Source: an uncultured Pseudomonadota bacterium | GTDB lineage: Bacteria > Pseudomonadota > Alphaproteobacteria > RF32 > CAG-239 | Assembly: GCA_949289935.1 (NCBI GenBank) | Contig: CASEQD010000002.1 | Location: 1,847 to 65,846, forward strand | Direction: 5' to 3' | Length of the DNA stretch: 64,000 nucleotides | Shown: positions 1 through 64,000 of the stretch, piece by piece | How the letters are laid out: each line of letters opens with the position of its first letter | Numbering within the stretch: position 1 is the stretch's first letter | Position numbers and translations under genes: made by a program | The notes under the pieces: generated by a model | What the model was told of the DNA's origin: nothing | The model's input: the letters and a program-made list of their open reading frames with translations, nothing else | Databases searched by the model: none

Positions 1-355
1 TTGTATTTAATACGCCGAACAGGTTGGTGTTAAATGTGTTATATACGGAATTGTCGTCTTCATTCAGTGTTCCGATGCCGGCGTTGGCAATGACAATATT
101 TAGCGGTGTTTTGTTTTCGCATTCATTTATCCAGCCGGTCATTGCCGAACGGTCGGTTACGTCAATGATCTTTGTTTCGGTTTCGGCGCCGAGATTTTGA
201 CAGCGGCGGCAGACGTCCTGCAGGCGTTCGGCATTTCGGCCGCAGATGTACAGTTTTGCCGCGGAGGTTTTGGCGTATTGCAGCGCCAGAGCTTCGCCGA
301 TGCCGCTTGATGCACCGGTGATGAGAACATTGAGACAGCGTTTTGATGTTGCCAT
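1..355 (-). CDS. short-chain dehydrogenase/reductase (SDR) family protein, N-terminal part only; the C-terminus lies outside the window
   Basis: The minus-strand ATG at 355 reads MATSKRCLNVLITGASSGIGEALALQYAK..., which contains the TGxxxGIG Rossmann motif of classical SDRs. The frame stays open to position 1. It is missing from the ORF track because it runs off the edge. Confidence 0.7.
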   Translation of the reverse strand, partial: MATSKRCLNVLITGASSGIGEALALQYAKTSAAKLYICGRNAERLQDVCRRCQNLGAETETKIIDVTDRSAMTGWINECENKTPLNIVIANAGIGTLNEDDNSVYNTFNTNLFGVLNT

Positions 356-461
356 TTTGATAATTCCTTTGTAAAATATTTTTTGTTTATTTTAGTTAAA
401 ATAAAAAAATAATTGAAATTTTTCACGGCAGTTTTGCACATTTTGTAAAAAGGAGAAGGAC

Positions 462-1124
462 ATGGAAGATATTATCGGCAGACTGAAGCAGGTGCGCCGC
501 GGGGCGATGTTTATTATCGAGGGTCCTTCCGGAACGGGAAAAGGAGCAATCTGCAAGGAGATTTTGGCTCAGGACGAGCATATTAAGTTTTCGGTTTCGG
601 CGACGACGCGTCCTAAAAGGGAAAACGAACGGGACGGAACGGATTATTATTTTATCAGTGATGAGCAGTATGACAAGCTGAAAGCGGAAGATGCTTTTTA
701 TGAATGTGTCGATTCCCAGTACGGCGCCCGTTACGGAACACTGCGTTCGGAAGTGGACAGTTTTCTGAATGTCGGGGAAGACGTGTTGTTTGATATGGAC
801 TGGGCCGGCGCCCGGCAAATGAAAGCCAAAGCACCGAACGATGTGGTTACGATTTATATTCTTCCGCCGTCGGTGTCGGAGTTGAAAAGGCGTCTGTATA
901 ACCGGGGAACGGATTCCGACGAGGTTATCAATAAACGAATGTCTCAGTTTACGGATAAAATCAGTCATTGGAAAGAGTTTGATTACGTTCTGGTCAACCT
1001 TAATCTGGAAGAGACGGTTTATAAAGTGCAGAAAATTATTTCCGCCGAGAGAATGAAAAGAGTCAGACAAACAGGTTTGGCGGATTTTGTTGCGCATCTG
1101 ACGGAAGAAGCCGGACATGAATGA
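462..1124 (+). CDS. gmk: guanylate kinase
   Basis: 220 aa with P-loop GPSGTGKG and a guanylate-kinase-type body (SATTRPKRENERDGTDYYF). A GGAG-type RBS lies upstream. Confidence 0.9.
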   Translation: MEDIIGRLKQVRRGAMFIIEGPSGTGKGAICKEILAQDEHIKFSVSATTRPKRENERDGTDYYFISDEQYDKLKAEDAFYECVDSQYGARYGTLRSEVDSFLNVGEDVLFDMDWAGARQMKAKAPNDVVTIYILPPSVSELKRRLYNRGTDSDEVINKRMSQFTDKISHWKEFDYVLVNLNLEETVYKVQKIISAERMKRVRQTGLADFVAHLTEEAGHE

Positions 1125-1617
1125 GTTTTTTTTCGACAGAAGAGGCCGCCGGAAATATGCCGATGACATTATTCCCGTTCATAAGGACGGTTATTTTGCC
1201 CTGTTGGTTAAAGACGGAAAATTTCTTCTGACTTATCCGCCGGATGTTACAATTCCGGAAATTCCCGGAGGAAGCATCCACCGGGGAGAAACTTTCAGGG
1301 ATTGTCTGTTTCGGAAGCTTTATGAAGAAACGGGAATAGAGTTTATGCTTGACTGGGGGCAGGAGACTTTTGAACAGACGTTTTTTTATTATGCCGATGA
1401 TGAAAAGCCGGACGGCGGTTTTTATGTTTATCATCAGACGTTTGTTGTTTATGATGCCTCAAATTATGGTTTTGATACAGGAAAAAGATTGTGGCGGACT
1501 CCGGAGAACGGAAGAGCCGGCTGGTTTGACGCCGAGAAGGTGTTTTCAGGAGAAATTGAAGTAAATTATGGGCACAGACTTGCCCTGCAGGCGTTGTTTT
1601 CCGGGGAAGAAAGCTGA
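1117..1617 (+). CDS. NUDIX hydrolase
   Basis: Contains a Nudix box, GGSIHRGETFRDCLFRKLYEETGIE. The start overlaps the gmk stop by 8 nt. Confidence 0.75.
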   Translation: MNEFFFDRRGRRKYADDIIPVHKDGYFALLVKDGKFLLTYPPDVTIPEIPGGSIHRGETFRDCLFRKLYEETGIEFMLDWGQETFEQTFFYYADDEKPDGGFYVYHQTFVVYDASNYGFDTGKRLWRTPENGRAGWFDAEKVFSGEIEVNYGHRLALQALFSGEES

Positions 1618-1621
1618 ATTT

Positions 1622-2194
1622 TCAGGAAGAGGAGAGCTTTTGCCTTTGTTTCCGGGTCATGGCTTTGTAGACTTTTGCCGCGTTTTCTCCGGCGTTTGGG
1701 ACATTTAGCTTTCCGGCTTTGCGGTATAAGCGGAATGCTTTTATTAAATCCGGTTTGACGCCGATGCCTCTGGCATAGATGTAAGCATAAATTTCAACGG
1801 CTTGGGGATCGTTTTTTTCGGCTTTTTCAGCAACGGCCTGAAGCTCAACCGGCGTTACGCGGTTTTCTTTAACGGCTTCCAAAGTTTGCTGCCATTGCCG
1901 GAGACGGGTTTCTTCTTCCAGTTTGCGCAACAGGCGTTTGTTCTCAAAATCAATGACGCTGTTGTTTTCCTGCGTGAGCGGAATCAGCGGGGGATTGGGA
2001 GCTGTCTGTCGGAGGCTTTCTTCATCAAGAATGAATTCCGGTGCGTTGCGGTTTTTGACAAACAGAGGCAGGTAGCCGCTGTTGTCTTCGCGGACAATGT
2101 CGCGGTACAGTTCGTCCAGACTTGTTGCCTGAACCGGTAGCCCGGCACAGATGTTGAGAAAAAGCACATAAATAAAAGTTTTTGTTTTTATCAT
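1622..2194 (-). CDS. secreted Sel1-like repeat protein
   Basis: N-terminal signal-like segment (KTFIYVLFLNICAGLPVQA). One Sel1-type repeat is recognisable (AVEIYAYIYARGIGVKPDLIKAFRLYRKAG). Confidence 0.45.
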   Translation of the reverse strand: MIKTKTFIYVLFLNICAGLPVQATSLDELYRDIVREDNSGYLPLFVKNRNAPEFILDEESLRQTAPNPPLIPLTQENNSVIDFENKRLLRKLEEETRLRQWQQTLEAVKENRVTPVELQAVAEKAEKNDPQAVEIYAYIYARGIGVKPDLIKAFRLYRKAGKLNVPNAGENAAKVYKAMTRKQRQKLSSS

Positions 2195-2293
2195 TTTTTT
2201 ATGATTTTAATCTTATAAATGTGTTTATATGATAACAAATGAAGCCGTTAAAACAAACAGCTTTTGCGCTTTATGAACAAGTTAGAGGCTCTG

Positions 2294-3220
2294 ATGAAAA
2301 AGATTTTTAATTCAATTACGGAAATGGTCGGAAATACGCCGTTGCTGAATATGAGGCGCTTGTGCCGCAAACATAAGGTTAAAGCCGTTATTCTCGGAAA
2401 ATGCGAGGCTTATAATCCGTTATTTTCAGTTAAAGACAGGGTGGCGCTGCATATGTTGGAAAAGGCAGAAAAAAGCGGCCGGATTAATGAAAAAACGGTT
2501 TTTCTGGAAGCAACTTCGGGTAATACGGGAATAGCGCTGGCCGCGATGTGCGCCGCCAAAGGGTATAAACTGGTTATTACCATGCCGGAAAATATGAGCG
2601 AAGAAAGAATCCGGCTGATGAGACATTTCGGAGCGGAAGTGATTCTGACGCCGGCCGAAGACGGTATGGACGGAGCCATCAAAAAGGCAGAAATTCTTAA
2701 AGAAAAGAATCCGGATGTGATTATGCTTAAACAGTTTGAAAATGATGCCAATCCCGAGGCTCACCGGTTGGGAACAAGTATGGAAATTATCGGAGATACG
2801 GGAGGCAATGTGGATGTTATTGTCAGTACGGTCGGAACTTCGGGAACGCTGACAGGTACGGCTTCAACCCTGAAAAGCTGCAATCCCGATTTGTATGTGG
2901 TTGCCGTTGAACCGGCTTCAAGTCCGGTTTTGAGCGGCGGTAAAAGCGGTCCGCATAAAATTCCCGGCATCGGCGCCGGATTTGTTCCACCTCTGTATGA
3001 TGAAAAACTGGTTGACGAGATTGTTCCGATCAGCGATGACGAAGCCATAGCCATGTTAAAGGATGCCGCGAAAACCGAAGGGCTGCCCGTGGGTGTTTCT
3101 GCAGGTGCGGCTTTGGCTGCAGCCGTGAAAATAGGACAAAGGCCGGAATTTTCGGGGAAAGTGATTGTTGTTATTCTTCCCGACGCTGTTGAGCGTTATT
3201 TGTCGCTGGGGTGGTTCTGA
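2294..3220 (+). CDS. cysK: cysteine synthase (O-acetylserine sulfhydrylase)
   Basis: PLP-enzyme motifs GNTPLL, NPLFSVKDR and SGNTGIALA. The start was chosen at the ATG after a GAGG RBS; the ORF track begins 30 nt earlier at 2264. Confidence 0.85.
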   Translation: MKKIFNSITEMVGNTPLLNMRRLCRKHKVKAVILGKCEAYNPLFSVKDRVALHMLEKAEKSGRINEKTVFLEATSGNTGIALAAMCAAKGYKLVITMPENMSEERIRLMRHFGAEVILTPAEDGMDGAIKKAEILKEKNPDVIMLKQFENDANPEAHRLGTSMEIIGDTGGNVDVIVSTVGTSGTLTGTASTLKSCNPDLYVVAVEPASSPVLSGGKSGPHKIPGIGAGFVPPLYDEKLVDEIVPISDDEAIAMLKDAAKTEGLPVGVSAGAALAAAVKIGQRPEFSGKVIVVILPDAVERYLSLGWF

Positions 3221-3300
3221 TGCAAAAAAATGTTTGCTAAAATTGCAGTTTTTGTTTATGTTGTAGGCAGATTAGTCAAGAAAAAAGCAGATAAAACACA

Positions 3301-4410
3301 ATGAAACCCTCTTCTATTCTCGGAAGATATCTGATTAAGCAGATTATTTGGAATTTTATCTCAGTACTGATAATGGTTCTGGGCATTATCTTTATGTTTG
3401 AGGTAATTGATCTTTTGCGCCGGGTGGCGGATCGTCCCGATATCGGCTGGGGTTTTGTGCTGAAAATGGTGGTTATGAAGCTGCCGCGAACGCTGGATAT
3501 GATTTTTCCGTTTGTAATGATGATTGCAGCGATGGTCACTTTTCAGAAAGTCAGCAAAACCAACGAATTTGTAATTATCCGGGCGGCAGGTGTGTCCGTA
3601 TGGGGTTTTTTGCTGCCGGTTCTGACCGCGGTTTTTGTTATCGGCGCCGTAAATGTCGGTGTTTTTAATCCAATTGCGTCAAAAATGTTGGAGGTTTTTG
3701 AAACGATGGATTATCAGCTTAAAACCAGAAATCCCAAAGCCATGTTGTTTTCGGACAAGGGGTTGTGGATAAGAGAAGCTGCGCCGGACGGAAATGTGCT
3801 GGTTTTGCAGGCGAAATCAGTTCGTCAGGAAAATGAAAACACGTTGTTTTTGCATGATACGGATATTTTAGAGCTTGATCACCGTTCACAGATTATCCGA
3901 CAGGTTGACGCGTTTATGGCCGTGCTGAAAAACGATGAGTTTGAATTGAAAGACGTGAATGTTTTTGAGGCGGGAAAGCCCCGGAAAGCCCTTAATAAAA
4001 TTAAGTATAAAACCTCAATTACCGTGGATCGGATAAAAGAGAATTTTATTGACCCGGACGCAATTTCGTTTTGGGAGCTTCCAAAAACAATTGATTTTTA
4101 TAAAAAGTCAGGTTTTTCGGTTGTTAAACATCAACTTCGTTATATGTCGCTGATCGCCTCTCCGTTTATGTTGTGCGCAATGGTTTTGGTGGCGGCGGTT
4201 TTTGCTTTGCGTCCGAACAACCGCCGGGGCGGGGTGATGTTTTTAATTGTCGGCGGGATTGTGGCCGGTTTTCTGGTTTATTTTTCGTCGCAGGTTATTT
4301 ATACTTTCGGATTGAACGGTTATATTCCGGTGTTTATGGCGGTGTGGAGTCCGATATTGATTACGTTTTTGGTCAGTATTTCCATTCTGCTTCATCTTGA
4401 AGACGGCTAA
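3301..4410 (+). CDS. lptG: LptF/LptG family LPS export permease
   Basis: 369-aa polytopic protein with a YjgP/YjgQ-type N-terminus (ILGRYLIKQ..., KLPRTLDMIFPF, NEFVIIRAAGVS). Confidence 0.7.
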   Translation: MKPSSILGRYLIKQIIWNFISVLIMVLGIIFMFEVIDLLRRVADRPDIGWGFVLKMVVMKLPRTLDMIFPFVMMIAAMVTFQKVSKTNEFVIIRAAGVSVWGFLLPVLTAVFVIGAVNVGVFNPIASKMLEVFETMDYQLKTRNPKAMLFSDKGLWIREAAPDGNVLVLQAKSVRQENENTLFLHDTDILELDHRSQIIRQVDAFMAVLKNDEFELKDVNVFEAGKPRKALNKIKYKTSITVDRIKENFIDPDAISFWELPKTIDFYKKSGFSVVKHQLRYMSLIASPFMLCAMVLVAAVFALRPNNRRGGVMFLIVGGIVAGFLVYFSSQVIYTFGLNGYIPVFMAVWSPILITFLVSISILLHLEDG

Positions 4411-4447
4411 ATGTGAATGATTCGGAGAAAAATTGTGAATTGCGGGC

Positions 4448-4475
4448 TTGATTTTTTTATTTTATGTGATATAAA
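4448..4475 (+). promoter_or_regulatory. sigma70-like promoter for rimP-nusA-infB
   Basis: TTGATT (4448-4453), a 16-nt spacer, then an extended -10 TGaTATAAA (-10 at 4470-4475). Confidence 0.4.
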
Positions 4476-4501
4476 ACTTGCATAAGTTGACAATATTATT
4501 G

Positions 4502-4530
4502 AAAGTGGGGTTGAAAAGCCCCGCTTTTTT
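4502..4530 (+). terminator. terminator-like hairpin plus T6, either the lptG terminator or a rimP leader attenuator
   Basis: GTGGGG (4505-4510) pairs with CCCCGC (4519-4524) around an 8-nt loop and is followed by TTTTTT. It lies downstream of the putative promoter and 17 nt before the rimP ATG. Confidence 0.4.
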
Positions 4531-4546
4531 GTTAAGGAATTGCCAA

Positions 4547-5050
4547 ATGATGAATAAACATCCGTTATGGGATATGCTGGAGCCGGTTGTGGAACAGCAG
4601 GGTTATGAGTTGATCAGGGTTTTGACCATCGGGGTGCAGAATCCGACGCTGCAGGTTATGATTGACCGCAGGGACGGTTTGGAAGTTACGGTTGACGATT
4701 GTGCAAAAGTCAGCCGGGTTTTGTCGGATGTTCTTGATGAAAAGGATCCTATGGAAAACAGATATTCTCTGGAAGTCAGTTCTCCGGGAATTGACCGGCC
4801 GCTGACAAAGCCTGAGCATTTTAAACGTTTTGCCGGTTATGAGGCAAAAATCGAAACTTCCGTGCCGGTGGAAAAAAGAAAAAGATTTAAAGGCATTATT
4901 CAAAATATTGATGAAAACGGGAATGTCGGGATTGCGGCGGAAGGTGTTTTGTATGAACTGCCTTTTAATGATATTTCAAAAGCAAAGATTGTTATTACGG
5001 AAGAACTGCTCAGAAAATATGAAGCGTCCGAACCGGATGACGAGATATAA
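4547..5050 (+). CDS. rimP: ribosome maturation factor RimP
   Basis: YELIRV..., SLEVSSPGIDRPL motif, and position directly upstream of nusA. The start is the ATG at 4547; the ORF track extends to 4478. Confidence 0.8.
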   Translation: MMNKHPLWDMLEPVVEQQGYELIRVLTIGVQNPTLQVMIDRRDGLEVTVDDCAKVSRVLSDVLDEKDPMENRYSLEVSSPGIDRPLTKPEHFKRFAGYEAKIETSVPVEKRKRFKGIIQNIDENGNVGIAAEGVLYELPFNDISKAKIVITEELLRKYEASEPDDEI

Positions 5051-5073
5051 TTGAAACTTTAACATATACATAA

Positions 5074-6612
5074 ATGAGGATAAAAATGGAAAATATGGAA
5101 AGTATGCCGAGGCCTGAAATTGTTTTGGTTGCAGATACGGTCGCCAGAGAAAAAAATATTGACCGTGAAGATGTTTTTACGGCGATGGAAGTGGCCATTC
5201 AAAAAGGAGCCCGTTCCAAATACGGCGTCGAACATGATATCAGAGCCGTTATCGACCGCAAAACGGGGGCAATTGCCTTGTCTCGCTACAGAGAGGTTGT
5301 GGCGGATGATGCCGTTATTGAAAACGAGGCGGCGCAGATGCCTTTAAGCAAGGCAAGAAAAATAAAACCAGATGCCGAAATCGGAGAATTTTTGGTTGAT
5401 GCGCTTCCTCCCATTGATTTCGGGCGTATTGCCGCACAAACGGCGAAGCAGGTTATTGTGCAGAAAGTTCGTGAAGCCGAACGTAATAAGCAATATGAAG
5501 AGTATCGTGAAAAAATCGGAACCATTGTCAACGGAACGGTCAAAAGGGCGGAATTCGGCAATGTTATTCTGGATATCGGCAAAACGGAAGCTATTTTGCG
5601 CCGGGATGAAATGATTGCCCGTGAAAAGTTTAAAAACGGCGACCGCATCCGTGCTTATGTTCTTGATGTCCGTCGTGAAAACAGAGGGCCGCAAATATTC
5701 TTGTCGAGAACCTGTCCCGAATTTATGGCTAAGTTGTTTACGCAGGAAGTGCCGGAAATTTATGACGGTATTGTCAAAATTATGGGTGTTGCCCGTGATC
5801 CGGGATCTAAAGCGAAGATTGCCGTAAAGGCTGAAGATGTTACGGTTGATGCCGTTGGTGCCTGTGTTGGTTTAAGAGGTATCCGCGTTCAGGCCGTGGT
5901 TAATGAATTGCAGGGTGAAAAAATAGATATTGTGCCGTATTCGGAGGATAAGGCGCAATACGTTGTCAGTGCTCTGGCTCCCGCAGAGGTTACCAAGGTT
6001 GTTCTTGATGAAGAAAACGGACGCATTGAAGTGGTTGTTCCTCAGAATCAGTTTTCTGTTGCAATCGGTCGGCGCGGCCAGAATGTGAAACTTGCTTCGC
6101 AGCTTTTGGGATGCGATATTGATGTGTTGACGGAAGAACAGGAGCAAGAGAGACGTTCCAACGAAAACAAGGTTCGTTCACAGCGCTTTATGGAAGCTCT
6201 TGACGTTGATGAAATGATTGCCCATCTTTTGATTGCAGAAGGTTTTTCAACAGTTGACGAGATTGCATTGGTTGATTTGTCAGAGCTTTCGGAAATTGAA
6301 GGTTTTGACGAAGATGTTGCCAAAGAACTTCAGAGCCGGGCAAAAGAGTTTGTTGCCAAACGCGATCAAGAATTTGCCGACAAGAGCAAATCTTTGGGAA
6401 TTGATGACAAGCTTAAAGATATTGATGGTTTGGAACAAGATATGATTATTTCGTTGGCGGAAAAAGGTGTTAAAACACTGGATGATCTGGCTGATCTGGC
6501 TGCCGATGAGTTAATTGAACTGTTGGGTGAAAATGTTGTTTCGCAGGCAGAAGCCGATAAGATTATCATGGCAGCCCGCGCGCATTGGTTCACCGGAGAG
6601 GAACAGCAATAA
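5074..6612 (+). CDS. nusA: transcription termination/antitermination factor NusA
   Basis: 512 aa with S1 and KH regions (GDRIRAYV, AVGACVGLRGIRVQAV, AIGRRGQNVKLASQL) and a C-terminal HhH-type acidic repeat region. Confidence 0.95.
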   Translation: MRIKMENMESMPRPEIVLVADTVAREKNIDREDVFTAMEVAIQKGARSKYGVEHDIRAVIDRKTGAIALSRYREVVADDAVIENEAAQMPLSKARKIKPDAEIGEFLVDALPPIDFGRIAAQTAKQVIVQKVREAERNKQYEEYREKIGTIVNGTVKRAEFGNVILDIGKTEAILRRDEMIAREKFKNGDRIRAYVLDVRRENRGPQIFLSRTCPEFMAKLFTQEVPEIYDGIVKIMGVARDPGSKAKIAVKAEDVTVDAVGACVGLRGIRVQAVVNELQGEKIDIVPYSEDKAQYVVSALAPAEVTKVVLDEENGRIEVVVPQNQFSVAIGRRGQNVKLASQLLGCDIDVLTEEQEQERRSNENKVRSQRFMEALDVDEMIAHLLIAEGFSTVDEIALVDLSELSEIEGFDEDVAKELQSRAKEFVAKRDQEFADKSKSLGIDDKLKDIDGLEQDMIISLAEKGVKTLDDLADLAADELIELLGENVVSQAEADKIIMAARAHWFTGEEQQ

Positions 6613-6729
6613 ACTCAGCTTTTGTGCGGTTTGGAAGTTTTTATGTCTTTATTAAAGTTTTTATGCTAAAAATTTTTCAAACCGCATGAAGCGCGATGTT
6701 TGTATGGCGTGTTGTCCGAAGAGAGAAAG

Positions 6730-7302
6730 ATGAAACAGGAAACCGAAGACCGAAGATGTATTTTGACGGGAGAAGTGAAGCGCAAAGAAGATTTGTTGCG
6801 TTTTACGGTTGTTGCGGGCGGGCAGGTTGTTCCGGATTTTAAAAAGAAACTTCCCGGCCGGGGAATTTATGTTTCCAATTCCAAAAAGTTGTTGGAAAAA
6901 GCTGTTCAGAAAGGGGCGTTTTCCAAAGCAACCAGAGGGAAAGCCCGGGCAGACGCCTCTTTAACGGAAATGGTTGAAGGTTTGTTGCGGAAAAGAGGGC
7001 TTGAAGCCGTTAACCTGGCCAGAAAAGCCGGTGTGTTTGTTACCGGTTTTGATAAGGTTAAGGATGTTTTGACAAAAGGAAAAGCCGCTTTTGTGTTGGA
7101 AGCCAGAGATGCTGCTTCCGACGGACACAGAAAAGTGCTCAGAGCGGCCGGAGATGCCGAAATTTTCGAATTGTATACTATTGAGGAGCTGGATCAGGCA
7201 TTGGGCAAAGTTAATACCGTACATGCCGCTTTTTTGAAAAGCGAAATGTCAAAAGCAGTGTATGCAGCGTTAAAGCGTTATGAACAATTTTTGAATTCAT
7301 AG
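6730..7302 (+). CDS. YlxR (DUF448)/L7Ae-like RNA-binding protein
   Basis: RRCILTGEVKRKEDLLRF ... LPGRGIYV is the YlxR motif, followed by an L7Ae-like half. It occupies the conserved position between nusA and infB. Confidence 0.7.
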   Translation: MKQETEDRRCILTGEVKRKEDLLRFTVVAGGQVVPDFKKKLPGRGIYVSNSKKLLEKAVQKGAFSKATRGKARADASLTEMVEGLLRKRGLEAVNLARKAGVFVTGFDKVKDVLTKGKAAFVLEARDAASDGHRKVLRAAGDAEIFELYTIEELDQALGKVNTVHAAFLKSEMSKAVYAALKRYEQFLNS

Positions 7303-7340
7303 ACGATAAGCAGAAAAAGAGAAATTGGAGATAATAGTTT

Positions 7341-9827
7341 ATGACCGAGGGTAATGTAAAAGGAAAATTAACGTTGTCGGGAAAGTCTACCCTGACATTG
7401 AAAAACGTGAGCGAGGCATCCCGGCCGCACCATAATGACGGCAAAAAGGTTGTGCAGGTTGAAGTTCGCAAAAAAAGAATTATCGGAAACCGGGGAGAGC
7501 AGGAAGAACCGAAGGTTAAAATAGACGAAGCTACAGCCGCTAAATTGAAGCTTCTTGCCGAAGCTAAAGAACATGATGCTAGACGTCGTCAGGAAGAAGA
7601 AGAAAAGGAACGTTTGCGTTTGCAAAGAAAAGAGGCGGAAGAGCAGGAAAAAGCCCGTAAGGAAGCTGAAGCCCGTCAGGCTGAGGAGGAAAAGGCCGCC
7701 GCTTCCGCGCAACAGACGGCAAAGGAAGAGGCCGCTTCCCAAACGGATAGCACTGTTGTTTCGCAGTTTAAAGCAAAACCCAAGAAATCGTATGATTTTG
7801 ATGAAGATGACAGCGAAGAAGGTTTTCACGGGCATAAATTTAATAAAAAAATTCAGGATAAGTCTTTAAGCAAAGATGAAGTTTTTGAGCAGGAACGCCG
7901 GAAAATTACAAAACGCAGTTTTGAGACACCCCGCCGCGGCGGCAAAGTTAATTTGCAAAATTACGGCAATGATGATTATGATGATGATGACTTTGGTTTC
8001 GGGGTGCCGCACCGCCGGTTTAAGAAAAAACAGCCGAAAACCCAGTCTTTGCAGCCGCCGGTAGAAAAAATCGTTAAAGAAGTCATTATTCCGGAAATTA
8101 TTACGGTTCAGGAATTGGCCAACCGCATGGCGGAAAAAAGCGCCGAAGTTATAAAGAAGCTGATGGCGCTTGGTGTTATGGCTACAATTAATCAGCCGAT
8201 TGATGCCGATACGGCTCAGATTATTGTTGAGGAATTCGGGCATAAATTCAAACGGGTTGCCGACAGTGATGTCGAGCAAGGCCTGACCGGTCCGGAAGAT
8301 AAACCTGAGGATCTGCTGCCCCGGGCGCCGGTGGTTACGGTTATGGGGCATGTCGATCACGGTAAAACTTCGCTGCTTGATGCCTTGCGCGAGACAAACG
8401 TGGCGGCTCGCGAAGCCGGCGGTATTACCCAGCATATCGGCGCTTATCAGATTGAAGTTGCCGGCGGAAAGAAAATTACGTTTATTGATACGCCGGGACA
8501 TGAGGCTTTTTCGGAAATGCGAGCCCGCGGCGCCAAAGTGACGGATATTGTTGTTTTGGTGGTTGCCGCCAATGATGGAATTATGCCGCAGACGGTGGAA
8601 GCTATACGCCATGCTCAGGCTGCAGAAGTTCCGATTGTGGTCGCTATTAATAAGATTGATCTTCCTGGTGCCGATCCGATGAAAGTTAAGACGGCTTTAT
8701 TGCAGCATGGTATTGCCGTGGAGGACATGGGCGGCGAGTATTTGTGCGCCGAAGTTTCCGCTAAGAAAAGGATAAATATTGATAAACTGGTAGAAGCTAT
8801 TTTGCTTCAGGCGGAAATTTTGGATTTGAAAGCAAATCCCAACCGGATGGCTGCAGGAACGGTTATTGAAGCCAAGATGGAAAAAGGCCGGGGGTCGGTA
8901 GCGACGGTTTTGGTTCAGAACGGGACGCTGCATGTCGGTGATGTTTGTATTGCCGGCAAGGAATGGGGGCATGTCCGCGCCATGTTTAACGAAAACGGCA
9001 AGAAAGTTCCGGAAGCCGGTCCGGCAACGCCGGTGGAAATTCTTGGTTTACAAGGAACGCCTGCGGCCGGTGATGATTTTGTTATTGTTAAAAATGAAGA
9101 TCAGGCCAAGGAAGTTACCGGTTACCGAATCCGCAAAGAAAGAGAAGCCAAGCTGGTTAAAAGCGCTAAGTCGGCGATGGAACAGATGCTGGACAAGATT
9201 AAATCAGGCGAGGTTAAACATTTGCCGGTTATTATCAAAGCCGATGTTCAGGGCTCTATTGAGGCGATTGAAGGCACAATCAAAAAGCTTTCCAATGATG
9301 AAGTCAGTGTTCAGATTTTACATTCCGCAGTCGGGCCGATTTCAGATTCTGATGTTACATTGGCAAAGGCTTCCAATGCTTTTATTGTCGGTTTTAATGT
9401 CAGGGCTATTCCTCATGCGCGCGATTTGGCTCGTCAGGATGGTGTTGATATTCGTTATTATTCCATTATTTATGATGTGGCCGATGATATTAAAAAAGCT
9501 CTGGAAGGAATGCTTTCTCCCGAATTGCGTGAAAAAATCATCGGTTATGCGGAAATTCGTAATGTATTTAATATTACCGGGGTTGGCAAAGTCGGCGGCT
9601 GCATGGTTACCGAAGGTTTTGTCCGGCGCGGCGCCAAAGTCAGGCTGTTGCGTGACAATGTGGTTATTCATGACGGGGCATTGGCGCAGCTGAAACGCTT
9701 TAAAGAAGATGTTAAAGAGGTTAAAGCCGGGTATGAGTGCGGTATGAGTTTTGAAAACTATAATGATATTCAGGTCGGAGATTTTATTGAATGTTATGAA
9801 GTGGAGGAAATTGCAGCGACATTATAG
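7341..9827 (+). CDS. infB: translation initiation factor IF-2
   Basis: 828 aa with a Lys/Glu-rich N-terminus and a GTPase core ([24 protein letters not shown]). Confidence 0.95.
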
Positions 9828-9852
9828 ATGTTTGTTATGTTAAAGCAAAAAA

Positions 9853-9879
9853 GCGGGGAGTTTTCTTCGCTTTTTTTTT
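9853..9879 (+). terminator. putative intrinsic terminator after infB
   Basis: A short GC stem with two G-U pairs (GCGGGG/CTTCGC) followed by T9. Confidence 0.4.
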
Positions 9880-9880
9880 G

Positions 9881-9908
9881 TTGACTTTTGTCTAATAAGG
9901 CGTAGTAT
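9881..9908 (+). promoter_or_regulatory. sigma70-like promoter of the ORFan at 9949
   Basis: TTGACT, a 16-nt spacer, then TAGTAT. The TTGACTTTTGTCTAA part is identical to 17907-17921. Confidence 0.4.
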
Positions 9909-9948
9909 ACCTTACGATATTTTATTATTTATTTAAATTATTAAACAT

Positions 9949-10491
9949 ATGAAAAAATTTTTTGAAATTCTGAACGCAATCGGTTTGTACAAAGCAAAAC
10001 AGGAAGGGTGTTTTTCACAAAAGCAGCAGCAAAAGCCTGTTGTTGAGGAAATTGAAATTTTTGACGGAAAAGAATATCCTTTTGAGTTGGTGTATGAGGA
10101 TGACAGTGTTTCGAACGTGTTTACTTCCGGAAAGAAAATTAAGGGTGTGATTTTGTCTCAGAACGGCAGGCATTTGTTTGTCGGGCGTTTTTTTTCCCGC
10201 CGGAAGCTTACTCAGGGCAAGGCCGCGGAATATTGTAAAAAAATTTCGTTTCGGGGAAAAATGTGCCGTCAGATGAATGAAGATGAGCTGAGGTATTTGT
10301 GCAATGAAAATGCGGCGTTGTTGAATGACGCTCCGGGGATTTTACTGATTCCGGATGATTTTGTCTGGACTGAAGTTCCGGTTCCTGCTTATCGGGGTTT
10401 TTATCTGGTTGTAAATTTACAGACAGGAATGGCTGCCTGGAAAAACGGCGCCTATTATTGTTATGCCGTGCCGGTTTGCAGTTTGGATTAA
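9949..10491 (+). CDS. hypothetical protein with DUF1566/Lcl-C-like motifs and no signal peptide
   Basis: KAAEYCKKISFRGKMCRQMNEDELRYL resembles the eA..yC....WRLPt..EL signature. VWTEV...VVNLQTGMAAWKNG...YAVPVC resembles the C-terminal half of that domain. Confidence 0.4.
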   Translation: MKKFFEILNAIGLYKAKQEGCFSQKQQQKPVVEEIEIFDGKEYPFELVYEDDSVSNVFTSGKKIKGVILSQNGRHLFVGRFFSRRKLTQGKAAEYCKKISFRGKMCRQMNEDELRYLCNENAALLNDAPGILLIPDDFVWTEVPVPAYRGFYLVVNLQTGMAAWKNGAYYCYAVPVCSLD

Positions 10492-10502
10492 GTAAAAAAT
10501 TG

Positions 10503-10535
10503 AAAAAAAGCTTCGGAAGTTTCCGAAGCTTTTTT
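10503..10535. terminator. bidirectional intrinsic terminator
   Basis: A7-GCTTCGG-loop-CCGAAGC-T6, sitting between convergent genes. Confidence 0.6.
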
Positions 10536-10551
10536 GTTGTTGTTAAGTTTT

Positions 10552-10857
10552 TTAGAATTCTATAACTTGATATGTTCCGCTTGTTTTACCTGAACCGTTT
10601 TTGAAAGTTGTGTATAGTTCATGTAAATAATTGCCTCCGCAAGATAAAAACCAAATAGAATTCTGGTCAAATTCTGTTGAAGAGTATACATTAGTCAGAT
10701 ACCCATTACCGGCATAATCGTAATTATGGCAGATTTTCGCTCCCAGTTTTTCGAATACGCTGTGGTTTCCAAATATCATGCATTTACAATTTTCTTCTTC
10801 ATCTGCCGGTATAATACCTCTGCTGCCGGACAGATTCAGCAAGGATATTTTTTTCAC
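10552..10857 (-). CDS. short DUF1566-like protein (C-terminal-half homolog of the secreted family); GTG start
   Basis: 101 aa ending ...YSSTEFDQNSIWFLS...GTYQVIEF. Compare WSSTEY...AWAW...VWPVIEF in the neighbouring paralog. It has no signal peptide and is divergent from paralog A. Confidence 0.35.
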   Translation of the reverse strand: MKKISLLNLSGSRGIIPADEEENCKCMIFGNHSVFEKLGAKICHNYDYAGNGYLTNVYSSTEFDQNSIWFLSCGGNYLHELYTTFKNGSGKTSGTYQVIEF

Positions 10858-10860
10858 CTC

Positions 10861-11145
10861 TGTATGAAATTAATGATTGAACACTTGTGAAATTCATGCT
10901 ACACTAAAACCAGTGATGATAAAGTGTGGAGGATGAAATGCGTGTGATTCTTTCCGCCGGCAAAAGGATATATTTTACCCTGCTGGCTTTTTACCCTGCT
11001 GGCTTCTTCTTTTATGTTCCCGGTTTCCGCTTTTGCCCAGTGCGTGAAAAATGAAAATTGTGCGGCGTTAGGCTATGATTCGACAACAGCATGCGATAAC
11101 GGCATCAAATGCCCGTTTGGGGAATATTGGGCGTGTCCCGAACCT
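10861..11145 (+). repeat. conserved 5' module of the secreted-protein family, copy A (promoter, 5'UTR, signal peptide, first Cys motif)
   Basis: Near-identical to the reverse complement of 19177-19451 and 44735-45002. It includes TTGAAC-17-TACACT (10877-10905), a GGAGG RBS and ATG 10938. Confidence 0.8.
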
Positions 11146-11778
11146 GTCAAACCGGAAGGCGCCGTCCTCGGTCAGTGTAACGGGTATGCCAAAAACTGCA
11201 AAATCGGCGATATTCTTTATACGGACGGTATCTGTTCCGCCGATGTCGTTTCCGGTAAAACCCCGATTGCCGTCGTCGTTTATATCGGCGGGGATGGTTG
11301 TGGCCAGGCTTTGGCGTTGGAAAATTTGGGTAAAATGGTTTGGTCTACGGAAAATGTTAATATTCCGGAACTGGAAAATTTTTGGAATAAAGCTGAAAGT
11401 AATTACAGCAGTTGTAAAAATACACACGCTGTTTTAGAATACAGTAATGAAAAATATAAAAATGCGGCTTCACAATATTATCCTGCTTTTAAGGCTGTTA
11501 ACGATTATACACCATCGATTATCCCTGAAACCAAGGGTAAATGGTGTCTGCCGGCCGGCGGTGTATTGGACAGTATTTCCAAAAATACAAAAATCATAGG
11601 TACTGCTTTGGTGAAAACAGGTAAAGATAATTTTAATGTTTCCGGATGGTTGACCCTATGGTCATCAACGGAGTATACTGATAATACGGCATGGGCATGG
11701 ACATTAACAGGGGAGTTATCTCATGGTTCCACTTTTAAAAATTCTGACATATATGTCTGGCCGGTAATTGAGTTTTAA
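10938..11778 (+). pseudogene. secreted Cys-rich DUF1566-like protein, paralog A, frameshifted in the signal peptide
   Basis: From ATG 10938 the frame ends at TGA 11052-11054. Deleting one 16-bp unit joins it in frame to ORF 11014-11778 (MFPVSAFAQCVKNENCAALGY...WCLPAGGVL...LWSSTEY...VWPVIEF). Confidence 0.65.
10973..11004. repeat. perfect 16-bp tandem duplication (TTTTACCCTGCTGGCT x2)
   Basis: Read directly from the sequence. The other two paralogs carry a single unit at the homologous site. Confidence 0.95.
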
Positions 11779-11794
11779 AATTTGATATATACCA

Positions 11795-11829
11795 ACAGAA
11801 AACGCTTCCGGAGAGGAAGCGTTTTCTGT
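11795..11829. terminator. bidirectional intrinsic terminator
   Basis: A perfect 15-bp stem, ACAGAAAACGCTTCC / GGAAGCGTTTTCTGT, with loop GGAGA and a T-run on the + side. It lies between convergent genes. Confidence 0.7.
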
Positions 11830-11833
11830 TGTT

Positions 11834-14668
11834 TTATTTCCGTTCGGTTTTATCCATCGGCAGGGGGTCTTTTGAACCGCTGTTGTAGAGGATGGCATTG
11901 CTGATTTCGGAATTCTTAACCGGAATGTCTTTAATCTGTTTTCCGCAGATTTCCAGTCCGACACTCTTTATTGCGGTGGCAATCGGCAGGAACAGGTCGG
12001 CATTTTGTCCGGCTTTCTGTCCGGTATGAGCCAAACCGGCGATGGTGCCGTGCTGGTCGATCAGAGCTCCGCCGAGCGTGATATCCTGAACGAAAGTATC
12101 AACAATAATTTCGGTGCCGCGGTCTTCGGAATAACGGTAGCCGCTGACTTTTCCGGAATTTTCGAGATAGCCTTCACCGGTATCAAAGTCCAGAATGCCG
12201 AGGGTCAGATAAGTTTCCTGACTAATCGGCGGCAGATCGAGGTTCAGAGACAGCGGTGTGTAGGCGGTTTTCTTTTCCATGAACAACAGGGCAACGTTTT
12301 TCTTCGGGTTAATCCGGACAGCATGTCCTTTAAATTTGACACCGTTGATGGTTTGCAGTTCATAAGTATTGTTATCTTTGGTGATTAAATCCGCCGAGGT
12401 CAGGACAAACTGGTCTGAGATAATCAGACCGGCGCCTTTCCGTCCTTTGTTGTTGGCAATGGAAATGATTGAAGCGCGGATTTTGTAAACATCTTCAGGC
12501 GTTAACGGCGCGTCATAAGCCGGGCGTTCGATTATGCAAAGGCTGTTTTGCGCATCAAGGGCGCTCTTATCTTCGACCGGCAGAGATACCCATGTTTCTT
12601 TGGTGACGGAACCGGTTGCCTCGACACCGCCTTTTTCTTCAATATCAAGATCAATGTTATTGGCAATTTTGCAACCTTCAGGATCATGGGCGCAATCGCC
12701 GAACATGGTTTGTTTGTCGCAGCCGCCATAGAATTTGTTGTCTTCACAACCGCGATAGAGCTTATTGTCTTCGCAGCCGCGGTAGAGTTTATTATTGCAG
12801 TCGCAATCAGGGCCGAACAATGTCATATTATTGCACGGCGTTTCCGGTTTGGGCAGCGGCGGAACGGGCAGGGGAATCGTACCGCCCGGGTTTTCCATGG
12901 TTACAGTGTTTAAGTCCACTTCAATTTCGGCGGCATTTTCAATAACTTCTTTTTGTCCGTAGCGTTTTTCCGGCGCTTCAGGCAACAGGCTGATATCCAG
13001 AGGTTCGGACGGACGTTCTTTTTCGAGCAAATCAACAGCATTGACGGGTGCCGGTTCTTCTATTGTCGTTACCACGGCAGAGATGGTTTTTGTTGTCGTT
13101 TCTGCTACAGGCAGAGGCACGGGAGGCGTCGGAACGGCCGGTGTCGGCAGGGAAACTTCGACCGGTTCTTTTTCAATAACGGTTGTTTCAATTTTTTCTT
13201 TAACGATTATGGGTTCGCTCTTTTCCAGCGGCAGAGGCGCCGGCGGCGTTTTGACAATGCTTCCGTCCGATTGTTTTTGAACAACGGAACCATCGGAAAG
13301 TTTTGCCACGCTGGTCGGAACCGGGAGTTGTTCTTTAAGATAATCCGGTTTGATCAGAGGAGAAGGCGCTGCCGGTTCCGGTACTTTTACTTTTTCCGCA
13401 GGTTTGTCGGGGGTGTAAATATATTTGCTGGTTTGTCCGGCTTCAATGTCGTGTTTTGTGTATTGACACTTCAGCGGATTGACTTCACGTTCGTGTTCAA
13501 TGTAGGCAATTCTCTGGTTTTCTTTTTCCGCAGGACTTAGACGGTGTGTCAGTTGTTTTTGGAAACCCGGGTGGTTGCCGAGGTTGTTGGCCGCATCGGC
13601 AAAGGCTCTTTCCACCAGAAGGATTTCACCGTTTTGTTCGCCGCGCTTCAGTTCGCCGTAACCGTTGGTTTCTCCGCTCCAATAGGCTTTTGTTTTGTTT
13701 ATGTCGGTGATTGTCCATTTAACTGTGATTTCGGAGGAGCCGGTGCGCCGGTCTTCACGGATGCTGTTGTCCCAGTCATATTCATCACAGACGTTCATGA
13801 AGTAATTGGTGATTTCCGCCGTAACGAGATATTCAGGGAGCGGGCTGGGCGTATCTTCCGTACAGACATCATCCGGAATTTTTATGAAATTGTAGCATTC
13901 TTTAAGTTCATTTTCGAAAACAGAGATGAGACGCATGTTTTGCCGCAGCAGCCGTCCCTGATCCAGAATAGCTTCTTTGCTGAAACGGCGGCAGCCGAAA
14001 ATGCGGAAGCGGTAATTGCCGAGTTTTTGTGGAAAGGCGTCATTTAAATCATCGCCGTTTAAACGAAAATCAACCCATTCCAACTGGATGGGGGCGAATT
14101 TTTTGCATTGATTATGAATGCTGCGGTAGACATCTCTCCGGCCGACGGTGATGTAGTTGTTTACGAAATTTTCCCGCCGGGGGGCGATTTCTTCTGCTGT
14201 AATCCGACGCTTTTTTACCGGTTTGCAGACGGCTTTTTTAGGGGCTGGTTTTACTTTGACGCAGCCGCGCATTTCATCCGAAGAACAACCGTGGCCGGGA
14301 AAAATGCTGTTGTCCTGTTTTTTTGTTGATTCGCAACAGGTGCCGCCGAATATACTGCCGTCACGGTAGGTTTTTCCCGTGCTTTTAACATTGACTACCG
14401 GTTGCGGACGACGTTGTTCCAACCGTGTGTTTATGCGGCTGTCGGCTTCTCCGGAGAAGGAAATTTCTTTGGGGCGGGCTTCGTCGAAAAAGCCCATGGA
14501 GCGGCTTAATCCCGTATATTCTGTACGGACGGTGCGACTGCCGGCCGGTGTTTCTTCGCGGAAAGAGTTGCCGTATTGGGAAGCCATGCTTTCGGAGAAT
14601 GCCGCACTGCATAAGGACAAAGCCATGGCAGAACAGGCCAAGAGTTTGAAACACCGTGTGATTTTCAT
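11834..14668 (-). CDS. large secreted or lipoprotein-like protein with a Pro-rich linker, Cys-rich repeats and a C-terminal trypsin-like (S1C-type) domain lacking the catalytic triad
   Basis: 944 aa. Signal/lipobox-like N-terminus (KLLACSAMALSLCSAAFS), a PxP-rich middle and NKLYRGCED repeats. The C-terminus reads GAGLIISDQFVLTSADL / NVALLF / TLGGALIDQHGTIAGL, which mimics the GSGFxI..TNxHV / DxALL / GNSGGPL blocks. Confidence 0.6.
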   Translation of the reverse strand: MKITRCFKLLACSAMALSLCSAAFSESMASQYGNSFREETPAGSRTVRTEYTGLSRSMGFFDEARPKEISFSGEADSRINTRLEQRRPQPVVNVKSTGKTYRDGSIFGGTCCESTKKQDNSIFPGHGCSSDEMRGCVKVKPAPKKAVCKPVKKRRITAEEIAPRRENFVNNYITVGRRDVYRSIHNQCKKFAPIQLEWVDFRLNGDDLNDAFPQKLGNYRFRIFGCRRFSKEAILDQGRLLRQNMRLISVFENELKECYNFIKIPDDVCTEDTPSPLPEYLVTAEITNYFMNVCDEYDWDNSIREDRRTGSSEITVKWTITDINKTKAYWSGETNGYGELKRGEQNGEILLVERAFADAANNLGNHPGFQKQLTHRLSPAEKENQRIAYIEHEREVNPLKCQYTKHDIEAGQTSKYIYTPDKPAEKVKVPEPAAPSPLIKPDYLKEQLPVPTSVAKLSDGSVVQKQSDGSIVKTPPAPLPLEKSEPIIVKEKIETTVIEKEPVEVSLPTPAVPTPPVPLPVAETTTKTISAVVTTIEEPAPVNAVDLLEKERPSEPLDISLLPEAPEKRYGQKEVIENAAEIEVDLNTVTMENPGGTIPLPVPPLPKPETPCNNMTLFGPDCDCNNKLYRGCEDNKLYRGCEDNKFYGGCDKQTMFGDCAHDPEGCKIANNIDLDIEEKGGVEATGSVTKETWVSLPVEDKSALDAQNSLCIIERPAYDAPLTPEDVYKIRASIISIANNKGRKGAGLIISDQFVLTSADLITKDNNTYELQTINGVKFKGHAVRINPKKNVALLFMEKKTAYTPLSLNLDLPPISQETYLTLGILDFDTGEGYLENSGKVSGYRYSEDRGTEIIVDTFVQDITLGGALIDQHGTIAGLAHTGQKAGQNADLFLPIATAIKSVGLEICGKQIKDIPVKNSEISNAILYNSGSKDPLPMDKTERK
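12714..12791 (-). repeat. in-frame 27-nt tandem repeats encoding NK(L/F)Y(R/G)GC(E/D) units
   Basis: 12738-12764 and 12765-12791 are near-identical. 12714-12737 is a shorter, diverged third unit. Confidence 0.8.
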
Positions 14669-14681
14669 TTAATTTTCTCCA

Positions 14682-16205
14682 TTATTTTCTCCGGTCGGGT
14701 AAAGCTCTGCGGTAAGACAAAGCTTCAGCTATATGCAGTTTAAGCACATTTTCATTATTTTGCAAGTCTGCAATTGTTCTTGCTAACCGTAAAATGCGAT
14801 GGTAAGCGCGGGCGGAAAGATTGTTTTTGTCGGCAAAAGCAATCAAAAGCGCTTCGGCGTCGTTGTCCAGCCGTACGGCTTGTTCCAGCAAGCTGCCTTT
14901 CAGTTCGGCATTTGTGTGCAGTTCAGGATGTCCGAAACGGCGGAATCTTTCGGTTTGGATGTTGCGGGCGGCAACAACCCTTTTTAAGATTTCAGCCGAA
15001 GTTTCACCGGTTTTGATATCGGCAATTTCCCAGGGACTAACGGCAGGAACTTCAATTTGTATGTCTATGCGATCCAGCAGAGGACCGGATATCCGCGCCT
15101 GATATTCTTCGGCACATTTCGGAGCACGGGAGCATTCAAAGCGGGGATTGCCCAAATTGCCGCACCGGCAAGGGTTCATTGCCGCGATAAGCTGAAATTT
15201 TGCCGGATAGGTTGTGTGAGCGTTGACGCGGGATATAGTGATGCTGCCATTTTCCAGAGGCTGACGCAGGGCTTCCAATGTCGCCCGGTTGAATTCGGGA
15301 AGCTCGTCCAAGAACAAAACGCCGTTGTGGGCGAGAGAAATTTCGCCCGGTTCAGCCCGCCGTCCGCCGCCGACCAGTGCAGGCGTCGATGCATTATGAT
15401 GCGGCGCCCGGAAAGGACGTTCAAAACAAAGCTGTCCTTCTTTCAGAATGCCGGCAACGGAGTGAATCATGCTGGTTTCAAGCGCTTCTTCGGCCGTGAG
15501 CGGCGGCAGAATTCCCGGTAATCTGGCGGCAAGCATGCTTTTCCCGGCACCGGGCGGGCCGATCATGAGCATGTTGTGTCCGCCTGCAGCCGCAATTTCC
15601 AATGCTTTTTTTGCACTTTCCTGACCTTTGACATCTTTCATGTCGGGATGTCTGAGAGACGGCATTTTATGCGGCCGGCCGGGCGGCGGGATGAGTTGAG
15701 CGCCCTTGAAGTGGTTGATGAGCGCCAGAAGCGACGGCGCCGCTATGATGTTTTTTAAGCCGGACCACGCTGCTTCGGCTCCCTGTGCTTCGGGGCAGAT
15801 GAGCCCCAGGTTTTGTTCATTGGCTTTGATTGCGACGGGGAGAGCTCCGTTAACGGGAAGAATGTTTCCGTCCAGGCTTAATTCGCCCAGAACAAGATAT
15901 CCGGAAAGTTCTTCCGAAGGGATGATGCCCATTCCGCACAGCAGTCCCAGAGCGACAGGCAAGTCAAAATGCGCTCCTTCTTTTAACAAATCGGCCGGCG
16001 CGAGGTTGACAATAATGCGTTTGGCCGGGACGGACAGTCCCAGCGAACTGAGCGCGGCGCGTACGCGTTCGCGGCTTTCCGCCACGGATTTATCCGGCAG
16101 GCCGACAATGGAAAATGCCGGCATTCCCGAAGAAAGTTGTACCTGGAGGTCAACATTTATAACATCCAGCCCGTTGAAAGTTATCGTATTGATTCTGGAC
16201 AGCAT
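14682..16205 (-). CDS. yifB: YifB/ComM family Mg-chelatase-like AAA+ ATPase
   Basis: 507 aa with a Lon-protease-like N-domain, Walker A GPPGAGKS, GVLFLDELPEF and a typical C-terminal helical domain. Confidence 0.9.
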   Translation of the reverse strand: MLSRINTITFNGLDVINVDLQVQLSSGMPAFSIVGLPDKSVAESRERVRAALSSLGLSVPAKRIIVNLAPADLLKEGAHFDLPVALGLLCGMGIIPSEELSGYLVLGELSLDGNILPVNGALPVAIKANEQNLGLICPEAQGAEAAWSGLKNIIAAPSLLALINHFKGAQLIPPPGRPHKMPSLRHPDMKDVKGQESAKKALEIAAAGGHNMLMIGPPGAGKSMLAARLPGILPPLTAEEALETSMIHSVAGILKEGQLCFERPFRAPHHNASTPALVGGGRRAEPGEISLAHNGVLFLDELPEFNRATLEALRQPLENGSITISRVNAHTTYPAKFQLIAAMNPCRCGNLGNPRFECSRAPKCAEEYQARISGPLLDRIDIQIEVPAVSPWEIADIKTGETSAEILKRVVAARNIQTERFRRFGHPELHTNAELKGSLLEQAVRLDNDAEALLIAFADKNNLSARAYHRILRLARTIADLQNNENVLKLHIAEALSYRRALPDRRK

Positions 16206-16211
16206 GTTTGG

Positions 16212-16553
16212 TTACCACCTGGGCGTTCTTTCATATTCCCTCCAACGGCGGGTGGGGTTGGTTTCTCTGGTGAGAAAATCATAATTTGCCGTTTTATAAG
16301 GGATATCGCGGAAACGGACGTAGTTTTTCTTTTCAAAACTTCTGGCGCAGCTTTCGGCTGAGGAAAAAGCCGTGCGGTAGCAATGAACGATGTTTCTGGA
16401 AACGGGTTCCAGCAGGCTGATTGATTCAGGAACATTGACATAGTCTGCCGGAGCTGGGATGTACCGGATTGTTTTTCCGCCAGGCGTAAACCAGGCACAG
16501 GAACTTCCTGCCAGCAGGGTGCATACCGCAACCATAATTTTGAACTTTGACAT
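16212..16553 (-). CDS. putative small lipoprotein
   Basis: Signal peptide with lipobox-like LLAGSSC. It lies 6 nt upstream of yifB on the same strand. Confidence 0.45.
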   Translation of the reverse strand: MSKFKIMVAVCTLLAGSSCAWFTPGGKTIRYIPAPADYVNVPESISLLEPVSRNIVHCYRTAFSSAESCARSFEKKNYVRFRDIPYKTANYDFLTRETNPTRRWREYERTPRW

Positions 16554-16664
16554 TTGTTGTTTATTTCCCGTTAGTTTTTTAGTTGAATTTAGCAGAAAAT
16601 AATTAATATATCATAAACGCATCGGGGATGAAGGGTGCGAAAAAATGTTTTTTATAAAAAAAGC

Positions 16665-16692
16665 TTGCAAAATAAAGTTTTTGGTGTATATT
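16665..16692 (+). promoter_or_regulatory. sigma70-like promoter of rpsF-rpsR-rplI
   Basis: TTGCAA, a 16-nt spacer, then TATATT, about 90 nt upstream of rpsF. Confidence 0.4.
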
Positions 16693-16782
16693 ACGCCCGT
16701 TCCTTGCTCGCAAAAAGCGGGCTATACAATAGAACCAGCCCGGTTTCCGGGCATTTGTTGAGAATCCATAAGGAGATTTTGT

Positions 16783-17112
16783 ATGACTAATTATGAAAGC
16801 GTGCTGATTGCACGTCAGGATTTGGGCGCCTCCCAAGTCAGCAGCATTGTCGATGAACTGACAAATGTTGTTAAAAAAGAAGGCGGCGAAGTTGTCAGAG
16901 TTGATAACTGGGGTTTGAAAAATCTGGCTTACCGCATTAAGAAAAACCGCAAAGGCCATTATGTTTTGATGAACATTACCGCTCCGGCCGGGGCTATTGC
17001 CGAACTGGAACGGGTTATGCGCTTTAACGAAGATATTATCCGTTATATGACGGTTAAAGTCGACGAATTCAGCGAAGTTTCGTCGTCCGAAAAAGAAGCT
17101 GCGGAAGAATAG
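16783..17112 (+). CDS. rpsF: 30S ribosomal protein S6
   Basis: YESVLIARQD... plus an acidic C-terminus, and the rpsF-rpsR-rplI gene order. Confidence 0.9.
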   Translation: MTNYESVLIARQDLGASQVSSIVDELTNVVKKEGGEVVRVDNWGLKNLAYRIKKNRKGHYVLMNITAPAGAIAELERVMRFNEDIIRYMTVKVDEFSEVSSSEKEAAEE

Positions 17113-17124
17113 GAGGTTAAGACA

Positions 17125-17352
17125 ATGGCTAAACAGGTATTTTTCAGAAGAAAGAAAACTTGTCCGTTTTCCGGTGAAGATGCTTTGAAGATTGATTATA
17201 AAGACGTTAAGCTTCTTTCAAGATATATTTCGGAAAAAGGAAAAATCATTCCCAGCCGCATTACTGCGGTTTCCGTTAAAAAGCAGAGAGAACTGGCCCG
17301 CGCCATCAAACGCGCCCGCTATATCGGTCTGCTTCCGTTTGTGGCTGATTAG
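17125..17352 (+). CDS. rpsR: 30S ribosomal protein S18
   Basis: [35 protein letters not shown] motif. Confidence 0.9.
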
Positions 17353-17366
17353 GAAGGAGAGAAAAT

Positions 17367-17852
17367 ATGGAAATTATTCTTCTGGAACATGTAGACAAAC
17401 TGGGTAAAATGGGCGACAAGGTTACCGTTAAAAACGGTTATGCCCGTAACTATCTTCTGCCGAGCAAAAAGGCACTGCGCGCCACAGAGGCCAATGTTGC
17501 TTTTTATGAAAAGAAAAAGGCAGAGCTTGAAGCCCACAATAAGGCTTTGTTTGACGAGGCTTCCAAAAAAGCCGAGGCTCTCAAAGGCTACAGCGCGGTT
17601 CTTATCCGTCAGGCTGCCGAAACCGGTCAGCTGTATGGTTCCGTTACCATTCGCGATATTGCCGCTGCTATTAAAGAATCCGGTTTTGAAGTTGAACGCC
17701 GCTGCGTTTTTCTTGATAAGCCGATTAAGGATCTGGGAATTTACGAAGTTAAGCTGAATCTTCATCCGGAAGTTACTCAGACAATTTTGGTGAATGTTGC
17801 CAGAACTGATGATGATGCCAAAAAACAGGCTAAGGCTTACGAAAATAACTAG
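17367..17852 (+). CDS. rplI: 50S ribosomal protein L9
   Basis: MEIILLEHVDKLGKMGDKVTVKNGYARNYLLP N-terminal domain. Confidence 0.9.
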   Translation: MEIILLEHVDKLGKMGDKVTVKNGYARNYLLPSKKALRATEANVAFYEKKKAELEAHNKALFDEASKKAEALKGYSAVLIRQAAETGQLYGSVTIRDIAAAIKESGFEVERRCVFLDKPIKDLGIYEVKLNLHPEVTQTILVNVARTDDDAKKQAKAYENN

Positions 17853-17874
17853 TTTGTTTTTTGTCGGTTTTGAA

Positions 17875-17905
17875 GCAGGGTGCTCAGGTACTCTGCTTTT
17901 TTTTT
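17875..17905 (+). terminator. intrinsic terminator after rplI
   Basis: GCAGGGT / ACTCTGC stem (one G-U pair), 8-nt loop, then T9. Confidence 0.6.
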
Positions 17906-17906
17906 G

Positions 17907-17935
17907 TTGACTTTTGTCTAAATTTTAGATATAAA
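17907..17935 (+). promoter_or_regulatory. sigma70-like promoter of the ORFan at 17976
   Basis: TTGACT, a 17-nt spacer, then TATAAA. The first 15 nt are identical to 9881-9895. Confidence 0.5.
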
Positions 17936-17975
17936 GGGAATGATATTGTATTTTTTTAATTATAATTATAGAATT

Positions 17976-18428
17976 ATGAAAAAGAAAAAATTTCAAGGAA
18001 GTGTCAAATTTGACATTTTGTATGCCGGTGGTGAAATTTCGGAAAATTTGATTCCGGGGAAGAAAATTGAAGCAGTTGCTTATAACGGGTATGCAGTTTG
18101 GGCAGAAGATGTTCCGGAGTGGTTTACCAGCGAGGAAGCGGCTGAAAAGGTGAAGAATTTTTCTATCGGCGGGCAGGTTTGCAATTTGGGGCCTGATGGA
18201 TTTTGGACATCAATTAAGTTTGTCTCGGATGAGTTGAAACAGTTTATGTTAGGAATTCGTGTTGCACCCATCAGAGGCGCCGTGTGGACAGAAAAGCTTC
18301 GGGACGGGGACGTGAATAAAAGGGTTTTTGTTTATCCTGATACCGGGGAATTTGGCGCACAGAACAGAGAGACGAACTTTATCCGTCCGGTGGTTCGGGT
18401 GGCCGACTGTTCATTAAAGCGGATTTGA
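17976..18428 (+). CDS. hypothetical protein with DUF1566/Lcl-C-like motifs and no signal peptide
   Basis: WFTSEEAAEKVKNFSIGGQVC..., GAVWTEK...VFVYPDTGEFG...FIRPVVRV. It shares GKKI(K/E)(G/A)V with the 9949 protein. The start is the ATG at 17976; the ORF track begins at 17940. Confidence 0.4.
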   Translation: MKKKKFQGSVKFDILYAGGEISENLIPGKKIEAVAYNGYAVWAEDVPEWFTSEEAAEKVKNFSIGGQVCNLGPDGFWTSIKFVSDELKQFMLGIRVAPIRGAVWTEKLRDGDVNKRVFVYPDTGEFGAQNRETNFIRPVVRVADCSLKRI

Positions 18429-18449
18429 GATGAAATTTTTTGTGTAAAG

Positions 18450-18484
18450 AAAGGGTTCCGGGATTTGTCCGGAGCCCTTTTTTT
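18450..18484. terminator. bidirectional intrinsic terminator
   Basis: GGGTTCCGG / CCGGAGCCC stem (one G-U pair) followed by T7, with an A-rich 5' flank, between convergent genes. Confidence 0.6.
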
Positions 18485-18498
18485 GTTAGGAAGTGCTT

Positions 18499-19368
18499 CT
18501 AAAATTCAAAGTAGTTCCATACATATACACCTGTATCAAAAAGGTCTATGGGAATTTCTTGTAATTCCGATGTTTCAAATTTTAACTGAGATTCTGGAGC
18601 ATAATAATCCATTCTTATGCTGTATCCCCATAATACATTTGCGGCGCCTGATACGGCAGCGTTGGTGCTGAATGTCCGGAAATTTTGCCATTCGAAACCA
18701 TCAAAGGAGGTCAGTCCGGCTCTGGTAAGTTTGTGTGCTATTTCCGTTAAATTGTTTATTAGAGACTTTGCTACGCCGCCGGGTATGCCGATTTCCCGAA
18801 AATTTGAATTGAAATTGTTTTCAGCTTCGGTTTTTGTGAGTTTTGGCAGATTATTGTAATAATTGTTGGTTAAAACATAGGAATTAACGGATGATCTACC
18901 GATATAACCGGTTACGGCATATCCGCCGCCGCCGGGTTTTGTGTAGGCAACCACGCCTTTGGGGGTTTTTGAACTGTCAAAGTTGTAGGAGCAGGTATCG
19001 TCGGTGTAATAAATGTATCCGATTTGACATTTGGGAAGAGTTTTACTGCAGGTTCCGTTGTTCCATTCATATCCGGCAGCGCAGTTGCAGAAAGTGTATT
19101 TTCCATTGCAGGCTCCGGTTAACGGCTTTTTTTGATTGGTTCCGGTGCAAGTGTATTTGTATGACGTACCGCATTTTTCTTCCGGGCACGCCCAATACTC
19201 GCCGAACGGGCATTTCAGGCAATTTTCTTTGTTGGTTGTTTCTGTATAACCCAAAGCAGAACAGTCTTTATTTTCCACGCACTGGGCAAAAGCGGAAATT
19301 GGGAACATAAAAGAAGAAGCCAGCAGGGTAAAATATACCTTTTTGCCGGCGGAAAGAATCACACGCAT
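18499..19368 (-). CDS. secreted Cys-rich protein, paralog B (family N-terminal module with a divergent C-terminal region)
   Basis: MRVILSAGKKVYFTLLASSFMFPISAFA-QCVENKDCSALGY...KCPFGEYWACPEE. An AFA-Q signal-peptidase site is present, and the C-terminus ends ...VWNYFEF. Confidence 0.6.
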   Translation of the reverse strand: MRVILSAGKKVYFTLLASSFMFPISAFAQCVENKDCSALGYTETTNKENCLKCPFGEYWACPEEKCGTSYKYTCTGTNQKKPLTGACNGKYTFCNCAAGYEWNNGTCSKTLPKCQIGYIYYTDDTCSYNFDSSKTPKGVVAYTKPGGGGYAVTGYIGRSSVNSYVLTNNYYNNLPKLTKTEAENNFNSNFREIGIPGGVAKSLINNLTEIAHKLTRAGLTSFDGFEWQNFRTFSTNAAVSGAANVLWGYSIRMDYYAPESQLKFETSELQEIPIDLFDTGVYVWNYFEF

Positions 19369-19451
19369 TTCATCCTCCTCCTCCACACTTTATCATCACT
19401 GATTTTAGTGTAACATGAATTTTCTAATTGTTCAATCATTATTTTCATGCA
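19177..19451 (-). repeat. conserved 5' module of the secreted-protein family, copy B
   Basis: The reverse complement aligns with 10861-11145 and with the reverse complement of 44735-45002. It includes TTGAAC-17-TACACT and the signal-peptide codons. Confidence 0.8.
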
Positions 19452-19498
19452 GAAATGAAAAAAATGAAGAGGATTTTTTTTGATTCATACCCCACCCG

Positions 19499-19518
19499 CC
19501 TCCCCTACTCAGGGGAGG
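19499..19518. repeat. perfect hairpin CCTCCCCT-ACTC-AGGGGAGG
   Basis: 8-bp stem with a 4-nt loop. The identical hairpin occurs at 45155-45174. Half-sites TACTCAGGGGAGG recur at 19533-19545 and 19663-19675. Confidence 0.85.
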
Positions 19519-19579
19519 AAAAATGGAGAGGATACTCAGGGGAGGGATATAAGGAGTAAAGCAAAGCTGCTTCGGTCAA

Positions 19580-19636
19580 CTGAATTGTAACGATTGTTTC
19601 CTTAGGCTGCCGCCTGTTCACAATCTAACAATTCAG
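19580..19636. other. long imperfect hairpin in an intergenic region
   Basis: cTGAATTGT (19580-19588) pairs with ACAATTCAg (19628-19636). GATTGT (19592-19597) pairs with ACAATC (19620-19625). The loop is 22 nt. Confidence 0.6.
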
Positions 19637-19701
19637 ACTCTGTCGTTGAAAAACAATTGATGTACTCAGGGGAGGAAACGATTGTTGCTTTTTGATTTTT
19701 C

Positions 19702-19730
19702 TTGATTATCAAAGGTTTTCACGTTATAAA
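19702..19730 (+). promoter_or_regulatory. sigma70-like promoter of rbfA-truB
   Basis: TTGATT, a 17-nt spacer, then TATAAA, 31 nt upstream of the rbfA ATG. Confidence 0.5.
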
Positions 19731-19760
19731 GTAAGCAGTTTTGATTTGAGGAGAAAATTT

Positions 19761-20150
19761 ATGGCAGAAAAAGAGCCGTCCCAGCGTCAGCTGCGGGTGG
19801 GACAGGAAATAAAGAAAATTATTGCCAACCAGATTCAGCGGGATGAAATTCGCAATCTGCAGGGAATTGATACGCTGGTTACGGTTATGGAAGTCAGGGT
19901 GTCGCCGGATTTGAAATATGCGACCGTATATGTGATTACCTCGGATAAAAGCACCGAACAGGCCGTTATCGGCGGATTGCAACTGGCGGCGAATTATTTG
20001 CGCAAAGTGATTATTTCCAAAACAGACCTGCGGTATGTGCCGGAGCTGAGCTTTCGGATAGACAAGACATTTGAAGAAGTCGACAAGATTGAAAAATTGT
20101 TAAGAGATCCGAAAGTTAAACAGGATTTGGATCACAAGGAACAGAATTAA
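19761..20150 (+). CDS. rbfA: ribosome-binding factor A
   Basis: RQLRVGQEIKKIIANQIQRDEIRN..., VTVMEVRVSPDLKYATVYV. GAGGAG RBS. The ORF track extends to 19692. Confidence 0.85.
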   Translation: MAEKEPSQRQLRVGQEIKKIIANQIQRDEIRNLQGIDTLVTVMEVRVSPDLKYATVYVITSDKSTEQAVIGGLQLAANYLRKVIISKTDLRYVPELSFRIDKTFEEVDKIEKLLRDPKVKQDLDHKEQN

Positions 20151-20160
20151 AAAGGTTTTT

Positions 20161-21069
20161 ATGAAGCATAATAAAGGCGAAGACATAAACGGCTGGCTGG
20201 TGGTGGATAAGCCGCGGGGTATGGGTTCAACCGAAGTGGTGCGGCGGACGAAGCGTTTGTTTCATGCTAAAAAGAACGGACATGCGGGGACGCTTGATCC
20301 TTTTGCCACGGGATTGCTTCCGGTGGCTTTCGGCGAGGCGACCAAGCTTTTGCCTTTTGTTACCGACGGGGTTAAAGAATATGAATTTGTTTTGCAGTTC
20401 GGCGCTTCGACGGATACGGATGATTCCGACGGGAAAGAAATTTCCCGTTGCGGAAAATTTCCGACCCGGGCGGAAATAGAGGCGGTTATTCCGTTTTTTC
20501 TGGGGCGGATTGTTCAGGTGCCGCCGGCTTATTCCGCAATTAAAATAAACGGCTGCCGTGCTTATGAACTGGCTCGAAAAGGAATCGAGACAGAACTTTC
20601 CGGACGCGAGGTGGAAATTTATGATTTGAAATTGACGGAAGAGCTTCCGAATCATCAGGCCAGATTTTATGTGAAGTGTTCAAAGGGAACTTATGTGCGT
20701 ACGCTGGGCAAAGATATTGCCCTTAAACTTGGTTCTTTGGGGTATTTGCAGGAGCTGCGGCGTACAAAATGCGGAATTTTTGATTTGAAGCATAAAATTT
20801 TGCTGGAAAATTTGGAAAATATCGTGTATGGTGAAGACCTTAAAAAGTTTTTGCTTCCGATTGAAACATTTCTGTGCGACATCACGGTTATTGCGGTTTC
20901 GGAAGCAGATGCCGCCAAACTCAGAAAAGGGCAGGCAATTTCTCCGAAGGCTTATGATGTGTCAAAGCCGGCAGGAGAGGAAGTTGTTGCTGTTTTTGAA
21001 GGAAAGCCGGCGGCAATAGTGCGAATCGATGAGCGGAAAATTGCTCCGGTTCGAGTGTTTAATCTTTAA
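20161..21069 (+). CDS. truB: tRNA pseudouridine(55) synthase TruB
   Basis: [13 protein letters not shown]..., [22 protein letters not shown] catalytic Asp motif. Confidence 0.9.
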
Positions 21070-21088
21070 AAAAATAAAGGAAATAAAG

Positions 21089-21361
21089 ATGTCGTCTATT
21101 ACAAGCGAAGAAAAAAAAGAAATTGTAAGCAAATTCGGTTTGAATCCGAATGATACGGGTTCTCCGGAAGTTCAGATTGCTATCTGGACAGCCAGAATCA
21201 ACAAGCTTATCGGGCATTTCAATGTTCATAACAAAGATTTGCATTCCCGTTTGGGCCTGATGAAAATGGTCAGCCGCCGCCGGCACCTTCTTGATTATCT
21301 GAAAGGTAAGGACAACAACAGATATCAGGAAATTATCAAAAAGCTGGATCTGCGTAAATAA
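21089..21361 (+). CDS. rpsO: 30S ribosomal protein S15
   Basis: [48 protein letters not shown]. Confidence 0.9.
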
Positions 21362-21371
21362 ATTTTAAAGT

Positions 21372-21420
21372 CGGGAGCCGTTCCGGCAGTTTTTGGCGGG
21401 GCTCCCGGCTTTGGTGTTTT
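21372..21420 (+). terminator. rpsO terminator / pnp leader hairpin
   Basis: CGGGAGCC (21372-21379) pairs with GGCTCCCG (21400-21407), followed by a T-rich tract. Confidence 0.5.
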
Positions 21421-21503
21421 GTTATAATTATTGTGCTTTATATTAAAATCCCGGAGCAGACCAATTTCGGGTGAGGTTTTATAAAGATGTTTGAAAAGAT
21501 GAA

Positions 21504-23642
21504 ATGAAAGGTAAAAGAAATATGGTCGAGTTGAATGTTTGCCGCAAAGAAATGGAATGGGGCGGCAGAAAGTTAGTGTTGGAAACAGGTAAAATTGCCA
21601 AACAGGCACAAGGAGCCGTGGAAGCAACTTACGGAGGAACGACGGTTTTGGCTACGGTATGTGCTGCGAAAGAGGCTGCGCCCGATCAGGATTTCTTTCC
21701 TTTAACCGTTAATTATCAGGAAAAATATTATGCGACCGGAAAAGTTCCGGGCGGCTTTATGAAAAGGGAGGGAAAACCCTCCGAGCGCGAGGTGTTGATT
21801 TCGCGTTTGATAGACCGTCCTATCCGCCCGTTGTTTCCCGATGCTTTTAAAAATGAAGTACAGGTTATTTGTACGGTTTTGTCGCATGACCAGCAGACGG
21901 ATTCAGACGTGGTGGCAATGATTGCCGCTTCGGCTGCGCTGGCTGTTTCCGGAATTCCTTTTCTCGGGCCTATCGGTGCGGCTAAAATCGGTTATAAAGA
22001 CGGGCAGTATATTTTGAATCCGACTGTTGAACAACAGAAAGAATCGTTGCTTGAGCTTTCTGTTGCCGGAACATCGGAAGGTGTGCTGATGGTGGAATCG
22101 GAAGCTCAGGAATTGTCCGAAGAAACTATGCTGGGCGCCGTTATGTTTGGTTTTGAAAATTTTCAGCCGGTTATTAAGATGATTAATGAAATGGTTGAAG
22201 AAGCCGGCAAACCCAAATGGGAAACGCCTGTGTTTCCGCCGGAATTTGATGCTTTATATGAAAAGCTGGAAAAAGGTTTTATCTCCCGGTTTGAAGAAGC
22301 TTTTAAGGAAACGGATAAACTGAAACGCGGCGAATTGGTCGGGCAGGCTTCGGAAGCTTTTAAAGAAACGCTGGATCCGGAAAATGAGTTTGAGCAAAAA
22401 TATGCGCAGGACGCAATTGAAAAATTGATGCATAAAGTTGTCAGGGAGAAGGTTTTGACGACAGGACGCCGGATTGACGGGCGTGATACCAAAACCGTCC
22501 GGCCTATCTGGTGTGAAGTTGATGTTTTGCCAATGACGCACGGATCCGCCATTTTTACCCGCGGTGAGACGCAGGCTCTGGTGGTTACGACGCTGGGAAC
22601 GGGAGAAGACGCCCAGGTTGTCGACGGGTTGATGGATGAGTATAAGGAAGATTTTATGCTTAATTATAATTTTCCGCCTTTTTCCGTCGGGGAATGCGGC
22701 CGTTTGGGGAGTCCGGGACGTCGTGAAATCGGTCATGGAAAGCTGGCCTGGCGCGCCATTCATCCGATGATGCCGAAAAACAAAGATACCTTTCCCTATA
22801 CAGTCCGTGTTGTTTCGGAAATTTTGGAATCCAACGGTTCTTCTTCCATGGCGACAGTTTGCGGTTCGACTTTGTCGCTGATGGCAGCCGGCGTTCCTTT
22901 GGCAAAACCTGTTGCCGGTATTGCGATGGGGCTGATTAAGGAAGATGACGGCCGGGTTGCCGTGTTGACGGATATTCTGGGAGATGAAGATCATCTCGGG
23001 GATATGGACTTTAAGGTTGCCGGAACGAAAGACGGGGTTACGGCTTTGCAAATGGATATTAAGATTACATCCATTACCAAAGAGATTATGCAGACGGCTT
23101 TGGCTCAGGCACACGAAGGACGTATACATATTCTGGGCGAAATGGCAAAAGCAATTGCCGAGCCTCGTCCGCATGTATCTGACAGGGCGCCGCGGATTGT
23201 TGCCATCAAGATTCCGGTTGATAAAATCCGGGAAGTTATTGGTTCCGGTGGAAAAGTTATCAGGGAAATTACCGATACAACACATTGCAAAATTGATATT
23301 AATGATGACGGGGTTATCAAGATTGCCTCTTTGAAAAAAGAGGACGGGGATGCCGCACTTAACTGGATTATGGGAATTGTGGCCGAGCCGGAAGAAGGTA
23401 AGATTTATCACGGTGTGATTACCAAAATTATGGATTTCGGCGCATTTGTCCGTTTCCTTGGACAGACGGAGGGGCTGGTTCATATTTCCGAGGTGAAAAA
23501 TGAACGTATTGCTTCCGTTTCTGATTTCTATAAGGAAGGCGATCAGATCTGGGTTAAATGCCTAGGGACGGATAACCGCGGAAAGGTTAAACTTTCGGCT
23601 AAGAGAGTGAATCAGGAAACAGGGGAAGATTTGGAAAAATAA
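21504..23642 (+). CDS. pnp: polyribonucleotide nucleotidyltransferase (PNPase)
   Basis: 712 aa with two RNase PH domains, a KH domain and an S1 domain ([18 protein letters not shown]). The true start may be the ATG at 21522 (MVELNV...). Confidence 0.95.
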
Positions 23643-23661
23643 GTTTTCCCGTTTAGTTAAA

Positions 23662-23686
23662 GGTCCGGTAAAAACGGGCCTTTTTT
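23662..23686 (+). terminator. intrinsic terminator after pnp
   Basis: GGTCCG / CGGGCC stem (one G-U pair) followed by T6. Confidence 0.55.
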
Positions 23687-23687
23687 A

Positions 23688-23716
23688 TTGACTTTTTTAT
23701 GGATTTTTTTTAAGGT
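23688..23716 (+). promoter_or_regulatory. possible promoter of the ORFan at 23756
   Basis: TTGACT, a 17-nt spacer, then TAAGGT. It abuts the terminator T-tract, as at 9881 and 17907. Confidence 0.35.
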
Positions 23717-23755
23717 AAGGCGTTTTTTGTATTATTAATTTAATTTTTTATTGTT

Positions 23756-24232
23756 ATGTTTTTCTTTATTATTTTTGTTTTGCTGCTGTTAATTTGCTGG
23801 AGCAGCCTGCTGGTTATTCTGCTGAAAAAGCCTGTTTGCAATTTTAAGTCCAGAAACAGGATTATTTTCTTTTTGTATGGTGTTGCTTTGGTTAATGTCA
23901 TCATTGCGGCAATCTGTGATTCTTATTTTTTCTTTCTGAACGGAAATTGCCTTGTCGTTGCATTGCTTTCAGTCCTTCCGGTTATGTTTGGAAGTATTTT
24001 GCTGAAAAGGTATTTTTCGGAGAAATTGTCGGAAAGTTTTTTTCCGTTCAGAGTCGGTCGGATTGTTGACGGGCGTATTTTCGGAAAGGTTTTGGTGGAT
24101 GACCTTCATATGGTGGTTGACGCCGAATTGGTTGCTTTTCCCGATGAGATGCCTCTTGTCGGGCAGAAATTGTGGGTTGACGTGAAAAACAGCAATGTTG
24201 ATCTGCCGTTTGCGACGGTTGTTTTGCATTAA
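23756..24232 (+). CDS. hypothetical membrane protein (about 3 TM segments plus a small C-terminal beta-rich domain, possibly NfeD-like)
   Basis: Hydrophobic N-terminal 85 aa. The C-terminus reads GRIVDGRIFGKVLVDD...LVGQKLWVDV. It has its own promoter-like and terminator-like signals. Confidence 0.4.
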   Translation: MFFFIIFVLLLLICWSSLLVILLKKPVCNFKSRNRIIFFLYGVALVNVIIAAICDSYFFFLNGNCLVVALLSVLPVMFGSILLKRYFSEKLSESFFPFRVGRIVDGRIFGKVLVDDLHMVVDAELVAFPDEMPLVGQKLWVDVKNSNVDLPFATVVLH

Positions 24233-24248
24233 GGGCAGAAAAGAAAAG

Positions 24249-24273
24249 GTTCGGCTTGAAGCCGGACTTTTTT
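24249..24273 (+). terminator. intrinsic terminator
   Basis: GTTCGGC / GCCGGAC stem followed by T6. Confidence 0.55.
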
Positions 24274-24402
24274 GTTTGAAAAAAGCTTTTTGCAGAAAAT
24301 GCTTGAAATTTTGAAAAAAAGTGGTACAAAAAGAGAGCTTTGCGGACACCCCTGGAGGTACGCGGGGCGATTGTTTGAATTTTATTGAAGGAAAATTGTA
24401 AA

Positions 24403-24693
24403 ATGGCTGATTTGATTTTTAATGCAAAAAAGCGTGAAACAGCAGGTAAGGGGGCAGCTCGCGCATGTCGTCGTGAAGGGCGCATTCCTGCCGTTATTTA
24501 TGGCGGAAAACAAGAACCGGTTATGATTAGTCTGGATCCGGTTCAGGTTGAAAAAGCTCTGGATATGAGAGGGTTGTATAATTTTGCCATAGACGTTGAT
24601 GTTGAAGGCAAAAAATATTCCGTTAAATGTCAGGATGTTCAATTTCATCCGGTGTCGGATAAGGCAATCCATGTTGACTTTCTCAGAAAATAA
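24403..24693 (+). CDS. rplY: 50S ribosomal protein L25, single-domain (short) form
   Basis: MADLIFNAKKRETAGKGAARACRREGRIPAVIYG... ending ...AIHVDFLRK after about 96 codons. It lies upstream of pth. Confidence 0.8.
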   Translation: MADLIFNAKKRETAGKGAARACRREGRIPAVIYGGKQEPVMISLDPVQVEKALDMRGLYNFAIDVDVEGKKYSVKCQDVQFHPVSDKAIHVDFLRK

Positions 24694-24917
24694 TTTGAAA
24701 GCTATGTTATACCGGTTATAAATTTGTTTGTGCGTCTTTGGGTTGTGCACGTCTGTAAGAGATAATTTGTATAACGGGTTATTAATACAGAAATGCGGGG
24801 TGAAAGTGTTTCTTACCTACTTCTATTTAGGCTTTGGTACTTTCGCCCTTGTTTCTTATTTAATTCAGCTCTCCAGGTTATTTTAGACAAAGAGGTTTCC
24901 GTTGAGGAGAGAATGAG

Positions 24918-25490
24918 ATGTTTTTGATTGTCGGTTTGGGCAATCCCGGTGCAGAATATGCGGCTACCCGGCACAATGTGGGGTTTATGATTGCGGATGT
25001 TTTGCATGAAAAATATGAATTTGGTGTTTTTCGGGCAAAATTTGACGGGATGATTGCCGAAGGAAAAATCGGTAATGAGAAAGTTTATCTGCTTAAGCCT
25101 CAGACGTTTATGAATCTTTCGGGAAATTCCGTAGTGAAGGCAGTGCAGTTTTATAAAATTCCGCCGCAGAACGTGATTGTTATTCATGATGATATGGATT
25201 TGCCGGTTGGAAAATTAAAAGCCAAGACCGGCGGCGGTGCCGGCGGACATAATGGTTTGAAATCAATAGACGCAGCAATTACACCGAATTATAACCGGAT
25301 CAGAATCGGCGTCGGACATCCGCAGGGGCATGGCGATGATGTTGTGAATTATGTTTTGGGAGGATTTTCCAAGGCGGATAAGGAAAAAATTGACGAAATG
25401 GCGGATTTGATTGCAGAAACGCTACCGGTGTTGTTGGAAAAAGGGATGGCGCAATATTCCAACCTTATCGGGATAAAAAATAAAAAGTAA
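24918..25490 (+). CDS. pth: peptidyl-tRNA hydrolase
   Basis: LIVGLGNPGAEYAATRHNVGF, GGHNGLKSI motifs. Confidence 0.9.
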   Translation: MFLIVGLGNPGAEYAATRHNVGFMIADVLHEKYEFGVFRAKFDGMIAEGKIGNEKVYLLKPQTFMNLSGNSVVKAVQFYKIPPQNVIVIHDDMDLPVGKLKAKTGGGAGGHNGLKSIDAAITPNYNRIRIGVGHPQGHGDDVVNYVLGGFSKADKEKIDEMADLIAETLPVLLEKGMAQYSNLIGIKNKK

Positions 25491-25529
25491 AGTTTGAAAT
25501 TATTATTGTGTTATTTAATTGTTATAATT

Positions 25530-26099
25530 ATGGAAAAAAATCGTGTCGAAGAAATTTTTCAGTCCCGAATAGTCAGATTGGGAGCTAAATGGCGTATTCT
25601 ATTGTTGTTGCGTCAAAATCTGCAATGTGATTCTATGGGCGAATACCAATGTTTTTTGAGCGAAGATGAGGTGCTCAGCCTGATAAAACGCGTGGATTGT
25701 TCTGATCCGCAAAGAAAGACAAGGGATTTTTGGGATCAGTGTTATGAGCGGTTGCTGCCGTTTATTGCGGAAAAACCAACGGATGGGCTGCTGAAATATA
25801 TTATGCTTCACGGGTATTTGCTCAATACTTTTTTCCGGGTTCTCGGTGAAGATGAATTGCGTCATAACAGACCTTTACAGCGTAAGTTATGTGAAATTGA
25901 AAAAGGCGAATGCGGAATGTTTACACCTAAATTCAGCTTTTTGTTTTTTCATTATGCGGTGCGTTATGATTTGGATGATGACTTGCTGGATGAATTGTTG
26001 CGTGATGAACAAAAATATGGCTGTTTGTTGTCAGTTTATAAAGATTCCAGACATGTGAAGAATACAACCGGAATTTTGGGAGGCCGGGGGCTTTGGTGA
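25530..26099 (+). CDS. hypothetical protein, tandem paralog 1
   Basis: Aligns by eye along its length with the 26239 protein (NRVE..., LSE(D/E)EV(L/M)SL(I/L)(K/E)RVD(C/R)SDP, ERL(L/I)PF, YGYL, PKF, RYDL). No family was recognised. Confidence 0.45.
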   Translation: MEKNRVEEIFQSRIVRLGAKWRILLLLRQNLQCDSMGEYQCFLSEDEVLSLIKRVDCSDPQRKTRDFWDQCYERLLPFIAEKPTDGLLKYIMLHGYLLNTFFRVLGEDELRHNRPLQRKLCEIEKGECGMFTPKFSFLFFHYAVRYDLDDDLLDELLRDEQKYGCLLSVYKDSRHVKNTTGILGGRGLW

Positions 26100-26129
26100 A
26101 AAAATCTTTGTTCTTTGGGATGGTTTAAG

Positions 26130-26158
26130 GCCGGCGGTAAATATCTGCCGGCTTTTTT
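26130..26158 (+). terminator. intrinsic terminator
   Basis: GCCGGCGG / CTGCCGGC stem followed by T6. Confidence 0.55.
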
Positions 26159-26161
26159 GTA

Positions 26162-26190
26162 TTGAAAAGCGGGAAGTTATCGGTTATAAC
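26162..26190 (+). promoter_or_regulatory. sigma70-like promoter, copy 1 of a duplicated promoter
   Basis: TTGAAA, a 17-nt spacer (AGCGGGAAGTTATCGGT), then TATAAC. It is a near-copy of 26820-26848. Confidence 0.55.
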
Positions 26191-26238
26191 AGAGGCAGTG
26201 TTGAAATTATTGTTGTATTATTTTTAATTATAAAAATT

Positions 26239-26775
26239 ATGAAAAATAAAGAAAAAAACCGGGTAGAAAAAGCTTTGCGCTATCGTTTATTTGGTTTGGG
26301 CAAGTGGTTTCGGATTTCAAAGTTGTTTGGCGAGACTTTAATTGATGACGGGGAAAAGAAAACCTGTCTTTTATCGGAAGAAGAGGTTATGAGTCTGCTT
26401 GAACGGGTAGATAGATCCGATCCGAAAAAACGGAAGATTGATTGGTTTGACCTTTGTTTTGAACGGTTAATTCCTTTTTTGCCGATGTTTCCATCGGATG
26501 AGCCTTTAGTGTTTATTTCCAAGTACGGATATTTGGAACAGACTTTTTGGAATGTTCTGGATAATGACGGAAATATCGGAAGAGATGTTTTTTTTCAGTA
26601 CAGATTGTGCGAGGTGACTTCCTCACGTAAAGCCGGGCTGTTTTATCCGAAGTTTGGCAATTTGCTTTTCGGATATATTCAGCGTTATGATTTATTGCCG
26701 CAGGTTAAAGATGCTTTGTTTGACAACCCGATGTATGCGAGAGTTGTTTTGTGTTATAAAACGGCGCGGTCATAA
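26239..26775 (+). CDS. hypothetical protein, tandem paralog 2
   Basis: See 25530-26099. Confidence 0.45.
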   Translation: MKNKEKNRVEKALRYRLFGLGKWFRISKLFGETLIDDGEKKTCLLSEEEVMSLLERVDRSDPKKRKIDWFDLCFERLIPFLPMFPSDEPLVFISKYGYLEQTFWNVLDNDGNIGRDVFFQYRLCEVTSSRKAGLFYPKFGNLLFGYIQRYDLLPQVKDALFDNPMYARVVLCYKTARS

Positions 26776-26784
26776 TGATGAAAG

Positions 26785-26816
26785 AAAAAAGCCATTGGTT
26801 TTCCAATGGCTTTTTT
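26785..26816 (+). terminator. intrinsic terminator
   Basis: Perfect 8-bp stem GCCATTGG-TTTT-CCAATGGC flanked by A6 and T6. Confidence 0.65.
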
Positions 26817-26819
26817 GTG

Positions 26820-26848
26820 TTGAAAAGCGGTAATTTATCGGCTATAAG
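26820..26848 (+). promoter_or_regulatory. sigma70-like promoter of ychF, copy 2
   Basis: TTGAAA, a 17-nt spacer (AGCGGTAATTTATCGGC), then TATAAG. Confidence 0.55.
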
Positions 26849-26889
26849 AAAGGCAATTCGGATAGATTTTGCTTTGAGGAGATTTTTTT

Positions 26890-28002
26890 ATGGGATTTAA
26901 TTGCGGAATTGTCGGTCTGCCTAATGTGGGAAAATCGACTTTGTTTAATGCCTTGACGCAAACGATTGCGGCGCAGGCGGCGAATTTTCCGTTTTGTACG
27001 ATTGAGCCGAATACGGGACGCGTGGCTGTTCCGGATAAGCGTTTGAATCAGCTGACGGAAATTGTCAAGCCGCGGATGGTTACGCCGACGCAATTGGAGT
27101 TTGTAGATATTGCCGGACTTGTGAAGGGAGCATCCAAAGGCGAGGGATTGGGTAATCAGTTTTTGGCCAATATCCGGGAGGTTGATGCCATTATTCATGT
27201 TTTGCGGTGTTTTGACGATGATAATATTACGCATGTTGAAGGTTCCGTTGATCCGGTACGCGATGCCGATATTGTGGAAACGGAATTGATGATTGCCGAT
27301 TTGGAATCTCTGGAAAAGCGTTTTGAACAGACAAAGAAAAAAGCCCAAACCGGCGGAGATAAAGAAGCAAAAATCCGGGCACAGGTGATGGAACCGGTGA
27401 TTGAAGCGCTGCGAGCCGGCAAGCCGGCGCGTTCGGCAGCTCCGGATAAGGCTGACAAAGAAATCTGGAAGCAATATGAAATGTTGCAGCTGCTGACATC
27501 CAAACCGGTGTTGTATGTGTGTAATGTTGATGAGGAATCGGCTGCTTCAGGCAATAAATATTCAAAACAGGTTGAAGAGAGGGCTAAGGCCGAAGGGACG
27601 GAAGCCGTTATTATTTCCGCGGCTATCGAATCGGAAGTCGCCCAGCTTGATGATGAAGCTGAAAAAAAGGAATTTTTGGAATCGCTCGGATTGGAAGAAA
27701 CCGGGTTGGCGAAAATTATCCGTGCCGGTTATAAAATTCTCGGGTTGCAGACTTATTTTACCTGCGGGCCGAAAGAGGTTCGTGCATGGACTTTTCTTAA
27801 GGGGTCAAAAGCACCACAGTGTGCCGGAATTATTCATTCGGATTTTGAACGGGGATTTATCCGCGCCGAAACAATTTCTTTTGAAGATTTTATTAAGTTC
27901 GGCGGAGAGCAGGGATGCAAAGAGGCCGGTAAGGTTCGCTCCGAAGGAAAGGAATATGTGGTGCAGGACGGTGATGTGCTGGAATTTCTTTTCAATGTTT
28001 AG
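26890..28002 (+). CDS. ychF: redox-regulated ATPase YchF
   Basis: [18 protein letters not shown], a coiled insertion and a TGS-like C-terminus ([14 protein letters not shown]). Confidence 0.95.
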
Positions 28003-28020
28003 ATTTGAGGAGATTTTTTG

Positions 28021-28482
28021 ATGAGACTGGCTTTGTATCAGCCCGATATTCCGCAGAATACGGGGACGTTGTTGCGTTTAGGAGCTTGTTTGGATTTACC
28101 GTTGGATATTATTGAGCCCTGCGGGTTTATTTTTAATGAAAAAGCAATGCGTCGGGCCGGAATGGATTATCTGGAGCAGGTTTCGTACCGCAGGCACAAT
28201 TCCTGGCAGGATTTTTTGAGCTATCGGCTGGCTCATCCGGAAGAATACGGGCGGTTGGTGCTGATGACAACTCATGCGTCCGAGCCTTATACAACTTTTA
28301 AATTTTTGCCAAATGACATTATTCTGATGGGAAGAGAGAGCGCCGGTGTTCCGGAATCGGTACATCTTCAGGCAGATGCCCGATTGGTGATTCCGATGAA
28401 ATCAGGCGTTCGGTCCATTAATATGGCCATATCGGCAGCAATGGCGGCGGGAGAGGCGTTGCGGCAAATAAGACAGAGTTGA
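28021..28482 (+). CDS. trmL: tRNA (cytidine/uridine-2'-O)-methyltransferase TrmL (SpoU family)
   Basis: About 153 aa. IPQNTGTLLRLGAC..., LMGRESAGVP, SINMAISAAM knot motifs. Confidence 0.8.
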   Translation: MRLALYQPDIPQNTGTLLRLGACLDLPLDIIEPCGFIFNEKAMRRAGMDYLEQVSYRRHNSWQDFLSYRLAHPEEYGRLVLMTTHASEPYTTFKFLPNDIILMGRESAGVPESVHLQADARLVIPMKSGVRSINMAISAAMAAGEALRQIRQS

Positions 28483-28495
28483 TTTTTTTTGAACT

Positions 28496-29857
28496 TTATT
28501 TGTTGCGGAGATATTGTCGACATTTTGCAATGCTGTTTCTGACTTTTTTTATTTCATCCGGTAATTGGGCATTTTCATACATATAAAGAGCGTCGTGGAA
28601 ATATTCCATGGCTTCTTCAAAATAGGATTTTCCGGCTCCGTTTTGTCCCAGGTGGTAATGTATTTCCCCAATGTTTTCCTGTATTTTACCCCATTCCAGA
28701 GGATATCTTTTTTCGGAAATGACTTTTTGGCGGTTTTGATAAGCGGCTACGGCCAGTTCGGAAATTTCGGCGCTTTTGGTGAAACTTCCGAGCAAAGCCA
28801 GCATTTGTCCGAGTTTCCCCTGAATCTCAGCCCAAAATGCCGGGAACAAGGCATAGGTATATATTTTTTCGGCTTCTCTGAGTTGGAAGACAGCATCGCG
28901 CAGTGCCTGAATGTCTTCTTTTTGTTTCCAGTAACTGAAAAACAATCCTGCCAGTTTGTATGAAATGTAGCCATAATCGTAAGGATAACTGTATTTTCCC
29001 AAGTATTTTTGCGCCCGGCGGTAATATTCTATTGCGCCTTTGAAATAAGAAGAAGGATTGCGCGTGGTGTAAAGCGTGGCAGAATCGTACAACTGTGCAA
29101 GATGGTAATAAATGCAGCCGAGGTGAATGGGGGTGGTCAACCGATCCTGATGTTTCAGAGCCGTATTGAGAAGATTGTAAATTGTTTTGAAATTTTGTCC
29201 GTTTCCCTGTTCGGCGGCGTAGCTTAAATAAATGATTCCCAGAAAATTCATGGTATAAGGGAGATATTCAAAGGGAAGCTTTTTTGCAGAATTGTCCGTT
29301 GATAATTCATTTATGATTTTTTTCAGCAGATAACGGCGGTATATGCGGCTTTCACTGTTTGCAGGCGAGACGGCGCTGATAACGGCTCCGTGAATAAGAT
29401 TAAGCAGCGCCTGCGGGAAAAAAGCGCTGTTTGCGGCAGATATGGCCGGAATGTAAATGCTGTCGAGCAGTGAGACAAAGGATTTGTCTTCATATTCATA
29501 TTGTTTGCCGGTTTGAAAGTTCAGACGGATTTTATCTTCTTCCCGGTATCCCCAGATAATGACATCGGCTTTGGTTTTATCTAAAATATCCTGCCCTTTG
29601 TCAATCAGATCAAAGATGGTGCGGCTTTCCAAATTCAGAAAGTTTTTGCCGAAAGGTTCATCAAAGTAAAAAACTTTAAGATCGTCAAAGTTTCCCAGCA
29701 GTCTGGCCAGCGCCAACCCGCTTTCGGCATCGGTATTGTCTGCAAATTCTACCACCCCGATGCGGAAAAGAACCGGCGGGCAGTTTTCTATCTCGTCCGT
29801 TATTTTTTGTTCAATAACCGGAAAAAGGATGTCTTTCAACCGGGACAGAATTTTCAT
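28496..29857 (-). CDS. hypothetical TPR-like repeat protein
   Basis: The C-terminal 250 aa show repeated W..Q..LG....G / A...Y..A helical-repeat patterns. The N-terminal 130 aa are unassigned. It is the last gene of the rsmB operon. Confidence 0.4.
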   Translation of the reverse strand: MKILSRLKDILFPVIEQKITDEIENCPPVLFRIGVVEFADNTDAESGLALARLLGNFDDLKVFYFDEPFGKNFLNLESRTIFDLIDKGQDILDKTKADVIIWGYREEDKIRLNFQTGKQYEYEDKSFVSLLDSIYIPAISAANSAFFPQALLNLIHGAVISAVSPANSESRIYRRYLLKKIINELSTDNSAKKLPFEYLPYTMNFLGIIYLSYAAEQGNGQNFKTIYNLLNTALKHQDRLTTPIHLGCIYYHLAQLYDSATLYTTRNPSSYFKGAIEYYRRAQKYLGKYSYPYDYGYISYKLAGLFFSYWKQKEDIQALRDAVFQLREAEKIYTYALFPAFWAEIQGKLGQMLALLGSFTKSAEISELAVAAYQNRQKVISEKRYPLEWGKIQENIGEIHYHLGQNGAGKSYFEEAMEYFHDALYMYENAQLPDEIKKVRNSIAKCRQYLRNK

Positions 29858-29861
29858 GACG

Positions 29862-30929
29862 TCAGTTATCCTTTCTCAGGTTGTCTTTTATTTCGTTTAT
29901 GTTGTTTTTGACTTCTCTGACAATGTTTTGATTCATTTCTTTCAGAGTGGGAATTTTTTTGTCCCAGTTTTGCAGGGCGCTGCCAAACCAAACAACAGCA
30001 ATGATGCTCAGCAGAGGAATGGAATAGGAATTTGGCGCATAAAGTTGAAATGTTCCGATGATAATTAAAAAAACACAGATGCGGGTAATGCTGCGGTACA
30101 GATCGGTCGGGAGGAGCCCTTTGGCAAATGCTTTGTAATAAGGTGTGTCGGCAGTAATGTTTTGTTTGTCGGAACGAAGGGTGATTTTTTGCAGAATAAC
30201 AAAGAGAATTGTGTAAATATAAAACATGTTAAATACAAGATTGCAGGAGGCGGCTCCATCTTGCACGGATTTTAGAATCAGGCAGCCGGAAAGAAATGCG
30301 AATCCCAGGCATTCTGCGTTGTTTAGCGGGAAGCGGGCCGGCCAGATATTGAAAACAAGAAGGGACAAAAATACGGATGCCGCTGCCAGACACAAGAATC
30401 CCAGCAACAGAGGCGCTCCGTCAAGCAGACTTAAAATGAAAATGCCAAACAGCGGCGTTATGAGCATTATGGGGGCTATGCCGTCAATGCCGTTAAGCAG
30501 CGGAAAGCAAAAACAAAAAAGAGCAAGACAGACGGTCAGAAAACAACGATCTGCCCAGAAGGGAAGGTTTCCGTCAAAGAGCAGAAATTGTTCGGGAACA
30601 AGCAGGCAGAAAATTGTTGAAAAAAGCAAAATGCCGGGCAGGGTATATTTTATCGCCGGCCGGAAATATGCCAGCATATAAATCAGAAAGCCAAAGCCCG
30701 TTATCAGGCAGATTTCCCAAAACGGAAAAGAAAAAATGAAGTCTGTTTGCCGGGGATACAGAAAAAACAAAGCTGTAAAACTGATGAAAATGAGAGGAAG
30801 AAGGCTGGTAAAAACATTTTTCAAGAGAGGATTTCCGTTTGGGAAGGCAAAGAGAATTTTCAGCAGGGAAAAACCCAGCAAAAAGCAGATACAAAAAACA
30901 GCAATGGTTGTAATCAGCGTTATTTCCAT
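29862..30929 (-). CDS. polytopic membrane protein, divergent MraY/WecA (glycosyltransferase family 4)-like
   Basis: LLNGIDGIAP resembles N..DG.DGL. FNIWPARFPLNNAECLGF resembles N..PA.iFMGD.GS..LG, with GD replaced by NN. Confidence 0.4.
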   Translation of the reverse strand: MEITLITTIAVFCICFLLGFSLLKILFAFPNGNPLLKNVFTSLLPLIFISFTALFFLYPRQTDFIFSFPFWEICLITGFGFLIYMLAYFRPAIKYTLPGILLFSTIFCLLVPEQFLLFDGNLPFWADRCFLTVCLALFCFCFPLLNGIDGIAPIMLITPLFGIFILSLLDGAPLLLGFLCLAAASVFLSLLVFNIWPARFPLNNAECLGFAFLSGCLILKSVQDGAASCNLVFNMFYIYTILFVILQKITLRSDKQNITADTPYYKAFAKGLLPTDLYRSITRICVFLIIIGTFQLYAPNSYSIPLLSIIAVVWFGSALQNWDKKIPTLKEMNQNIVREVKNNINEIKDNLRKDN

Positions 30930-30998
30930 GTTCTTTTATTCCCGCAACATAATTTGTTCCGATTATATCTTATCTGCCGGAATCTGCAATATGAGATG

Positions 30999-31901
30999 TC
31001 AGGTTATGCTAAGATATGTGTTGTAGACACCGAAAATGAGTTTTTTTAATTCCGGTATTTTTTGTTTGTTTTTTTCGGCGGCAGGAAGGATGACGGAACT
31101 TATCATATTGAGTTCGGCAGTTTTTCCGTTTCTGACTTCGTTTTGCAGCGGCAGTGTGCAGCCAGCCGGAACGGCAGATGTTTTTTCGATGATTTCTTTT
31201 GGGACGAGTTTGACGTTATCGGTTTCGGATAAGGCACAGAGTTCTTCGCTCAATCGGTTTAGCAACAAGACAGCAGAAGCGTTTTTGAGCGTCTGAGACA
31301 GCTCTTTTCCGCTAGCGGCCGTCAGCAGGGATGCTGCGGCATATACGGAAAAATTCTGCCAGAATATCTGGTTTTTATTTTTAGAGAAATCAAGTTTGAT
31401 TTTGGCGGCGGAGAAGCATTCTTCGGTAATTTTTTTCAATTTTTCATCCAGCGGGGTGTAGATTGTTGCCGCCGGTTTTTTTTCGGAAAATATAATCTGT
31501 CGGTTTTCTTCAACAAGCCATCCGTGAAAAACGGCCTGGGCGAAGTTTGCGCCTAACATGTCGCGAAGCCAGGCTGTTTCTTTCAGCAGCGTGAAACAAA
31601 GAGCCGGGGCATTACCGGTTTTTTCAGAAATTACGGCGCTTAAATCGGCACGGAGCGTTGATGCGGGTGAGGTTATCAGCAGAAGTTTGGCTTCTTCTCT
31701 GGTCCAAGCTGCGGTTTCAAAGGCATAATGTTTTTTTCCAAGGCCAAAATTTTCTTTTATGGTTGTTTCCCTGGTATTGAGTTTGTTTTTATCTGCCGAG
31801 CCGGTTAATATGACGACGCGTTTTCCCGCCTCTGCGAATTTTGCAGCCAAATAACGGGAAAGAGCCGTGCCGCCCAAAATGTATATCGGTTTATCAGTCA
31901 T
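30999..31901 (-). CDS. ketopantoate-reductase (ApbA/PanE)-like protein, divergent
   Basis: N-terminal Rossmann-like IYILGGTALSRYLAAKFAEAGKRVVIL. C-terminal IFWQNFSVYAAASLLTA and NEVRNGKTAELNMISSVIL resemble the KPR C-domain. It overlaps the rsmB stop by 4 nt. Confidence 0.4.
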   Translation of the reverse strand: MTDKPIYILGGTALSRYLAAKFAEAGKRVVILTGSADKNKLNTRETTIKENFGLGKKHYAFETAAWTREEAKLLLITSPASTLRADLSAVISEKTGNAPALCFTLLKETAWLRDMLGANFAQAVFHGWLVEENRQIIFSEKKPAATIYTPLDEKLKKITEECFSAAKIKLDFSKNKNQIFWQNFSVYAAASLLTAASGKELSQTLKNASAVLLLNRLSEELCALSETDNVKLVPKEIIEKTSAVPAGCTLPLQNEVRNGKTAELNMISSVILPAAEKNKQKIPELKKLIFGVYNTYLSIT

Positions 31902-33193
31902 TCTTTTTCCTTTTGCAATTTTGCAATAAAAAACGAATCGAGACCGCCATATTCTTTCAGCATGAACGGAAGCGTGCGGATGAAGCCGTTTGAATCCGTC
32001 AATTCCCGAAAAACGGTTTTGGAACTGCCGCAGATGTCGTTTGAAGAAATGGGAATTATTCGGAATCCGGGGTGGCTTTTCAGAAAATCGAGGATTTGTT
32101 TTTCGCCTTCGCTTTTTGCGATGGAACAGACGCTGTAGACAAGGGTTCCGCCTTTTTTGAGAATCCGGGGGACTTCGTTTAAGAGTTTTTTTTGCAATCC
32201 GGTTTGTCTGGCAACGTCTTCGGATGTTTTGAAATGCACCAGTTCGGGATGTCGACGAAAAATTCCGGTTGCAGAACAGGGAGCGTCAAGAATGACGGCG
32301 TCAAATTGTTCGGCAGGCGCTTCTTTCAGATATTCCAGAGCGTCGGCGGCGATGATTTCGGGTTGGGGAAGATGCAAACGGGCGATGTTTGTACGGAGGG
32401 TTTGCAATCGTTTATTTGAAATGTCGAGCGAAACAACCCGGGCGCCAAGGCTTAACAGCTGAGCCGTCTTTCCGCCGGGCGCCGCGCATAAATCCAAAAC
32501 TTTTGCACCGGAAAGCGCAGGCAATATCGAAACAGCCAGCGAAGCGGCAAAATCCTGCACCCACCAGCTTCCGTCGGCGTAGCCGGGTAATTCTGTAATT
32601 TTTCCGGGATTTTTTATGCAGATGCTGTTGGCGGCAATGAATTTTCCTTTCAGCTTGTCCGCCCATGCCGGTGCATCTTTTTTTACGGAGATTGTCAGCG
32701 GCGGCTCCCGGACGGAAGCTTGTTCTATTTTTGCAATGATTTCGGGAGAGTAGTCCGGAAGCAGTATGTTTTTGAAACTATCGGGAAAGAATCGTCCGCT
32801 AAATTGTCCAAGGTCGTTTTTCTGATTGCAGATTTTACGGAGTACGGCATTAGCCATGCCCGCGAGAAAGCGATTTGTGCGTCTTTTTATGATATTTACG
32901 CAGCTGTTGAGAACGGCATAGTCCGGCGTGTCCATGTACAGCAGTTCCGTTAAAGCCAGAATTATTGCCAGTTTTGCGTCCAGAGCTTTGGAAGGCAGAG
33001 GTTTTTTTATAAATTGTTGCAGGATGTCTTCCATTCCGGACATGCAGCGAAAAGCCGTCAGGCACAGGTTGTTTAAAAAAGCCATCTCTGCGGCCGGCGT
33101 TTCCGGCGGAAATGACAGAAAGCGTTTTTTTAAGAGGCTGTCTTTTACCGCTGTTAAGGCTATTTCACGTGTATCAGGCATGTCCTTTTCCAA
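31898..33193 (-). CDS. rsmB: 16S rRNA (cytosine967-C5)-methyltransferase RsmB/Sun
   Basis: NusB-like N-domain. VLDLCAAPGGKT SAM motif, DAPCSATG and TLVYSVCS catalytic Cys motifs. Confidence 0.85.
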   Translation of the reverse strand: MEKDMPDTREIALTAVKDSLLKKRFLSFPPETPAAEMAFLNNLCLTAFRCMSGMEDILQQFIKKPLPSKALDAKLAIILALTELLYMDTPDYAVLNSCVNIIKRRTNRFLAGMANAVLRKICNQKNDLGQFSGRFFPDSFKNILLPDYSPEIIAKIEQASVREPPLTISVKKDAPAWADKLKGKFIAANSICIKNPGKITELPGYADGSWWVQDFAASLAVSILPALSGAKVLDLCAAPGGKTAQLLSLGARVVSLDISNKRLQTLRTNIARLHLPQPEIIAADALEYLKEAPAEQFDAVILDAPCSATGIFRRHPELVHFKTSEDVARQTGLQKKLLNEVPRILKKGGTLVYSVCSIAKSEGEKQILDFLKSHPGFRIIPISSNDICGSSKTVFRELTDSNGFIRTLPFMLKEYGGLDSFFIAKLQKEKE

Positions 33194-33325
33194 AAGGGTT
33201 AATTTTTACTGCCGCATATTTTAATGCTTTTAGCGTTAATTACAAGTTAAACATACTTGTCTTTTTGGTAAAAGCCCTTATAATGCGGTTTGGAAATTTG
33301 GTGTTTGTTTGAAAGAGATAAGCTG

Positions 33326-33826
33326 ATGAAACTGAGATTTGCCACTTTGGGATTGTTTTTGTTTTTTGCCGCGGGCTGCGCCGAAATGGCTTCGGCGGTT
33401 CCCGATTTGTCTTCGTGGAAGCTTTTCGGGGCGGAAGATACTGAAAAAAATAAAGAGGAAAAAGAACGGCCGCAAGAAGAGGAAGATACTTATTCCGCCG
33501 TGTTGAGCGTGAATCCTTATTTGTGGCAGGCGGCTTTGGACGAGCTTTCTTTTATGCCTCTGGCATCGGCAGATTCCAAAGGCGGCGTCATTGTTACGGA
33601 CTGGAAAAGTATGCCGGGCGTTTCCGATGAGCAATTTAAGATAACCATTGCCATTTATACCCGGGATTTGCGGGCTGACAGCCTGAAAGCCGAAGTTTTT
33701 GAACGAGAAAATATCAACGGACAGTGGGCGGATAAAAAGACGGATCCGCGTTTGTCCGATGAATTGGAAAAGGCGATTTTGTACCGGGCAAGGGATTTGT
33801 TCAGAAGAGATATTATGACAAGATAA
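33326..33826 (+). CDS. DUF3576-like lipoprotein
   Basis: Lipobox FFAAGC. LWQAALDELSFMPLASADSKGGVIVTDW ... ILYRARDLF matches my recollection of the DUF3576 pattern common next to leuS in Alphaproteobacteria. Confidence 0.55.
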   Translation: MKLRFATLGLFLFFAAGCAEMASAVPDLSSWKLFGAEDTEKNKEEKERPQEEEDTYSAVLSVNPYLWQAALDELSFMPLASADSKGGVIVTDWKSMPGVSDEQFKITIAIYTRDLRADSLKAEVFERENINGQWADKKTDPRLSDELEKAILYRARDLFRRDIMTR

Positions 33827-33841
33827 CGAAGGAAAGATAAA

Positions 33842-36325
33842 ATGACTAAAAATTCAAGATATAACGGCAAAGAAACTTTTGAAGAATGGCGTAAGGAATG
33901 GGCGGATGAAGATCGTTATAACTTTAGGACGATTGAAGGAAAATGGCAGAAAATATGGGATGATGAAAAGGCATATAAAGTAGAAATCGACAAGAACAAA
34001 GAGAAATTTTATGTGCTGGTCGAGTTCCCGTATCCTTCGGGAGTAGGGCTTCATGTCGGGCATCCCCGTTCTTATACGGCCTTGGATGTGATTGCCCGCA
34101 AAAAAAGAATGCAGGGGTTTAATGTTTTATATCCGATGGGGTTTGACGCTTTCGGACTTCCGGCAGAAAATTATGCGATAAAAACCGGTGTCCATCCGGC
34201 TGTGTCCACCAAAGCCAATATTGAGACTTTTACCCGGCAGATGAAATCTCTGGGGCTTAGTTTTGACTGGGACAGGTGTATTTCTACCTGCGAATCCGAG
34301 TATTATAAGTGGACGCAGTGGATGTTTATCCAGTTGTTTAAAAAAGGATTGGCCTATAAAGATAAGATTGCCATCAACTGGTGTCCGTCGTGTAAGGTCG
34401 GGCTGGCCAACGAGGAAGTGGTCAACGGTTGTTGTGAACGTTGCGGCGCTCAGGTTGTCCGTAAAAATAAAGAACAGTGGATGTTGGCTATTACCAAATA
34501 TGCCGATCGTTTGATTAAGGATCTGGATTGCGTTGATTTTATTGACCGGGTGAAGACTCAGCAGATTAACTGGATCGGACGCAGCGAAGGCGCCGAGCTT
34601 GATTTTGATTTGTGTCTGAATGACGGCAGTCTGTTGGAAGGTAAAAAGCTTAAGGTGTTTACCACACGGCCTGATACAACGTTTGGCGTTACCTATATGG
34701 TGATGGCGCCGGAGCATGAATATGTTCAATCGCTGATGTCGTATTTTGAAAATCCGCGGGATGTTCAGGCGTATGTTGACGAGACTGCGAAAAAATCCGA
34801 TTTGCAACGGACAATGGATGATAATAAAACCGGTGTGGAACTGAAAGGAATTAAGGCCAAAAATCCGTTTAACGGCAAAATGATTCCGGTCTTTATTTCT
34901 GATTATGTTTTGACAGGCTATGGTACCGGTGCGATTATGGCCGTACCGGCGCACGACCAGCGCGATTATGATTTTGCCAAGAAGTTTAATCTGCCGATTG
35001 TTCAAGTTCTGGAAGGCGGGGATATTTCCGAAAAAGCCTGGGAAGAAGACGGTGTTCATATTAATTCCGGTTTTATGGACGGGATGAATAAGGAAGATGC
35101 CATGCGGGCGGCAATTGATTATGCCGTCAAAGGAGGTTTCGGCAATCCGAAAGTCAATTATAAACTGCGCGACTGGGTTTTTTCCCGCCAGCGTTATTGG
35201 GGCGAACCTATTCCCATGGTTTATTGCGAGCATTGCGGCTGGCAGCCGATTGACGAAAGCGAACTGCCGCTGACGCTGCCGGAGGTTCCCGACTATCATC
35301 CGAATGATGAAGGGGAATCGCCTTTATCCAAAGCAGGGAGCTGGCTTGAGGCCAAATGTCCGAAATGCGGCGGCAAAGCGCGGCGCGAAACAGATACAAT
35401 GCCGAATTGGGCCGGGTCTTCATGGTATTTTCTGCGTTATTGCGATCCGCATAATGATAAGGAATTTGCTTCTAAAGAGGCTTTGGAATATTGGATGCCG
35501 GTGGATTGGTATAACGGCGGTATGGAACATGTGACGTTGCATTTGCTTTATTCCCGTTTTTGGCACAAGTTTTTGTATGACTGCGGCTATGTGCCGACCA
35601 AAGAGCCGTATCAGCGTCGGACAACTCATGGGATGATTTTGGCCTCTAACGGCGAAAAAATGTCGAAATCGCGCGGTAATGTTATTAATCCGGATGATAT
35701 TGTCAATACTTACGGAGCGGATACGTTCCGTTTGTATGAAATGTTTATCGGGCCTTTTGATCAGGCTGCCATGTGGTCCGATGAGAGTTTGATGGGCGTT
35801 TACCGCTTTGTGAACAAGGTTTATGGATTGTTTCGAAAAGTCAGCGGGGATGCCGCCGCCGATGATAAAGATCTGCGAGCCATGCATAAATGTATCAAAG
35901 AAGTTACGGAACGGATTGATCAAATGAAATTTAATACAGCTGTTTCGTCTCTGATGACATATGTGAATTATTTGTCGGACAAAGATAAAATTGCGCCGGA
36001 ACTGTATGAAACCCTGCTTAAGCTGTTATGTCCTTTTACGCCGCATTTGTGTGAAGAAATGTGGGCCAGACTGGGGCATAAGACTTTGGCCGTTGCCGAA
36101 GGATGGCCGGTTTTTGATCCGGTTTGGGCCGAGGACAGCGTCGTTTCAATAGCCGTTCAATTAAACGGCAAAATGCGCGGGGTTATTGAAATGCCTAAAG
36201 ATGCCGCCCGGGAAGCGGTTGAAAAAGCGGCTTTTTCCTTGGAAAATGTTAAACGTCAAACGGAAGGCAAAGAAATCCGTAAGGTGATTGTCGTGCCAAA
36301 TAAAATTGTCAATATTGTGGCCTGA
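33842..36325 (+). CDS. leuS: leucine--tRNA ligase
   Basis: 827 aa with HVGHPRSY (HIGH) and KMSKSRGN (KMSKS) motifs and a CP1 editing domain. Confidence 0.95.
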   Translation: MTKNSRYNGKETFEEWRKEWADEDRYNFRTIEGKWQKIWDDEKAYKVEIDKNKEKFYVLVEFPYPSGVGLHVGHPRSYTALDVIARKKRMQGFNVLYPMGFDAFGLPAENYAIKTGVHPAVSTKANIETFTRQMKSLGLSFDWDRCISTCESEYYKWTQWMFIQLFKKGLAYKDKIAINWCPSCKVGLANEEVVNGCCERCGAQVVRKNKEQWMLAITKYADRLIKDLDCVDFIDRVKTQQINWIGRSEGAELDFDLCLNDGSLLEGKKLKVFTTRPDTTFGVTYMVMAPEHEYVQSLMSYFENPRDVQAYVDETAKKSDLQRTMDDNKTGVELKGIKAKNPFNGKMIPVFISDYVLTGYGTGAIMAVPAHDQRDYDFAKKFNLPIVQVLEGGDISEKAWEEDGVHINSGFMDGMNKEDAMRAAIDYAVKGGFGNPKVNYKLRDWVFSRQRYWGEPIPMVYCEHCGWQPIDESELPLTLPEVPDYHPNDEGESPLSKAGSWLEAKCPKCGGKARRETDTMPNWAGSSWYFLRYCDPHNDKEFASKEALEYWMPVDWYNGGMEHVTLHLLYSRFWHKFLYDCGYVPTKEPYQRRTTHGMILASNGEKMSKSRGNVINPDDIVNTYGADTFRLYEMFIGPFDQAAMWSDESLMGVYRFVNKVYGLFRKVSGDAAADDKDLRAMHKCIKEVTERIDQMKFNTAVSSLMTYVNYLSDKDKIAPELYETLLKLLCPFTPHLCEEMWARLGHKTLAVAEGWPVFDPVWAEDSVVSIAVQLNGKMRGVIEMPKDAAREAVEKAAFSLENVKRQTEGKEIRKVIVVPNKIVNIVA

Positions 36326-36362
36326 TTTTGTTTTAAGAAAACGGGAGGCGACGGAAACGGGG

Positions 36363-36908
36363 ATGAAAATGAAAAGGTTTTTTGTAATTGCATTGCTTTT
36401 TTTGTTAACAGCCTGCGGTTTTTCGCCTCTTTATGCGCAAAAAGATGTTTCAGGTTCATACGGAAGCGCCGGTGTTGATATTGTCAGCGAGATGAGGCAG
36501 ATTAAAGTGGAGCCGATTTCAGACCGGTTCGGACAGCTGGTTCGCAACAATTTGCTTGACAGTCTGACGCCGACCGGTGTGCCGTCAAAGCCGAAGTATC
36601 GTTTGTTTGTTCGTCTGAAAAGAAAAAGCATTAATTTGCAGGCTTTGCGCGAAGATATTTCCGCAACCCGCGAAATGGCCATCTATCAGGTTGAATATTC
36701 TATGAAAGAGGGGGATAAGGTTTTGTTTAGAAACGAAAGCGTGGCTTATGCCAGTTATGATGTTTTGAATAATCCCTATTCGACAACCGTGGCTCAGAAA
36801 AAAGCAGAAAAAGAAGCGGCGCAGATTATTGCCGATGATATTTCATTGCGCGTCGGAGCATATTTTCATTTGAGAAACGCCAATCTGGAACAAAAAAGTG
36901 ATTTATAA
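36363..36908 (+). CDS. lptE: LPS-assembly lipoprotein LptE
   Basis: Lipobox LLTACGFSPLY, about 180 aa, in the conserved leuS-lptE-holA position. Confidence 0.6.
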   Translation: MKMKRFFVIALLFLLTACGFSPLYAQKDVSGSYGSAGVDIVSEMRQIKVEPISDRFGQLVRNNLLDSLTPTGVPSKPKYRLFVRLKRKSINLQALREDISATREMAIYQVEYSMKEGDKVLFRNESVAYASYDVLNNPYSTTVAQKKAEKEAAQIIADDISLRVGAYFHLRNANLEQKSDL

Positions 36909-37944
36909 GCAAGCACAGATTGAGAAATATTTGAAAAAACCGGATGAGGCCGTGAAATGTTGGATTGTTTACGGCAGTAACGACGGTTTGGTTAATGAAT
37001 ATGTCAAGAAGTTTATAATGTCTGTTTGCACAGATATTTATGATCCTTTTCAAGTGGCATATTTGGATTGTGAAGATGTTCTTTCCGATCCGGGAAAGCT
37101 GATCGGCGAATTTAACAGCCAGTCGCTGATGGGCGGCCGCCGGGTGGTGGTGGTTAAAGATGCGGATAATAATCTGGCCAAGCATTTGAAAACGTTATTT
37201 GATAATTCAAAGTCGGATACGCTGGTTGTTGTTTATTCAATGTCTCTGACAAAAAAATCTTCATTGGTTAAGCTTGGTGAAGATGATGCTTCTTTTGGAA
37301 TTATTGCCTGTTATGAAGACCGGGATGAGGATATTTATGCTACGGTAAAATCGTTGTTTTTGCAAAACGGAATGACGATTGCCAATGATGCCATGCAGCT
37401 TTTGTGCGCCAGATTGTCCAATGACCGAAAAAGTAATTTGGGTGAAATTGATAAGCTTATTACATATATGGGAAGCAAAAAAAATGTTACGGCAGAAGAT
37501 GTGGGGCAGATTATCAGTGATACGTCTTCGTCAAATACGGATGATGTTTGTTTTTTTGCAGCCGGCGGTATGAAAGAAAAAACGATGCAGGCTTTTCAAA
37601 AGCTGATTGGCGAAGGTACGGATCCGACCGTGATTATCCGCAGTCTGGTTTATCATTTTAACCGGTTGTTGACATGTGTGGCTTTTATTGAAAACGGAGA
37701 TTCGACGGATAAGGCAGTTGCCCGACTGACGCCGAGAGTTATTTTTTTCAGGGAAAACAGTTTTAAACGTCAATTGTCTTTGTGGAGTAAAGACAAAATG
37801 TTCAGCGTGTTGGAGCTTTTGTATAAATGCGAACGGGATACGCGCCGGAATAATATGCCGGCAGAGGAACTGGTTAGCTATACGCTGATGCAGATTGCTT
37901 CAGCCGCGGCGGCAACAGCAGCCAGATTCAGTCAGCGTTTTTAG
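36898..37944 (+). CDS. holA: DNA polymerase III subunit delta
   Basis: 348 aa with a GTG start. It has the typical size and position, and an N-terminal (Y/F)GxxxxL... clamp-loader delta pattern. Confidence 0.7.
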   Translation: MIYKQAQIEKYLKKPDEAVKCWIVYGSNDGLVNEYVKKFIMSVCTDIYDPFQVAYLDCEDVLSDPGKLIGEFNSQSLMGGRRVVVVKDADNNLAKHLKTLFDNSKSDTLVVVYSMSLTKKSSLVKLGEDDASFGIIACYEDRDEDIYATVKSLFLQNGMTIANDAMQLLCARLSNDRKSNLGEIDKLITYMGSKKNVTAEDVGQIISDTSSSNTDDVCFFAAGGMKEKTMQAFQKLIGEGTDPTVIIRSLVYHFNRLLTCVAFIENGDSTDKAVARLTPRVIFFRENSFKRQLSLWSKDKMFSVLELLYKCERDTRRNNMPAEELVSYTLMQIASAAAATAARFSQRF

Positions 37945-38257
37945 TTGGGTTGAGACCGAGGTTTTGTTTTTCTTCCGAGGTTAGAATTCCTTTAATCCTT
38001 TTTATTTTGTATCCGCTGCGGAGCAGGCGCCTGATGTATGAGGCATTGTAAAACCAGGCATAAATGACGGAAGAAATGCCCATGGTAAGCAAATCCAGCG
38101 GCAGTAAAATAAAACCGGTTTTCCAGTCTTTGCGGAAAAAGGGAACAAAGAATCCGAACAAGAACATTGTGAAAGAATAGCCGAGGCGGATGCTTTGAGA
38201 ATCGTTGTTTTGCGGGTTAGTTAAAGTAATTTCCGGTTTGCGCAGGCGGATTTTCAT
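37928..38257 (-). CDS. small membrane protein (two TM segments; possibly DUF2628-like)
   Basis: GYSFTMFLFGFFVPFFRKDWKTGFILL. The internal ATG at 38257 was chosen to avoid overlap with the upstream permease. Confidence 0.35.
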   Translation of the reverse strand: MKIRLRKPEITLTNPQNNDSQSIRLGYSFTMFLFGFFVPFFRKDWKTGFILLPLDLLTMGISSVIYAWFYNASYIRRLLRSGYKIKRIKGILTSEEKQNLGLNPTKNAD

Positions 38258-38285
38258 CTTTTGTTCTTTCGTTTTTTGCGTATCT

Positions 38286-39353
38286 TTATTTTTCGAGATA
38301 CAGGCTGCTGTTTTTATAGTTTTTGATGGCATGACGGATGAACACGCCGATGACGGCAGCTACGGGAACCGCTATCATTAAGCCCAGAAAACCCAACAGA
38401 ACGCCCCCTGCCAGTAAGGCAAACATAATCCATACCGGATGCAAACCGACGCTGTCTCCGACCAATTTGGGCGTGAGAAAGTTGCCTTCAAGAAATTGAC
38501 CGACGATGAAAACACCAACGACATGAAAAACAGGCGTCATAGAATCAAACTGCGCCAGAGCAACGGCAATGCTGACAATAAAGCCACTGATGCTTCCAAT
38601 ATAAGGAATGAAGGAAATTAATCCGGCCAGAAAGCCAATCAGCAATCCCAGTTCCAATCCGGTGAAATATAATCCCAAAGCATAGAAGCTGCCCAGGATA
38701 ATGCAGACGCTCAGTTGTCCCCGAATGAAGCCGGCCAGCGTCCGGTCAATTTCTTTTGCCTGCTGCCGAATGGATTCTTTTGATTTGCGAGGGAGGAGGC
38801 TGTCAGCTTTTTTGACAATATTTTCCCAGTCGCGCAGAATGTAGAACGCCACAACTGGTGTGATGAGCAGCAACGAAAGAATGTTTATGAGAGCAAAACC
38901 GCTGCTGATGAGGCTTTTCAGGATGTTTCCGCCGACTTTGAGCCAGTTGGATATGTTTGATCTTATGTATCCGCGGATTTTTTCACCATCCATGCCGGGA
39001 AAGTGTTCCTGAAGATTATTAATGACAGGTTCAATCCGGCGGAGAAAGGCTGCAATGTATTGCGGCGCCGTTTCCAGAAATTTTCCGATTTGTTCGTTAA
39101 TGGCGTTTAAAAGCAGAAAAATGCCGGGGATGATGATGATTAAGACTGTTCCCAGGACAATAAATGTACCGACGGTGCGGTTGATTCCCGCTTTTTTCAG
39201 TTTTGCTACCCAGGGATCAAAAAGATAGCCGATGATGATGCCTGCAACAAAAGGCATTATGACTGAACGCAGTATGTATACGGCGGTGCAAAACAAAATA
39301 AACAATGTTATCCAGAACAACCAGTTGCGGTTTGTTGTTTTTTGGGGAATCAT
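38286..39353 (-). CDS. AI-2E family transporter (PerM/YhhT-like permease)
   Basis: 355-aa polytopic protein with typical ...PFVAGIIIGYLFDP... and ...G(D)SVGLHPVWIMFALLAGG... blocks. Confidence 0.8.
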   Translation of the reverse strand: MIPQKTTNRNWLFWITLFILFCTAVYILRSVIMPFVAGIIIGYLFDPWVAKLKKAGINRTVGTFIVLGTVLIIIIPGIFLLLNAINEQIGKFLETAPQYIAAFLRRIEPVINNLQEHFPGMDGEKIRGYIRSNISNWLKVGGNILKSLISSGFALINILSLLLITPVVAFYILRDWENIVKKADSLLPRKSKESIRQQAKEIDRTLAGFIRGQLSVCIILGSFYALGLYFTGLELGLLIGFLAGLISFIPYIGSISGFIVSIAVALAQFDSMTPVFHVVGVFIVGQFLEGNFLTPKLVGDSVGLHPVWIMFALLAGGVLLGFLGLMIAVPVAAVIGVFIRHAIKNYKNSSLYLEK

Positions 39354-39372
39354 TATTTTGTCCTTGTTGGTT

Positions 39373-40434
39373 CTAATTTATGCTTTCCAGAGTATAAAAA
39401 TTGTCGTAGCCGTTGAGAATCAGCGATTTTTCCCGCAGAGAGCGGGTCAGGTTTTCAAGACTGCCGATATAGGTCAGCAAAGCCTGAACTTTGCCTTTTC
39501 CCATGGCGATGGTTTTGACGCTGCTGACGATGTTTATTTCTTTTATTTTCTTTTCGGCCTGAAGCCAATCGCTTAGTCTGCGGCTGTCAAACAATACCAT
39601 AATATCGTGAGGCGAAGAGCCTGCATCTATCTGATTTTTGTGAATTTCTTCGTCAATCTGCCGAACAATTTCGGGCAATGCCGCTCCGAACAATTCCGGC
39701 CCCCGGGCGCCTTTAATGTTGACGGTACGGGTGTTTCCTCCGTGGTAAGGAAGAATTGTTATTTTTAATCCTTCAATACCGTTGTATAGCGCATCCAGTA
39801 CAAAAATGTTTTCCGTTCCCATGTGTGCGGAAATTTTATCCAAAGCCTGGCCGTCAAGACTTACAGCTTTTTCTCCGGTGAGAAACATGGTGTTTATGCT
39901 GTCTTCGGGAATGGAAACATAAATGTTTGGGCTGGAGGTTATCGGGGTCGTTTCCCAGGTTTTTCTCCAAAGGTTTTTTTCTTCCCAGAGCAGGGGCGTG
40001 TCTCCGGCATATTCCCGAAATACGGGAATAACCAGTACGTTTGACGGAGATGTTACGACATAATTGATGTTTTGTTCCTGCATGAAGGTTTTGAGCAGAT
40101 CATTGTTGATGGTAATGCGTAAAGTTGCAATATATCTTACATCGGAAGCTTTTTCGGAGACAACGGTGGCTTCTTTGATGAAGTTTATCAGTTGTTCATC
40201 GGTGAGATTTTCCAACCGGGCAAGCCCTTCTTCATTTGTTGTGCGGGACGCAACCGCCATGAATGCGCTGCGATAGGCTTCTTTCATGCCTTTGTCACGG
40301 GCATTGGCCGCGTTGTCCGACGTAATGTCTATTCTTACTTCAGCCGTGTAGTTTCCGCCATTGTCTGCGGCGGCTTTTTTTATGCCGGCGGCGAAAACCG
40401 CCAAACACAGGAACAAAAAAAGAAATTTGCGCAA
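39373..40434 (-). CDS. secreted hypothetical protein, possibly DUF2066-like
   Basis: TTG start at 40434 after a GGAG RBS gives the signal peptide MRKFLFLFLCLAVFAAG. The ORF-track extension to 40548 would overlap ndk. Adjacency to an AI-2E transporter mirrors the usual DUF2066 neighbourhood. Confidence 0.4.
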   Translation of the reverse strand: MRKFLFLFLCLAVFAAGIKKAAADNGGNYTAEVRIDITSDNAANARDKGMKEAYRSAFMAVASRTTNEEGLARLENLTDEQLINFIKEATVVSEKASDVRYIATLRITINNDLLKTFMQEQNINYVVTSPSNVLVIPVFREYAGDTPLLWEEKNLWRKTWETTPITSSPNIYVSIPEDSINTMFLTGEKAVSLDGQALDKISAHMGTENIFVLDALYNGIEGLKITILPYHGGNTRTVNIKGARGPELFGAALPEIVRQIDEEIHKNQIDAGSSPHDIMVLFDSRRLSDWLQAEKKIKEINIVSSVKTIAMGKGKVQALLTYIGSLENLTRSLREKSLILNGYDNFYTLESIN

Positions 40435-40444
40435 AATTTTACTC

Positions 40445-40861
40445 CTAACCGACAATTTCCGTGTGGTTGAAAAAGAAAGCAATTTCCCGTCGGGCCGATT
40501 CAGGGGAATCGGAACCGTGGACGGAATTCCGGTCGATGGAAAGGGCAAATGTTTTGCGAATCGTCCCTTCTTCGGCTGCGGCCGGATTGGTTGCGCCCAT
40601 AATGCCCCGATAGAGGCTTATGGCGTTTTCTCCTTCCAAAACCTGAACGACTACCGGACCGGAAATCATTTGTTGAATCATGCCGGGAAAGAAGGATTTT
40701 TCTTTATGTTCGGCATAAAATTCTTCAGCCTGTTTTTGAGTCAGCCAGATGCGGCGTTGTCCGACAATACGCAGTCCCGCATTTTCAATCATACTGTTGA
40801 TTTGTCCGGTAATGTTGCGTTCCGTTGCATCCGGCTTGATGATAGAGAGTGTTCTTTCCAT
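40445..40861 (-). CDS. ndk: nucleoside-diphosphate kinase
   Basis: [12 protein letters not shown]..., NSVHGSDS active-site His motif. Confidence 0.95.
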
Positions 40862-41036
40862 GGATTTTTCCTTCTGTGATATCTAGTTGTAAAAGATGTT
40901 ATTCCATTTACATAAAAAAATCAAAAGTTTTTTGTGGACAACCGGTGTAAAGATGGGTTAATTATTGAGTGAAGGCCGCCATTCCCGACGGCAGAAGCGT
41001 TTTTTTGAATAATAACAGAAATTTTTAAGGTGTCAG

Positions 41037-42035
41037 ATGTCTTACAGCAATTATTTGAAGAGCCTGTTGGAAAAGGCAGGGACAAAAAACAAAACCATCG
41101 TGCTGCCGGAAGGTGAGGATGTCCGTGTTTTGGAGGCCGCACATATCGCGGCATCAGCAAAGGCGGCAAAACTGGTTATTTTGGGCGAAAAGGCCGAGAT
41201 TGAGGCTTATTTTTCAGGCAGAGGCTGGGAAATGAGCGGAATCGAAGTTATTAAACCGGAAACGTCTCCGCGTTTGCCGGAATATACCAAGCTTTTGTAT
41301 GAACTGCGCAAAGATAAAGGTTTGAGCGAAGAAGATGCTGCCAAACTGGCGCTGAACTATAATTATTTCGGGACTCTGATGATTAAGTCCGGGCATGCCG
41401 ACGGTATGGTTTCGGGCGCGAATCACTCAACTGCGGATACGGTGCGGCCGGCTTTGCAAATTATTAAGTCCGCCAAAAAGGGGCGTTCGGTTTCTTCTTT
41501 TTTCCTGTTGGTTTTCGGAGATACGCCGTATTTGCTGTCTGATTGCGCGATTGTTATAGATCCCTCTGAACGAGAGATGGCGGATATTGCTCTTGATGCG
41601 GCGGAGAGTGCTTTGAAATTTGGGATGACGCCGAAAGTTGCCATGCTTTCTTATTCGACATTCGGGTCAGGCAAAGGCGAGCGGGTTGACAAAGTTAAAA
41701 AGGCGGTTGAGCTGGCTAAGGCAGATTTGCAGACTGAGGCGTATAAAAGTCTTGGTATTGAGCTTGACGGCGAAATGCAGGCTGATGCGGCGCTTGATGA
41801 AGTCGTCGGCAGGAAAAAAGCGCCGGGAAGCAATGTGGCCGGGCAGGCAAATGTGTTGGTATTTCCCAGTCTTGAAGCCGGAAATATCGGTTATAAGCTG
41901 TTGCAGAGGCTTGGCGGATGTGCCGCTTTCGGCCCGGTATTGCAGGGTTTGAATGCTCCAGTCAGCGATTTGTCGCGAGGAGCTTTGGTGGAAGATATTG
42001 TCGGCGTGATTGCCATTACCTGCTTGCAGGCTTAG
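41037..42035 (+). CDS. pta: phosphate acetyltransferase
   Basis: 332 aa, PTA_PTB-type. IVLPEGEDVRVLEAA, GMVSGANHSTADTVRPALQ. Confidence 0.9.
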   Translation: MSYSNYLKSLLEKAGTKNKTIVLPEGEDVRVLEAAHIAASAKAAKLVILGEKAEIEAYFSGRGWEMSGIEVIKPETSPRLPEYTKLLYELRKDKGLSEEDAAKLALNYNYFGTLMIKSGHADGMVSGANHSTADTVRPALQIIKSAKKGRSVSSFFLLVFGDTPYLLSDCAIVIDPSEREMADIALDAAESALKFGMTPKVAMLSYSTFGSGKGERVDKVKKAVELAKADLQTEAYKSLGIELDGEMQADAALDEVVGRKKAPGSNVAGQANVLVFPSLEAGNIGYKLLQRLGGCAAFGPVLQGLNAPVSDLSRGALVEDIVGVIAITCLQA

Positions 42036-42077
42036 GGCGGCGCCGGTTGTTTGGTTTCAGTTTGGGGAATTGTTTTT

Positions 42078-43259
42078 ATGAAAAAGATATTAGTGCTTAA
42101 TTCCGGTTCGTCTTCTTTGAAATATCAGTTGTTTAATGTTGACGGCGATAAGTATACGGTTGCCGCAAAAGGCAATGCCGAACGCATTGGTATTTACGGT
42201 TCTTTTGTCAGTATAAAAATCGGCGACGGAGATAAAATTATCAAAGATGTGCCGCTTCCTTCCCATAATGAGGCAATCAGGGAAGTTTTGAATTTGTTGC
42301 TGAACGGCGCTCTGAAGAGCCTGGATGACCTGGACGGCGTAGGGCACCGTATTGTTCAGGGCGGAAGCTTTTTTGACCGTTCGGTTTTGATTACGGGTGA
42401 TGTTTTGCAGAAAATTGACGAGTTATCGACTTTGGCTCCGCTGCATAATCCGGCGGCGGTTTTGGGAATTAAGGCCGTCAAACATGCTTTGCCTCATATT
42501 AAACAGGTTGCGGCTTTTGATACGGCGTTTCATCAGAGCATGCCGAGAGAGGCTTTTCTTTATCCCCTGCCGTATGAACAGTATGAACAACATCAAATCC
42601 GCCGTTATGGCGCACATGGTACGTCACATCACTATGTTGCCGGGCAGGCGGCAAAAATTCTGGGTCGGGACGGAAAGTTTATTACCTGTCATTTGGGGAA
42701 CGGCGCTTCTATTTCTGCCGTTGAAAACGGCAAGTGCCGGGATACGTCCATGGGGTTTACGCCGTTGGCCGGTATTATGATGGGAACGCGCTGCGGCGAT
42801 ATTGATCCGTATATTCCGCTGCATATTATGAAATATCAGCGCAAAACGGTTGATGAGGTTAACGAAATGCTGAATAAGCAGAGCGGTATGCTCGGTCTTT
42901 GCGGTTTTTCGGACAATCGTGACGTGGAAGAAAAATATCTGGCCGGAGATGAACGCGCCAAAGCCGCCATGGAAGTGTATGTTCATACCATTATTCGTTT
43001 TATCGGTTCTTATATTGCCGTTTTGGGCGGCGTCGATGCCATTGTTTTTACGGCTGGAATCGGCGAAAATTCGCCATTGGTTCGTAAAATGGTTTGTGAG
43101 CGGCTGGCTTATTTGGGAATTGAGCTTGTTGAGGAGGCCAACAATAAGCGCGGTGAAGAAATTGAAATTTCAACACCGGATTCCAAAGTTAAAGTTCTGG
43201 TTATTCCGACAAACGAAGAACTGGTTATTGCCCGGGATACGGTTGAATTGGTCGGGTAG
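42078..43259 (+). CDS. ackA: acetate kinase
   Basis: MKKILVLNSGSSSLKYQLF, VGHRIVQGG, AFDTAFHQSMP, GAHGTSH. Confidence 0.95.
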   Translation: MKKILVLNSGSSSLKYQLFNVDGDKYTVAAKGNAERIGIYGSFVSIKIGDGDKIIKDVPLPSHNEAIREVLNLLLNGALKSLDDLDGVGHRIVQGGSFFDRSVLITGDVLQKIDELSTLAPLHNPAAVLGIKAVKHALPHIKQVAAFDTAFHQSMPREAFLYPLPYEQYEQHQIRRYGAHGTSHHYVAGQAAKILGRDGKFITCHLGNGASISAVENGKCRDTSMGFTPLAGIMMGTRCGDIDPYIPLHIMKYQRKTVDEVNEMLNKQSGMLGLCGFSDNRDVEEKYLAGDERAKAAMEVYVHTIIRFIGSYIAVLGGVDAIVFTAGIGENSPLVRKMVCERLAYLGIELVEEANNKRGEEIEISTPDSKVKVLVIPTNEELVIARDTVELVG

Positions 43260-43280
43260 GCGCGCTTTTATTTTTTGACA

Positions 43281-43308
43281 AAAGGGTCGGTTTCCGGCCC
43301 TTTTTTTG
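43281..43308 (+). terminator. intrinsic terminator after ackA
   Basis: GGGTCGG / CCGGCCC stem followed by T7. Confidence 0.55.
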
Positions 43309-43464
43309 ATGTTGTTTTATGCTTTTTTAGCCAAAACGACTCGATTGACAAAATATTTTTATTTTTAGACTAGATTTCGTGTCTAAAATGTGGTATGTTA
43401 GTGCCGTCAGTGGTGCTTTGTTTGGAAAAAACACCATGTAATCCCAGCATGATAAGGAGTAATT

Positions 43465-43971
43465 ATGAACAAAAAAAATTCTTCAGGCATTGTTTTTAAT
43501 TCAGGAGATTTTGTTGTCTATCCGGCTCACGGGGTCGGCAAGGTGGCTGATATTTCCAAACAGAAAATTGCCGGTTCGGAGCTGGAACTGATTGTGGTCA
43601 ATTTTGACAAGGATAAAATGACGCTGCGAATTCCGATGGCCAAAGCAAATACAATCGGTTTAAGGAAAATTTCCGAAGCGGGAACAATGAATGAGGCTTT
43701 GAGTGTTTTGAAAGGAAAGCCGAAGGTTAAAAAAATTATGTGGTCCCGCCGGGCGCAGGAATATGAGAATAAAATCAATTCGGGGAATCCGGTGGCAATT
43801 GCCGAAGTTGTCAGAGATTTATACCGGAATGAAAATCTGGCGGAACAGTCTTACAGCGAGCGTCAGATTTATGAGCAGGCTCTGGGGCGTCTGGCCAGCG
43901 AATATGCCGTTTGCAACAGTATCAGTACGGATGAAGCGACGAAGCAGTTGGTTGATATTCTGGCAAAGTGA
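43465..43971 (+). CDS. carD: CarD family transcriptional regulator
   Basis: FNSGDFVVYPAHGVGKV... CarD/TRCF RNAP-interacting domain, 168 aa. Confidence 0.85.
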   Translation: MNKKNSSGIVFNSGDFVVYPAHGVGKVADISKQKIAGSELELIVVNFDKDKMTLRIPMAKANTIGLRKISEAGTMNEALSVLKGKPKVKKIMWSRRAQEYENKINSGNPVAIAEVVRDLYRNENLAEQSYSERQIYEQALGRLASEYAVCNSISTDEATKQLVDILAK

Positions 43972-43994
43972 TTTTGCAGAATTTGAGTGTTGTT

Positions 43995-44022
43995 AAAAGG
44001 CCTTGGATTTCCAAGGCCTTTT
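43995..44022. terminator. bidirectional intrinsic terminator
   Basis: AAAAGGCCTTGG-ATTT-CCAAGGCCTTTT, perfect, between convergent genes. Confidence 0.7.
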
Positions 44023-44107
44023 GAAGATTAAAGTTCTATTAGTGTAGATAAAAAATTCACAGGTTTTTTCTGCTTCCGGTTTTATTTCAGGGAGGGAATA
44101 TAAGGAG

Positions 44108-44926
44108 CTAAAACTTGATTATAGGGCGAATGCTACTGTAAGTGTGTTTGCCGTCGGCATAGAAGTTGGAATTGCTCAAAGACAAGCGCCAAGCCCATCC
44201 AGTTGTGGAGCCATATTCGGATGATGACCACCAGGAATTGTTGCCGATGTTTTCTTTGTTGATTCTGGTTAAACTTTGATCAATGGCTGTTTTATTTTGG
44301 TTAATACTGTTTAACACACCGCCGGCCGGCAAACACCATTTACCCTTTGTTTCCGGCATGGTTGATGGGGCATAGTTGTATACCTCCCAGAATGCCGGAT
44401 AATAATTTGAAGCATAGTCTCCGTATTGTTTGTAACTGTAATCAATAACTGTTTTCGTATTCTCACAGCTGTCAAAATCGTTTGTTGGCTCACTGCTGTA
44501 ATTTGGTAAATCAGGAATTTTGACAGATTCTGTTGACCAGTAGAAATTTCCCAGTCCTTCTAGCGCCAGAGCCTGGCCGCAGCCGTTTTCGCCGATATAA
44601 ACAACAATGCCGACCGGCTCAACTCCGCTGACACGGTAGTCCGAACAGCTGCCATCAATATTTAAGATTTGCCCGATTTTGCAGTTTTTGGCATAACCGG
44701 TACATTGGCCGAGAATGGCTCCTTCAGGTTTTGCAGGTTCGGGACATGCCCAATATTCACCGAACGGACATTTAATACCGTTATCACATGCTGTTGTCGA
44801 ATCGTAGCCTAATGCCGCACAGTTTTCATTTTCCACACACTGGGCAAAAGCGGAAATGGGGAACATAAAAGAAGAAGCCAGCAAGGTAAAATATATCCTT
44901 TTGCCGGCGGAAAGAATCACACGCAT
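44108..44926 (-). CDS. secreted Cys-rich DUF1566/Lcl-C-like protein, paralog C (intact)
   Basis: MRVILSAGKRIYFTLLASSFMFPISAFA-QCVENENCAALGYDSTTACDNGIKCPFGEYWACPEP..., GIVVYIGENGCGQALALEGLG..YWS, KGKWCLPAGGVLNSI, WWSSSEYGSTTGWAW...IRPIIKF. It is colinear with paralog A. Confidence 0.6.
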   Translation of the reverse strand: MRVILSAGKRIYFTLLASSFMFPISAFAQCVENENCAALGYDSTTACDNGIKCPFGEYWACPEPAKPEGAILGQCTGYAKNCKIGQILNIDGSCSDYRVSGVEPVGIVVYIGENGCGQALALEGLGNFYWSTESVKIPDLPNYSSEPTNDFDSCENTKTVIDYSYKQYGDYASNYYPAFWEVYNYAPSTMPETKGKWCLPAGGVLNSINQNKTAIDQSLTRINKENIGNNSWWSSSEYGSTTGWAWRLSLSNSNFYADGKHTYSSIRPIIKF

Positions 44927-45002
44927 TTCATCCTCCACACTTTATTACACTGATTTTAGTGTAGCATGGATTTTGTTATATGTAAATCATTAATTTCATA
45001 CA
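44735..45002 (-). repeat. conserved 5' module of the secreted-protein family, copy C
   Basis: The reverse complement aligns with 10861-11145. The promoter is TTTACA-17-TACACT, followed by a GGAGG RBS and signal-peptide codons almost identical to copies A and B. Confidence 0.8.
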
Positions 45003-45043
45003 AAGGTGAAAAAAATGAAGAGGATTTTTTTGAATCATACCCC

Positions 45044-45151
45044 TCTTCAATTCCGACTAATTCTTTTGGAGGGAGTGGTACTACTCCCTCCAAAAGGAAA
45101 GTCTCATTGCGTCTCCTTGCCAAAAGCAACGTTAGTTGCTTTTAGCTTCGG
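45044..45151. repeat. 108-bp hairpin-rich insertion relative to the homologous locus at 19455-19500 (MITE- or palindromic-element-like)
   Basis: The flanks CATACCCC and CCGCCTCCCCTACTCAGGGGAGG are contiguous at locus B (one intervening nt). The insert holds a perfect 13-bp-stem hairpin (45064-45095) and a perfect 9-bp-stem hairpin (45122-45143). Confidence 0.6.
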
Positions 45152-45154
45152 CCG

Positions 45155-45174
45155 CCTCCCCTACTCAGGGGAGG
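45155..45174. repeat. perfect hairpin CCTCCCCT-ACTC-AGGGGAGG (second copy)
   Basis: Identical to 19499-19518. A related CCTAGGGGAGGAG follows at about 45192-45204. Confidence 0.85.
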
Positions 45175-45396
45175 AGAAAGTGTGGAGCCCTACCTAGGGG
45201 AGGAGACAAATCAGATAATTTGTTTTTACGGATGTTTTATCCGAGAAATCCCCGGGATGAGCCCGGGGATGACGATATTGATGATTGTTTTTTTGGGACA
45301 GGATGTTTTCTTTTCCTTCCCTATTTTTGACTGTCCAATTTTTCGGGGAACAGTTCAGCGTTTTTCGGGGGATGTCCTGAAAACAAACAGTTTGAA

Positions 45397-46017
45397 TTAA
45401 TATTCGTGGATGTAGTCGTTATTTACCACATACATGTTCAGATATTGATTGATGTTGGCTTCCATGCTGCGGTTGAATTCGTTGAATAGCTTGTAAACCA
45501 TGTTGTTCCATTGTTTTTCTTTTTCTTCAATATCTGCATCGGCATTCATGGTTAATTCCCGCCAGGCTTCAATGCTGGTTTCCGCGCTGCTTTGGGACTG
45601 CGGATCGCTGATTTTGAGTGTTGCGGAAAGGCGGGCGTGATATCTGATGCGGTCTTTGGTAAAGACTTCTGTTGATTTTATCGGTTCTTCGGTAACGCTG
45701 GCGTCTTTGATGATGAATTTTGCGACTTTGTCGGAGCTGAAGTCAACGGCTTCCAAGCGGTCTCTGGCCCAGATGCGGGCGGTTTTTTCAATAGAAACGG
45801 GGAAAAGGTGTTCAACATTCGGACTTTTGAATGAAGGCGTGAATTCGGAAATAACTTCGATTTTGTTGACTTTCAGGCGAATGAGTTCCTGGTCGGCAAA
45901 ACGGGGTTCTTCATAGCGCCGGGGTTCGGCTTCGTTGTCCTGAAAATGAGTGCAGGCCGGAAAAACCAGCAACAGGGACATGATTGTGAAAAGTTTTTTC
46001 AACATGATTTTTTCCAA
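45397..46017 (-). CDS. putative lipoprotein
   Basis: Signal peptide with LLLVFPAC lipobox. No family was recognised. Confidence 0.45.
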   Translation of the reverse strand: MEKIMLKKLFTIMSLLLVFPACTHFQDNEAEPRRYEEPRFADQELIRLKVNKIEVISEFTPSFKSPNVEHLFPVSIEKTARIWARDRLEAVDFSSDKVAKFIIKDASVTEEPIKSTEVFTKDRIRYHARLSATLKISDPQSQSSAETSIEAWRELTMNADADIEEKEKQWNNMVYKLFNEFNRSMEANINQYLNMYVVNNDYIHEY

Positions 46018-46067
46018 TATTTTTTATTAATTTGGATTCAGGGTAACAATTATAAATTAATAAATGG

Positions 46068-46985
46068 TTATTGTTTTAATAATTCCCCTTTTTCAAAACT
46101 GTATTTTTTACCGCAGAAATTGCATTCGGCATTTATTTTTCCTTTTTCGGTCAGAGAAGCCAGTTCCTGTTCGGAGATTCCACTCAGAACGGTTTGAAGT
46201 TTTTCACGGCTGCAGCGACAGCCGAAGCGATATTCTTTGTTTGGTTCGACGGAAAGGCCGTTGGCATGATAAAGACGGTGAAGAATTTGTTCCGAGGTTA
46301 GGTCGTCGTTGAAAATTTCATCTTCTTTCAAACTGTTAAGGAATATGACAGCTTCTTCCCATAGGGCAGCAATGTCTGTTTCCGAGCTAATTTTTCCGCC
46401 GGTTTCCGGGAGTTTTTGAAGAAGTATTCCGGCTGCTTTCCATGCGGGATTTTCAGAATCGGGATGTTTGAGATACAGACGGATAACCGTATCAATTTGT
46501 TCAGACTGGCGGAAATAGCGTTCGGCACATTCGGCCAGAGTTTTTCCCTGAATGTCGACAATTCCCTGATGCATTTTGTCTGCGCCGCCCTGATCGACGG
46601 TGAAGGCCAGATATCCGTGTCCGAGAAAATGCGGTGTTTCTTCATATTCGTCTTCGGTTTTGCGCAGTTTTTTTGCTTTTTCGATGCGCTCGTTATCGTA
46701 TGAGGCTGAGGCACGGATGGTTCCGTCCGAGGTTATGTCAACAACAACCATGCCGACGGGGCCGTCGCTTTTGGTTTGAAGAGTGAAAATGCCGTCGTAT
46801 TTCAGGGCACTGGAAAGCAGAGCCGCTAAAGCGGCGCTTTCGGCAATTATGCCGGCGGCAACATCCGGATATGCGCGGCGGGAGAAAATTTCCCCGATGA
46901 CATTATCAAGCCGGACAAAACGGCCGAAGAAAGCGTTGTTGTTGATGTGAAAAGATACACAAGCATCATAATTTGACTTAACCAA
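46068..46985 (-). CDS. hslO: Hsp33 family redox-regulated chaperone
   Basis: FTLQTKSDGPVGMVVVD core and a C-terminal zinc motif CRCSREK...ECNFCGKKY. The TTG start at 46985 was chosen. The ORF-track extension to 47219 overlaps recX and has no Hsp33-like sequence. Confidence 0.85.
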   Translation of the reverse strand: MVKSNYDACVSFHINNNAFFGRFVRLDNVIGEIFSRRAYPDVAAGIIAESAALAALLSSALKYDGIFTLQTKSDGPVGMVVVDITSDGTIRASASYDNERIEKAKKLRKTEDEYEETPHFLGHGYLAFTVDQGGADKMHQGIVDIQGKTLAECAERYFRQSEQIDTVIRLYLKHPDSENPAWKAAGILLQKLPETGGKISSETDIAALWEEAVIFLNSLKEDEIFNDDLTSEQILHRLYHANGLSVEPNKEYRFGCRCSREKLQTVLSGISEQELASLTEKGKINAECNFCGKKYSFEKGELLKQ

Positions 46986-47054
46986 TTGTTTTTTCCTTTC
47001 TATAATACTTATAATATTTGTTATTATGTCAAACTTAAACCATAGCAGGAGATT

Positions 47055-47612
47055 TTGCAAGTGTCTGAAGAGTTGAAGGAAACAAAAAGAAAAGTGTTGA
47101 AGAAAATTACCAAACAGCGCTTGAAAAATATTGCGTTGTATTATCTGGAGCGGTTTGAATCCTCGACGGAAAACCTGCGTTCCGTATTGCAGCGGCGGAT
47201 TAATGATTATGTTTATCAAAACAAAGAGTATAATCCGGAAGAGGCTTTGGAATGGGTTGAAGAAATTTTAGGTGATTTTCAACGCTGCGGTTATTTGGAT
47301 GACGGTCGTTTTGCCGAAATGAAGATAAGGGATTATCTGGCGGCGGGAAAGTCGGAAACGTATATCCGGGCAAAAATGGCAGTTAAAGGGGTTGACGGCG
47401 CCGTTGTTGACATGGTTTTGTCCGAACAGGCTTTTGATCCGTATGAGAATGCCATGAGGCTGGCAAAAAAGAAGAAAATAGGTCCGTACCGTCCGGAGGC
47501 GGAACGAAAAGATTTTTATCAGAAAGATATGGCCGTTCTGGCGCGCGCCGGTTTTGATTATGATGTGTCCAGGCGGGTTATGGACGGCGAAATTCAGTAT
47601 TCGACGTTATAG
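47055..47612 (+). CDS. recX: regulatory protein RecX
   Basis: RLKNIALYYLERFESSTENLRSVLQRR, a three-helical-repeat pattern of about 180 aa. The start codon is uncertain (TTG 47055 or GTG 47061). Confidence 0.7.
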   Translation: MQVSEELKETKRKVLKKITKQRLKNIALYYLERFESSTENLRSVLQRRINDYVYQNKEYNPEEALEWVEEILGDFQRCGYLDDGRFAEMKIRDYLAAGKSETYIRAKMAVKGVDGAVVDMVLSEQAFDPYENAMRLAKKKKIGPYRPEAERKDFYQKDMAVLARAGFDYDVSRRVMDGEIQYSTL

Positions 47613-48334
47613 AGATATAAGCCACAGGCGGGGGCTGTCGGTCCGGCGGTTTTGCGGTCTTTGGCATCGAGAATTTTTTTTACATCATTTGGAGACAGGT
47701 GTCCGTCACCAACCATTTTCAGTGTGCCGACAATGTTGCGAACCTGATGGTGGAGAAAAGACCGGGCTTCAACATAAAAAACAATTTCTTCGCCGTCTGG
47801 AGTTATTTCTATTTTATCCAGTGTTTTTAAAGGGGATTTTGCCTGGCAGGCCGCGGCGCGGAATGAGGTGAAATCGTGATGTCCGATCAGATGTTCCGCC
47901 CCTTTACGCATAAGAGAAACATTTAGCGGCACCGGCACCCACCAGACTTTGTTTTTTAAGACGGGGGACGGGGCGCGCCGGTTGAGAATCCGGTAAATAT
48001 ATGATCTTTTCCGGGCAGAAAAACGGGCATGAAACTTGTCATCTGCGGCTTCGACCTCCAAAACAGATACGGGAGCGTTTTGAGCCAGAAGGTTGCCGTT
48101 AAAGGCTTCTCTTATTTTCCAAGGTTCCATTGTGCGGTTTAAATCAATGTGGGCAACCTGTTTTAAGGCATGGACTCCGGCATCGGTTCTGCCTGCGGAA
48201 ATGATTTCGCGGTGTTCTCCGTTTATTTTATCCAGAATGTCTTCCAGATATTGTTGTACGCTGGGGCCGTCAAGCTGTCTTTGCCAGCCGAGGATTCCGG
48301 TTCCGTCGTATTCAATAATGAGTTTGTAACGCAT
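47594..48334 (-). CDS. truA: tRNA pseudouridine(38-40) synthase TruA
   Basis: MRYKLIIEYDGTGILGWQRQ, SAGRTDAGVHALKQVAHIDL. Confidence 0.9.
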   Translation of the reverse strand: MRYKLIIEYDGTGILGWQRQLDGPSVQQYLEDILDKINGEHREIISAGRTDAGVHALKQVAHIDLNRTMEPWKIREAFNGNLLAQNAPVSVLEVEAADDKFHARFSARKRSYIYRILNRRAPSPVLKNKVWWVPVPLNVSLMRKGAEHLIGHHDFTSFRAAACQAKSPLKTLDKIEITPDGEEIVFYVEARSFLHHQVRNIVGTLKMVGDGHLSPNDVKKILDAKDRKTAGPTAPACGLYLYNVEY

Positions 48335-48340
48335 GTTTTT

Positions 48341-48374
48341 TCTAAAATCAGAGGGGCTTTGTTTTCAGCCCCTC
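48341..48374 (-). terminator. putative terminator of the oxidoreductase gene
   Basis: GAGGGGCT / AGCCCCTC 8-bp stem. The minus-strand downstream sequence is T-rich (TGATTTTAG). Confidence 0.4.
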
Positions 48375-48406
48375 AGCGTATATGAAGTTGTCTTTTTTTG
48401 CAAGTT

Positions 48407-49426
48407 TTATTCTGCAGCAACGGCAAAGGAATTGTCCGCCGCCTGATTAAAACCCAGGCAATTTTGAACTTTCCATAAAACGCGCAGCGCTTCTAATGCG
48501 TTTTCACCGCTAATCCGCGGAGAAGCTTTGCCATTGATGCATGCCGCAAAGTGATTCAGTTCGGCCTGGAGAGGCTGGTTGGTCGGAATAAACAATTGTT
48601 CGACACTTCCTTTTAGCCCGTAATTCATCCATTCGGGAATTTCTTCCTGGTTAACATAGGGCATGCGTCCCTGCGAATGAACATTAATGCTCTGGCTGAT
48701 GAAGTCCATGTCAATGTAGTTTGTGGCCGTGGTGACCGTTAATGTTCTGACTCTCGCCTGAGTAATGCGGCTGGCCGTGAGATTTGCCGTTACGCCGTTT
48801 TCAAATTCAAGCAATGCGGTGATGTAATCTTTTCCGGACGGATGATCCGGTGTTTTGACAGCTGAGGCCTGAACTTTTACAACTTTGCTTTTTACCAGAG
48901 ACAGAATGACTTCTATGTCGTGAATCATTAAATCCATGGCAACATCGACATCGGTGATGCGCCCGGAAGCCGCGGACATTCTTTGTGCGGTGAGCGAACG
49001 AATCATTGAAGTGTCGTTTAAGATTTTGTGCATCTGTTCAACGGCCGGGTTGAACTGTTCTATATGTCCGACGAGAAGGACGACGTTGTTGTTTTTTGCG
49101 GCATTAATCAGCCTCAGACAACCTTCCTCAGTTGTGGCCAGGGGTTTTTCCATCAGGCAATGAATGCCTTTGTTCAGAAAAAATTCGCCGACATCGGCAT
49201 GTGTTACCGAAGTGGTAACAACGCTCACGGCGTCAACTTCCGCTGCCACTTCTTCCAGGGATGAAAAGGCTTTAATTCCGAACATTTCGGCGGCAGCTTT
49301 GGCGGCTTCGGGAAATATGTCATACACGCCGACCAAATCAATCCCCTGAAGGGTTTTGTATGTTTTGATGTGGTTTTTTCCCATCATTCCGGCGCCGATA
49401 ACCGCTACTTTGATGTTATTAGTCAT
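48407..49426 (-). CDS. Gfo/Idh/MocA family oxidoreductase
   Basis: KVAVIGAGMMGKNH Rossmann motif, MEKPLA motif, 339 aa. Confidence 0.8.
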   Translation of the reverse strand: MTNNIKVAVIGAGMMGKNHIKTYKTLQGIDLVGVYDIFPEAAKAAAEMFGIKAFSSLEEVAAEVDAVSVVTTSVTHADVGEFFLNKGIHCLMEKPLATTEEGCLRLINAAKNNNVVLLVGHIEQFNPAVEQMHKILNDTSMIRSLTAQRMSAASGRITDVDVAMDLMIHDIEVILSLVKSKVVKVQASAVKTPDHPSGKDYITALLEFENGVTANLTASRITQARVRTLTVTTATNYIDMDFISQSINVHSQGRMPYVNQEEIPEWMNYGLKGSVEQLFIPTNQPLQAELNHFAACINGKASPRISGENALEALRVLWKVQNCLGFNQAADNSFAVAAE

Positions 49427-49567
49427 AAAATTTTCCTTGGTTTGTTAGGATACTTTATAAAGTGATTTACTTATAGCAAAAAAACTGCTAAAAAGCATTT
49501 AAAATGATGTTACAATTTGTTACAGACAGCAATAAAGACAGTGCAGGCTTTGAGCAGGGAGAGAAAA

Positions 49568-51358
49568 ATGGTTGGGCTGATAAGTAAATGCTGTATCGGA
49601 GCGGCGCTTTTGTTTTTGACCGGCGCCTGCGGGGCCGAATCTGTCAGGAATCCGGAAACGGTTTTGCCGAAAGAAAAACTTTCCTGCGAGCTGCCGACTA
49701 CTCCGGAAGCCCCAAAGGGAAAAACAGATGTTTATGATGCCATGGCCAGAGCCGCAAAATATAATGTCGGCGTTATGGTTGAAAAAATGTATGCAAAAAT
49801 ATACAGTCTTAATTCCAGTGTTCCGCCGACGGAAATTATTGATAACCTGCTTAGTTCCAGTACCGGTCAGGACAACAAGGTTTATAACGGCATAAGGGCG
49901 CTTGACTACGCCATAGCCTATGCTTCCGCCGGTGTGTCAAGCCAGCCGCAGGCCGTCCATGACGATATTTTGGAAAAATCTGCACAAAATCTTGCTCTGG
50001 CCGCCATCAAGTCTCATAACGACATGTTGTTTGTGGAAAGAAAAGACCGTGACGTGTTGAAGATGATTTCGGATGTCAGAAAGCAGCTTTCCGAGCTTGA
50101 GCGTCGTCAGGACAGCAATGGTTTTTTGCGGGAGGAAGAAGCTGAGTTGAAAAAGGCTTTGGAAGTCAGCCTGTATAAGTTAAACGGGTTTCATGATTTG
50201 TTTTTGGCGCGGCAAATCGAGTATCGCAGTCTGATTAAAGATAAAAGGGAAAAGCCGGAACTTGACGGGCGCAAGTTTTATGAACTTGATAAGTTTGACA
50301 GCAGGCTGACGGCGGCGGTGTTTGAGCAGTCGGCGCTGCGTTACCGGCATGAATTTAAAGAAATGAAAAAACTTAAGGATTATTCCTACAATTCGGTTTT
50401 TCGTTATATGACGCTTTCTTTTGACAACAGCCACCGGCTGGATGTTAACGGTTATGAGCAAAATAATCCGCTGTTTGTCGACAGTTTGCAAAAGCAGGCC
50501 GAAACAATGGCTCATAAACTGGCGGATGCTGTCGGCGCTTATCAAAACGCTAAATCGGAAGACCAGCGTTTCAGGCAAAAAGAAGTGGTTTATGATGATC
50601 TTGCCGCAGCAATTTTTACACAAATCGAATTGGCATATAATATGCTCAAAATGATAGAACTTGATTTGGAAAATGTTGATAAACAGATTAAAAGCCTGAA
50701 GAAAGAAACGGCGCTGCTCAAAAACCGCAGTCTGAATTATTCCCAGAAAATGGAACTGTTGGAAAAACAAACGAATTTGGTTTCTCTGGAAATGACCCGG
50801 AGTCAGATTGTCGGAGAAAGAGCCGTTGCCATTCGGGCTTTATTCTTTTATGCCGGGTATGCGCCGTTTAATTGTCCGACACTGATGCTGCCGCCGGCAA
50901 GCATAGCCAGAATTTTAAAAGAAGGATTTCAACGGGATGTTGTTAAAATGCTGGCAGAAATGCCCATCCGTCCGGAAGCAGTTCCGGAAAATATTAACGA
51001 ATGGGCAAGGGGAGACAACTGGCTGGAGAATCTGATGTCCGAAAAAGAGGATGATTTGCCCCGGACAGATGATGAAGCACCGAAGCCTCAAAGCGAATAT
51101 GATTTATATACAGGCGAGGAATATAACAGCAAACAGGTTATGCAGCTCGGCGCTTATCAAAATGTGCGGAATGCCAAAGCAGACTGGAATGTGCTGACTG
51201 AAGTTTATCCTCAGTTGAGGCGTTATAAACCGGTGATTATCAGGACAGAAAGCCGCGGCCGGATGCTGAATCATCTGGTTATTCAGTCCAAAAACGGCGG
51301 TTTTCGCGATTTGTGCAATGAACTGCGCCGGGATAAAGTTCCCTGTATTTTAAAATAA
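49568..51358 (+). CDS. lipoprotein with a long helical (TolC/OEP-like?) region and a C-terminal SPOR domain
   Basis: Lipobox LFLTGAC. The N-terminal DVYDAMARAAKYNVGV resembles the start of outer-membrane-efflux repeats. The C-terminal QVMQLGAYQNVRNAKADWNVLTEVYPQL...HLVIQSKNGGFRDLCNEL fits the SPOR pattern. Confidence 0.45.
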   Translation: MVGLISKCCIGAALLFLTGACGAESVRNPETVLPKEKLSCELPTTPEAPKGKTDVYDAMARAAKYNVGVMVEKMYAKIYSLNSSVPPTEIIDNLLSSSTGQDNKVYNGIRALDYAIAYASAGVSSQPQAVHDDILEKSAQNLALAAIKSHNDMLFVERKDRDVLKMISDVRKQLSELERRQDSNGFLREEEAELKKALEVSLYKLNGFHDLFLARQIEYRSLIKDKREKPELDGRKFYELDKFDSRLTAAVFEQSALRYRHEFKEMKKLKDYSYNSVFRYMTLSFDNSHRLDVNGYEQNNPLFVDSLQKQAETMAHKLADAVGAYQNAKSEDQRFRQKEVVYDDLAAAIFTQIELAYNMLKMIELDLENVDKQIKSLKKETALLKNRSLNYSQKMELLEKQTNLVSLEMTRSQIVGERAVAIRALFFYAGYAPFNCPTLMLPPASIARILKEGFQRDVVKMLAEMPIRPEAVPENINEWARGDNWLENLMSEKEDDLPRTDDEAPKPQSEYDLYTGEEYNSKQVMQLGAYQNVRNAKADWNVLTEVYPQLRRYKPVIIRTESRGRMLNHLVIQSKNGGFRDLCNELRRDKVPCILK

Positions 51359-51427
51359 TTTGTTTGTCAAACAATATATTTTCGGGTATGATAAACAGAG
51401 GCTGTAAGTTTGAAAGTGTTTTGATAT

Positions 51428-52594
51428 ATGTCAGATGATAATAAAACGAATGATTTGACGGAAAAGAACACGGCAGAGGACGGGGTTTGTCATTGGCGCG
51501 CTGTTTCCAGAGAGGAAAACAGCGATGCTTCTCCGGTTGCAGAATACTCTGAAACTCCGGCTTCTGAAAGCAGAACAGAAAGTGTTTTGGCAGATGTTTC
51601 CAATGAGGCATCCGAGAAAGAAGACGGCAGTGTTGTTTACAGCAATGCTGTTTTGAGCGGGCGGAATTTTTCGGGCGCCGATTTGACAGGCGCCGATTTT
51701 TCCGGAGCCGATTTGACAGGCGCTGATTTTTCCGGTGCAATTTTGAAAGATGTTAATTTTGCGGGCGCCGATTTGACAGGCGCCGATTTTTCCGGAGCCG
51801 ATTTGACAGGCGCTGATTTTTCCGGTGCAATTTTGAAAGATGTTAATTTTGCGGGCGCTAATTTGGAAGGCGTCAAATTGTCCGGTGCGGATATAGAGGG
51901 CGCCGTTTTTCGGGAAATACGCATTGATGAGTTGGGAACCGGGGAATTGCAGGCATTGATAGAATATCTGGCAAAATATTATCCTCATAAACTTAATCTG
52001 AGTAAAATAAATCTGCAGTTGTTGGATTTGACGCGAATAGATTTGACGCAGCTTGATTTGCGCGGTGCGGATTTTACGGGTGTGGATTTTACGGGAGTCA
52101 ATATTACCGGGCTGGATTTGAGTTCGTGCATTATTACACCGGCTCAAATCGCTCAGGCTTTGGGACGAACGCCCAGTCAGAGCGAATTGGCGAAAATTTT
52201 GCCACCACGGAAAAAAAACGGAAAAGGGCAGGATTGGACAATCGACTGGCAGGATTTTTTTCTGAATGACCGGGAAATCGGCGTGTGGGATACAACCAAA
52301 GACAGTGGCTTTGATATAGACAAGATGGTAAAAACAGGGCGGAAAGTTTTTAGCAAAGAAGCTGCCAAACCCCGGCTTAAGGAGGGAAAAGGAAAAATTC
52401 GCTCCGAAAGAGAAGCCCGGGAAAAAGAACATAATGAAAAAATGCGGGAAATTATTGAAAAAAACAAGCAAGCCGTTTTGGAAGCCCGAAAAGAACAAAA
52501 AAAAGAATTTGAAGAACAAAGACAATCCGAAGATCAGGGAAAATATGAACTTGATATTTCCCTGATGCATTCGCGCGGCAGTCATGAGCGTTGA
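51428..52594 (+). CDS. pentapeptide-repeat protein with an acidic N-terminus and a Lys/Glu-rich C-terminus
   Basis: Runs of A(D/N)L(T/S)GA(D/I)FSGA pentapeptide units over aa 75-160 and again at 195-240. Confidence 0.8.
   Translation: MSDDNKTNDLTEKNTAEDGVCHWRAVSREENSDASPVAEYSETPASESRTESVLADVSNEASEKEDGSVVYSNAVLSGRNFSGADLTGADFSGADLTGADFSGAILKDVNFAGADLTGADFSGADLTGADFSGAILKDVNFAGANLEGVKLSGADIEGAVFREIRIDELGTGELQALIEYLAKYYPHKLNLSKINLQLLDLTRIDLTQLDLRGADFTGVDFTGVNITGLDLSSCIITPAQIAQALGRTPSQSELAKILPPRKKNGKGQDWTIDWQDFFLNDREIGVWDTTKDSGFDIDKMVKTGRKVFSKEAAKPRLKEGKGKIRSEREAREKEHNEKMREIIEKNKQAVLEARKEQKKEFEEQRQSEDQGKYELDISLMHSRGSHER
51673..51852 (+). repeat. perfect 90-bp tandem duplication (2 units) inside the pentapeptide-repeat gene
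   Basis: 51673-51762 is identical to 51763-51852 by direct reading. It is in frame and adds 30 aa, which is six pentapeptide units. Confidence 0.9.
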
Positions 52595-52668
52595 TTGTTC
52601 CAACAAGTTTCGTGCTTGAAGTTTAAATTAATTTTAGGTATGATGTCCGGTATCGGGGAACAGGCCGG

Positions 52669-64000: not shown

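Follow-up and report, generated by a model that had tools for sequence, protein, structure and literature searches.

The translation-factor cluster nusA-infB-rbfA-truB-rpsO-pnp, which is normally contiguous and very widely conserved, is cut between infB and rbfA in the 64,000-nt stretch of DNA analyzed here (the window; coordinates are positions within it and strands are relative to it). Our preferred explanation, which we hold to be quite likely, is that the gap dates back to a single ancient relocation in the ancestor shared by the whole genus, that a 27-nt repeat at both edges is the conserved promoter of small gene cassettes, and that two secreted-family paralogs (A and B) and a 99-nt repeat arrived later. 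The initial annotation had proposed instead that recombination between these repeats drove the rearrangement.

Organization and assembly of the split locus

Between the end of infB at 9827 and the start of rbfA at 19761 lie 9,933 nt, in place of the canonical adjacency of tens to ~200 nt. These boundaries and the identities of the intervening genes, as initially annotated, were borne out by Pfam and NCBIfam; in order, the interval holds X1, ORF101, a frameshifted paralog A, S944, yifB, a small exported protein, rpsF-rpsR-rplI, X2, and paralog B. Of the two halves of the ancestral supercluster, the upstream one (4478..9827, + strand) consists of rimP (4478-5050), nusA (5074-6612), ylxR (6700-7302), and infB (7341-9827), in an order matching both congeners and outgroups, and the downstream half (19761..23642, + strand) of rbfA (19761-20150), truB (20161-21069, 10 nt after rbfA), rpsO, and pnp (21504-23642), in the order seen in congeners. 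All nusA-infB-rbfA-truB-rpsO-pnp genes are present in single copy on the + strand, each with a Pfam or NCBIfam match above cut-off; TIGR00082 for rbfA and TIGR00368 for yifB also exceed theirs. A predicted intrinsic terminator, a hairpin followed by a T9 run (9847..9876, + strand), lies 3' of infB, and a putative promoter, TTGATT-17-TATAAA (19702..19730, + strand), directly 5' of rbfA; the latter, already reported in the initial annotation, is present in the sequence and kept directly upstream of rbfA across the genus, as seen in G005, G009, and G011. Although we infer these functions from sequence, the predicted terminator and the conserved promoter argue against cotranscription of infB and rbfA.

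The break in this normally contiguous cluster is confirmed. One could argue that contigs were chimerically linked via family repeats, given that the assembly is a 67-contig MAG in which many contigs end within a copy of the 99-nt repeat or of the family 5' module, that alternative-assembly contigs end at 10976, 19366, and 19562, and that paralog A lacks its 16-nt duplication in an alternative assembly (L088). We nevertheless regard such an artifact as very improbable, for infB, the intervening block, and rbfA share single long contigs in six other independently assembled species (178 kb in G001, 235 kb in G002, 275 kb in G010, 582 kb in G011, and, with the block inverted, G003 and G005). Moreover, overlaps between the window and the alternative assembly are 100% identical over 10,976 nt and 99.8% identical over 8,447 nt, the alternative assembly being such that its pieces abut in the expected order and it reproduces positions 1-10976, 10920-19366, and 19562 onwards; the remaining 196 nt (19366-19562) and the 57-nt overlap (10920-10976) cross multicopy repeats and are joined in the window assembly alone.

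Distribution of the split and the intervening block

We compared the locus across 14 congeners, other genera of the same family, and order-level (G025) and class-level (G027, G030, and G035) relatives, all of them MAGs. The entire block S944-yifB-lipo/rpsF-rpsR-rplI, where lipo is the small exported protein, abuts rbfA in 11 of the 14 congeners, which is every one whose contig reaches far enough; on the shorter contigs of G004 and G014 rplI adjoins rbfA, and that of G008 starts at rbfA. Seven assemblies (the window, G001, G002, G003, G005, G010, and G011) carry infB, the block, and rbfA on a single contig. Compared to the 9,933 nt of the window, the infB-rbfA spacer is only 6 to 177 nt long in the other genera (G016 to G019, G021, G023, and G024) and in G025, G027, G030, and G035, and in all outgroup genera yifB-lipo/rpsF-rpsR-rplI is one unit located elsewhere, for example 7.7 kb upstream of rimP in G023. 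Because the congeners have the block by rbfA, whereas the other genera of the family keep infB and rbfA adjacent with the block elsewhere, we interpret the split as a single ancestral relocation at the genus level. The genus is monophyletic in our tree (bootstrap 100), with weakly supported deep nodes (31 to 61) that weaken inference of gains and losses. Synteny thus establishes the split as genus-wide and argues against an origin from the repeats now in the window, as does G011, where the split is present with junctions of just 274 and 160 nt and without any ORF or family gene. No relative was found that has the split and lacks the DUF1566-like family, a pattern that the initial annotation had tied to an ancient and unrelated rearrangement, because every congener carries family copies (21 to 60 or more); the family is most expanded in this genus, and infB and rbfA are still adjacent in G017 and G023, which have 27 and 12 copies.

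The relocated block has two divergent halves. The reverse half (11834..16553, − strand), defined by Pfam/NCBIfam matches and congener adjacency, comprises S944, a Trypsin_2-like protein of 944 aa, yifB (14682-16205; a comM-type ATPase by TIGR00368), and the 113-aa small exported protein. The forward half (16783..17852, + strand) is the rpsF-rpsR-rplI operon (rpsF, 16783-17112; rpsR, 17125-17352; rplI, 17367-17852), identified by Pfam/NCBIfam and comparison with relatives, and is followed by a predicted rplI terminator hairpin (17872..17899, + strand). A predicted 17-bp bidirectional terminator (11793..11831) separates S944 from the convergent paralog A. S944 had been assigned to a first variable islet, an assignment that does not hold: S944, yifB, and lipo are adjacent in the congeners with long enough contigs, placing S944 in the conserved genus-level block, and in all outgroups yifB-lipo adjoins rpsF without S944.

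The GC content of 0.49 to 0.55 over S944-yifB, compared to 0.40 to 0.46 in the flanks, together with the presence of ORFans and secreted-protein genes, could point to a genomic island that entered the operon by horizontal transfer. This reading is hardly credible, however, as the core of the insert consists of yifB and the essential, single-copy rpsF-rpsR-rplI genes, the same unit is found elsewhere in every outgroup genus with 59 to 90% protein identity, and the genus copies of yifB and rplI follow the species tree. Pfam, NCBIfam, and tRNA searches revealed no integrase, transposase, or tRNA gene.

Under the single-relocation explanation, the yifB-lipoprotein unit divergent from rpsF-rpsR-rplI, conserved family-wide, would have moved into the infB-rbfA spacer, with S944 attached to it in the genus. 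The move would have cut rimP-nusA-ylxR-infB-rbfA-truB-rpsO-pnp into two transcription units, nusA-infB, stopping at its own terminator, and rbfA-truB-rpsO-pnp, starting from the conserved promoter directly 5' of rbfA. Which way the block moved, and by what mechanism, we infer; the breakpoints of so old an event can no longer be read.

Cassettes, repeats and later rearrangements at the junctions

The exact 27-nt direct repeat (9869-9895 and 17895-17921) occurs only twice in the 1.72-Mb assembly, after infB and after rplI, as the initial annotation had noted; its reading as a recombination scar fared less well. Repeat search and the congener motif resolve copy 1 (9869..9895, + strand) into a terminator tail/T-tract and the putative promoter core GTTGACTTTTGTCTAA, with the −35 element TTGACT, and copy 2 (17895..17921, + strand) into a T-tract and GTTGACTTTTGTCTAA, followed after 17 nt by TATAAA. 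This 16-nt motif has 79 matches in 15 of 15 genus genomes (2 to 17 per genome), none in the control, and 4 in 11 outgroup genomes, and is thus nearly genus-specific. In all 26 distinct instances it precedes the ATG of an ORF of 137 to 309 aa, at a distance of 65 to 83 nt in 25 of them, and a T-tract lies upstream in 22. The exception is X2, where the first ATG is 34 nt downstream of the motif; its true start, the ATG at 17976 that aligns with the start of X1, is 70 nt downstream. Given this genus-wide conservation and the consistent link to an ORF start, the 27-nt identity points to constraint rather than recent recombination, and the repeat appears to be a conserved promoter module of small, fast-evolving genes. 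Furthermore, if the two 27-mers, which are direct repeats, recombined, the essential rpsF-rpsR-rplI genes would be lost.

Both modules precede a DUF1566-like ORFan without signal peptide: X1 (180 aa; 9949..10491, + strand), followed by a predicted terminator (10504-10535) and next to infB in alternative assemblies too, and X2 (150 aa; 17976..18428, + strand), with syntenic orthologues 3' of rplI in G001 (51% identity) and G004 (47%). That paralogous ORFans sit at both edges of the core block, as initially annotated, is supported weakly by BLASTP (31% over 65 aa, E = 3e-4) and clearly by profile comparison: in jackhmmer searches X1 and X2 prove homologous, both mutually and to the secreted family's C-terminal domain, hhalign aligns the X profile with that domain over 139 columns (probability 97.7%, E = 1.3e-12), and the X profile also matches paralog A (E = 1.9e-10). 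Neither X1 nor X2 has a Pfam or NCBIfam match, and the AlphaFold model of X1 is poor (pLDDT 54). At J1, the infB|block junction, an X cassette is present in seven of eight contiguous assemblies (the window, G001, G002, G003, G005, G010, and G012), and at J2, the block|rbfA junction, X2 orthologues occur in G000, G001, and G004. On the basis of this J1 occupancy and the orthologous X2 in G001 and G004, the ancestor of the genus probably already had X cassettes at the two break points; in the outgroups searched, neither an X cassette nor the motif was found 3' of rplI or infB.

Could repeated cassette boundaries or family genes at both ancestral sites have recombined homologously and driven the block into the infB-rbfA spacer? 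In the window, X cassettes with an identical promoter module lie on both sides of the block, and they recur at the same junctions in the congeners named above, the motif is almost confined to, and the secreted family most expanded in, exactly this genus, and the block of G012 did move through short junction homologies. Yet these are correlations; G011 has the split with clean junctions, G017 and G023 combine family copies with an intact adjacency, no outgroup documents a pre-event donor/target pair, and the present direct 27-mers can merely delete essential genes. We therefore consider this scenario unlikely. What survives of the proposed repeat-driven rearrangement is the probable ancestral presence of X cassettes at both break points, and the use of short junction homologies in later moves of the block, namely, its relocation in G012 and its single inversion in the clade of G003, G005, and G012.

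Unlike the X cassettes, which may be as old as the genus, the two secreted-family paralogs and the 99-nt repeat are younger than the split. Paralog A (10847..11778, + strand; ORF from 11014) and paralog B (18499..19465, − strand; ORF 18499-19386, 5' module 19387-19465) were delimited by repeat and profile searches and share ~300 nt covering promoter, 5' UTR, and signal peptide, which form an inverted repeat (10847-11142 versus 19180-19465) with segments of 48 to 90 nt and 79 to 95% identity by segment. The frameshift annotated in paralog A can be read directly from the sequence as a 16-nt tandem duplication (10973-11004). Both A and B have better matches among the other copies than in each other. 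Upstream of paralog A, ORF101 (10552..10857, − strand), also found in alternative assemblies, is a short gene with weak family resemblance (hmmsearch E = 0.0035 over 25 residues). Between paralog B and the rbfA promoter, a region at 19499..19678 contains short repeats of TACTCAGGGGAGG as well as the 99-nt hairpin repeat (19560-19658), which has 45 copies in this genome and 0 to 6 weak matches in congeners. Both paralogs, like the 99-nt repeat, were gained recently and in this species alone.

Under the single-relocation explanation, self-contained ORFan cassettes may then have landed or been retained at the new junctions. In each cassette, a T-tract, the promoter core GTTGACTTTTGTCTAA, and an AT-rich leader would precede a fast-evolving DUF1566-like gene without signal peptide, and a terminator would follow it, with the 27-nt identity being the constrained portion; in the lineage of the window, the junctions would have further gained A, B, and the 99-nt hairpin repeat. 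The locus remains unstable. The block was inverted once, in the clade of G003, G005, and G012, and these genomes show no flanking inverted repeat of at least 30 nt; in G012 it was also relocated together with rbfA via 8- to 10-nt homologies in terminator hairpins, and all three junctions are readable. In the window, the segment is flanked by the inverted A/B 5' modules, and both block orientations occur between species. A further idea, to which we give little credence, is that terminator tails and the cassette promoter together form a recombinase-free "cassette junction" in the genus. If so, highly expressed translation operons would gain, duplicate, and lose self-contained ORFan cassettes right after their terminators, even essential blocks would be shuffled time and again through the same short junction homologies (candidates are the infB|rbfA split, the clade inversion, and, in G012, an excision and reinsertion that involved three junctions), and the locus would be a natural case of operon remodeling by terminator/promoter microhomology, not mobile elements.

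Significance and comparison with known systems

The locus is a case of ordinary genome evolution with some instructive detail. Among the Alphaproteobacteria, the split sets this genus of uncultured gut bacteria apart by a clean synapomorphy, a gene order that is both shared and derived, and illustrates that even so widely conserved a cluster of translation factors can be severed and given a new promoter with no gene lost. It also cautions that short shared sequences at rearrangement edges may be constrained regulatory modules, not recombination scars. The side results may prove more useful than the split itself, namely, the genus-specific promoter marking 2 to 17 ORFan cassettes per genome, the species-specific burst of the 99-nt repeat, and the readable relocation in G012.

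A survey of >1,800 genomes found the nusA-infB cassette in 877, rbfA often coclustered, and the rbfA-truB neighborhood in 273 (PMC9514032). As in the Escherichia coli supercluster metY-rimP-nusA-infB-rbfA-truB-rpsO-pnp, both halves are intact and co-oriented here, with the same content and order, but an unrelated divergent block holds infB and rbfA 9.9 kb apart, and each is predicted to have its own signal, a terminator for infB and a promoter for rbfA. Similarly, the three genes of the rpsF-(priB)-rpsR-rplI operon are contiguous, with spacers of 12 to 14 nt and their own upstream region and terminator; unlike that operon, the version described here lacks priB and was relocated as a unit with the divergent yifB-lipoprotein genes into another conserved operon. 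The C termini of the secreted family, with which the X proteins share homology, resemble the Legionella Lcl C-terminal domain/DUF1566 (PF07603), matched over 75 to 100 residues by six of seven family members and paralog A (E = 8e-5 to 2e-3), although all scores (18.7 bits for paralog A, up to 22.4 for family members) stay below the gathering cut-off of 34.9; paralog B, X1, and X2 have no PF07603 match.

Putative mobile promoters, that is, identical promoter segments upstream of many genes, have been described as promoter propagation in prokaryotes. The near-invariant 16- to 22-nt segment found here, with its 2 to 17 occurrences per genome and near-constant distance to start codons, is reminiscent of these elements; however, the downstream genes are distant homologues of one another (signal-less DUF1566-like ORFans), and whole-cassette duplication and divergence explains the recurrence of the promoter, so promoter mobility is not needed. 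Like integron cassette arrays, the junctions hold small ORFan cassettes, zero, one, or two at fixed positions, with content turning over between species. In contrast to integrons, there is no integrase, attI, or attC here, and each cassette has its own putative promoter and terminator; the two systems are alike in outcome but not in machinery.

Gene order across the split and its assembly support

An ORF listing combined with Pfam and NCBIfam matches places rimP (4478-5050), nusA (5074-6612), ylxR (6700-7302) and infB (7341-9827) on the forward strand, with rbfA (19761-20150), truB (20161-21069), rpsO (21092-21361) and pnp (21504-23642) following on the same strand. Between infB and rbfA lie X1, a 180-aa ORFan without a database match (9949-10491, forward); ORF101 (10552-10857, reverse); paralog A, a member of a secreted DUF1566-like family with a weak Lcl_C match (10938/11014-11778, forward); the Trypsin_2-like S944 (11834-14668), yifB (14682-16205) and the gene for a 113-aa small exported protein, lipo (16212-16553), all on the reverse strand; rpsF, rpsR and rplI (16783-17852, forward); X2, a second ORFan (17976-18428, forward); and paralog B, another secreted-family member (18499-19386, reverse). 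This listing bears out the separation of infB from rbfA described in the initial annotation, and the rbfA promoter named there was found at 19702-19730. No integrase or transposase and no tRNA genes were found in the window, and Rfam reported no family within positions 1-30000 at E ≤ 0.1, with the leaders and a 99-nt repeat beside paralog B matching nothing curated. We rejected a genomic-island reading, given the lack of an integrase or tRNA gene and the housekeeping nature of the core genes.

The overall gene order is supported by an alternative assembly as well as by congeners. Window positions 1-10976 are matched at 100% and 10920-19366 at 99.8% by contigs of ENA assembly ERZ17292903 and by Logan contigs of run ERR10610434, and the match resumes at 19562. 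These contigs leave the 196 nt between 19366 and 19562 uncovered, and end in secreted-family 5' modules and at the 99-nt repeat. A 16-nt tandem duplication that frameshifts paralog A (window 10973-11004) is absent from the alternative assembly (L088, 1-140), which carries an intact 274-aa ORF and apparently derives from the same strain (8.4 kb match at 99.8% identity). The duplication is either an ON/OFF allele that is mixed within the population or an artefact produced where contigs were joined in assembly. The secreted family is the chief cause of contig breaks in this genome and its congeners. Separately, the first ~100 nt of one congener locus (L052 from G009, contig C51, 1-100) are extremely GC-rich, unlike the rest, and probably represent a chimeric contig end.

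A probable single relocation in the ancestor of the genus

The relatives of TruB come from gut MAGs of human and animal origin, which carry the label "uncultured Azospirillum sp. UMGS63" or "uncultured Alphaproteobacteria". We compared loci of ~20 kb containing rbfA from 14 congeners, 10 further genera in the family and Alphaproteobacteria more distant than these, annotating the fetched loci with the window's proteins. The block S944-yifB-lipo/rpsF-rpsR-rplI adjoins rbfA in all congener contigs long enough to show it; infB, block and rbfA share a single contig in the window's orientation in G001, G002, G010 and G011, and with the block inverted in G003 and G005. In the other genera (G016 to G019, G021, G023 and G024), as in order-level G025 and class-level G027, G030 and G035, infB and rbfA are separated by 6 to 177 nt, and in all outgroup genera yifB-lipo/rpsF-rpsR-rplI forms one unit at another site, without S944. 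G023, which the tree puts closest to the genus (bootstrap 59), has this unit 7.7 kb upstream of rimP and on the same strand. Since the genus is monophyletic (bootstrap 100 in a nine-protein maximum likelihood tree), the placement of the block in congeners and of its counterpart in outgroups indicates that the infB-rbfA split goes back to one relocation in the ancestor of the genus.

The junctions themselves differ among species. In seven of the eight contiguous assemblies the one between infB and the block (2.0 kb in the window) holds an X gene; in G011 it is empty (274 nt). The one between the block and rbfA, 1.9 kb in the window, measures 121 to 212 nt in seven congeners; X2 orthologues are present there in G001 (51%) and G004 (47%), and a more distant X gene in G002. 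Paralogs A and B occur at these junctions in the window and not in congeners, and each resembles other genomic copies more than it resembles the other. The 99-nt hairpin repeat (19560-19658; fold z-score about -2.8) occurs 45 times in the window's genome at 94 to 100% identity; about half of these copies are located up to 250 nt upstream of the 5' module of a secreted-family gene, and many are at contig ends. Congeners yield 0 to 6 weak full-length matches (72 to 75% identity) and a few 28- to 29-nt fragments at ~90%; it looks like a species-specific, MITE-like burst. It follows from these distributions that the X cassettes are plausibly ancestral at both junctions and that paralogs A and B and the 99-nt repeat are recent arrivals. 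Between rbfA and truB, 10 nt apart in the window, all congeners carry 0.7 to 4.7 kb of other ORFans; these are unrelated, and those of G010 (L053, 5247-9983) include a 685-aa ankyrin-repeat-like protein. In G007, a secreted-family member interrupts the block, separating the lipoprotein gene from rpsF (L050, 6465-7409).

X1 and X2 lack signal peptides and share 31% identity over 65 aa. Single-sequence searches with either barely detect the other; homology required profiles, which link both to each other, to similar congener genes and to the secreted family through its C-terminal domain. An AlphaFold model of X1 from a nine-sequence alignment (mean pLDDT 54, pTM 0.49) was too poor for a fold search. 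The secreted family is Cys-rich, with a common promoter, UTR and signal-peptide module, and its Lcl_C (DUF1566) matches all fall under the Pfam cut-off. At least 60 copies were scored in this 1.7-Mb genome, where iterated search finds ~95 ORFs; all congeners have 21 to 60 or more, four other genera have 6 to 27, and the remaining family and beyond have none or one. Our literature search on DUF1566 in gut Alphaproteobacteria found nothing relevant.

A predicted promoter at both junctions

The initial annotation had reported the same 27-nt junction after infB and after rplI, and the sequence GCTTTTTTTTTGTTGACTTTTGTCTAA is indeed present exactly at 9869-9895 and 17895-17921, each copy preceded by a predicted terminator hairpin (9847-9876 and 17872-17899). 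No further copy was found in the 1.72-Mb, 67-contig assembly with up to four mismatches allowed; with only these two, we rejected the idea that the repeat marks further break points in this genome. Its 3' part is the putative promoter core GTTGACTTTTGTCTAA (9880-9895 and 17906-17921; also C2:85976 and C2:81749 of the genome, and loci L044 to L079), with the spacer core TTTGTCTAA. After infB, rplI, rbfA, pnp and lptF/G, congener DNA shows a T-tract, then GTTGACTTTTGTCTAA, ~7 nt and a TAnnnT box. Allowing one mismatch, the 16-nt core has 79 matches in 15 of 15 genus genomes (none for a reversed-pattern control) and four in 11 outgroup genomes, one of them in the rbfA-truB gap of G020; it is thus almost restricted to the genus, and is concentrated around the nusA-pnp region. 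Each of the 26 distinct instances in the fetched loci lies 5' of the ATG of an ORF of 137 to 309 aa, at 65 to 83 nt in 25 of them, and 22 have at least five T in the eight bases before the core. The first ATG of X2 lies 34 nt downstream of the core and its aligned start (17976) 70 nt downstream. Because the conserved core recurs before ORF starts across the genus, the 27-nt identity is accounted for by a constrained 16-nt core, a T-run and two more bases, and the leaders of X1 and X2 have already diverged downstream of it. These observations argue against a recombination scar; the 27-mer is a predicted cassette promoter joined to the tail of the preceding terminator. Recombination between the two direct copies could only delete rpsF-rpsR-rplI. 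Variants of GTTGACTTTTGTCTAA have the sequence TTGACTTTTGTCAA, in which TTGAC-N4-GTCAA forms a perfect palindrome and may act as an operator.

Later movement of the block and the cause of the split

G003, G005 and G012, a clade (bootstrap 100) sister to G009, carry the block inverted, as infB-X-X-rplI(-)...S944(+)-rbfA, which represents one inversion. No flanking inverted repeats of at least 30 nt were found at the block edges in these three genomes, and we therefore rejected present-day repeats as its cause. In the G003/G005/G009/G012 group, a different palindromic repeat of ~120 nt (...GTACAGATAGAGGCATTTCTAGCTG...) is found repeatedly, after infB and at other places (L048, 4236-4354 and 17896-18003; L004, about 9000-9270; L077, after infB).

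One X gene and then truB come after infB in G012. The block, inverted, is on another contig together with rbfA and a single ORF downstream, at a site unoccupied in G003 and G005. The moved segment spans 7.7 kb and holds rpsF-rpsR-rplI, yifB, S944 and rbfA (L055 on C1 and L078 on C3, compared with L048 of G005 and L084/L085). In the donor scar, two terminator hairpins that have AAAAGCTCTG in common are fused into a hybrid; at the left insertion junction the target-side flank and A-tract meet the rest of the donor hairpin, and at the right one the other donor arm meets a terminator remainder and the target's right flank. All three junctions fall in terminator hairpins sharing AAAAGCTC(TG), a palindromic type with one to seven copies per genome. 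This arrangement would fit a segment cut out between two terminators in direct orientation and put back into a third; a duplicative counterpart is also possible, and would be safer because the cargo is essential. G012 provides direct evidence that short junction homologies move the block, in a later event in another species.

The proposal that recombination between family or junction repeats drove the split stands only in part: the split is ancestral, independent of the repeats now visible, and the 27-mer is a predicted promoter. Cassette or terminator homologies are a plausible substrate, yet we consider it unlikely that they served the original move of the block. The nusA-pnp cluster is broken elsewhere in the family too: rbfA has no truB within 10 kb in six of the nine other genera that are informative. 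In a survey of more than 1800 genomes, nusA-infB was found in 877 and rbfA-truB neighbourhoods in 273 (PMC9514032). The present finding is a case of ordinary operon disruption, with a well-resolved comparative history.

Follow-up and report, generated by a model that had tools for sequence, protein, structure and literature searches.

A young 16-bp tandem duplication in the signal-peptide codons of a predicted lectin-like gene: a probable loss-of-function polymorphism in a lesion-rich segment of a bacterial multigene family

The window, i.e. the whole stretch of 64,000 nucleotides that was analysed, carries a gene for a predicted secreted protein (hereafter gene A) whose signal-peptide codons are disrupted by a perfect 16-bp tandem duplication, and an intact allele with a single unit is present in an independent metagenome assembly that is otherwise identical over the locus. 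We judge it probable that gene A is a young loss-of-function polymorphism, located in a family segment that is indel-prone or selected, and that it is revertible only incidentally, with no evolved switch behind it. The host, an alphaproteobacterium from the gut that is uncultured, has 'Azospirillum sp. UMGS63' and Candidatus Scatocola-type MAGs as relatives: the identity of its IF-2 is 86-87% to MAGs under the labels 'uncultured Azospirillum sp. UMGS63' and 'Pseudomonadota bacterium S36M_St_32', and 79-80% to Candidatus Scatocola.

The structure of the locus was analysed from the window sequence, TRF and paralog alignments. The unit TTTTACCCTGCTGGCT, which corresponds to the signal-peptide codons for YFTLLA, is found at 10973-10988 (forward strand, as for all features of gene A) and again directly behind, at 10989-11004; this second unit is the inserted copy, missing from the paralogs and from the intact ENA allele described below. 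TRF reports the repeat at 10973-11005 (period 16, 2.1 copies, 100% matches, score 66), and it is the best perfect two-copy repeat of the window; about 1.5e-5 perfect 16-nt tandem repeats are expected by chance in 64 kb (64000 x 4^-16). The insertion point is at canonical nt 36/52 after the ATG, with a junction ambiguity of 1 nt. Upstream, the Shine-Dalgarno sequence GGAGG (10928-10932) and the start codon ATG (10938-10940) are invariant across the copies of the 5' cassette that gene A shares with its family, and the intact allele was called from the equivalent start by the gene caller. An element at 10877-10905 (TTGAAC, a 17-nt spacer, TACACT), invariant or nearly so in the alignment of three paralogs and in the roughly 50-copy cassette, is a putative promoter; it matches 8 of 12 consensus positions and was hence left unlisted by a scan whose threshold was 9/12. 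From the ATG at 10938 the frame runs into a TGA at 11052-11054, and the frameshift leaves a truncated frame of 38 codons (MRVILSAGKRIYFTLLAFYPAGFFFYVPGFRFCPVREK, 10938-11054). The body of gene A is a 254-codon frame at 11014-11778 in the ORF listing, open throughout and beginning MFPVSAFAQC at an internal ATG without Shine-Dalgarno sequence; this first Met is that of ...SSFMFP..., and the n-region of the signal peptide is lacking, as is most of its h-region. The terminator scan places a strong intrinsic terminator (17-bp stem followed by a T-run) at 11793-11841. The sequence-only reading from which this work started had described the back-to-back units, the premature stop, the residual ORF and a knock-out in which start codon and signal peptide are uncoupled from the gene body, and in all these points it was right. 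By inspection, no X XXY YYZ heptamer occurs at the duplication junction, and programmed frameshifting was dropped as a rescue of the frame for that reason.

Two paralogs in the window, B (18499-19368, minus strand, 289 aa) and C (44108-44926, minus strand, 272 aa), have an intact cassette, and the alignment confirms that each carries a single unit at the homologous place, as had been noted beforehand. The three genes are near base-for-base alike in about 100 nt upstream, in the RBS and in the signal-peptide codons. The body of B is divergent, and C is among the closest paralogs of gene A in the genome (60-64% identity). Gene A lies within the approximately 9.9 kb that separate infB from rbfA (window 9828-19760), an interval with a family member at either end, A at 10938 and B at 19368.

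The intact allele was identified through the second sequence in the 90% cluster of the 254-aa ORF. This protein, P0121, has 274 aa, starts with MRVILSAGKRIYFTLLASSFMFPVSAFAQC..., possesses the full signal peptide and is 100% identical to the window ORF over its last 254 residues. It is encoded on contig k87_22150868 of the ENA metagenome assembly ERZ17292903, where it is followed by the genes for a 944-aa protein and a Mg-chelatase-like protein, as in the window. Over the 6.7 kb that correspond to window 10920-17668, this contig shows 0 mismatches and one gap, which is the 16-nt unit; farther upstream, window 6949-10976 is matched at 100% identity by a second ENA contig. A stretch of 41 consecutive 87-mers of the ENA contig is absent from the window's genome; each of them spans the one-unit junction together with A-specific downstream bases, and therefore reads of a one-unit gene A exist in the ENA data. 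The ENA assembly breaks inside the cassette because six paralogs have exact stretches of at least 87 nt in common with the one-unit form, and the k87 contig, of 8431 nt, has cassettes A and B as its exact limits. Look-ups of the exact proteins for the 254-aa ORF, its 101-aa neighbour and the 38-aa truncated ORF returned no further contig, and no orthologs were found in other species, the closest non-self protein being 62% identical. Both alleles thus exist in near-identical populations. Since the one-unit allele sits in an otherwise identical assembly, the view that the duplication is a very young, presumptive loss-of-function allele is strongly supported. Comparing the locus in related strains or MAGs had been suggested at the outset, and ERZ17292903 provided a comparison: the anticipated 274-codon one-unit ORF exists as a natural allele, gene A has no lesion besides the 16-nt gap, and the event is very recent, which was one of the two possibilities first envisaged.

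Gene A belongs to a large family, with about 80-100 loci in the genome (79 protein-level matches, 100 tblastn loci), of which approximately 50 share a near-identical cassette of promoter-like element, RBS and signal-peptide codons (about 52 copies with a recognisable start, about 65 by BLAST); the sequence-only reading had known three of these genes. The intact N-terminus, MRVILSAGKR / IYFTLLASSFMFPVS / AFA-QC, shows by inspection a basic n-region, a hydrophobic h-region and an AxA motif, as would a standard Sec (SPase I) signal peptide. In the body, a Cys-rich module at the N-terminal end is followed by a C-terminal domain of the Lcl_C / C-type-lectin-like kind. At the sequence level the match is weak: Pfam Lcl_C (PF07603) gives 18.5-18.7 bits on the body, under the cut-off of 34.9, weak Lcl_C matches are present in 10 of 36 family members (best E 4.6e-5), and a PDB sequence profile gives E 0.28 for 8q4e. 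The AlphaFold model of the intact allele, computed from a 36-sequence family alignment, has pLDDT 87 and pTM 0.75, with residues 1-25 unstructured. Foldseek matches this model to 4eps, the Bacteroides ovatus fimbrial-type protein BACOVA_04982 (E 9.1e-7), to 8q4e_A, the C-terminal domain of Legionella pneumophila Lcl (E 2.1e-4, probability 1.00, TM 0.62 on the target), and then, weakly, to C-type lectins. The predicted fold is thus the C-type-lectin-like fold of the Lcl C-terminal domain, and matches both PF07603/DUF1566 Lcl and 4eps. The family differs from Lcl by a Cys-rich N-terminal module of its own (QC..C..LGY....KCPFG..W.CP) and by the lack of a collagen-like region, and its sequences score 18.5 bits where Pfam demands 34.9. 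From this model we take the family to be one of secreted, Cys-rich, lectin/adhesin-like proteins with an Lcl_C/C-type-lectin fold.

The family is found in 13 of the 14 congeners searched, with 7-59 matches each. The cassette DNA (window 44820-45030) is present in none of the 14 congeneric genomes, where other signal peptides (MNINFKFLL..., MKKILLASVG...) are placed on the same protein family. With a genus-wide family and a cassette absent from the 14 congeners, the 5' module appears to be homogenised within the species, which indicates concerted evolution of this module within each species.

To place the duplication of gene A in its family context, all cassette copies were aligned, and lesions were called against the best canonical relative or the ENA allele. 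Ten independent indels were found in the signal-peptide segment (the first ~140 nt). Six are frameshifting: the 16-nt duplication of gene A and deletions of 71, 26, 37, 47 and 1 nt. Four are in-frame deletions, of 12, 24, 54 and ~93/99 nt, the last removing the entire signal peptide. They are located on genome contigs C2 (rc18766), C3 (~25688, minus strand), C5 (72969), C6 (rc14191), C12 (4908), C14 (4635), C18 (rc21889), C22 (7290) and C63 (4105), and at window 10973-11004. Gene A is the only duplication; the nine others are deletions, and the sizes range from 1 to 99 nt. No lesion is common to two copies, and in-frame and out-of-frame lesions stand at 4:6, near the random 1:2. Behind the frameshifts, the body is a single long open frame of 249-287 codons in 6 of 6 copies, none of which has a second lesion. 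The 5' segment has six frameshifts in about 135 nt, compared with five frameshifts or stops in the approximately 770 nt of the body, i.e. a roughly seven-fold excess per nucleotide (binomial p ~0.003). In total about 15 of the ~100 family loci bear some lesion, C43 and C46 carrying several. All ten lesions of the signal-peptide segment are in cassettes of the MRVILSAGK/MCV type, with none in the ~21 copies that have other signal peptides, and their left breakpoints are clustered at nt 51-58 after the ATG (GGCT^TCTTC^T^TTTATG). No signal-peptide lesion was seen among 40 family loci of three other species, of which 35 were informative (two are cut by contig ends, three are outside the filter). 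These data leave two possibilities for the signal-peptide segment: either it is unusually indel-prone, or it is repeatedly selected for silencing at the source.

Two of the affected copies have features of their own. In the copy at C3 ~24922-25701 (minus strand), the signal peptide is gone by an in-frame deletion between two TGTGTG motifs (MCCVSLGYNKTSC...); this copy is intact and presumably a cytoplasmic version, with a weakened RBS, GGAGA. The copy at C22:7290-8155 (ENA L010, 2687-3493) is a family gene lying between rplO (L15) and secY, in the spc ribosomal-protein operon.

The lesions were also compared with the ENA assembly, in which the loci of further lesion sites were reached through neighbouring genes. 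Four lesions are comparable, and three of them are missing from ENA: the duplication of gene A, the 12-nt deletion on C63 and the 26-nt deletion at C5+72969 are all canonical there. The fourth, the loss of 1 nt in an A-run on C22, is identical in both assemblies. The deletions at C2-18766 (71 nt) and C18-21889 (47 nt) are uninformative, since only 12-13 nt of ENA sequence follow the junction. About 33.7 kb were compared, with four indels, all in 5' modules of the family, versus one SNP; this indel:SNP ratio of 4:1 is far above normal, with the reservation that the three polymorphic lesions were picked for comparison because they are lesions. The only SNP, C5:74688 (A here, C in ENA), affects a gene of 749/778 aa that has no relation to the family. 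The derived alleles are all in one assembly, and for ten canonical copies no polymorphism of the reverse kind (intact here, broken elsewhere) is on record.

Some observations concern the surroundings of these loci. At C18:352-395 there is a 22-nt perfect tandem duplication (AACAATTCAGACTCTGTCGTTG x2), single-copy in ENA (L008, 1-40) and outside the coding cassette; a general indel process in the lineage is thus possible. It is part of a repeat element of about 80 copies, usually 150-400 nt upstream of family genes and fixed in orientation, another copy of which (C35:1217-1248) carries a 16-nt duplication. The start of ENA contig L006 and the end of L008 correspond to C2 rc18823 and C18 rc21991, where the window's genome offers no paralog 87-mer; these contig ends may reflect another allele or strain in the ENA sample. 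Taking them for graph branches produced by allele mixtures was rejected as over-interpretation.

The following course of events may be proposed for gene A. The 16-bp tandem duplication, which shifts the frame by +1, would have arisen spontaneously within the signal-peptide codons, by slippage or template switching. Translation initiated at the strong RBS and ATG would then halt after 38 codons, and the body, left with an internal ATG, no RBS and no export signal, would give a protein neither made nor exported. If silencing is selected, early lesions would have the merit of sparing the cell the export of truncated Cys-rich fragments. Slippage with loss of one of the two perfect units would restore gene A, and so would gene conversion from any of the ~50 near-identical cassettes; in principle the lesion is reversible, and we predict this as an incidental property of the mutation. 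Several mechanisms for the family lesions were considered and set aside. Microhomology at the ENA-verified junctions amounts to 0-1 nt, so that simple slippage between pre-existing direct repeats is an unlikely origin for them. A hairpin or cruciform in the cassette was rejected, with z-scores of +0.6 to +0.7 and a single-stranded DNA fold no better than that of shuffles, as was Ku-dependent end joining, Ku not being found in the genome.

The alternative first put forward, an ON-OFF switch by duplication and deletion of the unit, found no support: each of the other ~50 cassettes has exactly one unit and none a second, the nine other lesions are deletions, and the 35 informative congener loci are clean. 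A broader version, at the level of the family, is unlikely in our estimation. Indels formed in the cassette at a high rate would silence or de-export the members singly, in a manner similar to phase variation, and loss of a unit or conversion would restore them, so that the set of lectin-like proteins exported in a population would keep changing. The ten independent indels in ~140 nt and the intact bodies behind the six frameshifts agree with such a process, as do the three of four testable lesions that differ between assemblies separated by 1 SNP in 33.7 kb, the grouped left breakpoints and the confinement of lesions to one cassette type; furthermore, the homogenised state of the cassette in this species and its absence from 14 congeners suggest that gene conversion is ongoing. 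However, neither a repeat tract nor the signature of a recombinase or invertase is present, and since nine of the ten lesions are deletions, slippage cannot revert them. The near-random ratio of in-frame to out-of-frame lesions gives no sign of frame toggling, and the absence of any lesion common to several copies gives none that conversion moves or repairs lesions. The derived alleles confined to one assembly, the lesion-free signal peptides at the informative loci of three congeners and the unremarkable single-stranded fold of the segment also argue against it.

A related proposal, which we regard as quite unlikely, likens the shared 5' cassette to a fuse that can be repaired. Blunt indels would strike a fragile stretch, some 50-90 nt behind the ATG, far above background and silence or de-export single members, and they would be mended by loss of a duplicated unit or from the pool of paralogs. 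If true, this would be phase variation with neither repeat tract nor invertase, in which ~50 sister cassettes serve as the repair template.

Plain neutral decay is an equally doubtful account. The family would be redundant and under weak selection, gene A would be a pseudogene at an early stage, and the 5' clustering would result from assembly bias and small numbers. A lesion of some kind in about 15 of ~100 loci, several of them in C43 and C46, the random frame ratio and the derived alleles all in one lineage are what decay would give. Against it stand the 5' enrichment of frameshifts, whose p value is given above, the six early-frameshift copies that all lack a second lesion, and at least 3 lesions per 1 SNP in 33.7 kb, far above the indel:SNP ratio usual under neutral decay.

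The last alternative is an assembly artefact, in which the two-unit form would exist in no read and would have been made while the contig was built through the repeated cassette. The contig ends of the window's genome overlap by 99 nt, which indicates an assembler run at k=99. At this length the one-unit form has exact 99-mers in common with two paralogs and the longest stretch shared by the two-unit form is 83 nt, so that an unbroken 131-kb contig is predicted from the latter and not from the former. Although the cassette at this locus exists in about 50 copies, the independent k87 assembly breaks there and the duplication is seen in a single assembly only, an artefact is highly improbable: a 16-nt duplication matches no k-mer join when overlaps are 99 nt, no 20-mer or longer stretch recurs in the one-unit sequence that could loop a de Bruijn graph, and the blunt 12-nt and 26-nt deletions relative to ENA are likewise beyond graph errors. 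A contig-joining artefact in particular was rejected on the same k-mer arguments (99-nt overlaps, 83-nt maximum sharing). On this basis, the reads behind the window probably do contain the two-unit form. The same arguments have another side: an indel that breaks the repeat makes a cassette unique, and a de Bruijn assembler may favour minority indel alleles to obtain long contigs. Rare alleles may consequently weigh too heavily in the lesion load of the window's assembly, and the hot zone may look stronger than it is; even if the assembler threaded minority alleles, the alleles would still coexist.

We thus return to gene A as a young polymorphism of loss of function. On its own, the duplication is an ordinary young frameshift; it is also a rare and clean example, from an uncultured bacterium of the gut, of one strain background with both the broken and the intact allele of a gene for a secreted adhesin-like protein. 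The family-wide cluster of young indels in signal-peptide codons is a more interesting lead than the duplication itself. If the alleles coexist and turn over, this would be an undescribed route by which gut Alphaproteobacteria vary the export of ~100 lectin-like proteins and, if so, it would bear on the interaction with host and phage. A practical warning also follows for MAGs, in which 'pseudogenes' in repeated cassettes may be minority alleles assembled preferentially.

Comparison with known systems helps to situate the family. In the opa genes of Neisseria, tracts of CTCTT/CTTCT pentamers in the signal-peptide codons set the ON or OFF frame of each paralog. The likeness is that frame changes in the signal peptide decide the state of members of a surface multigene family, paralog by paralog. 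The difference is that opa has a repeat tract, whereas the cassette studied here has one unit canonically and two in gene A, the other lesions being unique deletions of 1-99 nt; no opa-type tract of variable short units was detected, TRF giving its 2.1 copies at locus A only. In pilE/pilS, vlsE and msp2, antigenic variation proceeds by gene conversion with silent cassettes. They resemble the present family by their many paralogs, a homogenised common segment and intact bodies behind non-expressed starts, but systems of the pilE/pilS type rely on a single expression site and promoterless donors, while here each copy has its own promoter-like element, RBS and ATG; neither a single expression site nor a promoterless archive was found among the cassette copies.

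The closest parallel is the phase variation by tandem duplication of pneumococcal capsule genes, namely cap3A, and cap8E and tts (Waite et al. 2001, pmid 11886554; Waite et al. 2003, pmid 12624211; references 33 and 28 of PMC4022640). There, as in gene A, a spontaneous perfect tandem duplication within an ORF, with no prior tract, is reported to frameshift a surface-related gene. Gene A shows two features of the cap3A type, a perfect in-ORF tandem duplication with a predicted frameshift loss of function and a one-copy full-length allele (P0121) in the same strain background; precise loss of one copy is reported to restore the pneumococcal gene, and the one-unit allele of gene A sits in a near-identical genome. 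A third feature, recurrent and different duplications as the usual OFF lesion, is absent, duplications accounting for 1 of 10 lesions: in pneumococcus many different duplications are reported in one gene, compared here with ten paralogs, of which one has a duplication and nine have a deletion. Cultures of pneumococcus are reported to switch both ways at measurable frequency, and for gene A there are the alleles of two assemblies. Finally, the pneumococcal target is a biosynthetic enzyme, whereas here it is the signal peptide of a predicted secreted lectin-like protein.

What the first reader, a model, noticed from the sequence alone, without database searches (positions are those of the whole stretch)
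17936..17978. Six ORFan genes share an AT-rich, Shine-Dalgarno-less leader with an AATTATAATT-type dyad just before the ATG
The leaders, read 5'->3' and ending at the start codon, are listed below.
- 17947-17978: TGTATTTTTTTAATTATAATTATAGAATTATG
- 25507-25532: TGTGTTATTTAATTGTTATAATTATG
- 26212-26241: GTTGTATTATTTTTAATTATAAAAATTATG
- 23728-23758: TTGTATTATTAATTTAATTTTTTATTGTTATG
- 9920-9951: TTTTATTATTTATTTAAATTATTAAACATATG
- minus strand 61078-61050: AAAATTATAATTATGATATTATG

Four of the six share TTGT(A/G)TTATTT..TAATT. Most contain a TAATT-Nx-AATTA palindrome or AATTATAATT. None has a GGAG/GAGG within 15 nt of the ATG. Core genes here do have one: gmk AAAGGAGAAGGAC-ATG, rpsF TAAGGAGATTTTGT-ATG, rpsR TAGGAGGTTAAGACA-ATG, and the secreted paralogs GGAGGATGAA-ATG. 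The motif could be an operator for a common repressor or xenogeneic silencer, an S1-dependent A/U translation enhancer, or an internal TATAAT promoter giving near-leaderless mRNAs.
Basis: partly seen in the sequence, partly recalled or inferred. Interest (0 to 1): 0.6.

Follow-up and report, generated by a model that had tools for sequence, protein, structure and literature searches.

The report
Shine-Dalgarno-less A/U leaders on orphan genes
In this uncultured gut alphaproteobacterium, about one gene in fifteen has its own strong promoter and a short, pure A/U leader with no ordinary ribosome-binding site; nearly all of these are fast-evolving genes of unknown function, and the leader carries the upstream-adenine pattern known from Bacteroidia, so one cell seems to start translation in two ways.

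Summary
All six leaders exist as quoted and none has a Shine-Dalgarno (SD) site. They are a sample of a genome-wide class, not a six-gene oddity. 76 genes by strict criteria and about 125 by loose criteria, of 1,455, share one build:
- an upstream terminator;
- a near-consensus TTGACA-17-TATAAT promoter;
- about 14 nt containing G/C;
- an A/T-only leader;
- then ATG, often followed by AAA or GAA.

The leader has position-specific signals: A at -13, -12, -6 and -3, and T at -2 and -1. About a third of leaders carry a box, TATTATTAAYTTAAA, starting near -26. The AATTATAATT "dyad" is not a general feature, and dyads are no commoner than chance.

The genes fall into 122 unrelated protein families. 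Almost none has a Pfam domain, and they are largely confined to the genus. Orthologues keep the leader type at 28-64% protein identity.

My best reading is SD-independent translation initiation on an unstructured A/U leader, with the same adenine positions as the Bacteroidia start region, in a genome whose core genes use SD. I found no MucR or H-NS silencer and no pairing to 16S rRNA.

The parts
9847..9876 (+). Intrinsic terminator after infB. Its T-tract runs into the -35 box of cassette E.
   Evidence: 13-pair stem plus T-run; infB identified
9881..9908 (+). Cassette E promoter: TTGACT, 16 nt, TAGTAT. It carries the extended TTGACTTTTGTCTAA word.
   Evidence: the same word stands before 30%-identical homologues in other species
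9923..9937 (+). Leader box of E, TATTATTTATTTAAA (1 mismatch), starting at -26.
9949..10491 (+). ORFan E (P0005, 180 aa). No Pfam family. Followed by a terminator at 10504-10535.
17872..17899 (+). Terminator after the rpsF-rpsR-rplI block, abutting cassette A.
17907..17935 (+). Cassette A promoter: TTGACT, 17 nt, TATAAA (10 of 12), with the TTTTGTCTAA word.
17943..17975 (+). A/T-only, SD-less leader of A. This is the given finding, and it contains AATTATAATT. An in-frame ATG at 17940 sits only 4 nt after the -10 box and is probably not a used start.
17976..18428 (+). ORFan A (P0001, 150 aa).
23659..23683 (+). Terminator after pnp, abutting cassette D.
23688..23716 (+). Cassette D promoter: TTGACT, 17 nt, TAAGGT.
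23730..23744 (+). Leader box of D, TATTATTAATTTAAT (1 mismatch), starting at -26.
   Evidence: the G011 orthologue (49% identity) keeps a box-like A/T leader
23756..24232 (+). ORFan D (P0004, 158 aa, membrane-like N-terminus).
25491..25529 (+). Leader of B. This 39-nt A/T-rich, SD-less spacer starts right after the pth stop codon, with no terminator and no convincing promoter. Its first 22 nt are 19/22 identical in the same-genus genome G001.
25530..26099 (+). ORFan B (P0002, 189 aa), paralogue of C.
26127..26155 (+). Terminator between B and C.
26162..26190 (+). Cassette C promoter: TTGAAA, 17 nt, TATAAC (10 of 12).
26213..26238 (+). Box-like A/T leader of C: TTGTATTATTTTTAATTATAAAAATT.
   Evidence: PWM 7.4 bits
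26239..26775 (+). ORFan C (P0003, 178 aa). B and C sit between pth and ychF, which are adjacent in 44 of 57 relatives.
61082..61109 (-). Cassette F promoter: TTGACA, 16 nt, TATATT.
   Evidence: read directly from the sequence
61053..61075 (-). Short A/T leader of F. It contains AATTATAATT and an out-of-frame mini-ORF, ATG ATA TTA TGA.
60444..61052 (-). ORFan F (P0006, 202 aa). My own gene caller did not call it.

Best explanation
The six leaders belong to a genome-wide class of stand-alone expression units for lineage-specific genes.

Shown from sequence: each unit is insulated by a terminator and has a near-consensus sigma70-type promoter.

Inferred from promoter geometry only: the promoter produces an mRNA with a 5' untranslated leader of about 25-45 nt. 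That leader is A/U-only, essentially unstructured and has no Shine-Dalgarno site.

Inferred mechanism: ribosomes start on it without SD/anti-SD pairing. They are helped by the open structure and by position-specific nucleotides:
- A at -13 and -12, the stretch that PMC6847099 predicts lies close to protein S1 when the AUG is in the P site;
- A at -6 and -3, the 'Kozak-like' positions;
- U at -2 and -1;
- an A-rich second codon.

In about a third of the leaders a longer conserved box, UAUUAUUAAYUUAAA, starts about 26 nt before the AUG. Its 3' half supplies the -17 to -12 UUUAAA signal. Its 5' half is an extra, lineage-specific element. I take that half to be either an enhancer (standby or S1 site) or a docking site for a shared post-transcriptional regulator.

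Core genes of the same genome use ordinary SD sites, so two initiation regimes coexist and are split by gene age.
For: Class size and diversity.
- 76 (strict) to 125 (loose) of 1,455 genes.
- The 125 genes fall into 122 protein families, so the leader is not shared through paralogy.

Start calls are sound.
- 98 of 125 ATGs are the first start candidate in the frame.
- The preceding in-frame stop is a median of 18 nt upstream.
- Only 7 have a downstream SD-led alternative.

Signals phased to the ATG.
- A-13 in 63 of 75, A-12 in 57 of 75, A-3 in 58 of 68; p from 1e-8 to 1e-12.
- A-6 in 45 of 73.
- T-1 in 67 of 76, T-2 in 61 of 73.
- A at -3, -6, -12 and -13 are the positive determinants measured in SD-less F. 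johnsoniae (PMC6847099).

Structure: folding energy over -30 to +33 is -3.3 against -8.3 kcal/mol for SD genes, p = 4e-28.

The leader lies downstream of a promoter.
- A promoter with at least 9 of 12 matches is found in 47 of 76, against 141 of 723 SD genes.
- The -10 end lies a median of 40 nt before the ATG.

The box is real. It starts at -24 to -29.

It works without its own promoter: leader B begins at the pth stop codon and is conserved in G001.

Inherited and selected.
- Orthologues in G011 keep A/T-only leaders at 28-64% protein identity.
- 30%-identical homologues of P0005 in five other species keep the promoter plus an SD-less A/T leader.
- The class is present in another genus, G017.

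Machinery.
- rpsA is full length, 655 bits.
- The 16S of a relative carries CCUCC, and 723 genes have SD cores, so SD use is intact.
Against: - No transcript 5' ends or ribosome data exist.
- The box sits 13-16 nt after the -10 box, as tightly spaced from the promoter as from the ATG. Spacing therefore does not separate an RNA role from a DNA role.
- AUG triplets are not depleted in the leaders, 24 against 5-23 for same-composition triplets, unlike in Bacteroidia.
- Only about a third of leaders carry a recognisable box. Its 5' half has no known reader.
- My gene calls come from a home-made caller, and class limits depend on thresholds.
Confidence: 0.55

Rival explanations
1. DNA operator. The A/T box at about +7 to +22 of the transcription unit would be the binding site of a common repressor or nucleoid-type silencer. 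That protein would keep the lineage-specific genes off until a signal arrives.
For: - The box lies 13-16 nt after the -10 box in nearly all strong examples.
- The targets are AT-rich, fast-evolving accessory genes, typical silencer prey.
- The promoters are unusually strong, which would make repression useful.
- IHF/HU-like and Fis-like genes exist.
Against: - There is no MucR/Ros, the H-NS-like silencer known from other Alphaproteobacteria (my own knowledge); Caulobacter is positive as a control.
- tblastn finds no H-NS.
- Dyad symmetry is not in excess.
- The strongest signals (A-13, A-12, A-3, T-2, T-1) are phased to the ATG.
- The leader is kept where no promoter fits, after the pth stop.
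Confidence: 0.12
2. Shared post-transcriptional regulon. The box would be the RNA docking site of one trans-acting factor, an sRNA with Hfq or an unknown RNA-binding protein. That factor would switch the orphan genes on or off together. SD-independent initiation would be only the permissive background.
For: - A 15-nt sequence-specific box goes beyond what generic A/U richness or S1 needs.
- It is kept across the genus and in some other genera.
- hfq is present.
Against: - No complementary partner stands out. Copies outside leaders are at permutation level, 54 against 55 at up to 2 mismatches.
- The box is absent from two thirds of the class.
- No expression data exist.
Confidence: 0.15
3. Internal promoter. 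TAAAWT at -15 to -10 would act as a -10 box, and the conserved A at -3 would be the transcription start. This would give mRNAs with a 3-nt leader that are translated as leaderless.
For: - The -15 to -10 consensus T-A-A-A-W-T fits TAnnnT, and A-3 is a purine at the right distance.
- TTATAATT is enriched before the ATG, 12 against 3.
Against: - There is no -35-like or TG element at the required place.
- Far better promoters lie at a regular 31-51 nt upstream, directly after terminators.
- The box 5' half would have no role.
Confidence: 0.1
4. No dedicated function. Young or imported genes would simply sit in A/T-rich spacer DNA and have not yet evolved an SD site. The shared words would be compositional.
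For: - The genes are short, slightly AT-richer (42.6 against 44.9% GC) and poorly adapted in codon use.
- They are lineage-restricted.
Against: - Same-composition permutations and shuffles fail to reproduce the box or the phased A/T pattern.
- The leaders persist in orthologues while the proteins diverge to 28-64% identity.
Confidence: 0.06

Closest known systems
SD-independent translation initiation regions of Bacteroidia (Flavobacterium johnsoniae; Baez et al. 2019, PMC6847099)
   Same: - A/U-rich, unstructured start region with no SD.
- Adenines enriched at -3, -6, -12 and -13.
- An A-run at -11 to -14, predicted to lie near protein S1.
   Different: - Here it serves only 5-9% of genes, the orphan ones, in an alphaproteobacterium whose other genes use SD.
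- Promoters are TTGACA/TATAAT, which is not the Bacteroidia consensus as I recall it (own knowledge).
- AUG is not depleted nearby.
- U at -1 and -2 and a 15-nt upstream box are extra.
A/U-rich S1-dependent translational enhancers of E. coli leaders (Boni 1991 and Komarova 2005, as cited in PMC5397173)
   Same: - A/U-rich single-stranded leader upstream of the start.
- S1 gene present.
- Expected to recruit 30S subunits without strong SD pairing.
   Different: - As I recall, the E. coli enhancers usually assist an SD; here there is none.
- Here the sequence is conserved as a defined box at a fixed distance from the start.
- S1 binding was not tested.
Phage T7 gene 10 epsilon enhancer (UUAACUUUA)
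   Same: - U/A-rich box upstream of the start.
- Variants here even read TTAACTTTA or TTAACTTAA.
   Different: - Epsilon acts with an SD (PMC8748333) and, as I recall, was proposed to pair with 16S rRNA.
- The box pairs with the 16S of a relative no better than permuted boxes: -4.3 and -3.9 kcal/mol against means of -4.6 and -5.2.
Xenogeneic silencing of AT-rich accessory genes (H-NS; MucR/Ros in Alphaproteobacteria)
   Same: AT-rich control regions in front of lineage-specific genes.
   Different: - No MucR or H-NS gene was found.
- The element is short and phased to the ATG, not a broad AT-rich patch.
Stand-alone promoter-gene-terminator units ('morons') between conserved genes, and the same pattern noted in another gut alphaproteobacterial genome
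   Same: Single genes with their own promoter and terminator, wedged between core operons: infB, rplI, pnp, and pth/ychF.
   Different: - No phage context and no mobility signatures were seen.
- The units are inherited vertically within the genus.

Membership tests
Bacteroidia-type SD-independent start region | No SD core within about 17 nt of the start | tested here: met
Bacteroidia-type SD-independent start region | Adenine enrichment at -3, -6, -12 and -13 | tested here: met
   compared with PMC6847099
Bacteroidia-type SD-independent start region | Weak mRNA structure around the start | tested here: met
   -3.3 against -8.3 kcal/mol
Bacteroidia-type SD-independent start region | AUG under-represented near the start codon | tested here: not met
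   ATG 24 against 5-23 for same-composition triplets
Bacteroidia-type SD-independent start region | Genome-wide lack of SD use (anti-SD sequestered) | tested here: not met
   723 of 1,455 genes have a 4-6-nt SD core with a G peak at -12 to -7
S1-dependent A/U-rich enhancer | Full-length ribosomal protein S1 encoded | tested here: met
   TIGR00717 at 655 bits, above the cut-off
S1-dependent A/U-rich enhancer | S1 binds the leader and translation depends on it | not testable with these tools
   Needs toeprinting or filter binding with and without S1
Epsilon-type enhancer (pairing with 16S rRNA) | Complementarity of the box to 16S rRNA above chance | tested here: not met
   using two 16S copies of same-genus genome G001. 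The window's own assembly has no 16S.
Operator of a MucR or H-NS type silencer | The silencer gene is present in the genome | tested here: not met
   PF05443: 0 hits, Caulobacter control positive. No H-NS by tblastn (a low-sensitivity test).
Operator of a dimeric repressor | Dyad symmetry above chance | tested here: not met
   98 against 91 +/- 11
Leaderless or near-leaderless mRNA | Transcription start at or within a few nt of the start codon | not testable with these tools
Promoter geometry argues against it.
Any curated RNA family (Rfam 15) | Match at gathering score in the window | tested here: not met
   0 matches in 64 kb

The most novel reading that the evidence does not exclude
A family of uncultured gut Alphaproteobacteria may keep a second, sequence-specific translation-start code reserved for its fast-evolving orphan proteome.

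The module would be a portable strong promoter plus the UAUUAUUAAYUUAAA-N10-AUU-AUG leader. A dedicated reader, such as a specialised use of S1 or an unknown RNA-binding factor, would act on it. The cell could then raise or lower about a hundred lineage-specific proteins as one block, independently of SD-led housekeeping translation. Some of these proteins may be substrates of its type IV secretion system.
Probability: 0.2. Interest if true: 0.75.

Novelty: new variant of a known kind. Interest (0 to 1): 0.55.

Why it matters
It matters for three reasons.
- Function. SD-independent, leadered initiation is known mostly as a whole-genome habit (Bacteroidia, Cyanobacteria) or as scattered cases. 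Here it is a sharply bounded gene class within an SD-using proteobacterium. The class has the same adenine positions as Bacteroidia, which argues that those positions reflect a general property of the bacterial ribosome.
- Annotation. These genes lack SD sites and homologues, so gene finders may mis-start or drop them; my own caller missed one of the six. The leader gives a positive signal that they are real genes.
- Experiment. The conserved box offers a handle for finding how a poorly known but common group of gut bacteria controls its lineage-specific proteins.

Tried and rejected
- A naive PWM iteration against the genome background drifted to generic A/T richness. I replaced it with permutation tests, an A/T-aware EM and a held-out test.
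- The reversed 9-mer control was unusable, because AATTATTAT is itself part of the leader (AATTATT-ATG, 33 cases).
- Pairing of the box with 16S rRNA: rejected.
- MucR, H-NS or CsrA as readers: genes not found.
- CtrA (TTAA-N7-TTAA), Fur-box and IHF consensus were compared by eye with the box and did not fit. These are recalled consensus sequences, not formal tests.
- Bacteroidia-type promoters (TAnnTTTG) were looked for by eye and not seen.
- Shared descent of the leaders through gene duplication: rejected, 122 families for 125 genes.
- A close-relative search for ORFan P0003 in 185,579 species genomes found nothing.
- Type IV effector idea: I saw no common C-terminal signal by eye in the box-bearing proteins. 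It remains speculation only.

Full report
**Observation**

The six leaders are in the window exactly as quoted. None has an SD core near the ATG. The six proteins have no Pfam family. P0002 and P0003 are paralogues.

Each gene is wedged behind a core gene:
- E sits behind infB.
- A sits behind the rpsF-rpsR-rplI block.
- D sits behind pnp.
- B and C sit between pth and ychF.
- F sits next to a U32 peptidase gene.

For A, C, D and E, a terminator lies immediately upstream.

**The feature is genome-wide**

The window is C2:1847-65846 of a 1.72-Mb, 67-contig assembly. With a simple codon-usage gene caller I obtained 1,455 genes with usable upstream sequence.
- 723 genes have a 4-6-nt SD core, with the usual G peak at -12 to -7.
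- 125 genes (loose) or 76 genes (strict: at least 88% A/T in the last 25 nt and no GGA/GAG/AGG in the last 20) have an A/T leader before an ATG.

Start calls in this class look sound:
- 98 of 125 ATGs are the first possible start in their frame.
- The preceding in-frame stop lies a median of 18 nt upstream.
- Only 7 have a downstream SD-led alternative.

The 125 genes fall into 122 different sequence families. The leader is therefore not inherited through duplication of one gene.

**Anatomy**

The strong examples read in this order:
- terminator T-tract;
- TTGACA;
- 16-18 nt;
- TAtAAT;
- 13-16 nt that still contain G/C;
- TATTATTAAYTTAAA;
- 9-13 nt of A/T;
- ATG.

Promoter evidence:
- A sigma70-like promoter with at least 9 of 12 matches lies within 100 nt in 47 of 76 strict genes, against 141 of 723 SD genes.
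- Its -10 box ends a median of 40 nt before the ATG (interquartile range 34-46).
- TTGACW stands at -84 to -55 in 38% of the class, against 8-10% of other genes.

The A/T stretch is thus best read as a 25-45-nt 5' untranslated leader. This step is inferred from promoter consensus.

**Signals in the leader**

Aligned on the ATG, the strict class shows sharp A-versus-T choices that A/T richness alone cannot give:

| Position | Count |
|---|---|
| A at -13 | 63 of 75 |
| A at -12 | 57 of 75 |
| A at -6 | 45 of 73 |
| A at -3 | 58 of 68 |
| T at -2 | 61 of 73 |
| T at -1 | 67 of 76 |

The second codon is AAA or GAA in 43 of 76.

Evidence for the longer box, TATTATTAATTTAAA:
- With up to 1 mismatch it occurs 24 times, and 15 copies lie 20-40 nt before a gene ATG. 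Same-composition permutations give 0.3 (maximum 2).
- ATTATTAA starts 19-29 nt before the ATG in 42 of its 227 genome copies.
- A PWM trained on half of the leaders scores at least 6 bits in 29% of the held-out half, against 7% of shuffles.

Leaders D and E have it with one mismatch at -26, C has a weaker version, and A, B and F are poor matches.

- AATTATAATT is exact in two of the six leaders.
- Dyads in the class are at shuffle level, 98 against 91 +/- 11.

**Which genes carry it**

Of the 20 best box-bearing genes, one has a Pfam domain (IalB). Of 10 random size-matched SD genes, 8 do (Fisher p = 6e-5).

The class differs from SD genes in several ways:
- shorter, 207 against 273 aa;
- slightly AT-richer;
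- less often operon-internal, 12% against 36% with a same-strand neighbour less than 60 nt upstream.

In a 400-kb sample of another genus of the family (G017), 5% of strict-class genes have a homologue, against 26% of SD genes (p = 8e-6). In a same-genus sample (G011), the figures are 18% against 27%.

**Conservation**

- The exact box is enriched in most of the other same-genus genomes, at about 4-22 hits against 2-8 for the reversed control in most of them. In three genomes (G002, G004, G013) the control equals or exceeds the box.
- It is enriched in some other genera of the family and is at background in others.
- The whole class, with recognisable promoter and box variants, is visible in G011 (same genus, 34% GC) and in G017 (another genus). 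It is not evident in G019, another family.
- Orthologue pairs between this genome and G011 keep A/T-only, SD-less leaders while the proteins have diverged to 28-64% identity.
- Homologues of P0005 at about 30% identity in five other species all keep TTGACTTTTGTCTAA, a -10 box and an SD-less A/T leader.

At the pth-ychF junction the two core genes are adjacent in 44 of 57 relatives. In about ten relatives a 580-720-nt insert carries one ORF, and in several gut lineages its A/T leader begins right after the pth stop codon. In G001 the first 22 nt of that leader are 19/22 identical to leader B, although the proteins are 37-49% identical.

Public records name these relatives 'uncultured Azospirillum sp.' or 'Alphaproteobacteria bacterium' MAGs. 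They come from human, ruminant and chicken gut, and include Candidatus Scatocola faecigallinarum.

**Mechanism**

The start regions of the class are nearly unstructured: -3.3 against -8.3 kcal/mol over -30 to +33, p = 4e-28.

The adenine positions match those that ribosome profiling and reporters identified as positive determinants in the naturally SD-less Flavobacterium johnsoniae (PMC6847099):
- A at -12 and -13, within an A-run at -11 to -14 that is predicted to lie close to S1;
- A at -3 and -6.

This genome encodes a full-length S1. It clearly also uses SD pairing: a same-genus 16S carries CCUCC, and half of the genes have SD cores.

Leader B shows that such a leader is kept where there is no room for a promoter. 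That points to a role on the RNA.

I therefore commit to SD-independent initiation on an open A/U leader as the mechanism (confidence about 0.55). The box 5' half is an additional lineage-specific enhancer or regulator site whose reader is unknown.

**Rivals**

A DNA operator or silencer is weakened:
- no MucR/Ros;
- no H-NS or CsrA by tblastn;
- no excess dyads;
- signals phased to the ATG.

It is not excluded, because the box is as tightly spaced from the -10 box as from the ATG.

Pairing with 16S rRNA, as proposed for the T7 epsilon element, is rejected.

A near-leaderless transcript from an internal TAAAWT box remains possible. It lacks a -35 or TG element and competes with far better upstream promoters.

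Pure composition is rejected by the permutation, shuffle and orthologue tests.

No Rfam family matches anywhere in the window.

**Differences from Bacteroidia**
- Only a gene class, not the whole genome, uses the regime.
- Promoters are sigma70-consensus.
- AUG is not depleted in the leaders.
- U is preferred at -1 and -2.
- The 15-nt box is extra.

**Relation to earlier notes**

An earlier follow-up on another gut alphaproteobacterial genome (e1-5065246) described six stand-alone genes with strong promoters and SD-less A/T leaders. I reached the same picture independently here. I add the genome-wide count, the phased adenines, the box, the ORFan statistics and the cross-species conservation.

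Notes on this genome report a chromosomal type IV secretion system (e1-5092709). I mention it only as context for the speculative reading.

**Verdict**

This is a real, conserved and statistically solid feature. It is a new variant of a known kind: SD-independent, A/U-leader initiation, confined to the orphan genes of an SD-using alphaproteobacterial lineage and carrying a conserved leader box. The mechanism awaits transcript-end and translation data.

Noticed in passing
window 9880-9895 and 17906-17921; also L002-L007: An extended promoter word, GTTGACTTTTGTCTAA (-35 box plus the first 9 spacer bases, with GAC..GTC symmetry), is shared by cassettes E and A. It is kept before 30%-identical homologues in five other species. 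TTGAC-W3-7-TGTC occurs upstream of 5.6% of A/T-leader genes against 0.1% of SD genes. It may be the site of a transcription factor.
   Followed up: partly
genome contigs C34, C21, C62, C19 and C2:107056 (outside the window): A sub-class of about 7-11 leaders carries the box variant TTTTTATGTTTAAYTTA at -25 to -30. This creates a mini upstream ORF, Met-Phe-Asn-(Leu/Phe/Tyr)-stop, that ends about 10 nt before the main ATG. G at box position 4 is seen in 28% of aligned sites.
   Followed up: partly
genome C5:6960, C7:39591, C9:36987, C28:906 and C65 (contig ends): At least five copies of a 306-aa membrane or coiled-coil ORFan (MKSIILISGA...) have near-identical promoter, perfect box and leader. 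Several lie at contig ends, so this repeat probably breaks the assembly.
   Followed up: no
window 25491-26889; loci L072-L091 and L093-L172: The pth-ychF junction is an insertion spot. The two genes are adjacent in 44 of 57 relatives. The junction holds one or two fast-evolving ORFans of one family in several gut lineages, and glycosyltransferase-like genes with SD sites in others.
   Followed up: partly
L010 and L011 (G001 contigs C17 and C8): The two 16S rRNA genes of same-genus genome G001 are only about 80% identical to each other. One contig is probably mis-binned.
   Followed up: no
window 10938-11100: A third copy of the SD-led secreted paralogue (MRVILSAGK...) has in-frame stops after about 38 codons. 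It looks like a pseudogene or a frameshifted copy.
   Followed up: no
window 17940-17975: Gene A has an in-frame ATG 36 nt upstream of the accepted start and only 4 nt after the -10 box. The extension would read MILYFFNYNYRI, encoded by the A/T leader, and is unlikely to be translated.
   Followed up: partly
window 7341-23642: The usual infB-rbfA-truB-rpsO-pnp block is interrupted after infB by about 10 kb. The interruption holds ORFan E, secreted paralogues, a trypsin-like protein gene, a ComM-like (Mg-chelatase family) gene and the rpsF-rpsR-rplI block. The rbfA and rpsO assignments are guessed from position only.
   Followed up: no

Follow-up and report, generated by a model that had tools for sequence, protein, structure and literature searches.

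Large, lineage-specific expansion of DUF1566-related domains is known from a gut bacterium, Fibrobacter succinogenes, in its major paralogous domain family (TIGR02145), and programmed variation is exemplified by the vsp and vpma genes of Mycoplasma, the opa genes of Neisseria and invertible promoters. To our knowledge, an N-terminal Cys module and a shared head are not among the features of the TIGR02145 family. In the vpma, vsp and vsa lipoprotein families of Mycoplasma, the 5'UTR and the signal peptide are conserved and the mature parts differ (PMC2268961), and in the tandem lipoprotein paralogues of Staphylococcus aureus the evolutionary unit comprises the 3' part of an ORF, the intergenic DNA and the 5' part of an ORF (PMC2568036). 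The C-terminal domain of Legionella Lcl (Lcl-CTD) is a C-type-lectin-like, GAG-binding trimer that lacks disulfides (PMC11162425). DUF1566 domains are also found at the distal, binding end of long fimbrial or fibre proteins, as in BACOVA_04982 of Bacteroides ovatus (PDB 4eps) and in the tips of phage tail fibres, including those of crAss-like phages.

We analysed a 64-kb stretch of DNA (64,000 nucleotides, referred to as the window) of an uncultured gut alphaproteobacterium that carries three genes for Cys-rich proteins, copies A, B and C, in which a common head, reaching from the promoter region to the signal-peptide codons, is joined to variable bodies. This is a case of concerted evolution, acting on a 5' module for expression and export in a multigene family of surface or secreted proteins. 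Patterns of this kind are known; neither the family nor its host lineage nor its modular heads have been described. As in the Mycoplasma families, the head is conserved across a multigene family and recombination takes place at the head. However, the Mycoplasma genes are clustered, with one active promoter, silent genes and an Xer-type recombinase, whereas the present genes are scattered and complete, the window ORFs that were scanned include no recombinase and the leader is of the SPase-I rather than the lipoprotein type. The likeness to the S. aureus paralogues lies in the recombination unit, which is made up of non-coding DNA and a 5' coding end and is not the ORF; those genes form a tandem cluster in a Gram-positive organism, whereas the present copies lie 8-34 kb apart, on both strands and amid housekeeping genes.

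Copy A (coding region 10938..11778, + strand) has an A/C-type body and is disrupted in this assembly. Copy B (18499..19368, − strand) encodes 289 aa from MRVIL, and its body, as read from the sequence, consists of a four-Cys module, an additional Cys-rich insert and a diverged C-terminal domain with the end VWNYFEF. Copy C (44108..44926, − strand) is intact and encodes 272 aa, with a signal peptide, a four-Cys module and an extended DUF1566-like domain. The DNA of the window belongs to the core chromosome (rimP-nusA-ylxR-infB, rpsF-rpsR-rplI, rbfA-truB-pnp and pta-ackA-carD), and a tRNA scan of it gave no matches; A and B lie in a stretch of about 9.8 kb between infB and rbfA, and C is located between carD and an unknown 206-aa gene. 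Downstream of A, a strong hairpin with a T-run (11793..11831, +) is likely to be a terminator common to A and a convergent 944-aa gene. Two small ORFs with VIEF-/RPVV-like tails, 10552-10857 (−) and 17940-18428 (+), were rejected as family members, since the profile matches were weak (probability 20% and 4%, respectively).

An earlier note on this DNA had proposed three loci with a common 5' module. The 28-mer ATGCGTGTGATTCTTTCCGCCGGCAAAA has exactly three matches in the 64 kb, at 10938 (+), 19368 (−) and 44926 (−), where none is expected by chance, and alignment confirms the module. According to a repeat finder and the alignment, the part common to A, B and C is about 190-270 nt long, beginning about 90-125 nt ahead of the ATG and ending around codon 33. 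It starts at about 10847 in A, at a T-run some 90 nt upstream of the ATG, and at about 19493 in B and 45043 in C, some 125 nt upstream of the ATG, at GGGGTATGA. The A7-8/T6-7 runs upstream of the −35 element vary. The head of A (10847..11053, +) contains the T-run, the promoter-like hexamers (TTGAAC 10877-10882 and TACACT 10900-10905), GGAGG (10928-10932), the ATG (10938) and the signal-peptide codons through QCV. That of B (19269..19493, −) comprises the hexamers (TTGAAC 19435-19430 and TACACT 19412-19407), GGAGGAGGAGG (19384-19374), which is the B version of the GGAGG found 5 nt ahead of the ATG, the ATG itself (19368-19366) and the signal-peptide codons. In the head of C (44827..45043, −), the corresponding elements are TTTACA (44986-44981), a TG-extended −10-like TACACT (44963-44958), GGAGG (44936-44932) and the ATG (44926-44924).

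Read against the consensus, the −35/−10-like pair is TTGAAC-17-TACACT in A and B and TTTACA-17-TACACT in C, and on this reading of the hexamers the head would function as a promoter. A promoter scan reported that of C as the sole one among the three, A and B falling below the cutoff with 8/12 matches, and its counts in the window were not in excess over shuffles. The leader common to the three copies is MRVILSAGK(R/K)(I/V)YFTLLASSFMFP(I/V)SAFA|QC, and it is followed by the Cys motif C..LGY...KCPFGEYWACPE. All of the promoter-like, GGAGG, leader and Cys motifs listed previously are present in the sequence, and the near-identity described for the first ~90 coding nt is reflected in 95-96% identity of the signal-peptide codons in each pair. 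The exact 28-mer of the head gave no match in genome contigs, nor did a 32-mer of the leader in metagenome contigs.

To compare the heads with the bodies, we used a codon alignment of A, B and C from which the duplication in A (see below) had been taken out, and dS was calculated by the Nei-Gojobori method. Over the 28 leader codons, dS was 0.05-0.10 in all three pairs. In the four-Cys module, dS between A and C was 0.93 despite 97% aa identity and was saturated in the pairs with B; in the rest of the bodies it was saturated throughout, with dN of 0.36-0.85. The four-Cys module has the look of protein-level selection, from which the leader differs because its silent sites are near-identical too. 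This silent-site contrast inside a single ORF provides a clean natural case of sub-genic concerted evolution.

The identity between A and C was 85% over the 249 nt that follow the signal-peptide codons and about 60% thereafter, in agreement with the 80-90% over ~250 nt estimated by eye in the earlier note. Divergence of B had been placed after CPEE; B does diverge, with identity to the others of about 50% from roughly +100, but at the DNA level this begins right after QCVEN. Maximum chi-squared analysis located the breakpoint in the A-B and B-C pairs at about +100 nt, after QCVEN, where identity falls from 0.88-0.91 to 0.46-0.51, and in the A-C pair at about alignment column 351, with a fall from 0.89 to 0.60. 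The chi-squared values were 88-108, whereas permutations gave 20 at most, and the observed value was reached in 0 of 500. Since identity drops at supported breakpoints, the profile, which had been put up for a check of flatness, is stepped, with dS rising from 0.05-0.10 in the head to between 0.9 and saturation beyond it. A and C also share a second, older tract.

As regards the encoded proteins, a DUF1566/Lcl signature had been recognised by eye in the C-terminal parts. This holds at the level of fold for A and C, but the Pfam scores are below the cutoff and B gives no match. A and C both contain WCLPAGGVL, WSS(T/S)EY and a terminal x-(E/K)-F, and the Pfam model PF07603 (Lcl_C) matched A with 18.7 bits and C with 18.2 bits (E 2-3e-3), short of the gathering cutoff of 34.9; the Pfam scan of B gave no Lcl_C match. 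Sub-threshold Lcl_C matches were found in 21 of 97 relatives at E<=0.01 (best E 4.6e-5), and the more distant relatives P0167, P0175 and P0180 carry a precomputed PF07603 annotation. Searches of A, B and C against NCBIfam and PHROGs returned nothing useful, and the TIGR02145-type NCBIfam family matched none of them at E<=1. The AlphaFold (AF2) model of C (pLDDT 87) was matched by Foldseek to BACOVA_04982 (E 6.3e-7), to the Legionella Lcl C-terminal domain (8q4e; E 2.9e-5, probability 1.0, TM(target) 0.62) and to DUF1566 phage proteins in BFVD, including tail fibres (E 4e-13 to 2e-4), the best of these (E 4e-13) with an rmsd of 2.4 Å over 195 columns. In the family profile, WSSSE...VRPVIEF was aligned with the C-termini of 4eps and 8q4e; the corresponding stretch is WSSTEY...VWPVIEF in A and WSSSEY...IRPIIKF in C, each consisting of a WSS-type motif and a C-terminal strand of the VRxVxxF type. 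A and C accordingly have a predicted extended DUF1566/Lcl-C-type (C-type-lectin-like) fold; the Pfam link is remote, and the support for this assignment is mainly structural.

The AF2 model of B (pLDDT 85) has an order of strands and helices similar to that of C. Foldseek against the PDB gave no match to it at E<=0.001, and a DUF1566 match was not detected in the C-terminal half of B; with a confident model that has no PDB fold match, B cannot be assigned to DUF1566. We regard it as a diverged subfamily.

With the Lcl-CTD and PF07603, A and C share the fold, the WSSxE-type motif and the C-terminal strand with its final F, and like Lcl they would be exported and presumably ligand-binding. They are unlike Lcl in their Pfam scores below the gathering cutoff and in having neither a collagen-like stalk (no collagen-like repeats are visible in the sequences of A, B and C) nor an N-terminal helix. 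Moreover, the A/C-type domain has about 200 residues with a helical insertion, compared with 117 residues in the Pfam Lcl_C model. The additional N-terminal four-Cys module of the present family is missing from Lcl, and ten conserved cysteines contrast with the lack of disulfides in the Lcl-CTD (PMC11162425): the mature parts of A, B and C contain 11-13 Cys, and 10 Cys are invariant or almost so across the 97 relatives. BACOVA_04982 and the phage tail-fibre tips are the best structural matches of C; in contrast to their arrangement, the domain here follows just a signal peptide and a small Cys module, and identity is 15-21%.

The leader has three K/R within its first 11 residues and a hydrophobic core, (I/V)YFTLLASSFMF (KD maximum 1.7), ahead of the site AFA|Q, and other family leaders show the same A|QC site on alignment. 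Residues 1-29 are unstructured in the AF2 models of B and C. The charge, the hydrophobicity and the small residues at −3 and −1 mark the leader as a putative Sec/SPase-I signal. Because the same fold caps phage tail fibres and heads the Legionella Lcl adhesin, the proteins are most likely to be exported binding or adhesion proteins with diversified specificities, and this gives a concrete hypothesis for the dealings of these organisms with host glycans, other microbes or phages.

A search with C retrieved 279 relatives, all from MAGs and all unnamed or 'hypothetical', and a profile scan of species-representative genomes gave 138 loci, in a few gut MAGs. The host MAGs are 'uncultured Azospirillum sp.' UMGS63, Pseudomonadota S36M_St_32, two BRZ bins and Candidatus Scatocola faecigallinarum, a lineage placed in the Rhodospirillales by the NCBI taxonomy. 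More than 30 copies, mostly single genes spread over many contigs, are present in each of the two richest genomes, so that related uncultured gut Alphaproteobacteria carry dozens of family copies per genome. Of 1.84 billion cluster representatives, 232 matched the profile at E<=1e-30 and 3838 did so at E<=1e-3; up to six tandem domains occur in some. These gut Alphaproteobacteria belong to a group known from metagenome bins alone, and in annotation the family is hypothetical and lacks a Pfam domain. The genes that neighbour A, B and C in the window did not occur within 3 kb of any of 79 family loci from other genomes, and the positions of the family genes are therefore lineage-specific.

Searching with B revealed full-length relatives (P0151-P0154, P0156 and P0157) with 47-55% identity over 97-100% of the length. 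These B-type proteins have a WQGFEF end and leaders unrelated to that of B (MRRIFLMSS..., MRKLYLLSS...), from which it follows that the B body is older than its present head. One of them, P0154 in MAG S36M_St_32, was rejected as a positional orthologue of B, its genomic context being different. Relatives of the A/C bodies are likewise found with unrelated leaders, and bodies of the B type and of the A/C type have closer relatives in other genomes than they have in each other. Between the window and two sister genomes, the bodies are as similar as they are inside the window, whereas the window heads show no similarity to the heads of the two sister genomes. No counterpart of the signal-peptide part of the head was found outside the window clade.

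Further copies, which the earlier note had suggested looking for, do exist. The MRVIL-type leader occurs in 42 of 191 fetched database proteins, on at least eight classes of Cys module, and head DNA 92-96% identical to the window heads is present in a gene from another sample (L002). Heads and bodies re-assort in such proteins: P0010 and P0018, which have an MRVIL and an MKIK leader, respectively, show 83% identity over the mature part but 18% over the leader, whereas P0018 and P0077 are 100% identical in the leader and 61% in the mature part. The L002 gene is itself a segmental mosaic (runs test, P ~0.001), with a Cys module nearest B, nt 271-360 nearest A (27 versus 6 informative sites) and nt 451-810 nearest C (77 versus 26). 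The unrelated leaders on B relatives, the re-assortment of head and body and the L002 mosaic argue that the head has been homogenised by recombination or gene conversion. Together with the dS contrast and the breakpoints found in 0 of 500 permutations, they bear out the gene conversion or cassette exchange proposed earlier. These comparisons demonstrate recombination among paralogues, for which the leader/mature junction is a recurrent boundary.

We consider it probable that A, B and C are dispersed members of a large family in which a 5' module has been copied by homologous recombination between older subfamilies, that they encode exported binding proteins and that A is off. According to this proposal, the three would be dispersed single-gene members of a very large family, with a protein plan that consists of a Sec-type signal peptide (A-x-A|QC), a four-Cys module of the pattern QC-x5-C-x2-LGY...KCPFG..W.CP and a disulfide-rich domain of about 200 residues. 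The 5' module, which comprises the upstream T-run, a promoter of sigma-70-like type, a short GGAGG-containing 5'UTR and the codons of the signal peptide, would have been copied by gene conversion or exchange between paralogues of different and much older subfamilies, and its downstream junction would be the conserved boundary between AQC and the Cys motif. Genes with variable bodies would as a result share one head for expression and export, and the bodies would themselves be mosaics.

The state of copy A bears on a different possibility, namely that programmed antigenic or phase variation uses the head as its recombination or switching site, with copies toggled or swapped at high frequency. 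In the description of the three loci in the earlier note, it was missed that A is frameshifted. A 16-bp tandem duplication, 2 x TTTTACCCTGCTGGCT (10973-10988 and 10989-11004, +), lies within the A signal peptide and shifts the frame, which is why the product from the ATG at 10938 has just 38 residues; the long ORF restarts at Met 11014, without the leader. The ENA contig L001 is 100% identical to copy A over 900 nt, save for the duplication, which is absent, and its product, P0121 (274 aa), represents the intact form. Thus copy A is apparently switched off at present by a leader duplication absent from an otherwise identical strain, although the duplication could in principle be an assembly error. 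That a frameshift in the leader is the sole difference between the two contigs would suit programmed variation, as would the leader indels in P0015, P0026, P0030 and P0106, a perfect 11-nt inverted repeat around the C promoter and the conserved 5'UTR and signal peptide on variable bodies, a hallmark of vpma/vsp systems (PMC2268961). However, the 11-nt inverted repeat of C is missing in A, B and L002, and none is shared; no copy lacks a promoter-like sequence of its own or a complete ORF, the coding head is without simple-sequence repeats and the loci are dispersed, not clustered. A search with the family HMM in six frames of the window gave three matches, all full length, so that the silent cassettes envisaged earlier are absent there as partial copies. 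No recombinase, invertase or transposase domain was detected among the ~40 window ORFs scanned, and switching machinery was not found in the window. We therefore judge programmed variation to be unlikely.

Recombination would not be needed if an old head had been kept near-invariant by nucleotide-level selection, acting on a regulator-binding promoter region and on an mRNA element in the 5'UTR and early codons. For the promoter/5'UTR part of the head in the window, homologues do exist in sister genomes, ahead of other Cys-rich secreted genes; in one example (L082:4660-4745), the homologue precedes a 415-aa protein that has the family Cys motif at its end, and the B-type gene P0154 follows 15 nt after this gene. 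Identity in this part is 78-86% inside the window clade and 57-72% to the sister-genome homologues, which indicates that the promoter type is old and the leader-coding part clade-specific, and makes some functional constraint there also likely. The existence of another head type with a conserved structured RNA in sister genomes, described below, favours constraint as well. Against selection as the full explanation stand the relatives of the B and A/C bodies that have unrelated leaders, the re-assortment of heads and bodies and the restriction of the signal-peptide part to the clade. In addition, RNA folding of the A, B and C heads was not unusual (z −0.85 to −1.84), and an Rfam scan of the window gave no matches. 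Constraint without recombination is accordingly quite improbable in our view. A third possibility is recent duplication of the whole gene, followed by very rapid divergence of the bodies through positive selection, so that the head alone shows the true young age of A, B and C. This would fit the often rapid evolution of adhesin-like bodies and the body dN values given above but is contradicted by the cross-genome relatives of each body type and by the saturated synonymous sites of the bodies, which positive selection on protein does not cause, and we regard it as highly improbable.

Returning to copying of the module by recombination as the preferred explanation, the heads of the sister genomes offer a comparison. 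There, at least 24 paralogues share a different upstream region of ~230 nt instead, which contains a promoter-like element and several hairpins; conservation looks flat over the region from −90 to −1, and the conserved leader lies further upstream. A long-range helix in this leader shares sequence with the 5' arm of an intrinsic terminator that lies ~25 nt ahead of the RBS. In the leader alignment, 97.7% of cells were paired, as against 36-52% in slid controls, and 15 pairs had changed on both sides; the covariation score was 0.232 compared with 0.109 in shuffles, 0 of 500 of which scored as high. Rfam gave no match to the sister-genome leader at the gathering score, and there was a weak match to sRNA-Xcc1. 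The leader RNA, of roughly 200 nt, is absent from the window. Since a conserved, structured leader RNA is present in the sister genomes, RNA-level control exists in the family. The structured leader is a candidate new cis-regulatory RNA, whose ligand or signal would reveal how the repertoire is controlled.

We suggest, tentatively and as a possibility open to considerable doubt, that the heads of the family serve as control cassettes which can be interchanged. The dozens of lectin-like genes in a genome might then run on a few shared modules: a plain promoter/leader head in the window and, in the sister genomes, the leader RNA, which might be an undescribed riboswitch- or attenuator-like element with a long-range helix in competition with the terminator. 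Recombination might move the modules and leader indels might silence single copies. If this were true, the surface or secreted binding proteins of a gut commensal would form a repertoire that varies and is regulated jointly.

Upstream of the B head, the motif CCTCCCCTGAGTA is present in three copies (19506-19518, 19533-19545 and 19663-19675, −), one of which forms the hairpin CCTCCCCTGAGTAGGGGAGG. The motif also occurs upstream of the C head (45162..45174, −), with a variant close by. Variants of CCTCCCCTGAGTA are likewise located upstream of the L002 head, and the likeness between L002 and the C head extends upstream as far as about 45075.

In two sister MAGs, which are bins of related gut Alphaproteobacteria carrying many copies of the family, at least 24 family paralogues have in common a structured leader of ~200-230 nt (loci L004-L065 and L082, aligned in A6); an example is L029:2744-2996, and the window itself has none. 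The long-range helix of this leader contains three consecutive covarying pairs in the alignment. In these paralogues an intrinsic terminator is located directly 5' of the RBS, and the long-range helix competes with the terminator. When the leader was searched against Rfam, no family was found at the gathering score, the only match being a weak one to sRNA-Xcc1. The leader is a candidate for a new cis-regulatory RNA.

The related genomes also provide information on gene arrangement. In several of them, a family gene of the B type or with an MRK leader lies directly 3' of a gene encoding a larger Cys-rich secreted protein, as observed at L082:4739-6873 and in the regions upstream of L025, L048, L073-L075, L074, L078 and L081. 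The C-terminus of the larger upstream protein bears the family Cys motif (...C.ALGY...KCPF....C..*). This arrangement suggests that the two genes form a conserved unit. Contigs of related assemblies often terminate at most a few hundred bases upstream of a family gene, as seen for L001, the contig that matches copy A (on the + strand of the window), and for 13 of the 79 loci in other genomes (for example L011, L022, L044, L049 and L069). The end of the L001 contig is 18 nt 5' of the ATG. Such ends are to be expected if near-identical heads, the shared promoter-like and signal-peptide modules, break short-read assemblies.

Within the 64 kb of the window, four occurrences of a short motif, CCTCCCCTGAGTA, were found, all on the gene strand (-) and only upstream of copies B (three, 19506-19675) and C (one, 45162-45174). 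The motif is sometimes included in the hairpin CCTCCCCTGAGTAGGGGAGG. Variants were found 5' of the head in L002, a mosaic relative from another sample (L002:20-70), and the motif was absent from the sister-genome loci searched. The predicted promoter of C lies in 233 nt enclosed by the arms of a perfect 11-nt inverted repeat, AAAGTGTGGAG / CTCCACACTTT (44933-44943 and 45177-45187), one arm being C's own 5'UTR/RBS sequence. Comparison of A, B and L002 revealed no such repeat at these three loci, and the repeat at C may reflect chance or may be a remnant.

Copies A and B both lie in the ~9.8 kb (9828-19691) that separates infB from rbfA, splitting the normally contiguous nusA-infB ... rbfA-truB-pnp string. 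This interval also holds a ComM-like Mg-chelatase gene, rpsF-rpsR-rplI, small unknown ORFs and, convergent to A, the gene for a 944-aa protein (11834-14668, - strand). The latter protein has a signal-peptide-like start and is rich in Pro and Glu over a long region; it also contains short repeats with Cys residues (NKLYRGCEDNKLYRGCEDNKFYGGC), and a trypsin-like peptidase domain occupies its C-terminus (Trypsin_2, E 7.5e-7). Divergent from A is a 101-aa ORF (10552-10857, - strand), which starts within A's upstream T-run and whose tail (...SSTEFDQNSIWFLS...TYQVIEF) resembles the family C-terminal end. The family profile matches this ORF only weakly (E 0.11 in hmmsearch; 20% probability in hhalign), and the ORF is perhaps what remains of a decayed family member.

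Elsewhere, a 388-aa pentapeptide-repeat protein gene (51428-52594) contains a 30-nt periodic repeat (51617-51886). The GC content of the window is ~45%, with a strong positive GC skew that is uniform from end to end (+0.05 to +0.29, mostly ~+0.2). Most window genes are carried by the + strand, but B and C by the - strand.

What the first reader, a model, noticed from the sequence alone, without database searches (positions are those of the whole stretch)
44087..45178. Paralog C cassette is bracketed by TCAGGG(G)AGG direct repeats and looks circularly permuted relative to locus B
At locus B the order on the + strand is: paralog (reverse), shared promoter region, sequence X (ATGAAAAAAATGAAGAGGATTTTTTT..CATACCCC), hairpin CCTCCCCTACTCAGGGGAGG, then TCAGGGGAGGGATATAAGGAGTAAA (19536-19559). 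At locus C the near-identical TCAGGGAGGGAATATAAGGAG (44087-44107) lies on the other side and abuts the paralog stop codon. Sequence X and the hairpin with TCAGGGGAGG (45166-45175) lie on the promoter side. The ~1.08-kb unit (paralog, promoter and X) is thus flanked by direct copies of a ~10-nt core. The two loci relate to each other as different linearisations of one circle. That is what integration of a circular cassette through alternative copies of an att-like core would produce. No recombinase gene is present in this window.
Basis: inference. Interest (0 to 1): 0.6.

Follow-up and report, generated by a model that had tools for sequence, protein, structure and literature searches.

The report
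Triplex-type repeat arrays flank lectin gene
The "direct repeats" around this secreted lectin-like gene are copies of a genome-wide, triplex-forming repeat that sits between members of a roughly 100-copy gene family; the gene is a real lineage-specific insertion, but its edges do not lie at those repeats, so they are not integration sites.

Summary
The att-site and circle reading fails. TCAGGG(G)AGG is one arm of a 25-30-nt tandem unit (Y7-TGAGTA). There are 194 units in this 1.72-Mb genome against 1 in a reversed-sequence control. Arrays end in a three-block element, Y7-TGAGTA-R7-loop-mirror R7. 45 of the 46 hairpins with a short second loop are perfect and co-vary in three stem types. This is the architecture of E. 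coli TMECO/BoxC intrastrand-triplex repeats. Arrays fill the gap between tandem family genes and start right after the upstream stop codon. Any one-gene window therefore carries units on both sides. The 3' unit of paralog C is followed by a decayed head of the usual next module, so it is a truncated array. In the three closest species the carD/lipoprotein gap is about 66-75 bp. Here it holds a 1,371-bp segment whose edges lie 61 nt and 187 nt outside the outermost units, flanked by TTTGAA. In the sister species a different family gene occupies the same spot as a strain-level 1,326-bp indel flanked by TTTAA, with no such cores. Gene gain and loss is real; the core is not the junction.

The parts
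43465..43971 (+). carD (CarD/CdnL-type transcription factor), the conserved left neighbour
   Evidence: Pfam CarD_C and CarD_TRCF_RID. 85-93% identical in same-genus genomes.
43999..44022 (.). carD terminator hairpin GGCCTTGGATTTCCAAGGCC followed by TTTT. It is conserved in the empty-site relatives.
   Evidence: The same hairpin is present in G001/G008 just before the lipoprotein stop codon.
44020..44025 (.). Left copy of TTTGAA at the insertion junction
   Evidence: Read directly from the sequence and compared with the empty sites. The right copy is at 45391-45396.
44026..45396 (-). 1,371-bp lineage-specific segment: paralog C plus repeat-mosaic flanks, counting one TTTGAA copy
   Evidence: It is absent from G001, G008, G011 and two metagenome contigs, where the carD stop to lipoprotein stop distance is about 66-75 bp. 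The same filled left junction is seen in a second sample.
44047..44077 (-). Degenerate head of the common ~110-140-nt hairpin module (GGAAGCAGAAAAAACCTGTGAATTTTTTATC)
   Evidence: About 30 of 37 aligned columns match the canonical module head. Alignment score 31 against 13.7 +/- 2.1 for shuffles; 0 of 2000 shuffles reach it. Weak blastn hits to module copies.
44087..44107 (-). 3' repeat unit (gene strand: CTCCTTATATT-CCCTCCC-TGA) abutting the stop codon. Its loop is truncated (TGAAAT instead of TGAGTA).
44108..44926 (-). Paralog C: a 272-aa secreted, Cys-rich, Lcl_C/DUF1566-like protein (ATG at 44926, stop at 44108-44110)
   Evidence: ORF list. Weak Lcl_C match, below the Pfam cut-off. About 100 paralogs by tblastn and 106 ORF pieces by hmmsearch.
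44927..45007 (-). Shared start module: SD GGAGGA, short leader, -10 TACACT, -35 TTTACA
   Evidence: Read directly from the sequence. 85-92% identical upstream of dozens of paralogs.
45008..45031 (-).
45032..45046 (-). 3' end of the triplex-type element: third block AGAGGGG followed by TATGATTC on the gene strand
45047..45154 (-). 108-nt two-hairpin element occupying loop 2 of the triplex-type element
   Evidence: Absent at locus B. The same element sits in the same position at 8 or more other loci.
45155..45174 (-). Blocks 1 and 2 of the element: CCTCCCC-TGAGTA-GGGGAGG, a perfect hairpin
45175..45203 (-). Two further upstream tandem units (GGGCTCCACACTTTCT-CCTCCCC and CCTCCCCTAGGTA)
45204..45390 (.). 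187-nt right flank of the insert: a mosaic of pieces of other dispersed repeats, plus a CCCCGGG hairpin
   Evidence: Sensitive blastn against the genome.
45391..45396 (.). Right copy of TTTGAA, immediately before the lipoprotein stop codon
45397..46017 (-). 206-aa lipoprotein-like gene, the conserved right neighbour
18499..19371 (-). Paralog B
19482..19518 (-). Complete triplex-type element at locus B: CCTCCCC-TGAGTA-GGGGAGG-CG-GGTGGGG-TATGAATC on the gene strand
19519..19686 (-). Locus B upstream array: two units (including the CTCCTTATAT unit at 19536-19559), a ~110-nt module, and an outermost unit at 19663-19675. The edge of lineage-specific DNA is at about 19686.

Best explanation
TCAGGG(G)AGG is not a crossover core. 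It is one arm of a short dispersed repeat. On the gene strand the unit reads [about 15 variable nt]-[pyrimidine 7-mer CCTCCCC, CCCTCCC or CTCCCCC]-TGAGTA. Units are tandemly repeated every 25-30 nt. Each array ends in a three-block element, Y7-TGAGTA-R7-(2-3 nt)-mirror R7-TATGA. This is the class II purine-motif intrastrand-triplex architecture of E. coli TMECO/BoxC.

In this species the repeat has expanded sharply and sits mostly just upstream of the shared promoter module of a roughly 100-member secreted lectin-like (Lcl_C/DUF1566-like) gene family, in the same orientation as the gene. Where family genes are in tandem the array begins right after the upstream gene's stop codon. A single gene taken with its surroundings therefore carries units on both sides and looks like a circular permutation of another copy.

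The unit abutting paralog C's stop codon is the first unit of such a downstream array, truncated after the decayed head of the next module. Paralog C with these repeat-mosaic flanks (1,371 bp) is a lineage-specific insertion between the carD terminator and the lipoprotein stop codon.

Shown: anatomy, covariation, genome-wide association, empty sites and junction positions. Inferred: the segment arrived, or is lost, by illegitimate or short-homology recombination (5-6-bp direct repeats at the junctions), and the repeats act, if at all, as instability or recombination-prone DNA and not as att sites.
For: - Abundance. There are 90 exact TCAGGGGAGG copies and 22 exact 20-nt hairpins. There are 194 Y7-TGAG[TG]A units against 1 in the reversed-sequence control.
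- Association. 122 of the 194 units lie within 600 nt of a family ORF, a zone covering 10% of the genome. A further 47 lie at contig ends. 91 units are co-oriented with the gene and 31 are opposite.
- Spacing between units is 25-30 nt.
- Three-block covariation. Of 58 hairpins, 46 have a short loop 2 followed by TATGA, and 45 of those 46 show perfect Watson-Crick pairing plus a mirror third block. The third block allows A or T opposite the A:T pair. The three matched stem types are CCTCCCC/GGGGAGG/GG[AT]GGGG, CCCTCCC/GGGAGGG/GGG[AT]GGG and CTCCCCC/GGGGGAG/GAGGGGG.
- Same layout as TMECO, including the TTA second loop (PMC4666352).
- Tandem family genes with the order stop-units-element-promoter-gene occur on contigs C51, C13, C53 and C25. 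Three other genes also carry units on both sides.
- The 3' flank of C continues into a decayed module head (0 of 2000 shuffles reach the score).
- The site is empty in G001, G008 and G011. The insert edges lie 61 and 187 nt outside the outermost units.
- In the sister species a 1,326-bp indel carrying a different paralog, flanked by TTTAA and without cores, sits at the same site.
- No whole-cassette duplicate at 93% identity or more exists in the genome. High-identity blocks are limited to start modules and repeat modules.
Against: - At locus B the outer edge of lineage-specific DNA lies only about 10 nt beyond a core, so repeats can sit at an insert's edge.
- Both B and C are insertions, and the repeat burst and the insertions are both specific to this lineage. 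A causal link between the repeats and gene mobility is therefore not excluded.
- No same-species empty allele for C was found.
- The own-lineage pre-insertion sequence is inferred from other species.
- Triplex formation itself is not tested.
Confidence: 0.75

Rival explanations
1. First reader's model. A circular [paralog-promoter-X] cassette integrates by site-specific recombination through alternative copies of a ~10-nt att-like core, giving circularly permuted insertions bracketed by the core.
For: Direct copies of the core do bracket the gene. Paralog C is a lineage-specific insertion. The motif is tied to family genes. The genome encodes three tyrosine-recombinase matches and six serine-recombinase (Resolvase-domain) matches, four of them in full-length ORFs.
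Against: Insert edges are 61 and 187 nt outside the outermost units. The 3' unit is part of a truncated standard array. The core co-varies as hairpin plus mirror block, not as a conserved crossover site; three different stem sequences exist. The sister-species cassette at the same site has no core. 35 of 63 assessable family genes have no unit nearby. No recombinase is adjacent. Two of the three tyrosine-recombinase matches are about 300-aa ORFs that I read as XerC/XerD-like on length and sequence alone.
Confidence: 0.05
2. Family genes are true mobile single-gene cassettes. An unidentified trans-acting enzyme inserts them with a 5-6-bp target-site duplication next to stop codons or terminators. 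The triplex-type units are passengers.
For: TTTAA flanks the 1,326-bp strain-level indel, whose flanking DNA is 99.3-99.7% identical between alleles. TTTGAA lies at both junctions of paralog C. Three different family genes occupy the lipoprotein 3' intergenic region in three lineages. The empty junction is shared by two sister species, which favours insertion over deletion.
Against: The two inserts share no terminal sequences or inverted repeats. The identical sister-species protein is always found at this one locus in the 10 places shown, out of 18 contigs carrying it. A 5-bp repeat equally fits deletion by microhomology. With about 100 copies per genome, repeated occupancy of one intergenic site could be chance. 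That intergenic space is only about 10 nt, so selection alone constrains where an insertion can survive.
Confidence: 0.2
3. RecA-dependent loop-out. Homologous recombination between the co-oriented arrays flanking a gene excises a gene-plus-array circle, which re-enters any other array.
For: Co-oriented arrays lie on both sides of some genes. TMECO loci are reported to be more variable between E. coli strains than control sites (PMC4666352).
Against: The carD/lipoprotein and rplI/rbfA sites have no array in relatives that could serve as a target. No recent whole-cassette copies exist.
Confidence: 0.07
4. The units are operator sites for a regulator that co-ordinately controls the family. Their presence 3' of genes is incidental.
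For: Oriented arrays with regular 25-30-nt spacing lie about 120-420 nt upstream of starts.
Against: The repeat is almost species-specific: 58 hairpins here, 5 in the closest relative sampled, and 0-1 in the other 59 family genomes, while the gene family is widespread. The three co-varying stem types argue for structure, not for a fixed binding word. 25 units lie far from any family gene.
Confidence: 0.08

Closest known systems
TMECO / BoxC / PIT elements: intrastrand triplex motifs of E. coli and other Proteobacteria
   Same: Three consecutive blocks: a C-rich block, a loop, a G-rich block that is Watson-Crick complementary to the first, a short second loop (TTA or a CG-type loop), and a G/T-containing mirror block. 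Many intergenic copies. Copy number differs sharply between close relatives. Located in variable regions.
   Different: The stems are 7 nt, not 9. The first loop is the fixed word TGAGTA. The element terminates tandem arrays of 25-30-nt half-units. It is strongly oriented and tied to the promoter module of one gene family. The host is an uncultured gut alphaproteobacterium. Loop 2 can carry a 108-nt hairpin element.
Integron gene cassettes (IntI, attI, attC)
   Same: Single-gene units that are gained and lost at a fixed chromosomal spot. A repeat lies right after the stop codon.
   Different: No IntI or attI nearby. The repeat has no attC-type R''-L''/L'-R' structure or GTTRRRY core. Each gene has its own promoter. 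Junctions are not at the repeat.
REP/BIME elements with RAYT transposases; pneumococcal BOX modular repeats (from my own knowledge, not tested against examples)
   Same: Short GC-rich palindromic units in intergenic clusters. Modular composition with tandemly repeated sub-units. They break assemblies.
   Different: No Y1/RAYT gene in the genome. The units are direct, not alternating. A third mirror block is present.
Variable surface-protein families with shared 5' modules (for example mycoplasma vsp/vlp-type loci; from my own knowledge)
   Same: A large family of secreted proteins shares a near-identical promoter and signal-peptide module on diverged bodies.
   Different: There is no adjacent site-specific recombinase or invertible promoter. 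The genes are dispersed singly among housekeeping genes.

Membership tests
Integron cassette / attC | Cassette boundaries coincide with the recombination core of the repeat | tested here: not met
   Insert edges lie 61 nt and 187 nt outside the outermost units. The sister-species cassette has no such repeat.
Integron cassette / attC | Adjacent IntI-type tyrosine recombinase and attI | tested here: not met
   There are only three PF00589 matches, on contigs C3, C8 and C9. None is on the window. The two ~300-aa ORFs look XerC/XerD-like on length and sequence alone; the third is a 574-aa ORF. The IntI-specific insertion was not examined.
Integron cassette / attC | Promoterless genes, all co-oriented behind Pc | tested here: not met
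   Each family gene carries its own -35/-10 and SD module.
TMECO/BoxC-type intrastrand triplex motif | C-rich block, Watson-Crick complementary G-rich block and mirror G(A/T)-rich block of equal length with short loops | tested here: met
   45 of the 46 hairpins with a short loop 2 are perfect, in three co-varying stem types. At locus C, block 3 is AGAGGGG (one mismatch) and loop 2 holds a 108-nt element.
TMECO/BoxC-type intrastrand triplex motif | Sequence consensus of TMECO itself (9-nt stems, of the CCCTCTCCC type) | tested here: not met
   The stems are 7 nt and of different sequence (one search compared with Table 1 of PMC4666352). The element works like TMECO but is not a member by descent.
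TMECO/BoxC-type intrastrand triplex motif | Forms a stable triplex (CD, NMR, DMS footprint) | not testable with these tools
   Needs oligonucleotide biophysics.
REP/REPIN with RAYT | A Y1 (IS200-like) RAYT transposase in the genome | tested here: not met
   PF01797 gives no match in the genome. The control search gave matches in 6 of 14 control genomes.
Transposon/MITE-like mobile cassette | Conserved terminal (inverted) repeats plus a fixed-length target-site duplication | tested here: inconclusive
   5-bp (TTTAA) and 6-bp (TTTGAA) direct repeats lie at two junction pairs. The inserts share no terminal sequences.
Lcl_C / DUF1566 lectin-like family (the cargo gene) | Pfam PF07603 match above the gathering score | tested here: not met
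   Paralog C scores 18.2 bits against a cut-off of 34.9. Paralog B has no match. The relationship rests on weak similarity and on earlier notes.

The most novel reading that the evidence does not exclude
The secreted lectin-like genes of these gut Alphaproteobacteria are mobile single-gene cassettes. An unidentified mechanism inserts them with 5-6-bp target duplications, immediately beside the stop codons or terminators of housekeeping genes. In this species a triplex-forming repeat has co-expanded with the family and promotes their recombination and turnover.
Probability: 0.15. Interest if true: 0.75.

Novelty: new variant of a known kind. Interest (0 to 1): 0.4.

Why it matters
The finding as written, a new att-core cassette system, does not hold up, and that prevents a wrong annotation.

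What remains is still useful in three ways. First, it is a clear case outside the Enterobacteria and Cyanobacteria highlighted in the cited survey of a triplex-type (TMECO-like) repeat. Here it is organised in oriented tandem arrays and tied to one hypervariable surface-protein family. That offers a natural system to ask whether such DNA structures drive local recombination. Second, there is a clean strain-level presence/absence polymorphism of a family gene flanked by a 5-bp repeat, at the same intergenic spot that is occupied by a different paralog here. This makes the mode of gain and loss of these abundant gut-bacterial lectin-like genes directly testable with long reads. Third, the repeats explain much of the fragmentation of this assembly.

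Tried and rejected
- Rfam scan of the window: no family at gathering score.
- Y1/HUH transposase search: none found.
- Tyrosine and serine recombinases: present, but none next to loci B or C. On contig C8 an XerC-like gene ends about 400 nt upstream of a 110-nt module and family-gene promoter; I judged this coincidental.
- Donor copy for paralog C or for the sister-species cassette: none found. The best matches are about 80% identical.
- Recent whole-cassette duplicates in the genome: none at 93% identity or more.
- Same-species empty allele. The metagenome scan returned no same-species contigs. Exact-protein look-ups gave one extra sample with the same filled left junction and nothing for the lipoprotein or for paralog C.
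- An orthology reading of paralog C and the sister-species gene was rejected. They are 40% identical, while that gene is 53-59% identical to other paralogs of this genome.
- A 'hot spot' claim for the site was toned down. With about 100 copies per genome, three occupancies among roughly 15 lineages may be chance.
Full report
**1. Observation**

The window is C2:1847-65846 of a 1.72-Mb, 67-contig, 43.6% GC genome. Earlier notes of this scan call it an uncultured gut alphaproteobacterium. The metagenome contigs recovered here are mostly labelled human gut.

- TCAGGGAGGGAATATAAGGAG lies at 44087-44107. It directly abuts the stop codon (CTA on the + strand, 44108-44110) of paralog C, a 272-aa secreted Cys-rich protein on the minus strand.
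- The near-identical TCAGGGGAGGGATATAAGGAG starts at 19536, on the promoter side of paralog B.
- The 20-nt hairpin CCTCCCCTACTCAGGGGAGG is at 19499-19518 and 45155-45174.
- TCAGGGGAGG occurs 4 times in the window against 0.03 expected.

The facts hold. However, locus C also has two more units beyond the hairpin (45175-45203), as B does. C therefore has an extra unit at its 3' end, not a relocated one.

**2. What the core is**

Genome-wide there are 90 exact TCAGGGGAGG copies, 70 copies of ACTCAGGGGAGG and 22 exact hairpins.

On the gene strand the repeat is a unit of [about 15 variable nt][pyrimidine 7-mer][TGAGTA].
- With the definition Y7 (at least 5 C) followed by TGAG[TG]A, there are 194 units against 1 in the reversed-sequence control.
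- Successive units are 25-30 nt apart, or twice that.

Arrays end in a perfect hairpin followed by a third block. There are 58 Y7-TGAGTA-R7 hairpins.
- 46 of them have a second loop of 4 nt or less and are then followed by TATGA.
- In 45 of those 46, block 2 is the exact complement of block 1 and block 3 is the exact mirror of block 2, with A or T allowed opposite the A:T pair.
- Three stem types occur, each with its own matching partners: CCTCCCC/GGGGAGG/GG[AT]GGGG, CCCTCCC/GGGAGGG/GGG[AT]GGG and CTCCCCC/GGGGGAG/GAGGGGG.

This is the layout of class II purine-motif intrastrand triplex elements. E. coli TMECO/BoxC reads CCCTCTCCC-loop-GGGAGAGGG-TTA or CCG-GGGTGAGGG (PMC4666352). The TTA second loop recurs here. 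I re-derived it independently from all copies.

At locus B the element is complete (19482-19518). At locus C a 108-nt two-hairpin element (45047-45154) sits in loop 2, and block 3 (AGAGGGG, 45040-45046 on the + strand as CCCCTCT) follows it. Eight or more other loci have the same arrangement.

**3. Association with the gene family**

tblastn and an HMM find about 100 paralogs (106 ORF pieces) of the secreted Lcl_C/DUF1566-like protein.
- 122 of the 194 units lie within 600 nt of a family ORF. That zone covers 10% of the genome.
- A further 47 units sit within 600 nt of a contig end, so the repeats break the assembly.
- 25 units lie elsewhere.
- 91 units are co-oriented with the gene and 31 are opposite. 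Of the co-oriented ones, 67 are upstream (mostly 120-420 nt) and 24 are downstream (18-155 nt after the stop).

Of 63 assessable full-length genes, 23 have upstream units, 8 have downstream units, 3 have both, and 35 have none.

The repeat is almost species-specific. There are 58 hairpins here and 5 in the closest relative sampled (G001). There are none in G011 and G006, and 0-1 in the 57 other genomes of the family that were sampled. The gene family itself is widespread.

**4. Why a single gene looks 'bracketed' and 'permuted'**

Where family genes are in tandem, the order is stop codon, short spacer, units, three-block element, optional modules, A/T tract, promoter, next gene. This is seen on contigs C51, C13, C53 and C25. 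A window cut from such a series carries units at both ends and is formally a circular permutation of another window. No circle is needed to explain this.

The CTCCTTATAT-type unit shared by B and C is a sub-family of about 7 copies. Four of them, including B's, follow the tail of a ~110-nt module.

Beyond the 3' unit of C, the sequence continues into a decayed copy of the head of that module. About 30 of 37 aligned columns match; the score is 31 against 13.7 +/- 2.1 for shuffles, and 0 of 2000 shuffles reach it. The 3' unit is therefore the start of a truncated standard array.

**5. Is paralog C an inserted cassette, and where are its edges?**

In G001, G008 and G011 (same genus, carD 92-93% identical) the convergent carD and lipoprotein genes are about 66-75 bp apart. 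They share the carD terminator hairpin. More distant genus members have apaG there. In this genome apaG lies on contig C1 next to another family gene.

Here the gap is about 1.43 kb. Homology to the empty sites ends at ...GGCCTTTTG (44023) and resumes at TTAATATTC (45397). TTTGAA is present at both junctions (44020-25 and 45391-96). The lineage-specific segment is 1,371 bp.

Its left edge is 61 nt beyond the 3' unit. Its right edge is 187 nt beyond the outermost upstream unit. That right flank is a mosaic of other dispersed repeat pieces. The cores are therefore internal to the insert, not at its junctions. A second public sample carries the same filled left junction.

Locus B is also lineage-specific. 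The rplI-rbfA gap is 120-170 bp in G011, G010 and G006. There, the outer edge lies about 10 nt beyond a unit.

**6. A clean polymorphism at the same spot in the sister species**

The three metagenome contigs that are 93% identical in carD are L071, L072 and L073.
- L072 and L073 are empty like G001. L071 carries a family gene in the same place and orientation.
- The flanks of L071 are 99.3-99.7% identical to those of L072 and L073. The difference is one 1,326-bp block flanked by a 5-bp direct repeat, TTTAA.
- The left TTTAA supplies the stop codon of the family gene (...IEF*). The right TTTAA contains the stop codon of the lipoprotein gene.
- That insert has no TCAGGGGAGG-type unit. It has its own terminator, promoter and long leader.
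- Its protein is 40% identical to paralog C but 53-59% identical to other paralogs here, so the two occupants are not orthologues.
- The identical protein occurs on 18 contigs from many samples. In the 10 places shown it is always at this locus.
- G013 has yet another family gene, on the other strand, between apaG and the lipoprotein gene.

Family genes are thus gained or lost as single-gene blocks, with 5-6-bp direct repeats at the junctions, independently of the core. Whether this is insertion with target duplication or deletion by microhomology is open. The empty junction is shared by G001 and G008, which mildly favours insertion.

With about 100 copies per genome, and only about 10 nt of neutral space at this site, recurrence may reflect chance plus selection and not targeting.

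**7. Enzymes and recent mobility**

- The genome has three PF00589 (tyrosine recombinase) matches: two ORFs of about 300 aa that look XerC/XerD-like on length and sequence alone, and one 574-aa ORF.
- It has six Resolvase-domain matches: two ORFs of about 550 aa, two of about 200 aa, and two short or partial ones.
- It has no Y1/HUH transposase.
- None of these genes is next to B or C. The nearest, a large serine recombinase, lies about 28 kb beyond the window's end on the same contig.
- No pair of family loci shares 93% identity or more over a whole gene. High-identity blocks are confined to the start module and the repeat modules.
- No donor copy of either cassette was found.

**8. Verdict**

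The att-core and circular-cassette mechanism is not supported. The best reading is a triplex-type repeat array that belongs to the intergenic architecture of the family, with a truncated array at the 3' end of a gene that is itself a lineage-specific insertion.

Noticed in passing
L071:4563-5893 compared with L072/L073:4563-4567 (sister-species metagenome contigs): A strain-level 1,326-bp presence/absence polymorphism of a 325-aa family gene, flanked by a 5-bp TTTAA repeat. The repeat provides the stop codons of both the family gene and the lipoprotein gene. Both alleles are common in public samples.
   Followed up: yes
window 45047-45154, and 8 or more other loci (for example C53:8936-9040, C13:29021-29170): The 108-nt two-hairpin element always sits in loop 2 of the triplex-type element, between block 2 and the mirror block. 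It does not split a block. Copies of this element also occur in G001, G008, G010, G013 and G004, which lack or nearly lack the triplex-type repeat.
   Followed up: partly
window 19560-19662, and many loci (C49, C5, C21, C1, C8, C36 and others): A ~100-110-nt module (AATTGTTTTTCAACGACAGAGTCTGAATTG...CAGTTGACCGAAGCAGC) is 98-99% identical between copies. That is far more conserved than the genes it accompanies, which suggests recent spread or gene conversion.
   Followed up: no
genome contig C1:5747-7177: apaG lies between carD and the lipoprotein gene in more distant genus members. In this genome it sits elsewhere, directly followed by another family gene carrying the shared start module.
   Followed up: partly
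many family genes, for example C5:109594, C64:1569, C51 and C13:15057: About a third of family genes share a conserved 3' flank, TAACCCGCCGCTTTT, directly after the stop codon and before the first repeat unit. Paralog C lacks this flank. Earlier notes in this scan link the family's C-termini to a DGR, so this conserved post-stop sequence may deserve a look as a homing-related signal.
   Followed up: no
window 45325-45360, and C25:11705-11738, C10:66-98, C1:66-99, C16:509-541, C19, C32: Another small dispersed repeat with 12-nt terminal inverted repeats (TGAACTGTCCCC...GGGGACAGTTCA), often at contig ends. A partial copy lies in the right flank of the paralog C insert.
   Followed up: no
L043:2488-3294 (G013): A third, different family gene (+ strand, EGF-like Cys repeats) is inserted between apaG and the lipoprotein gene in another species of the genus.
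   Followed up: partly
genome contig C8:6701-8400: An XerC-like tyrosine recombinase gene ends about 400 nt upstream of a 110-nt module and family-gene promoter. I judged this coincidental but did not test it.
   Followed up: no
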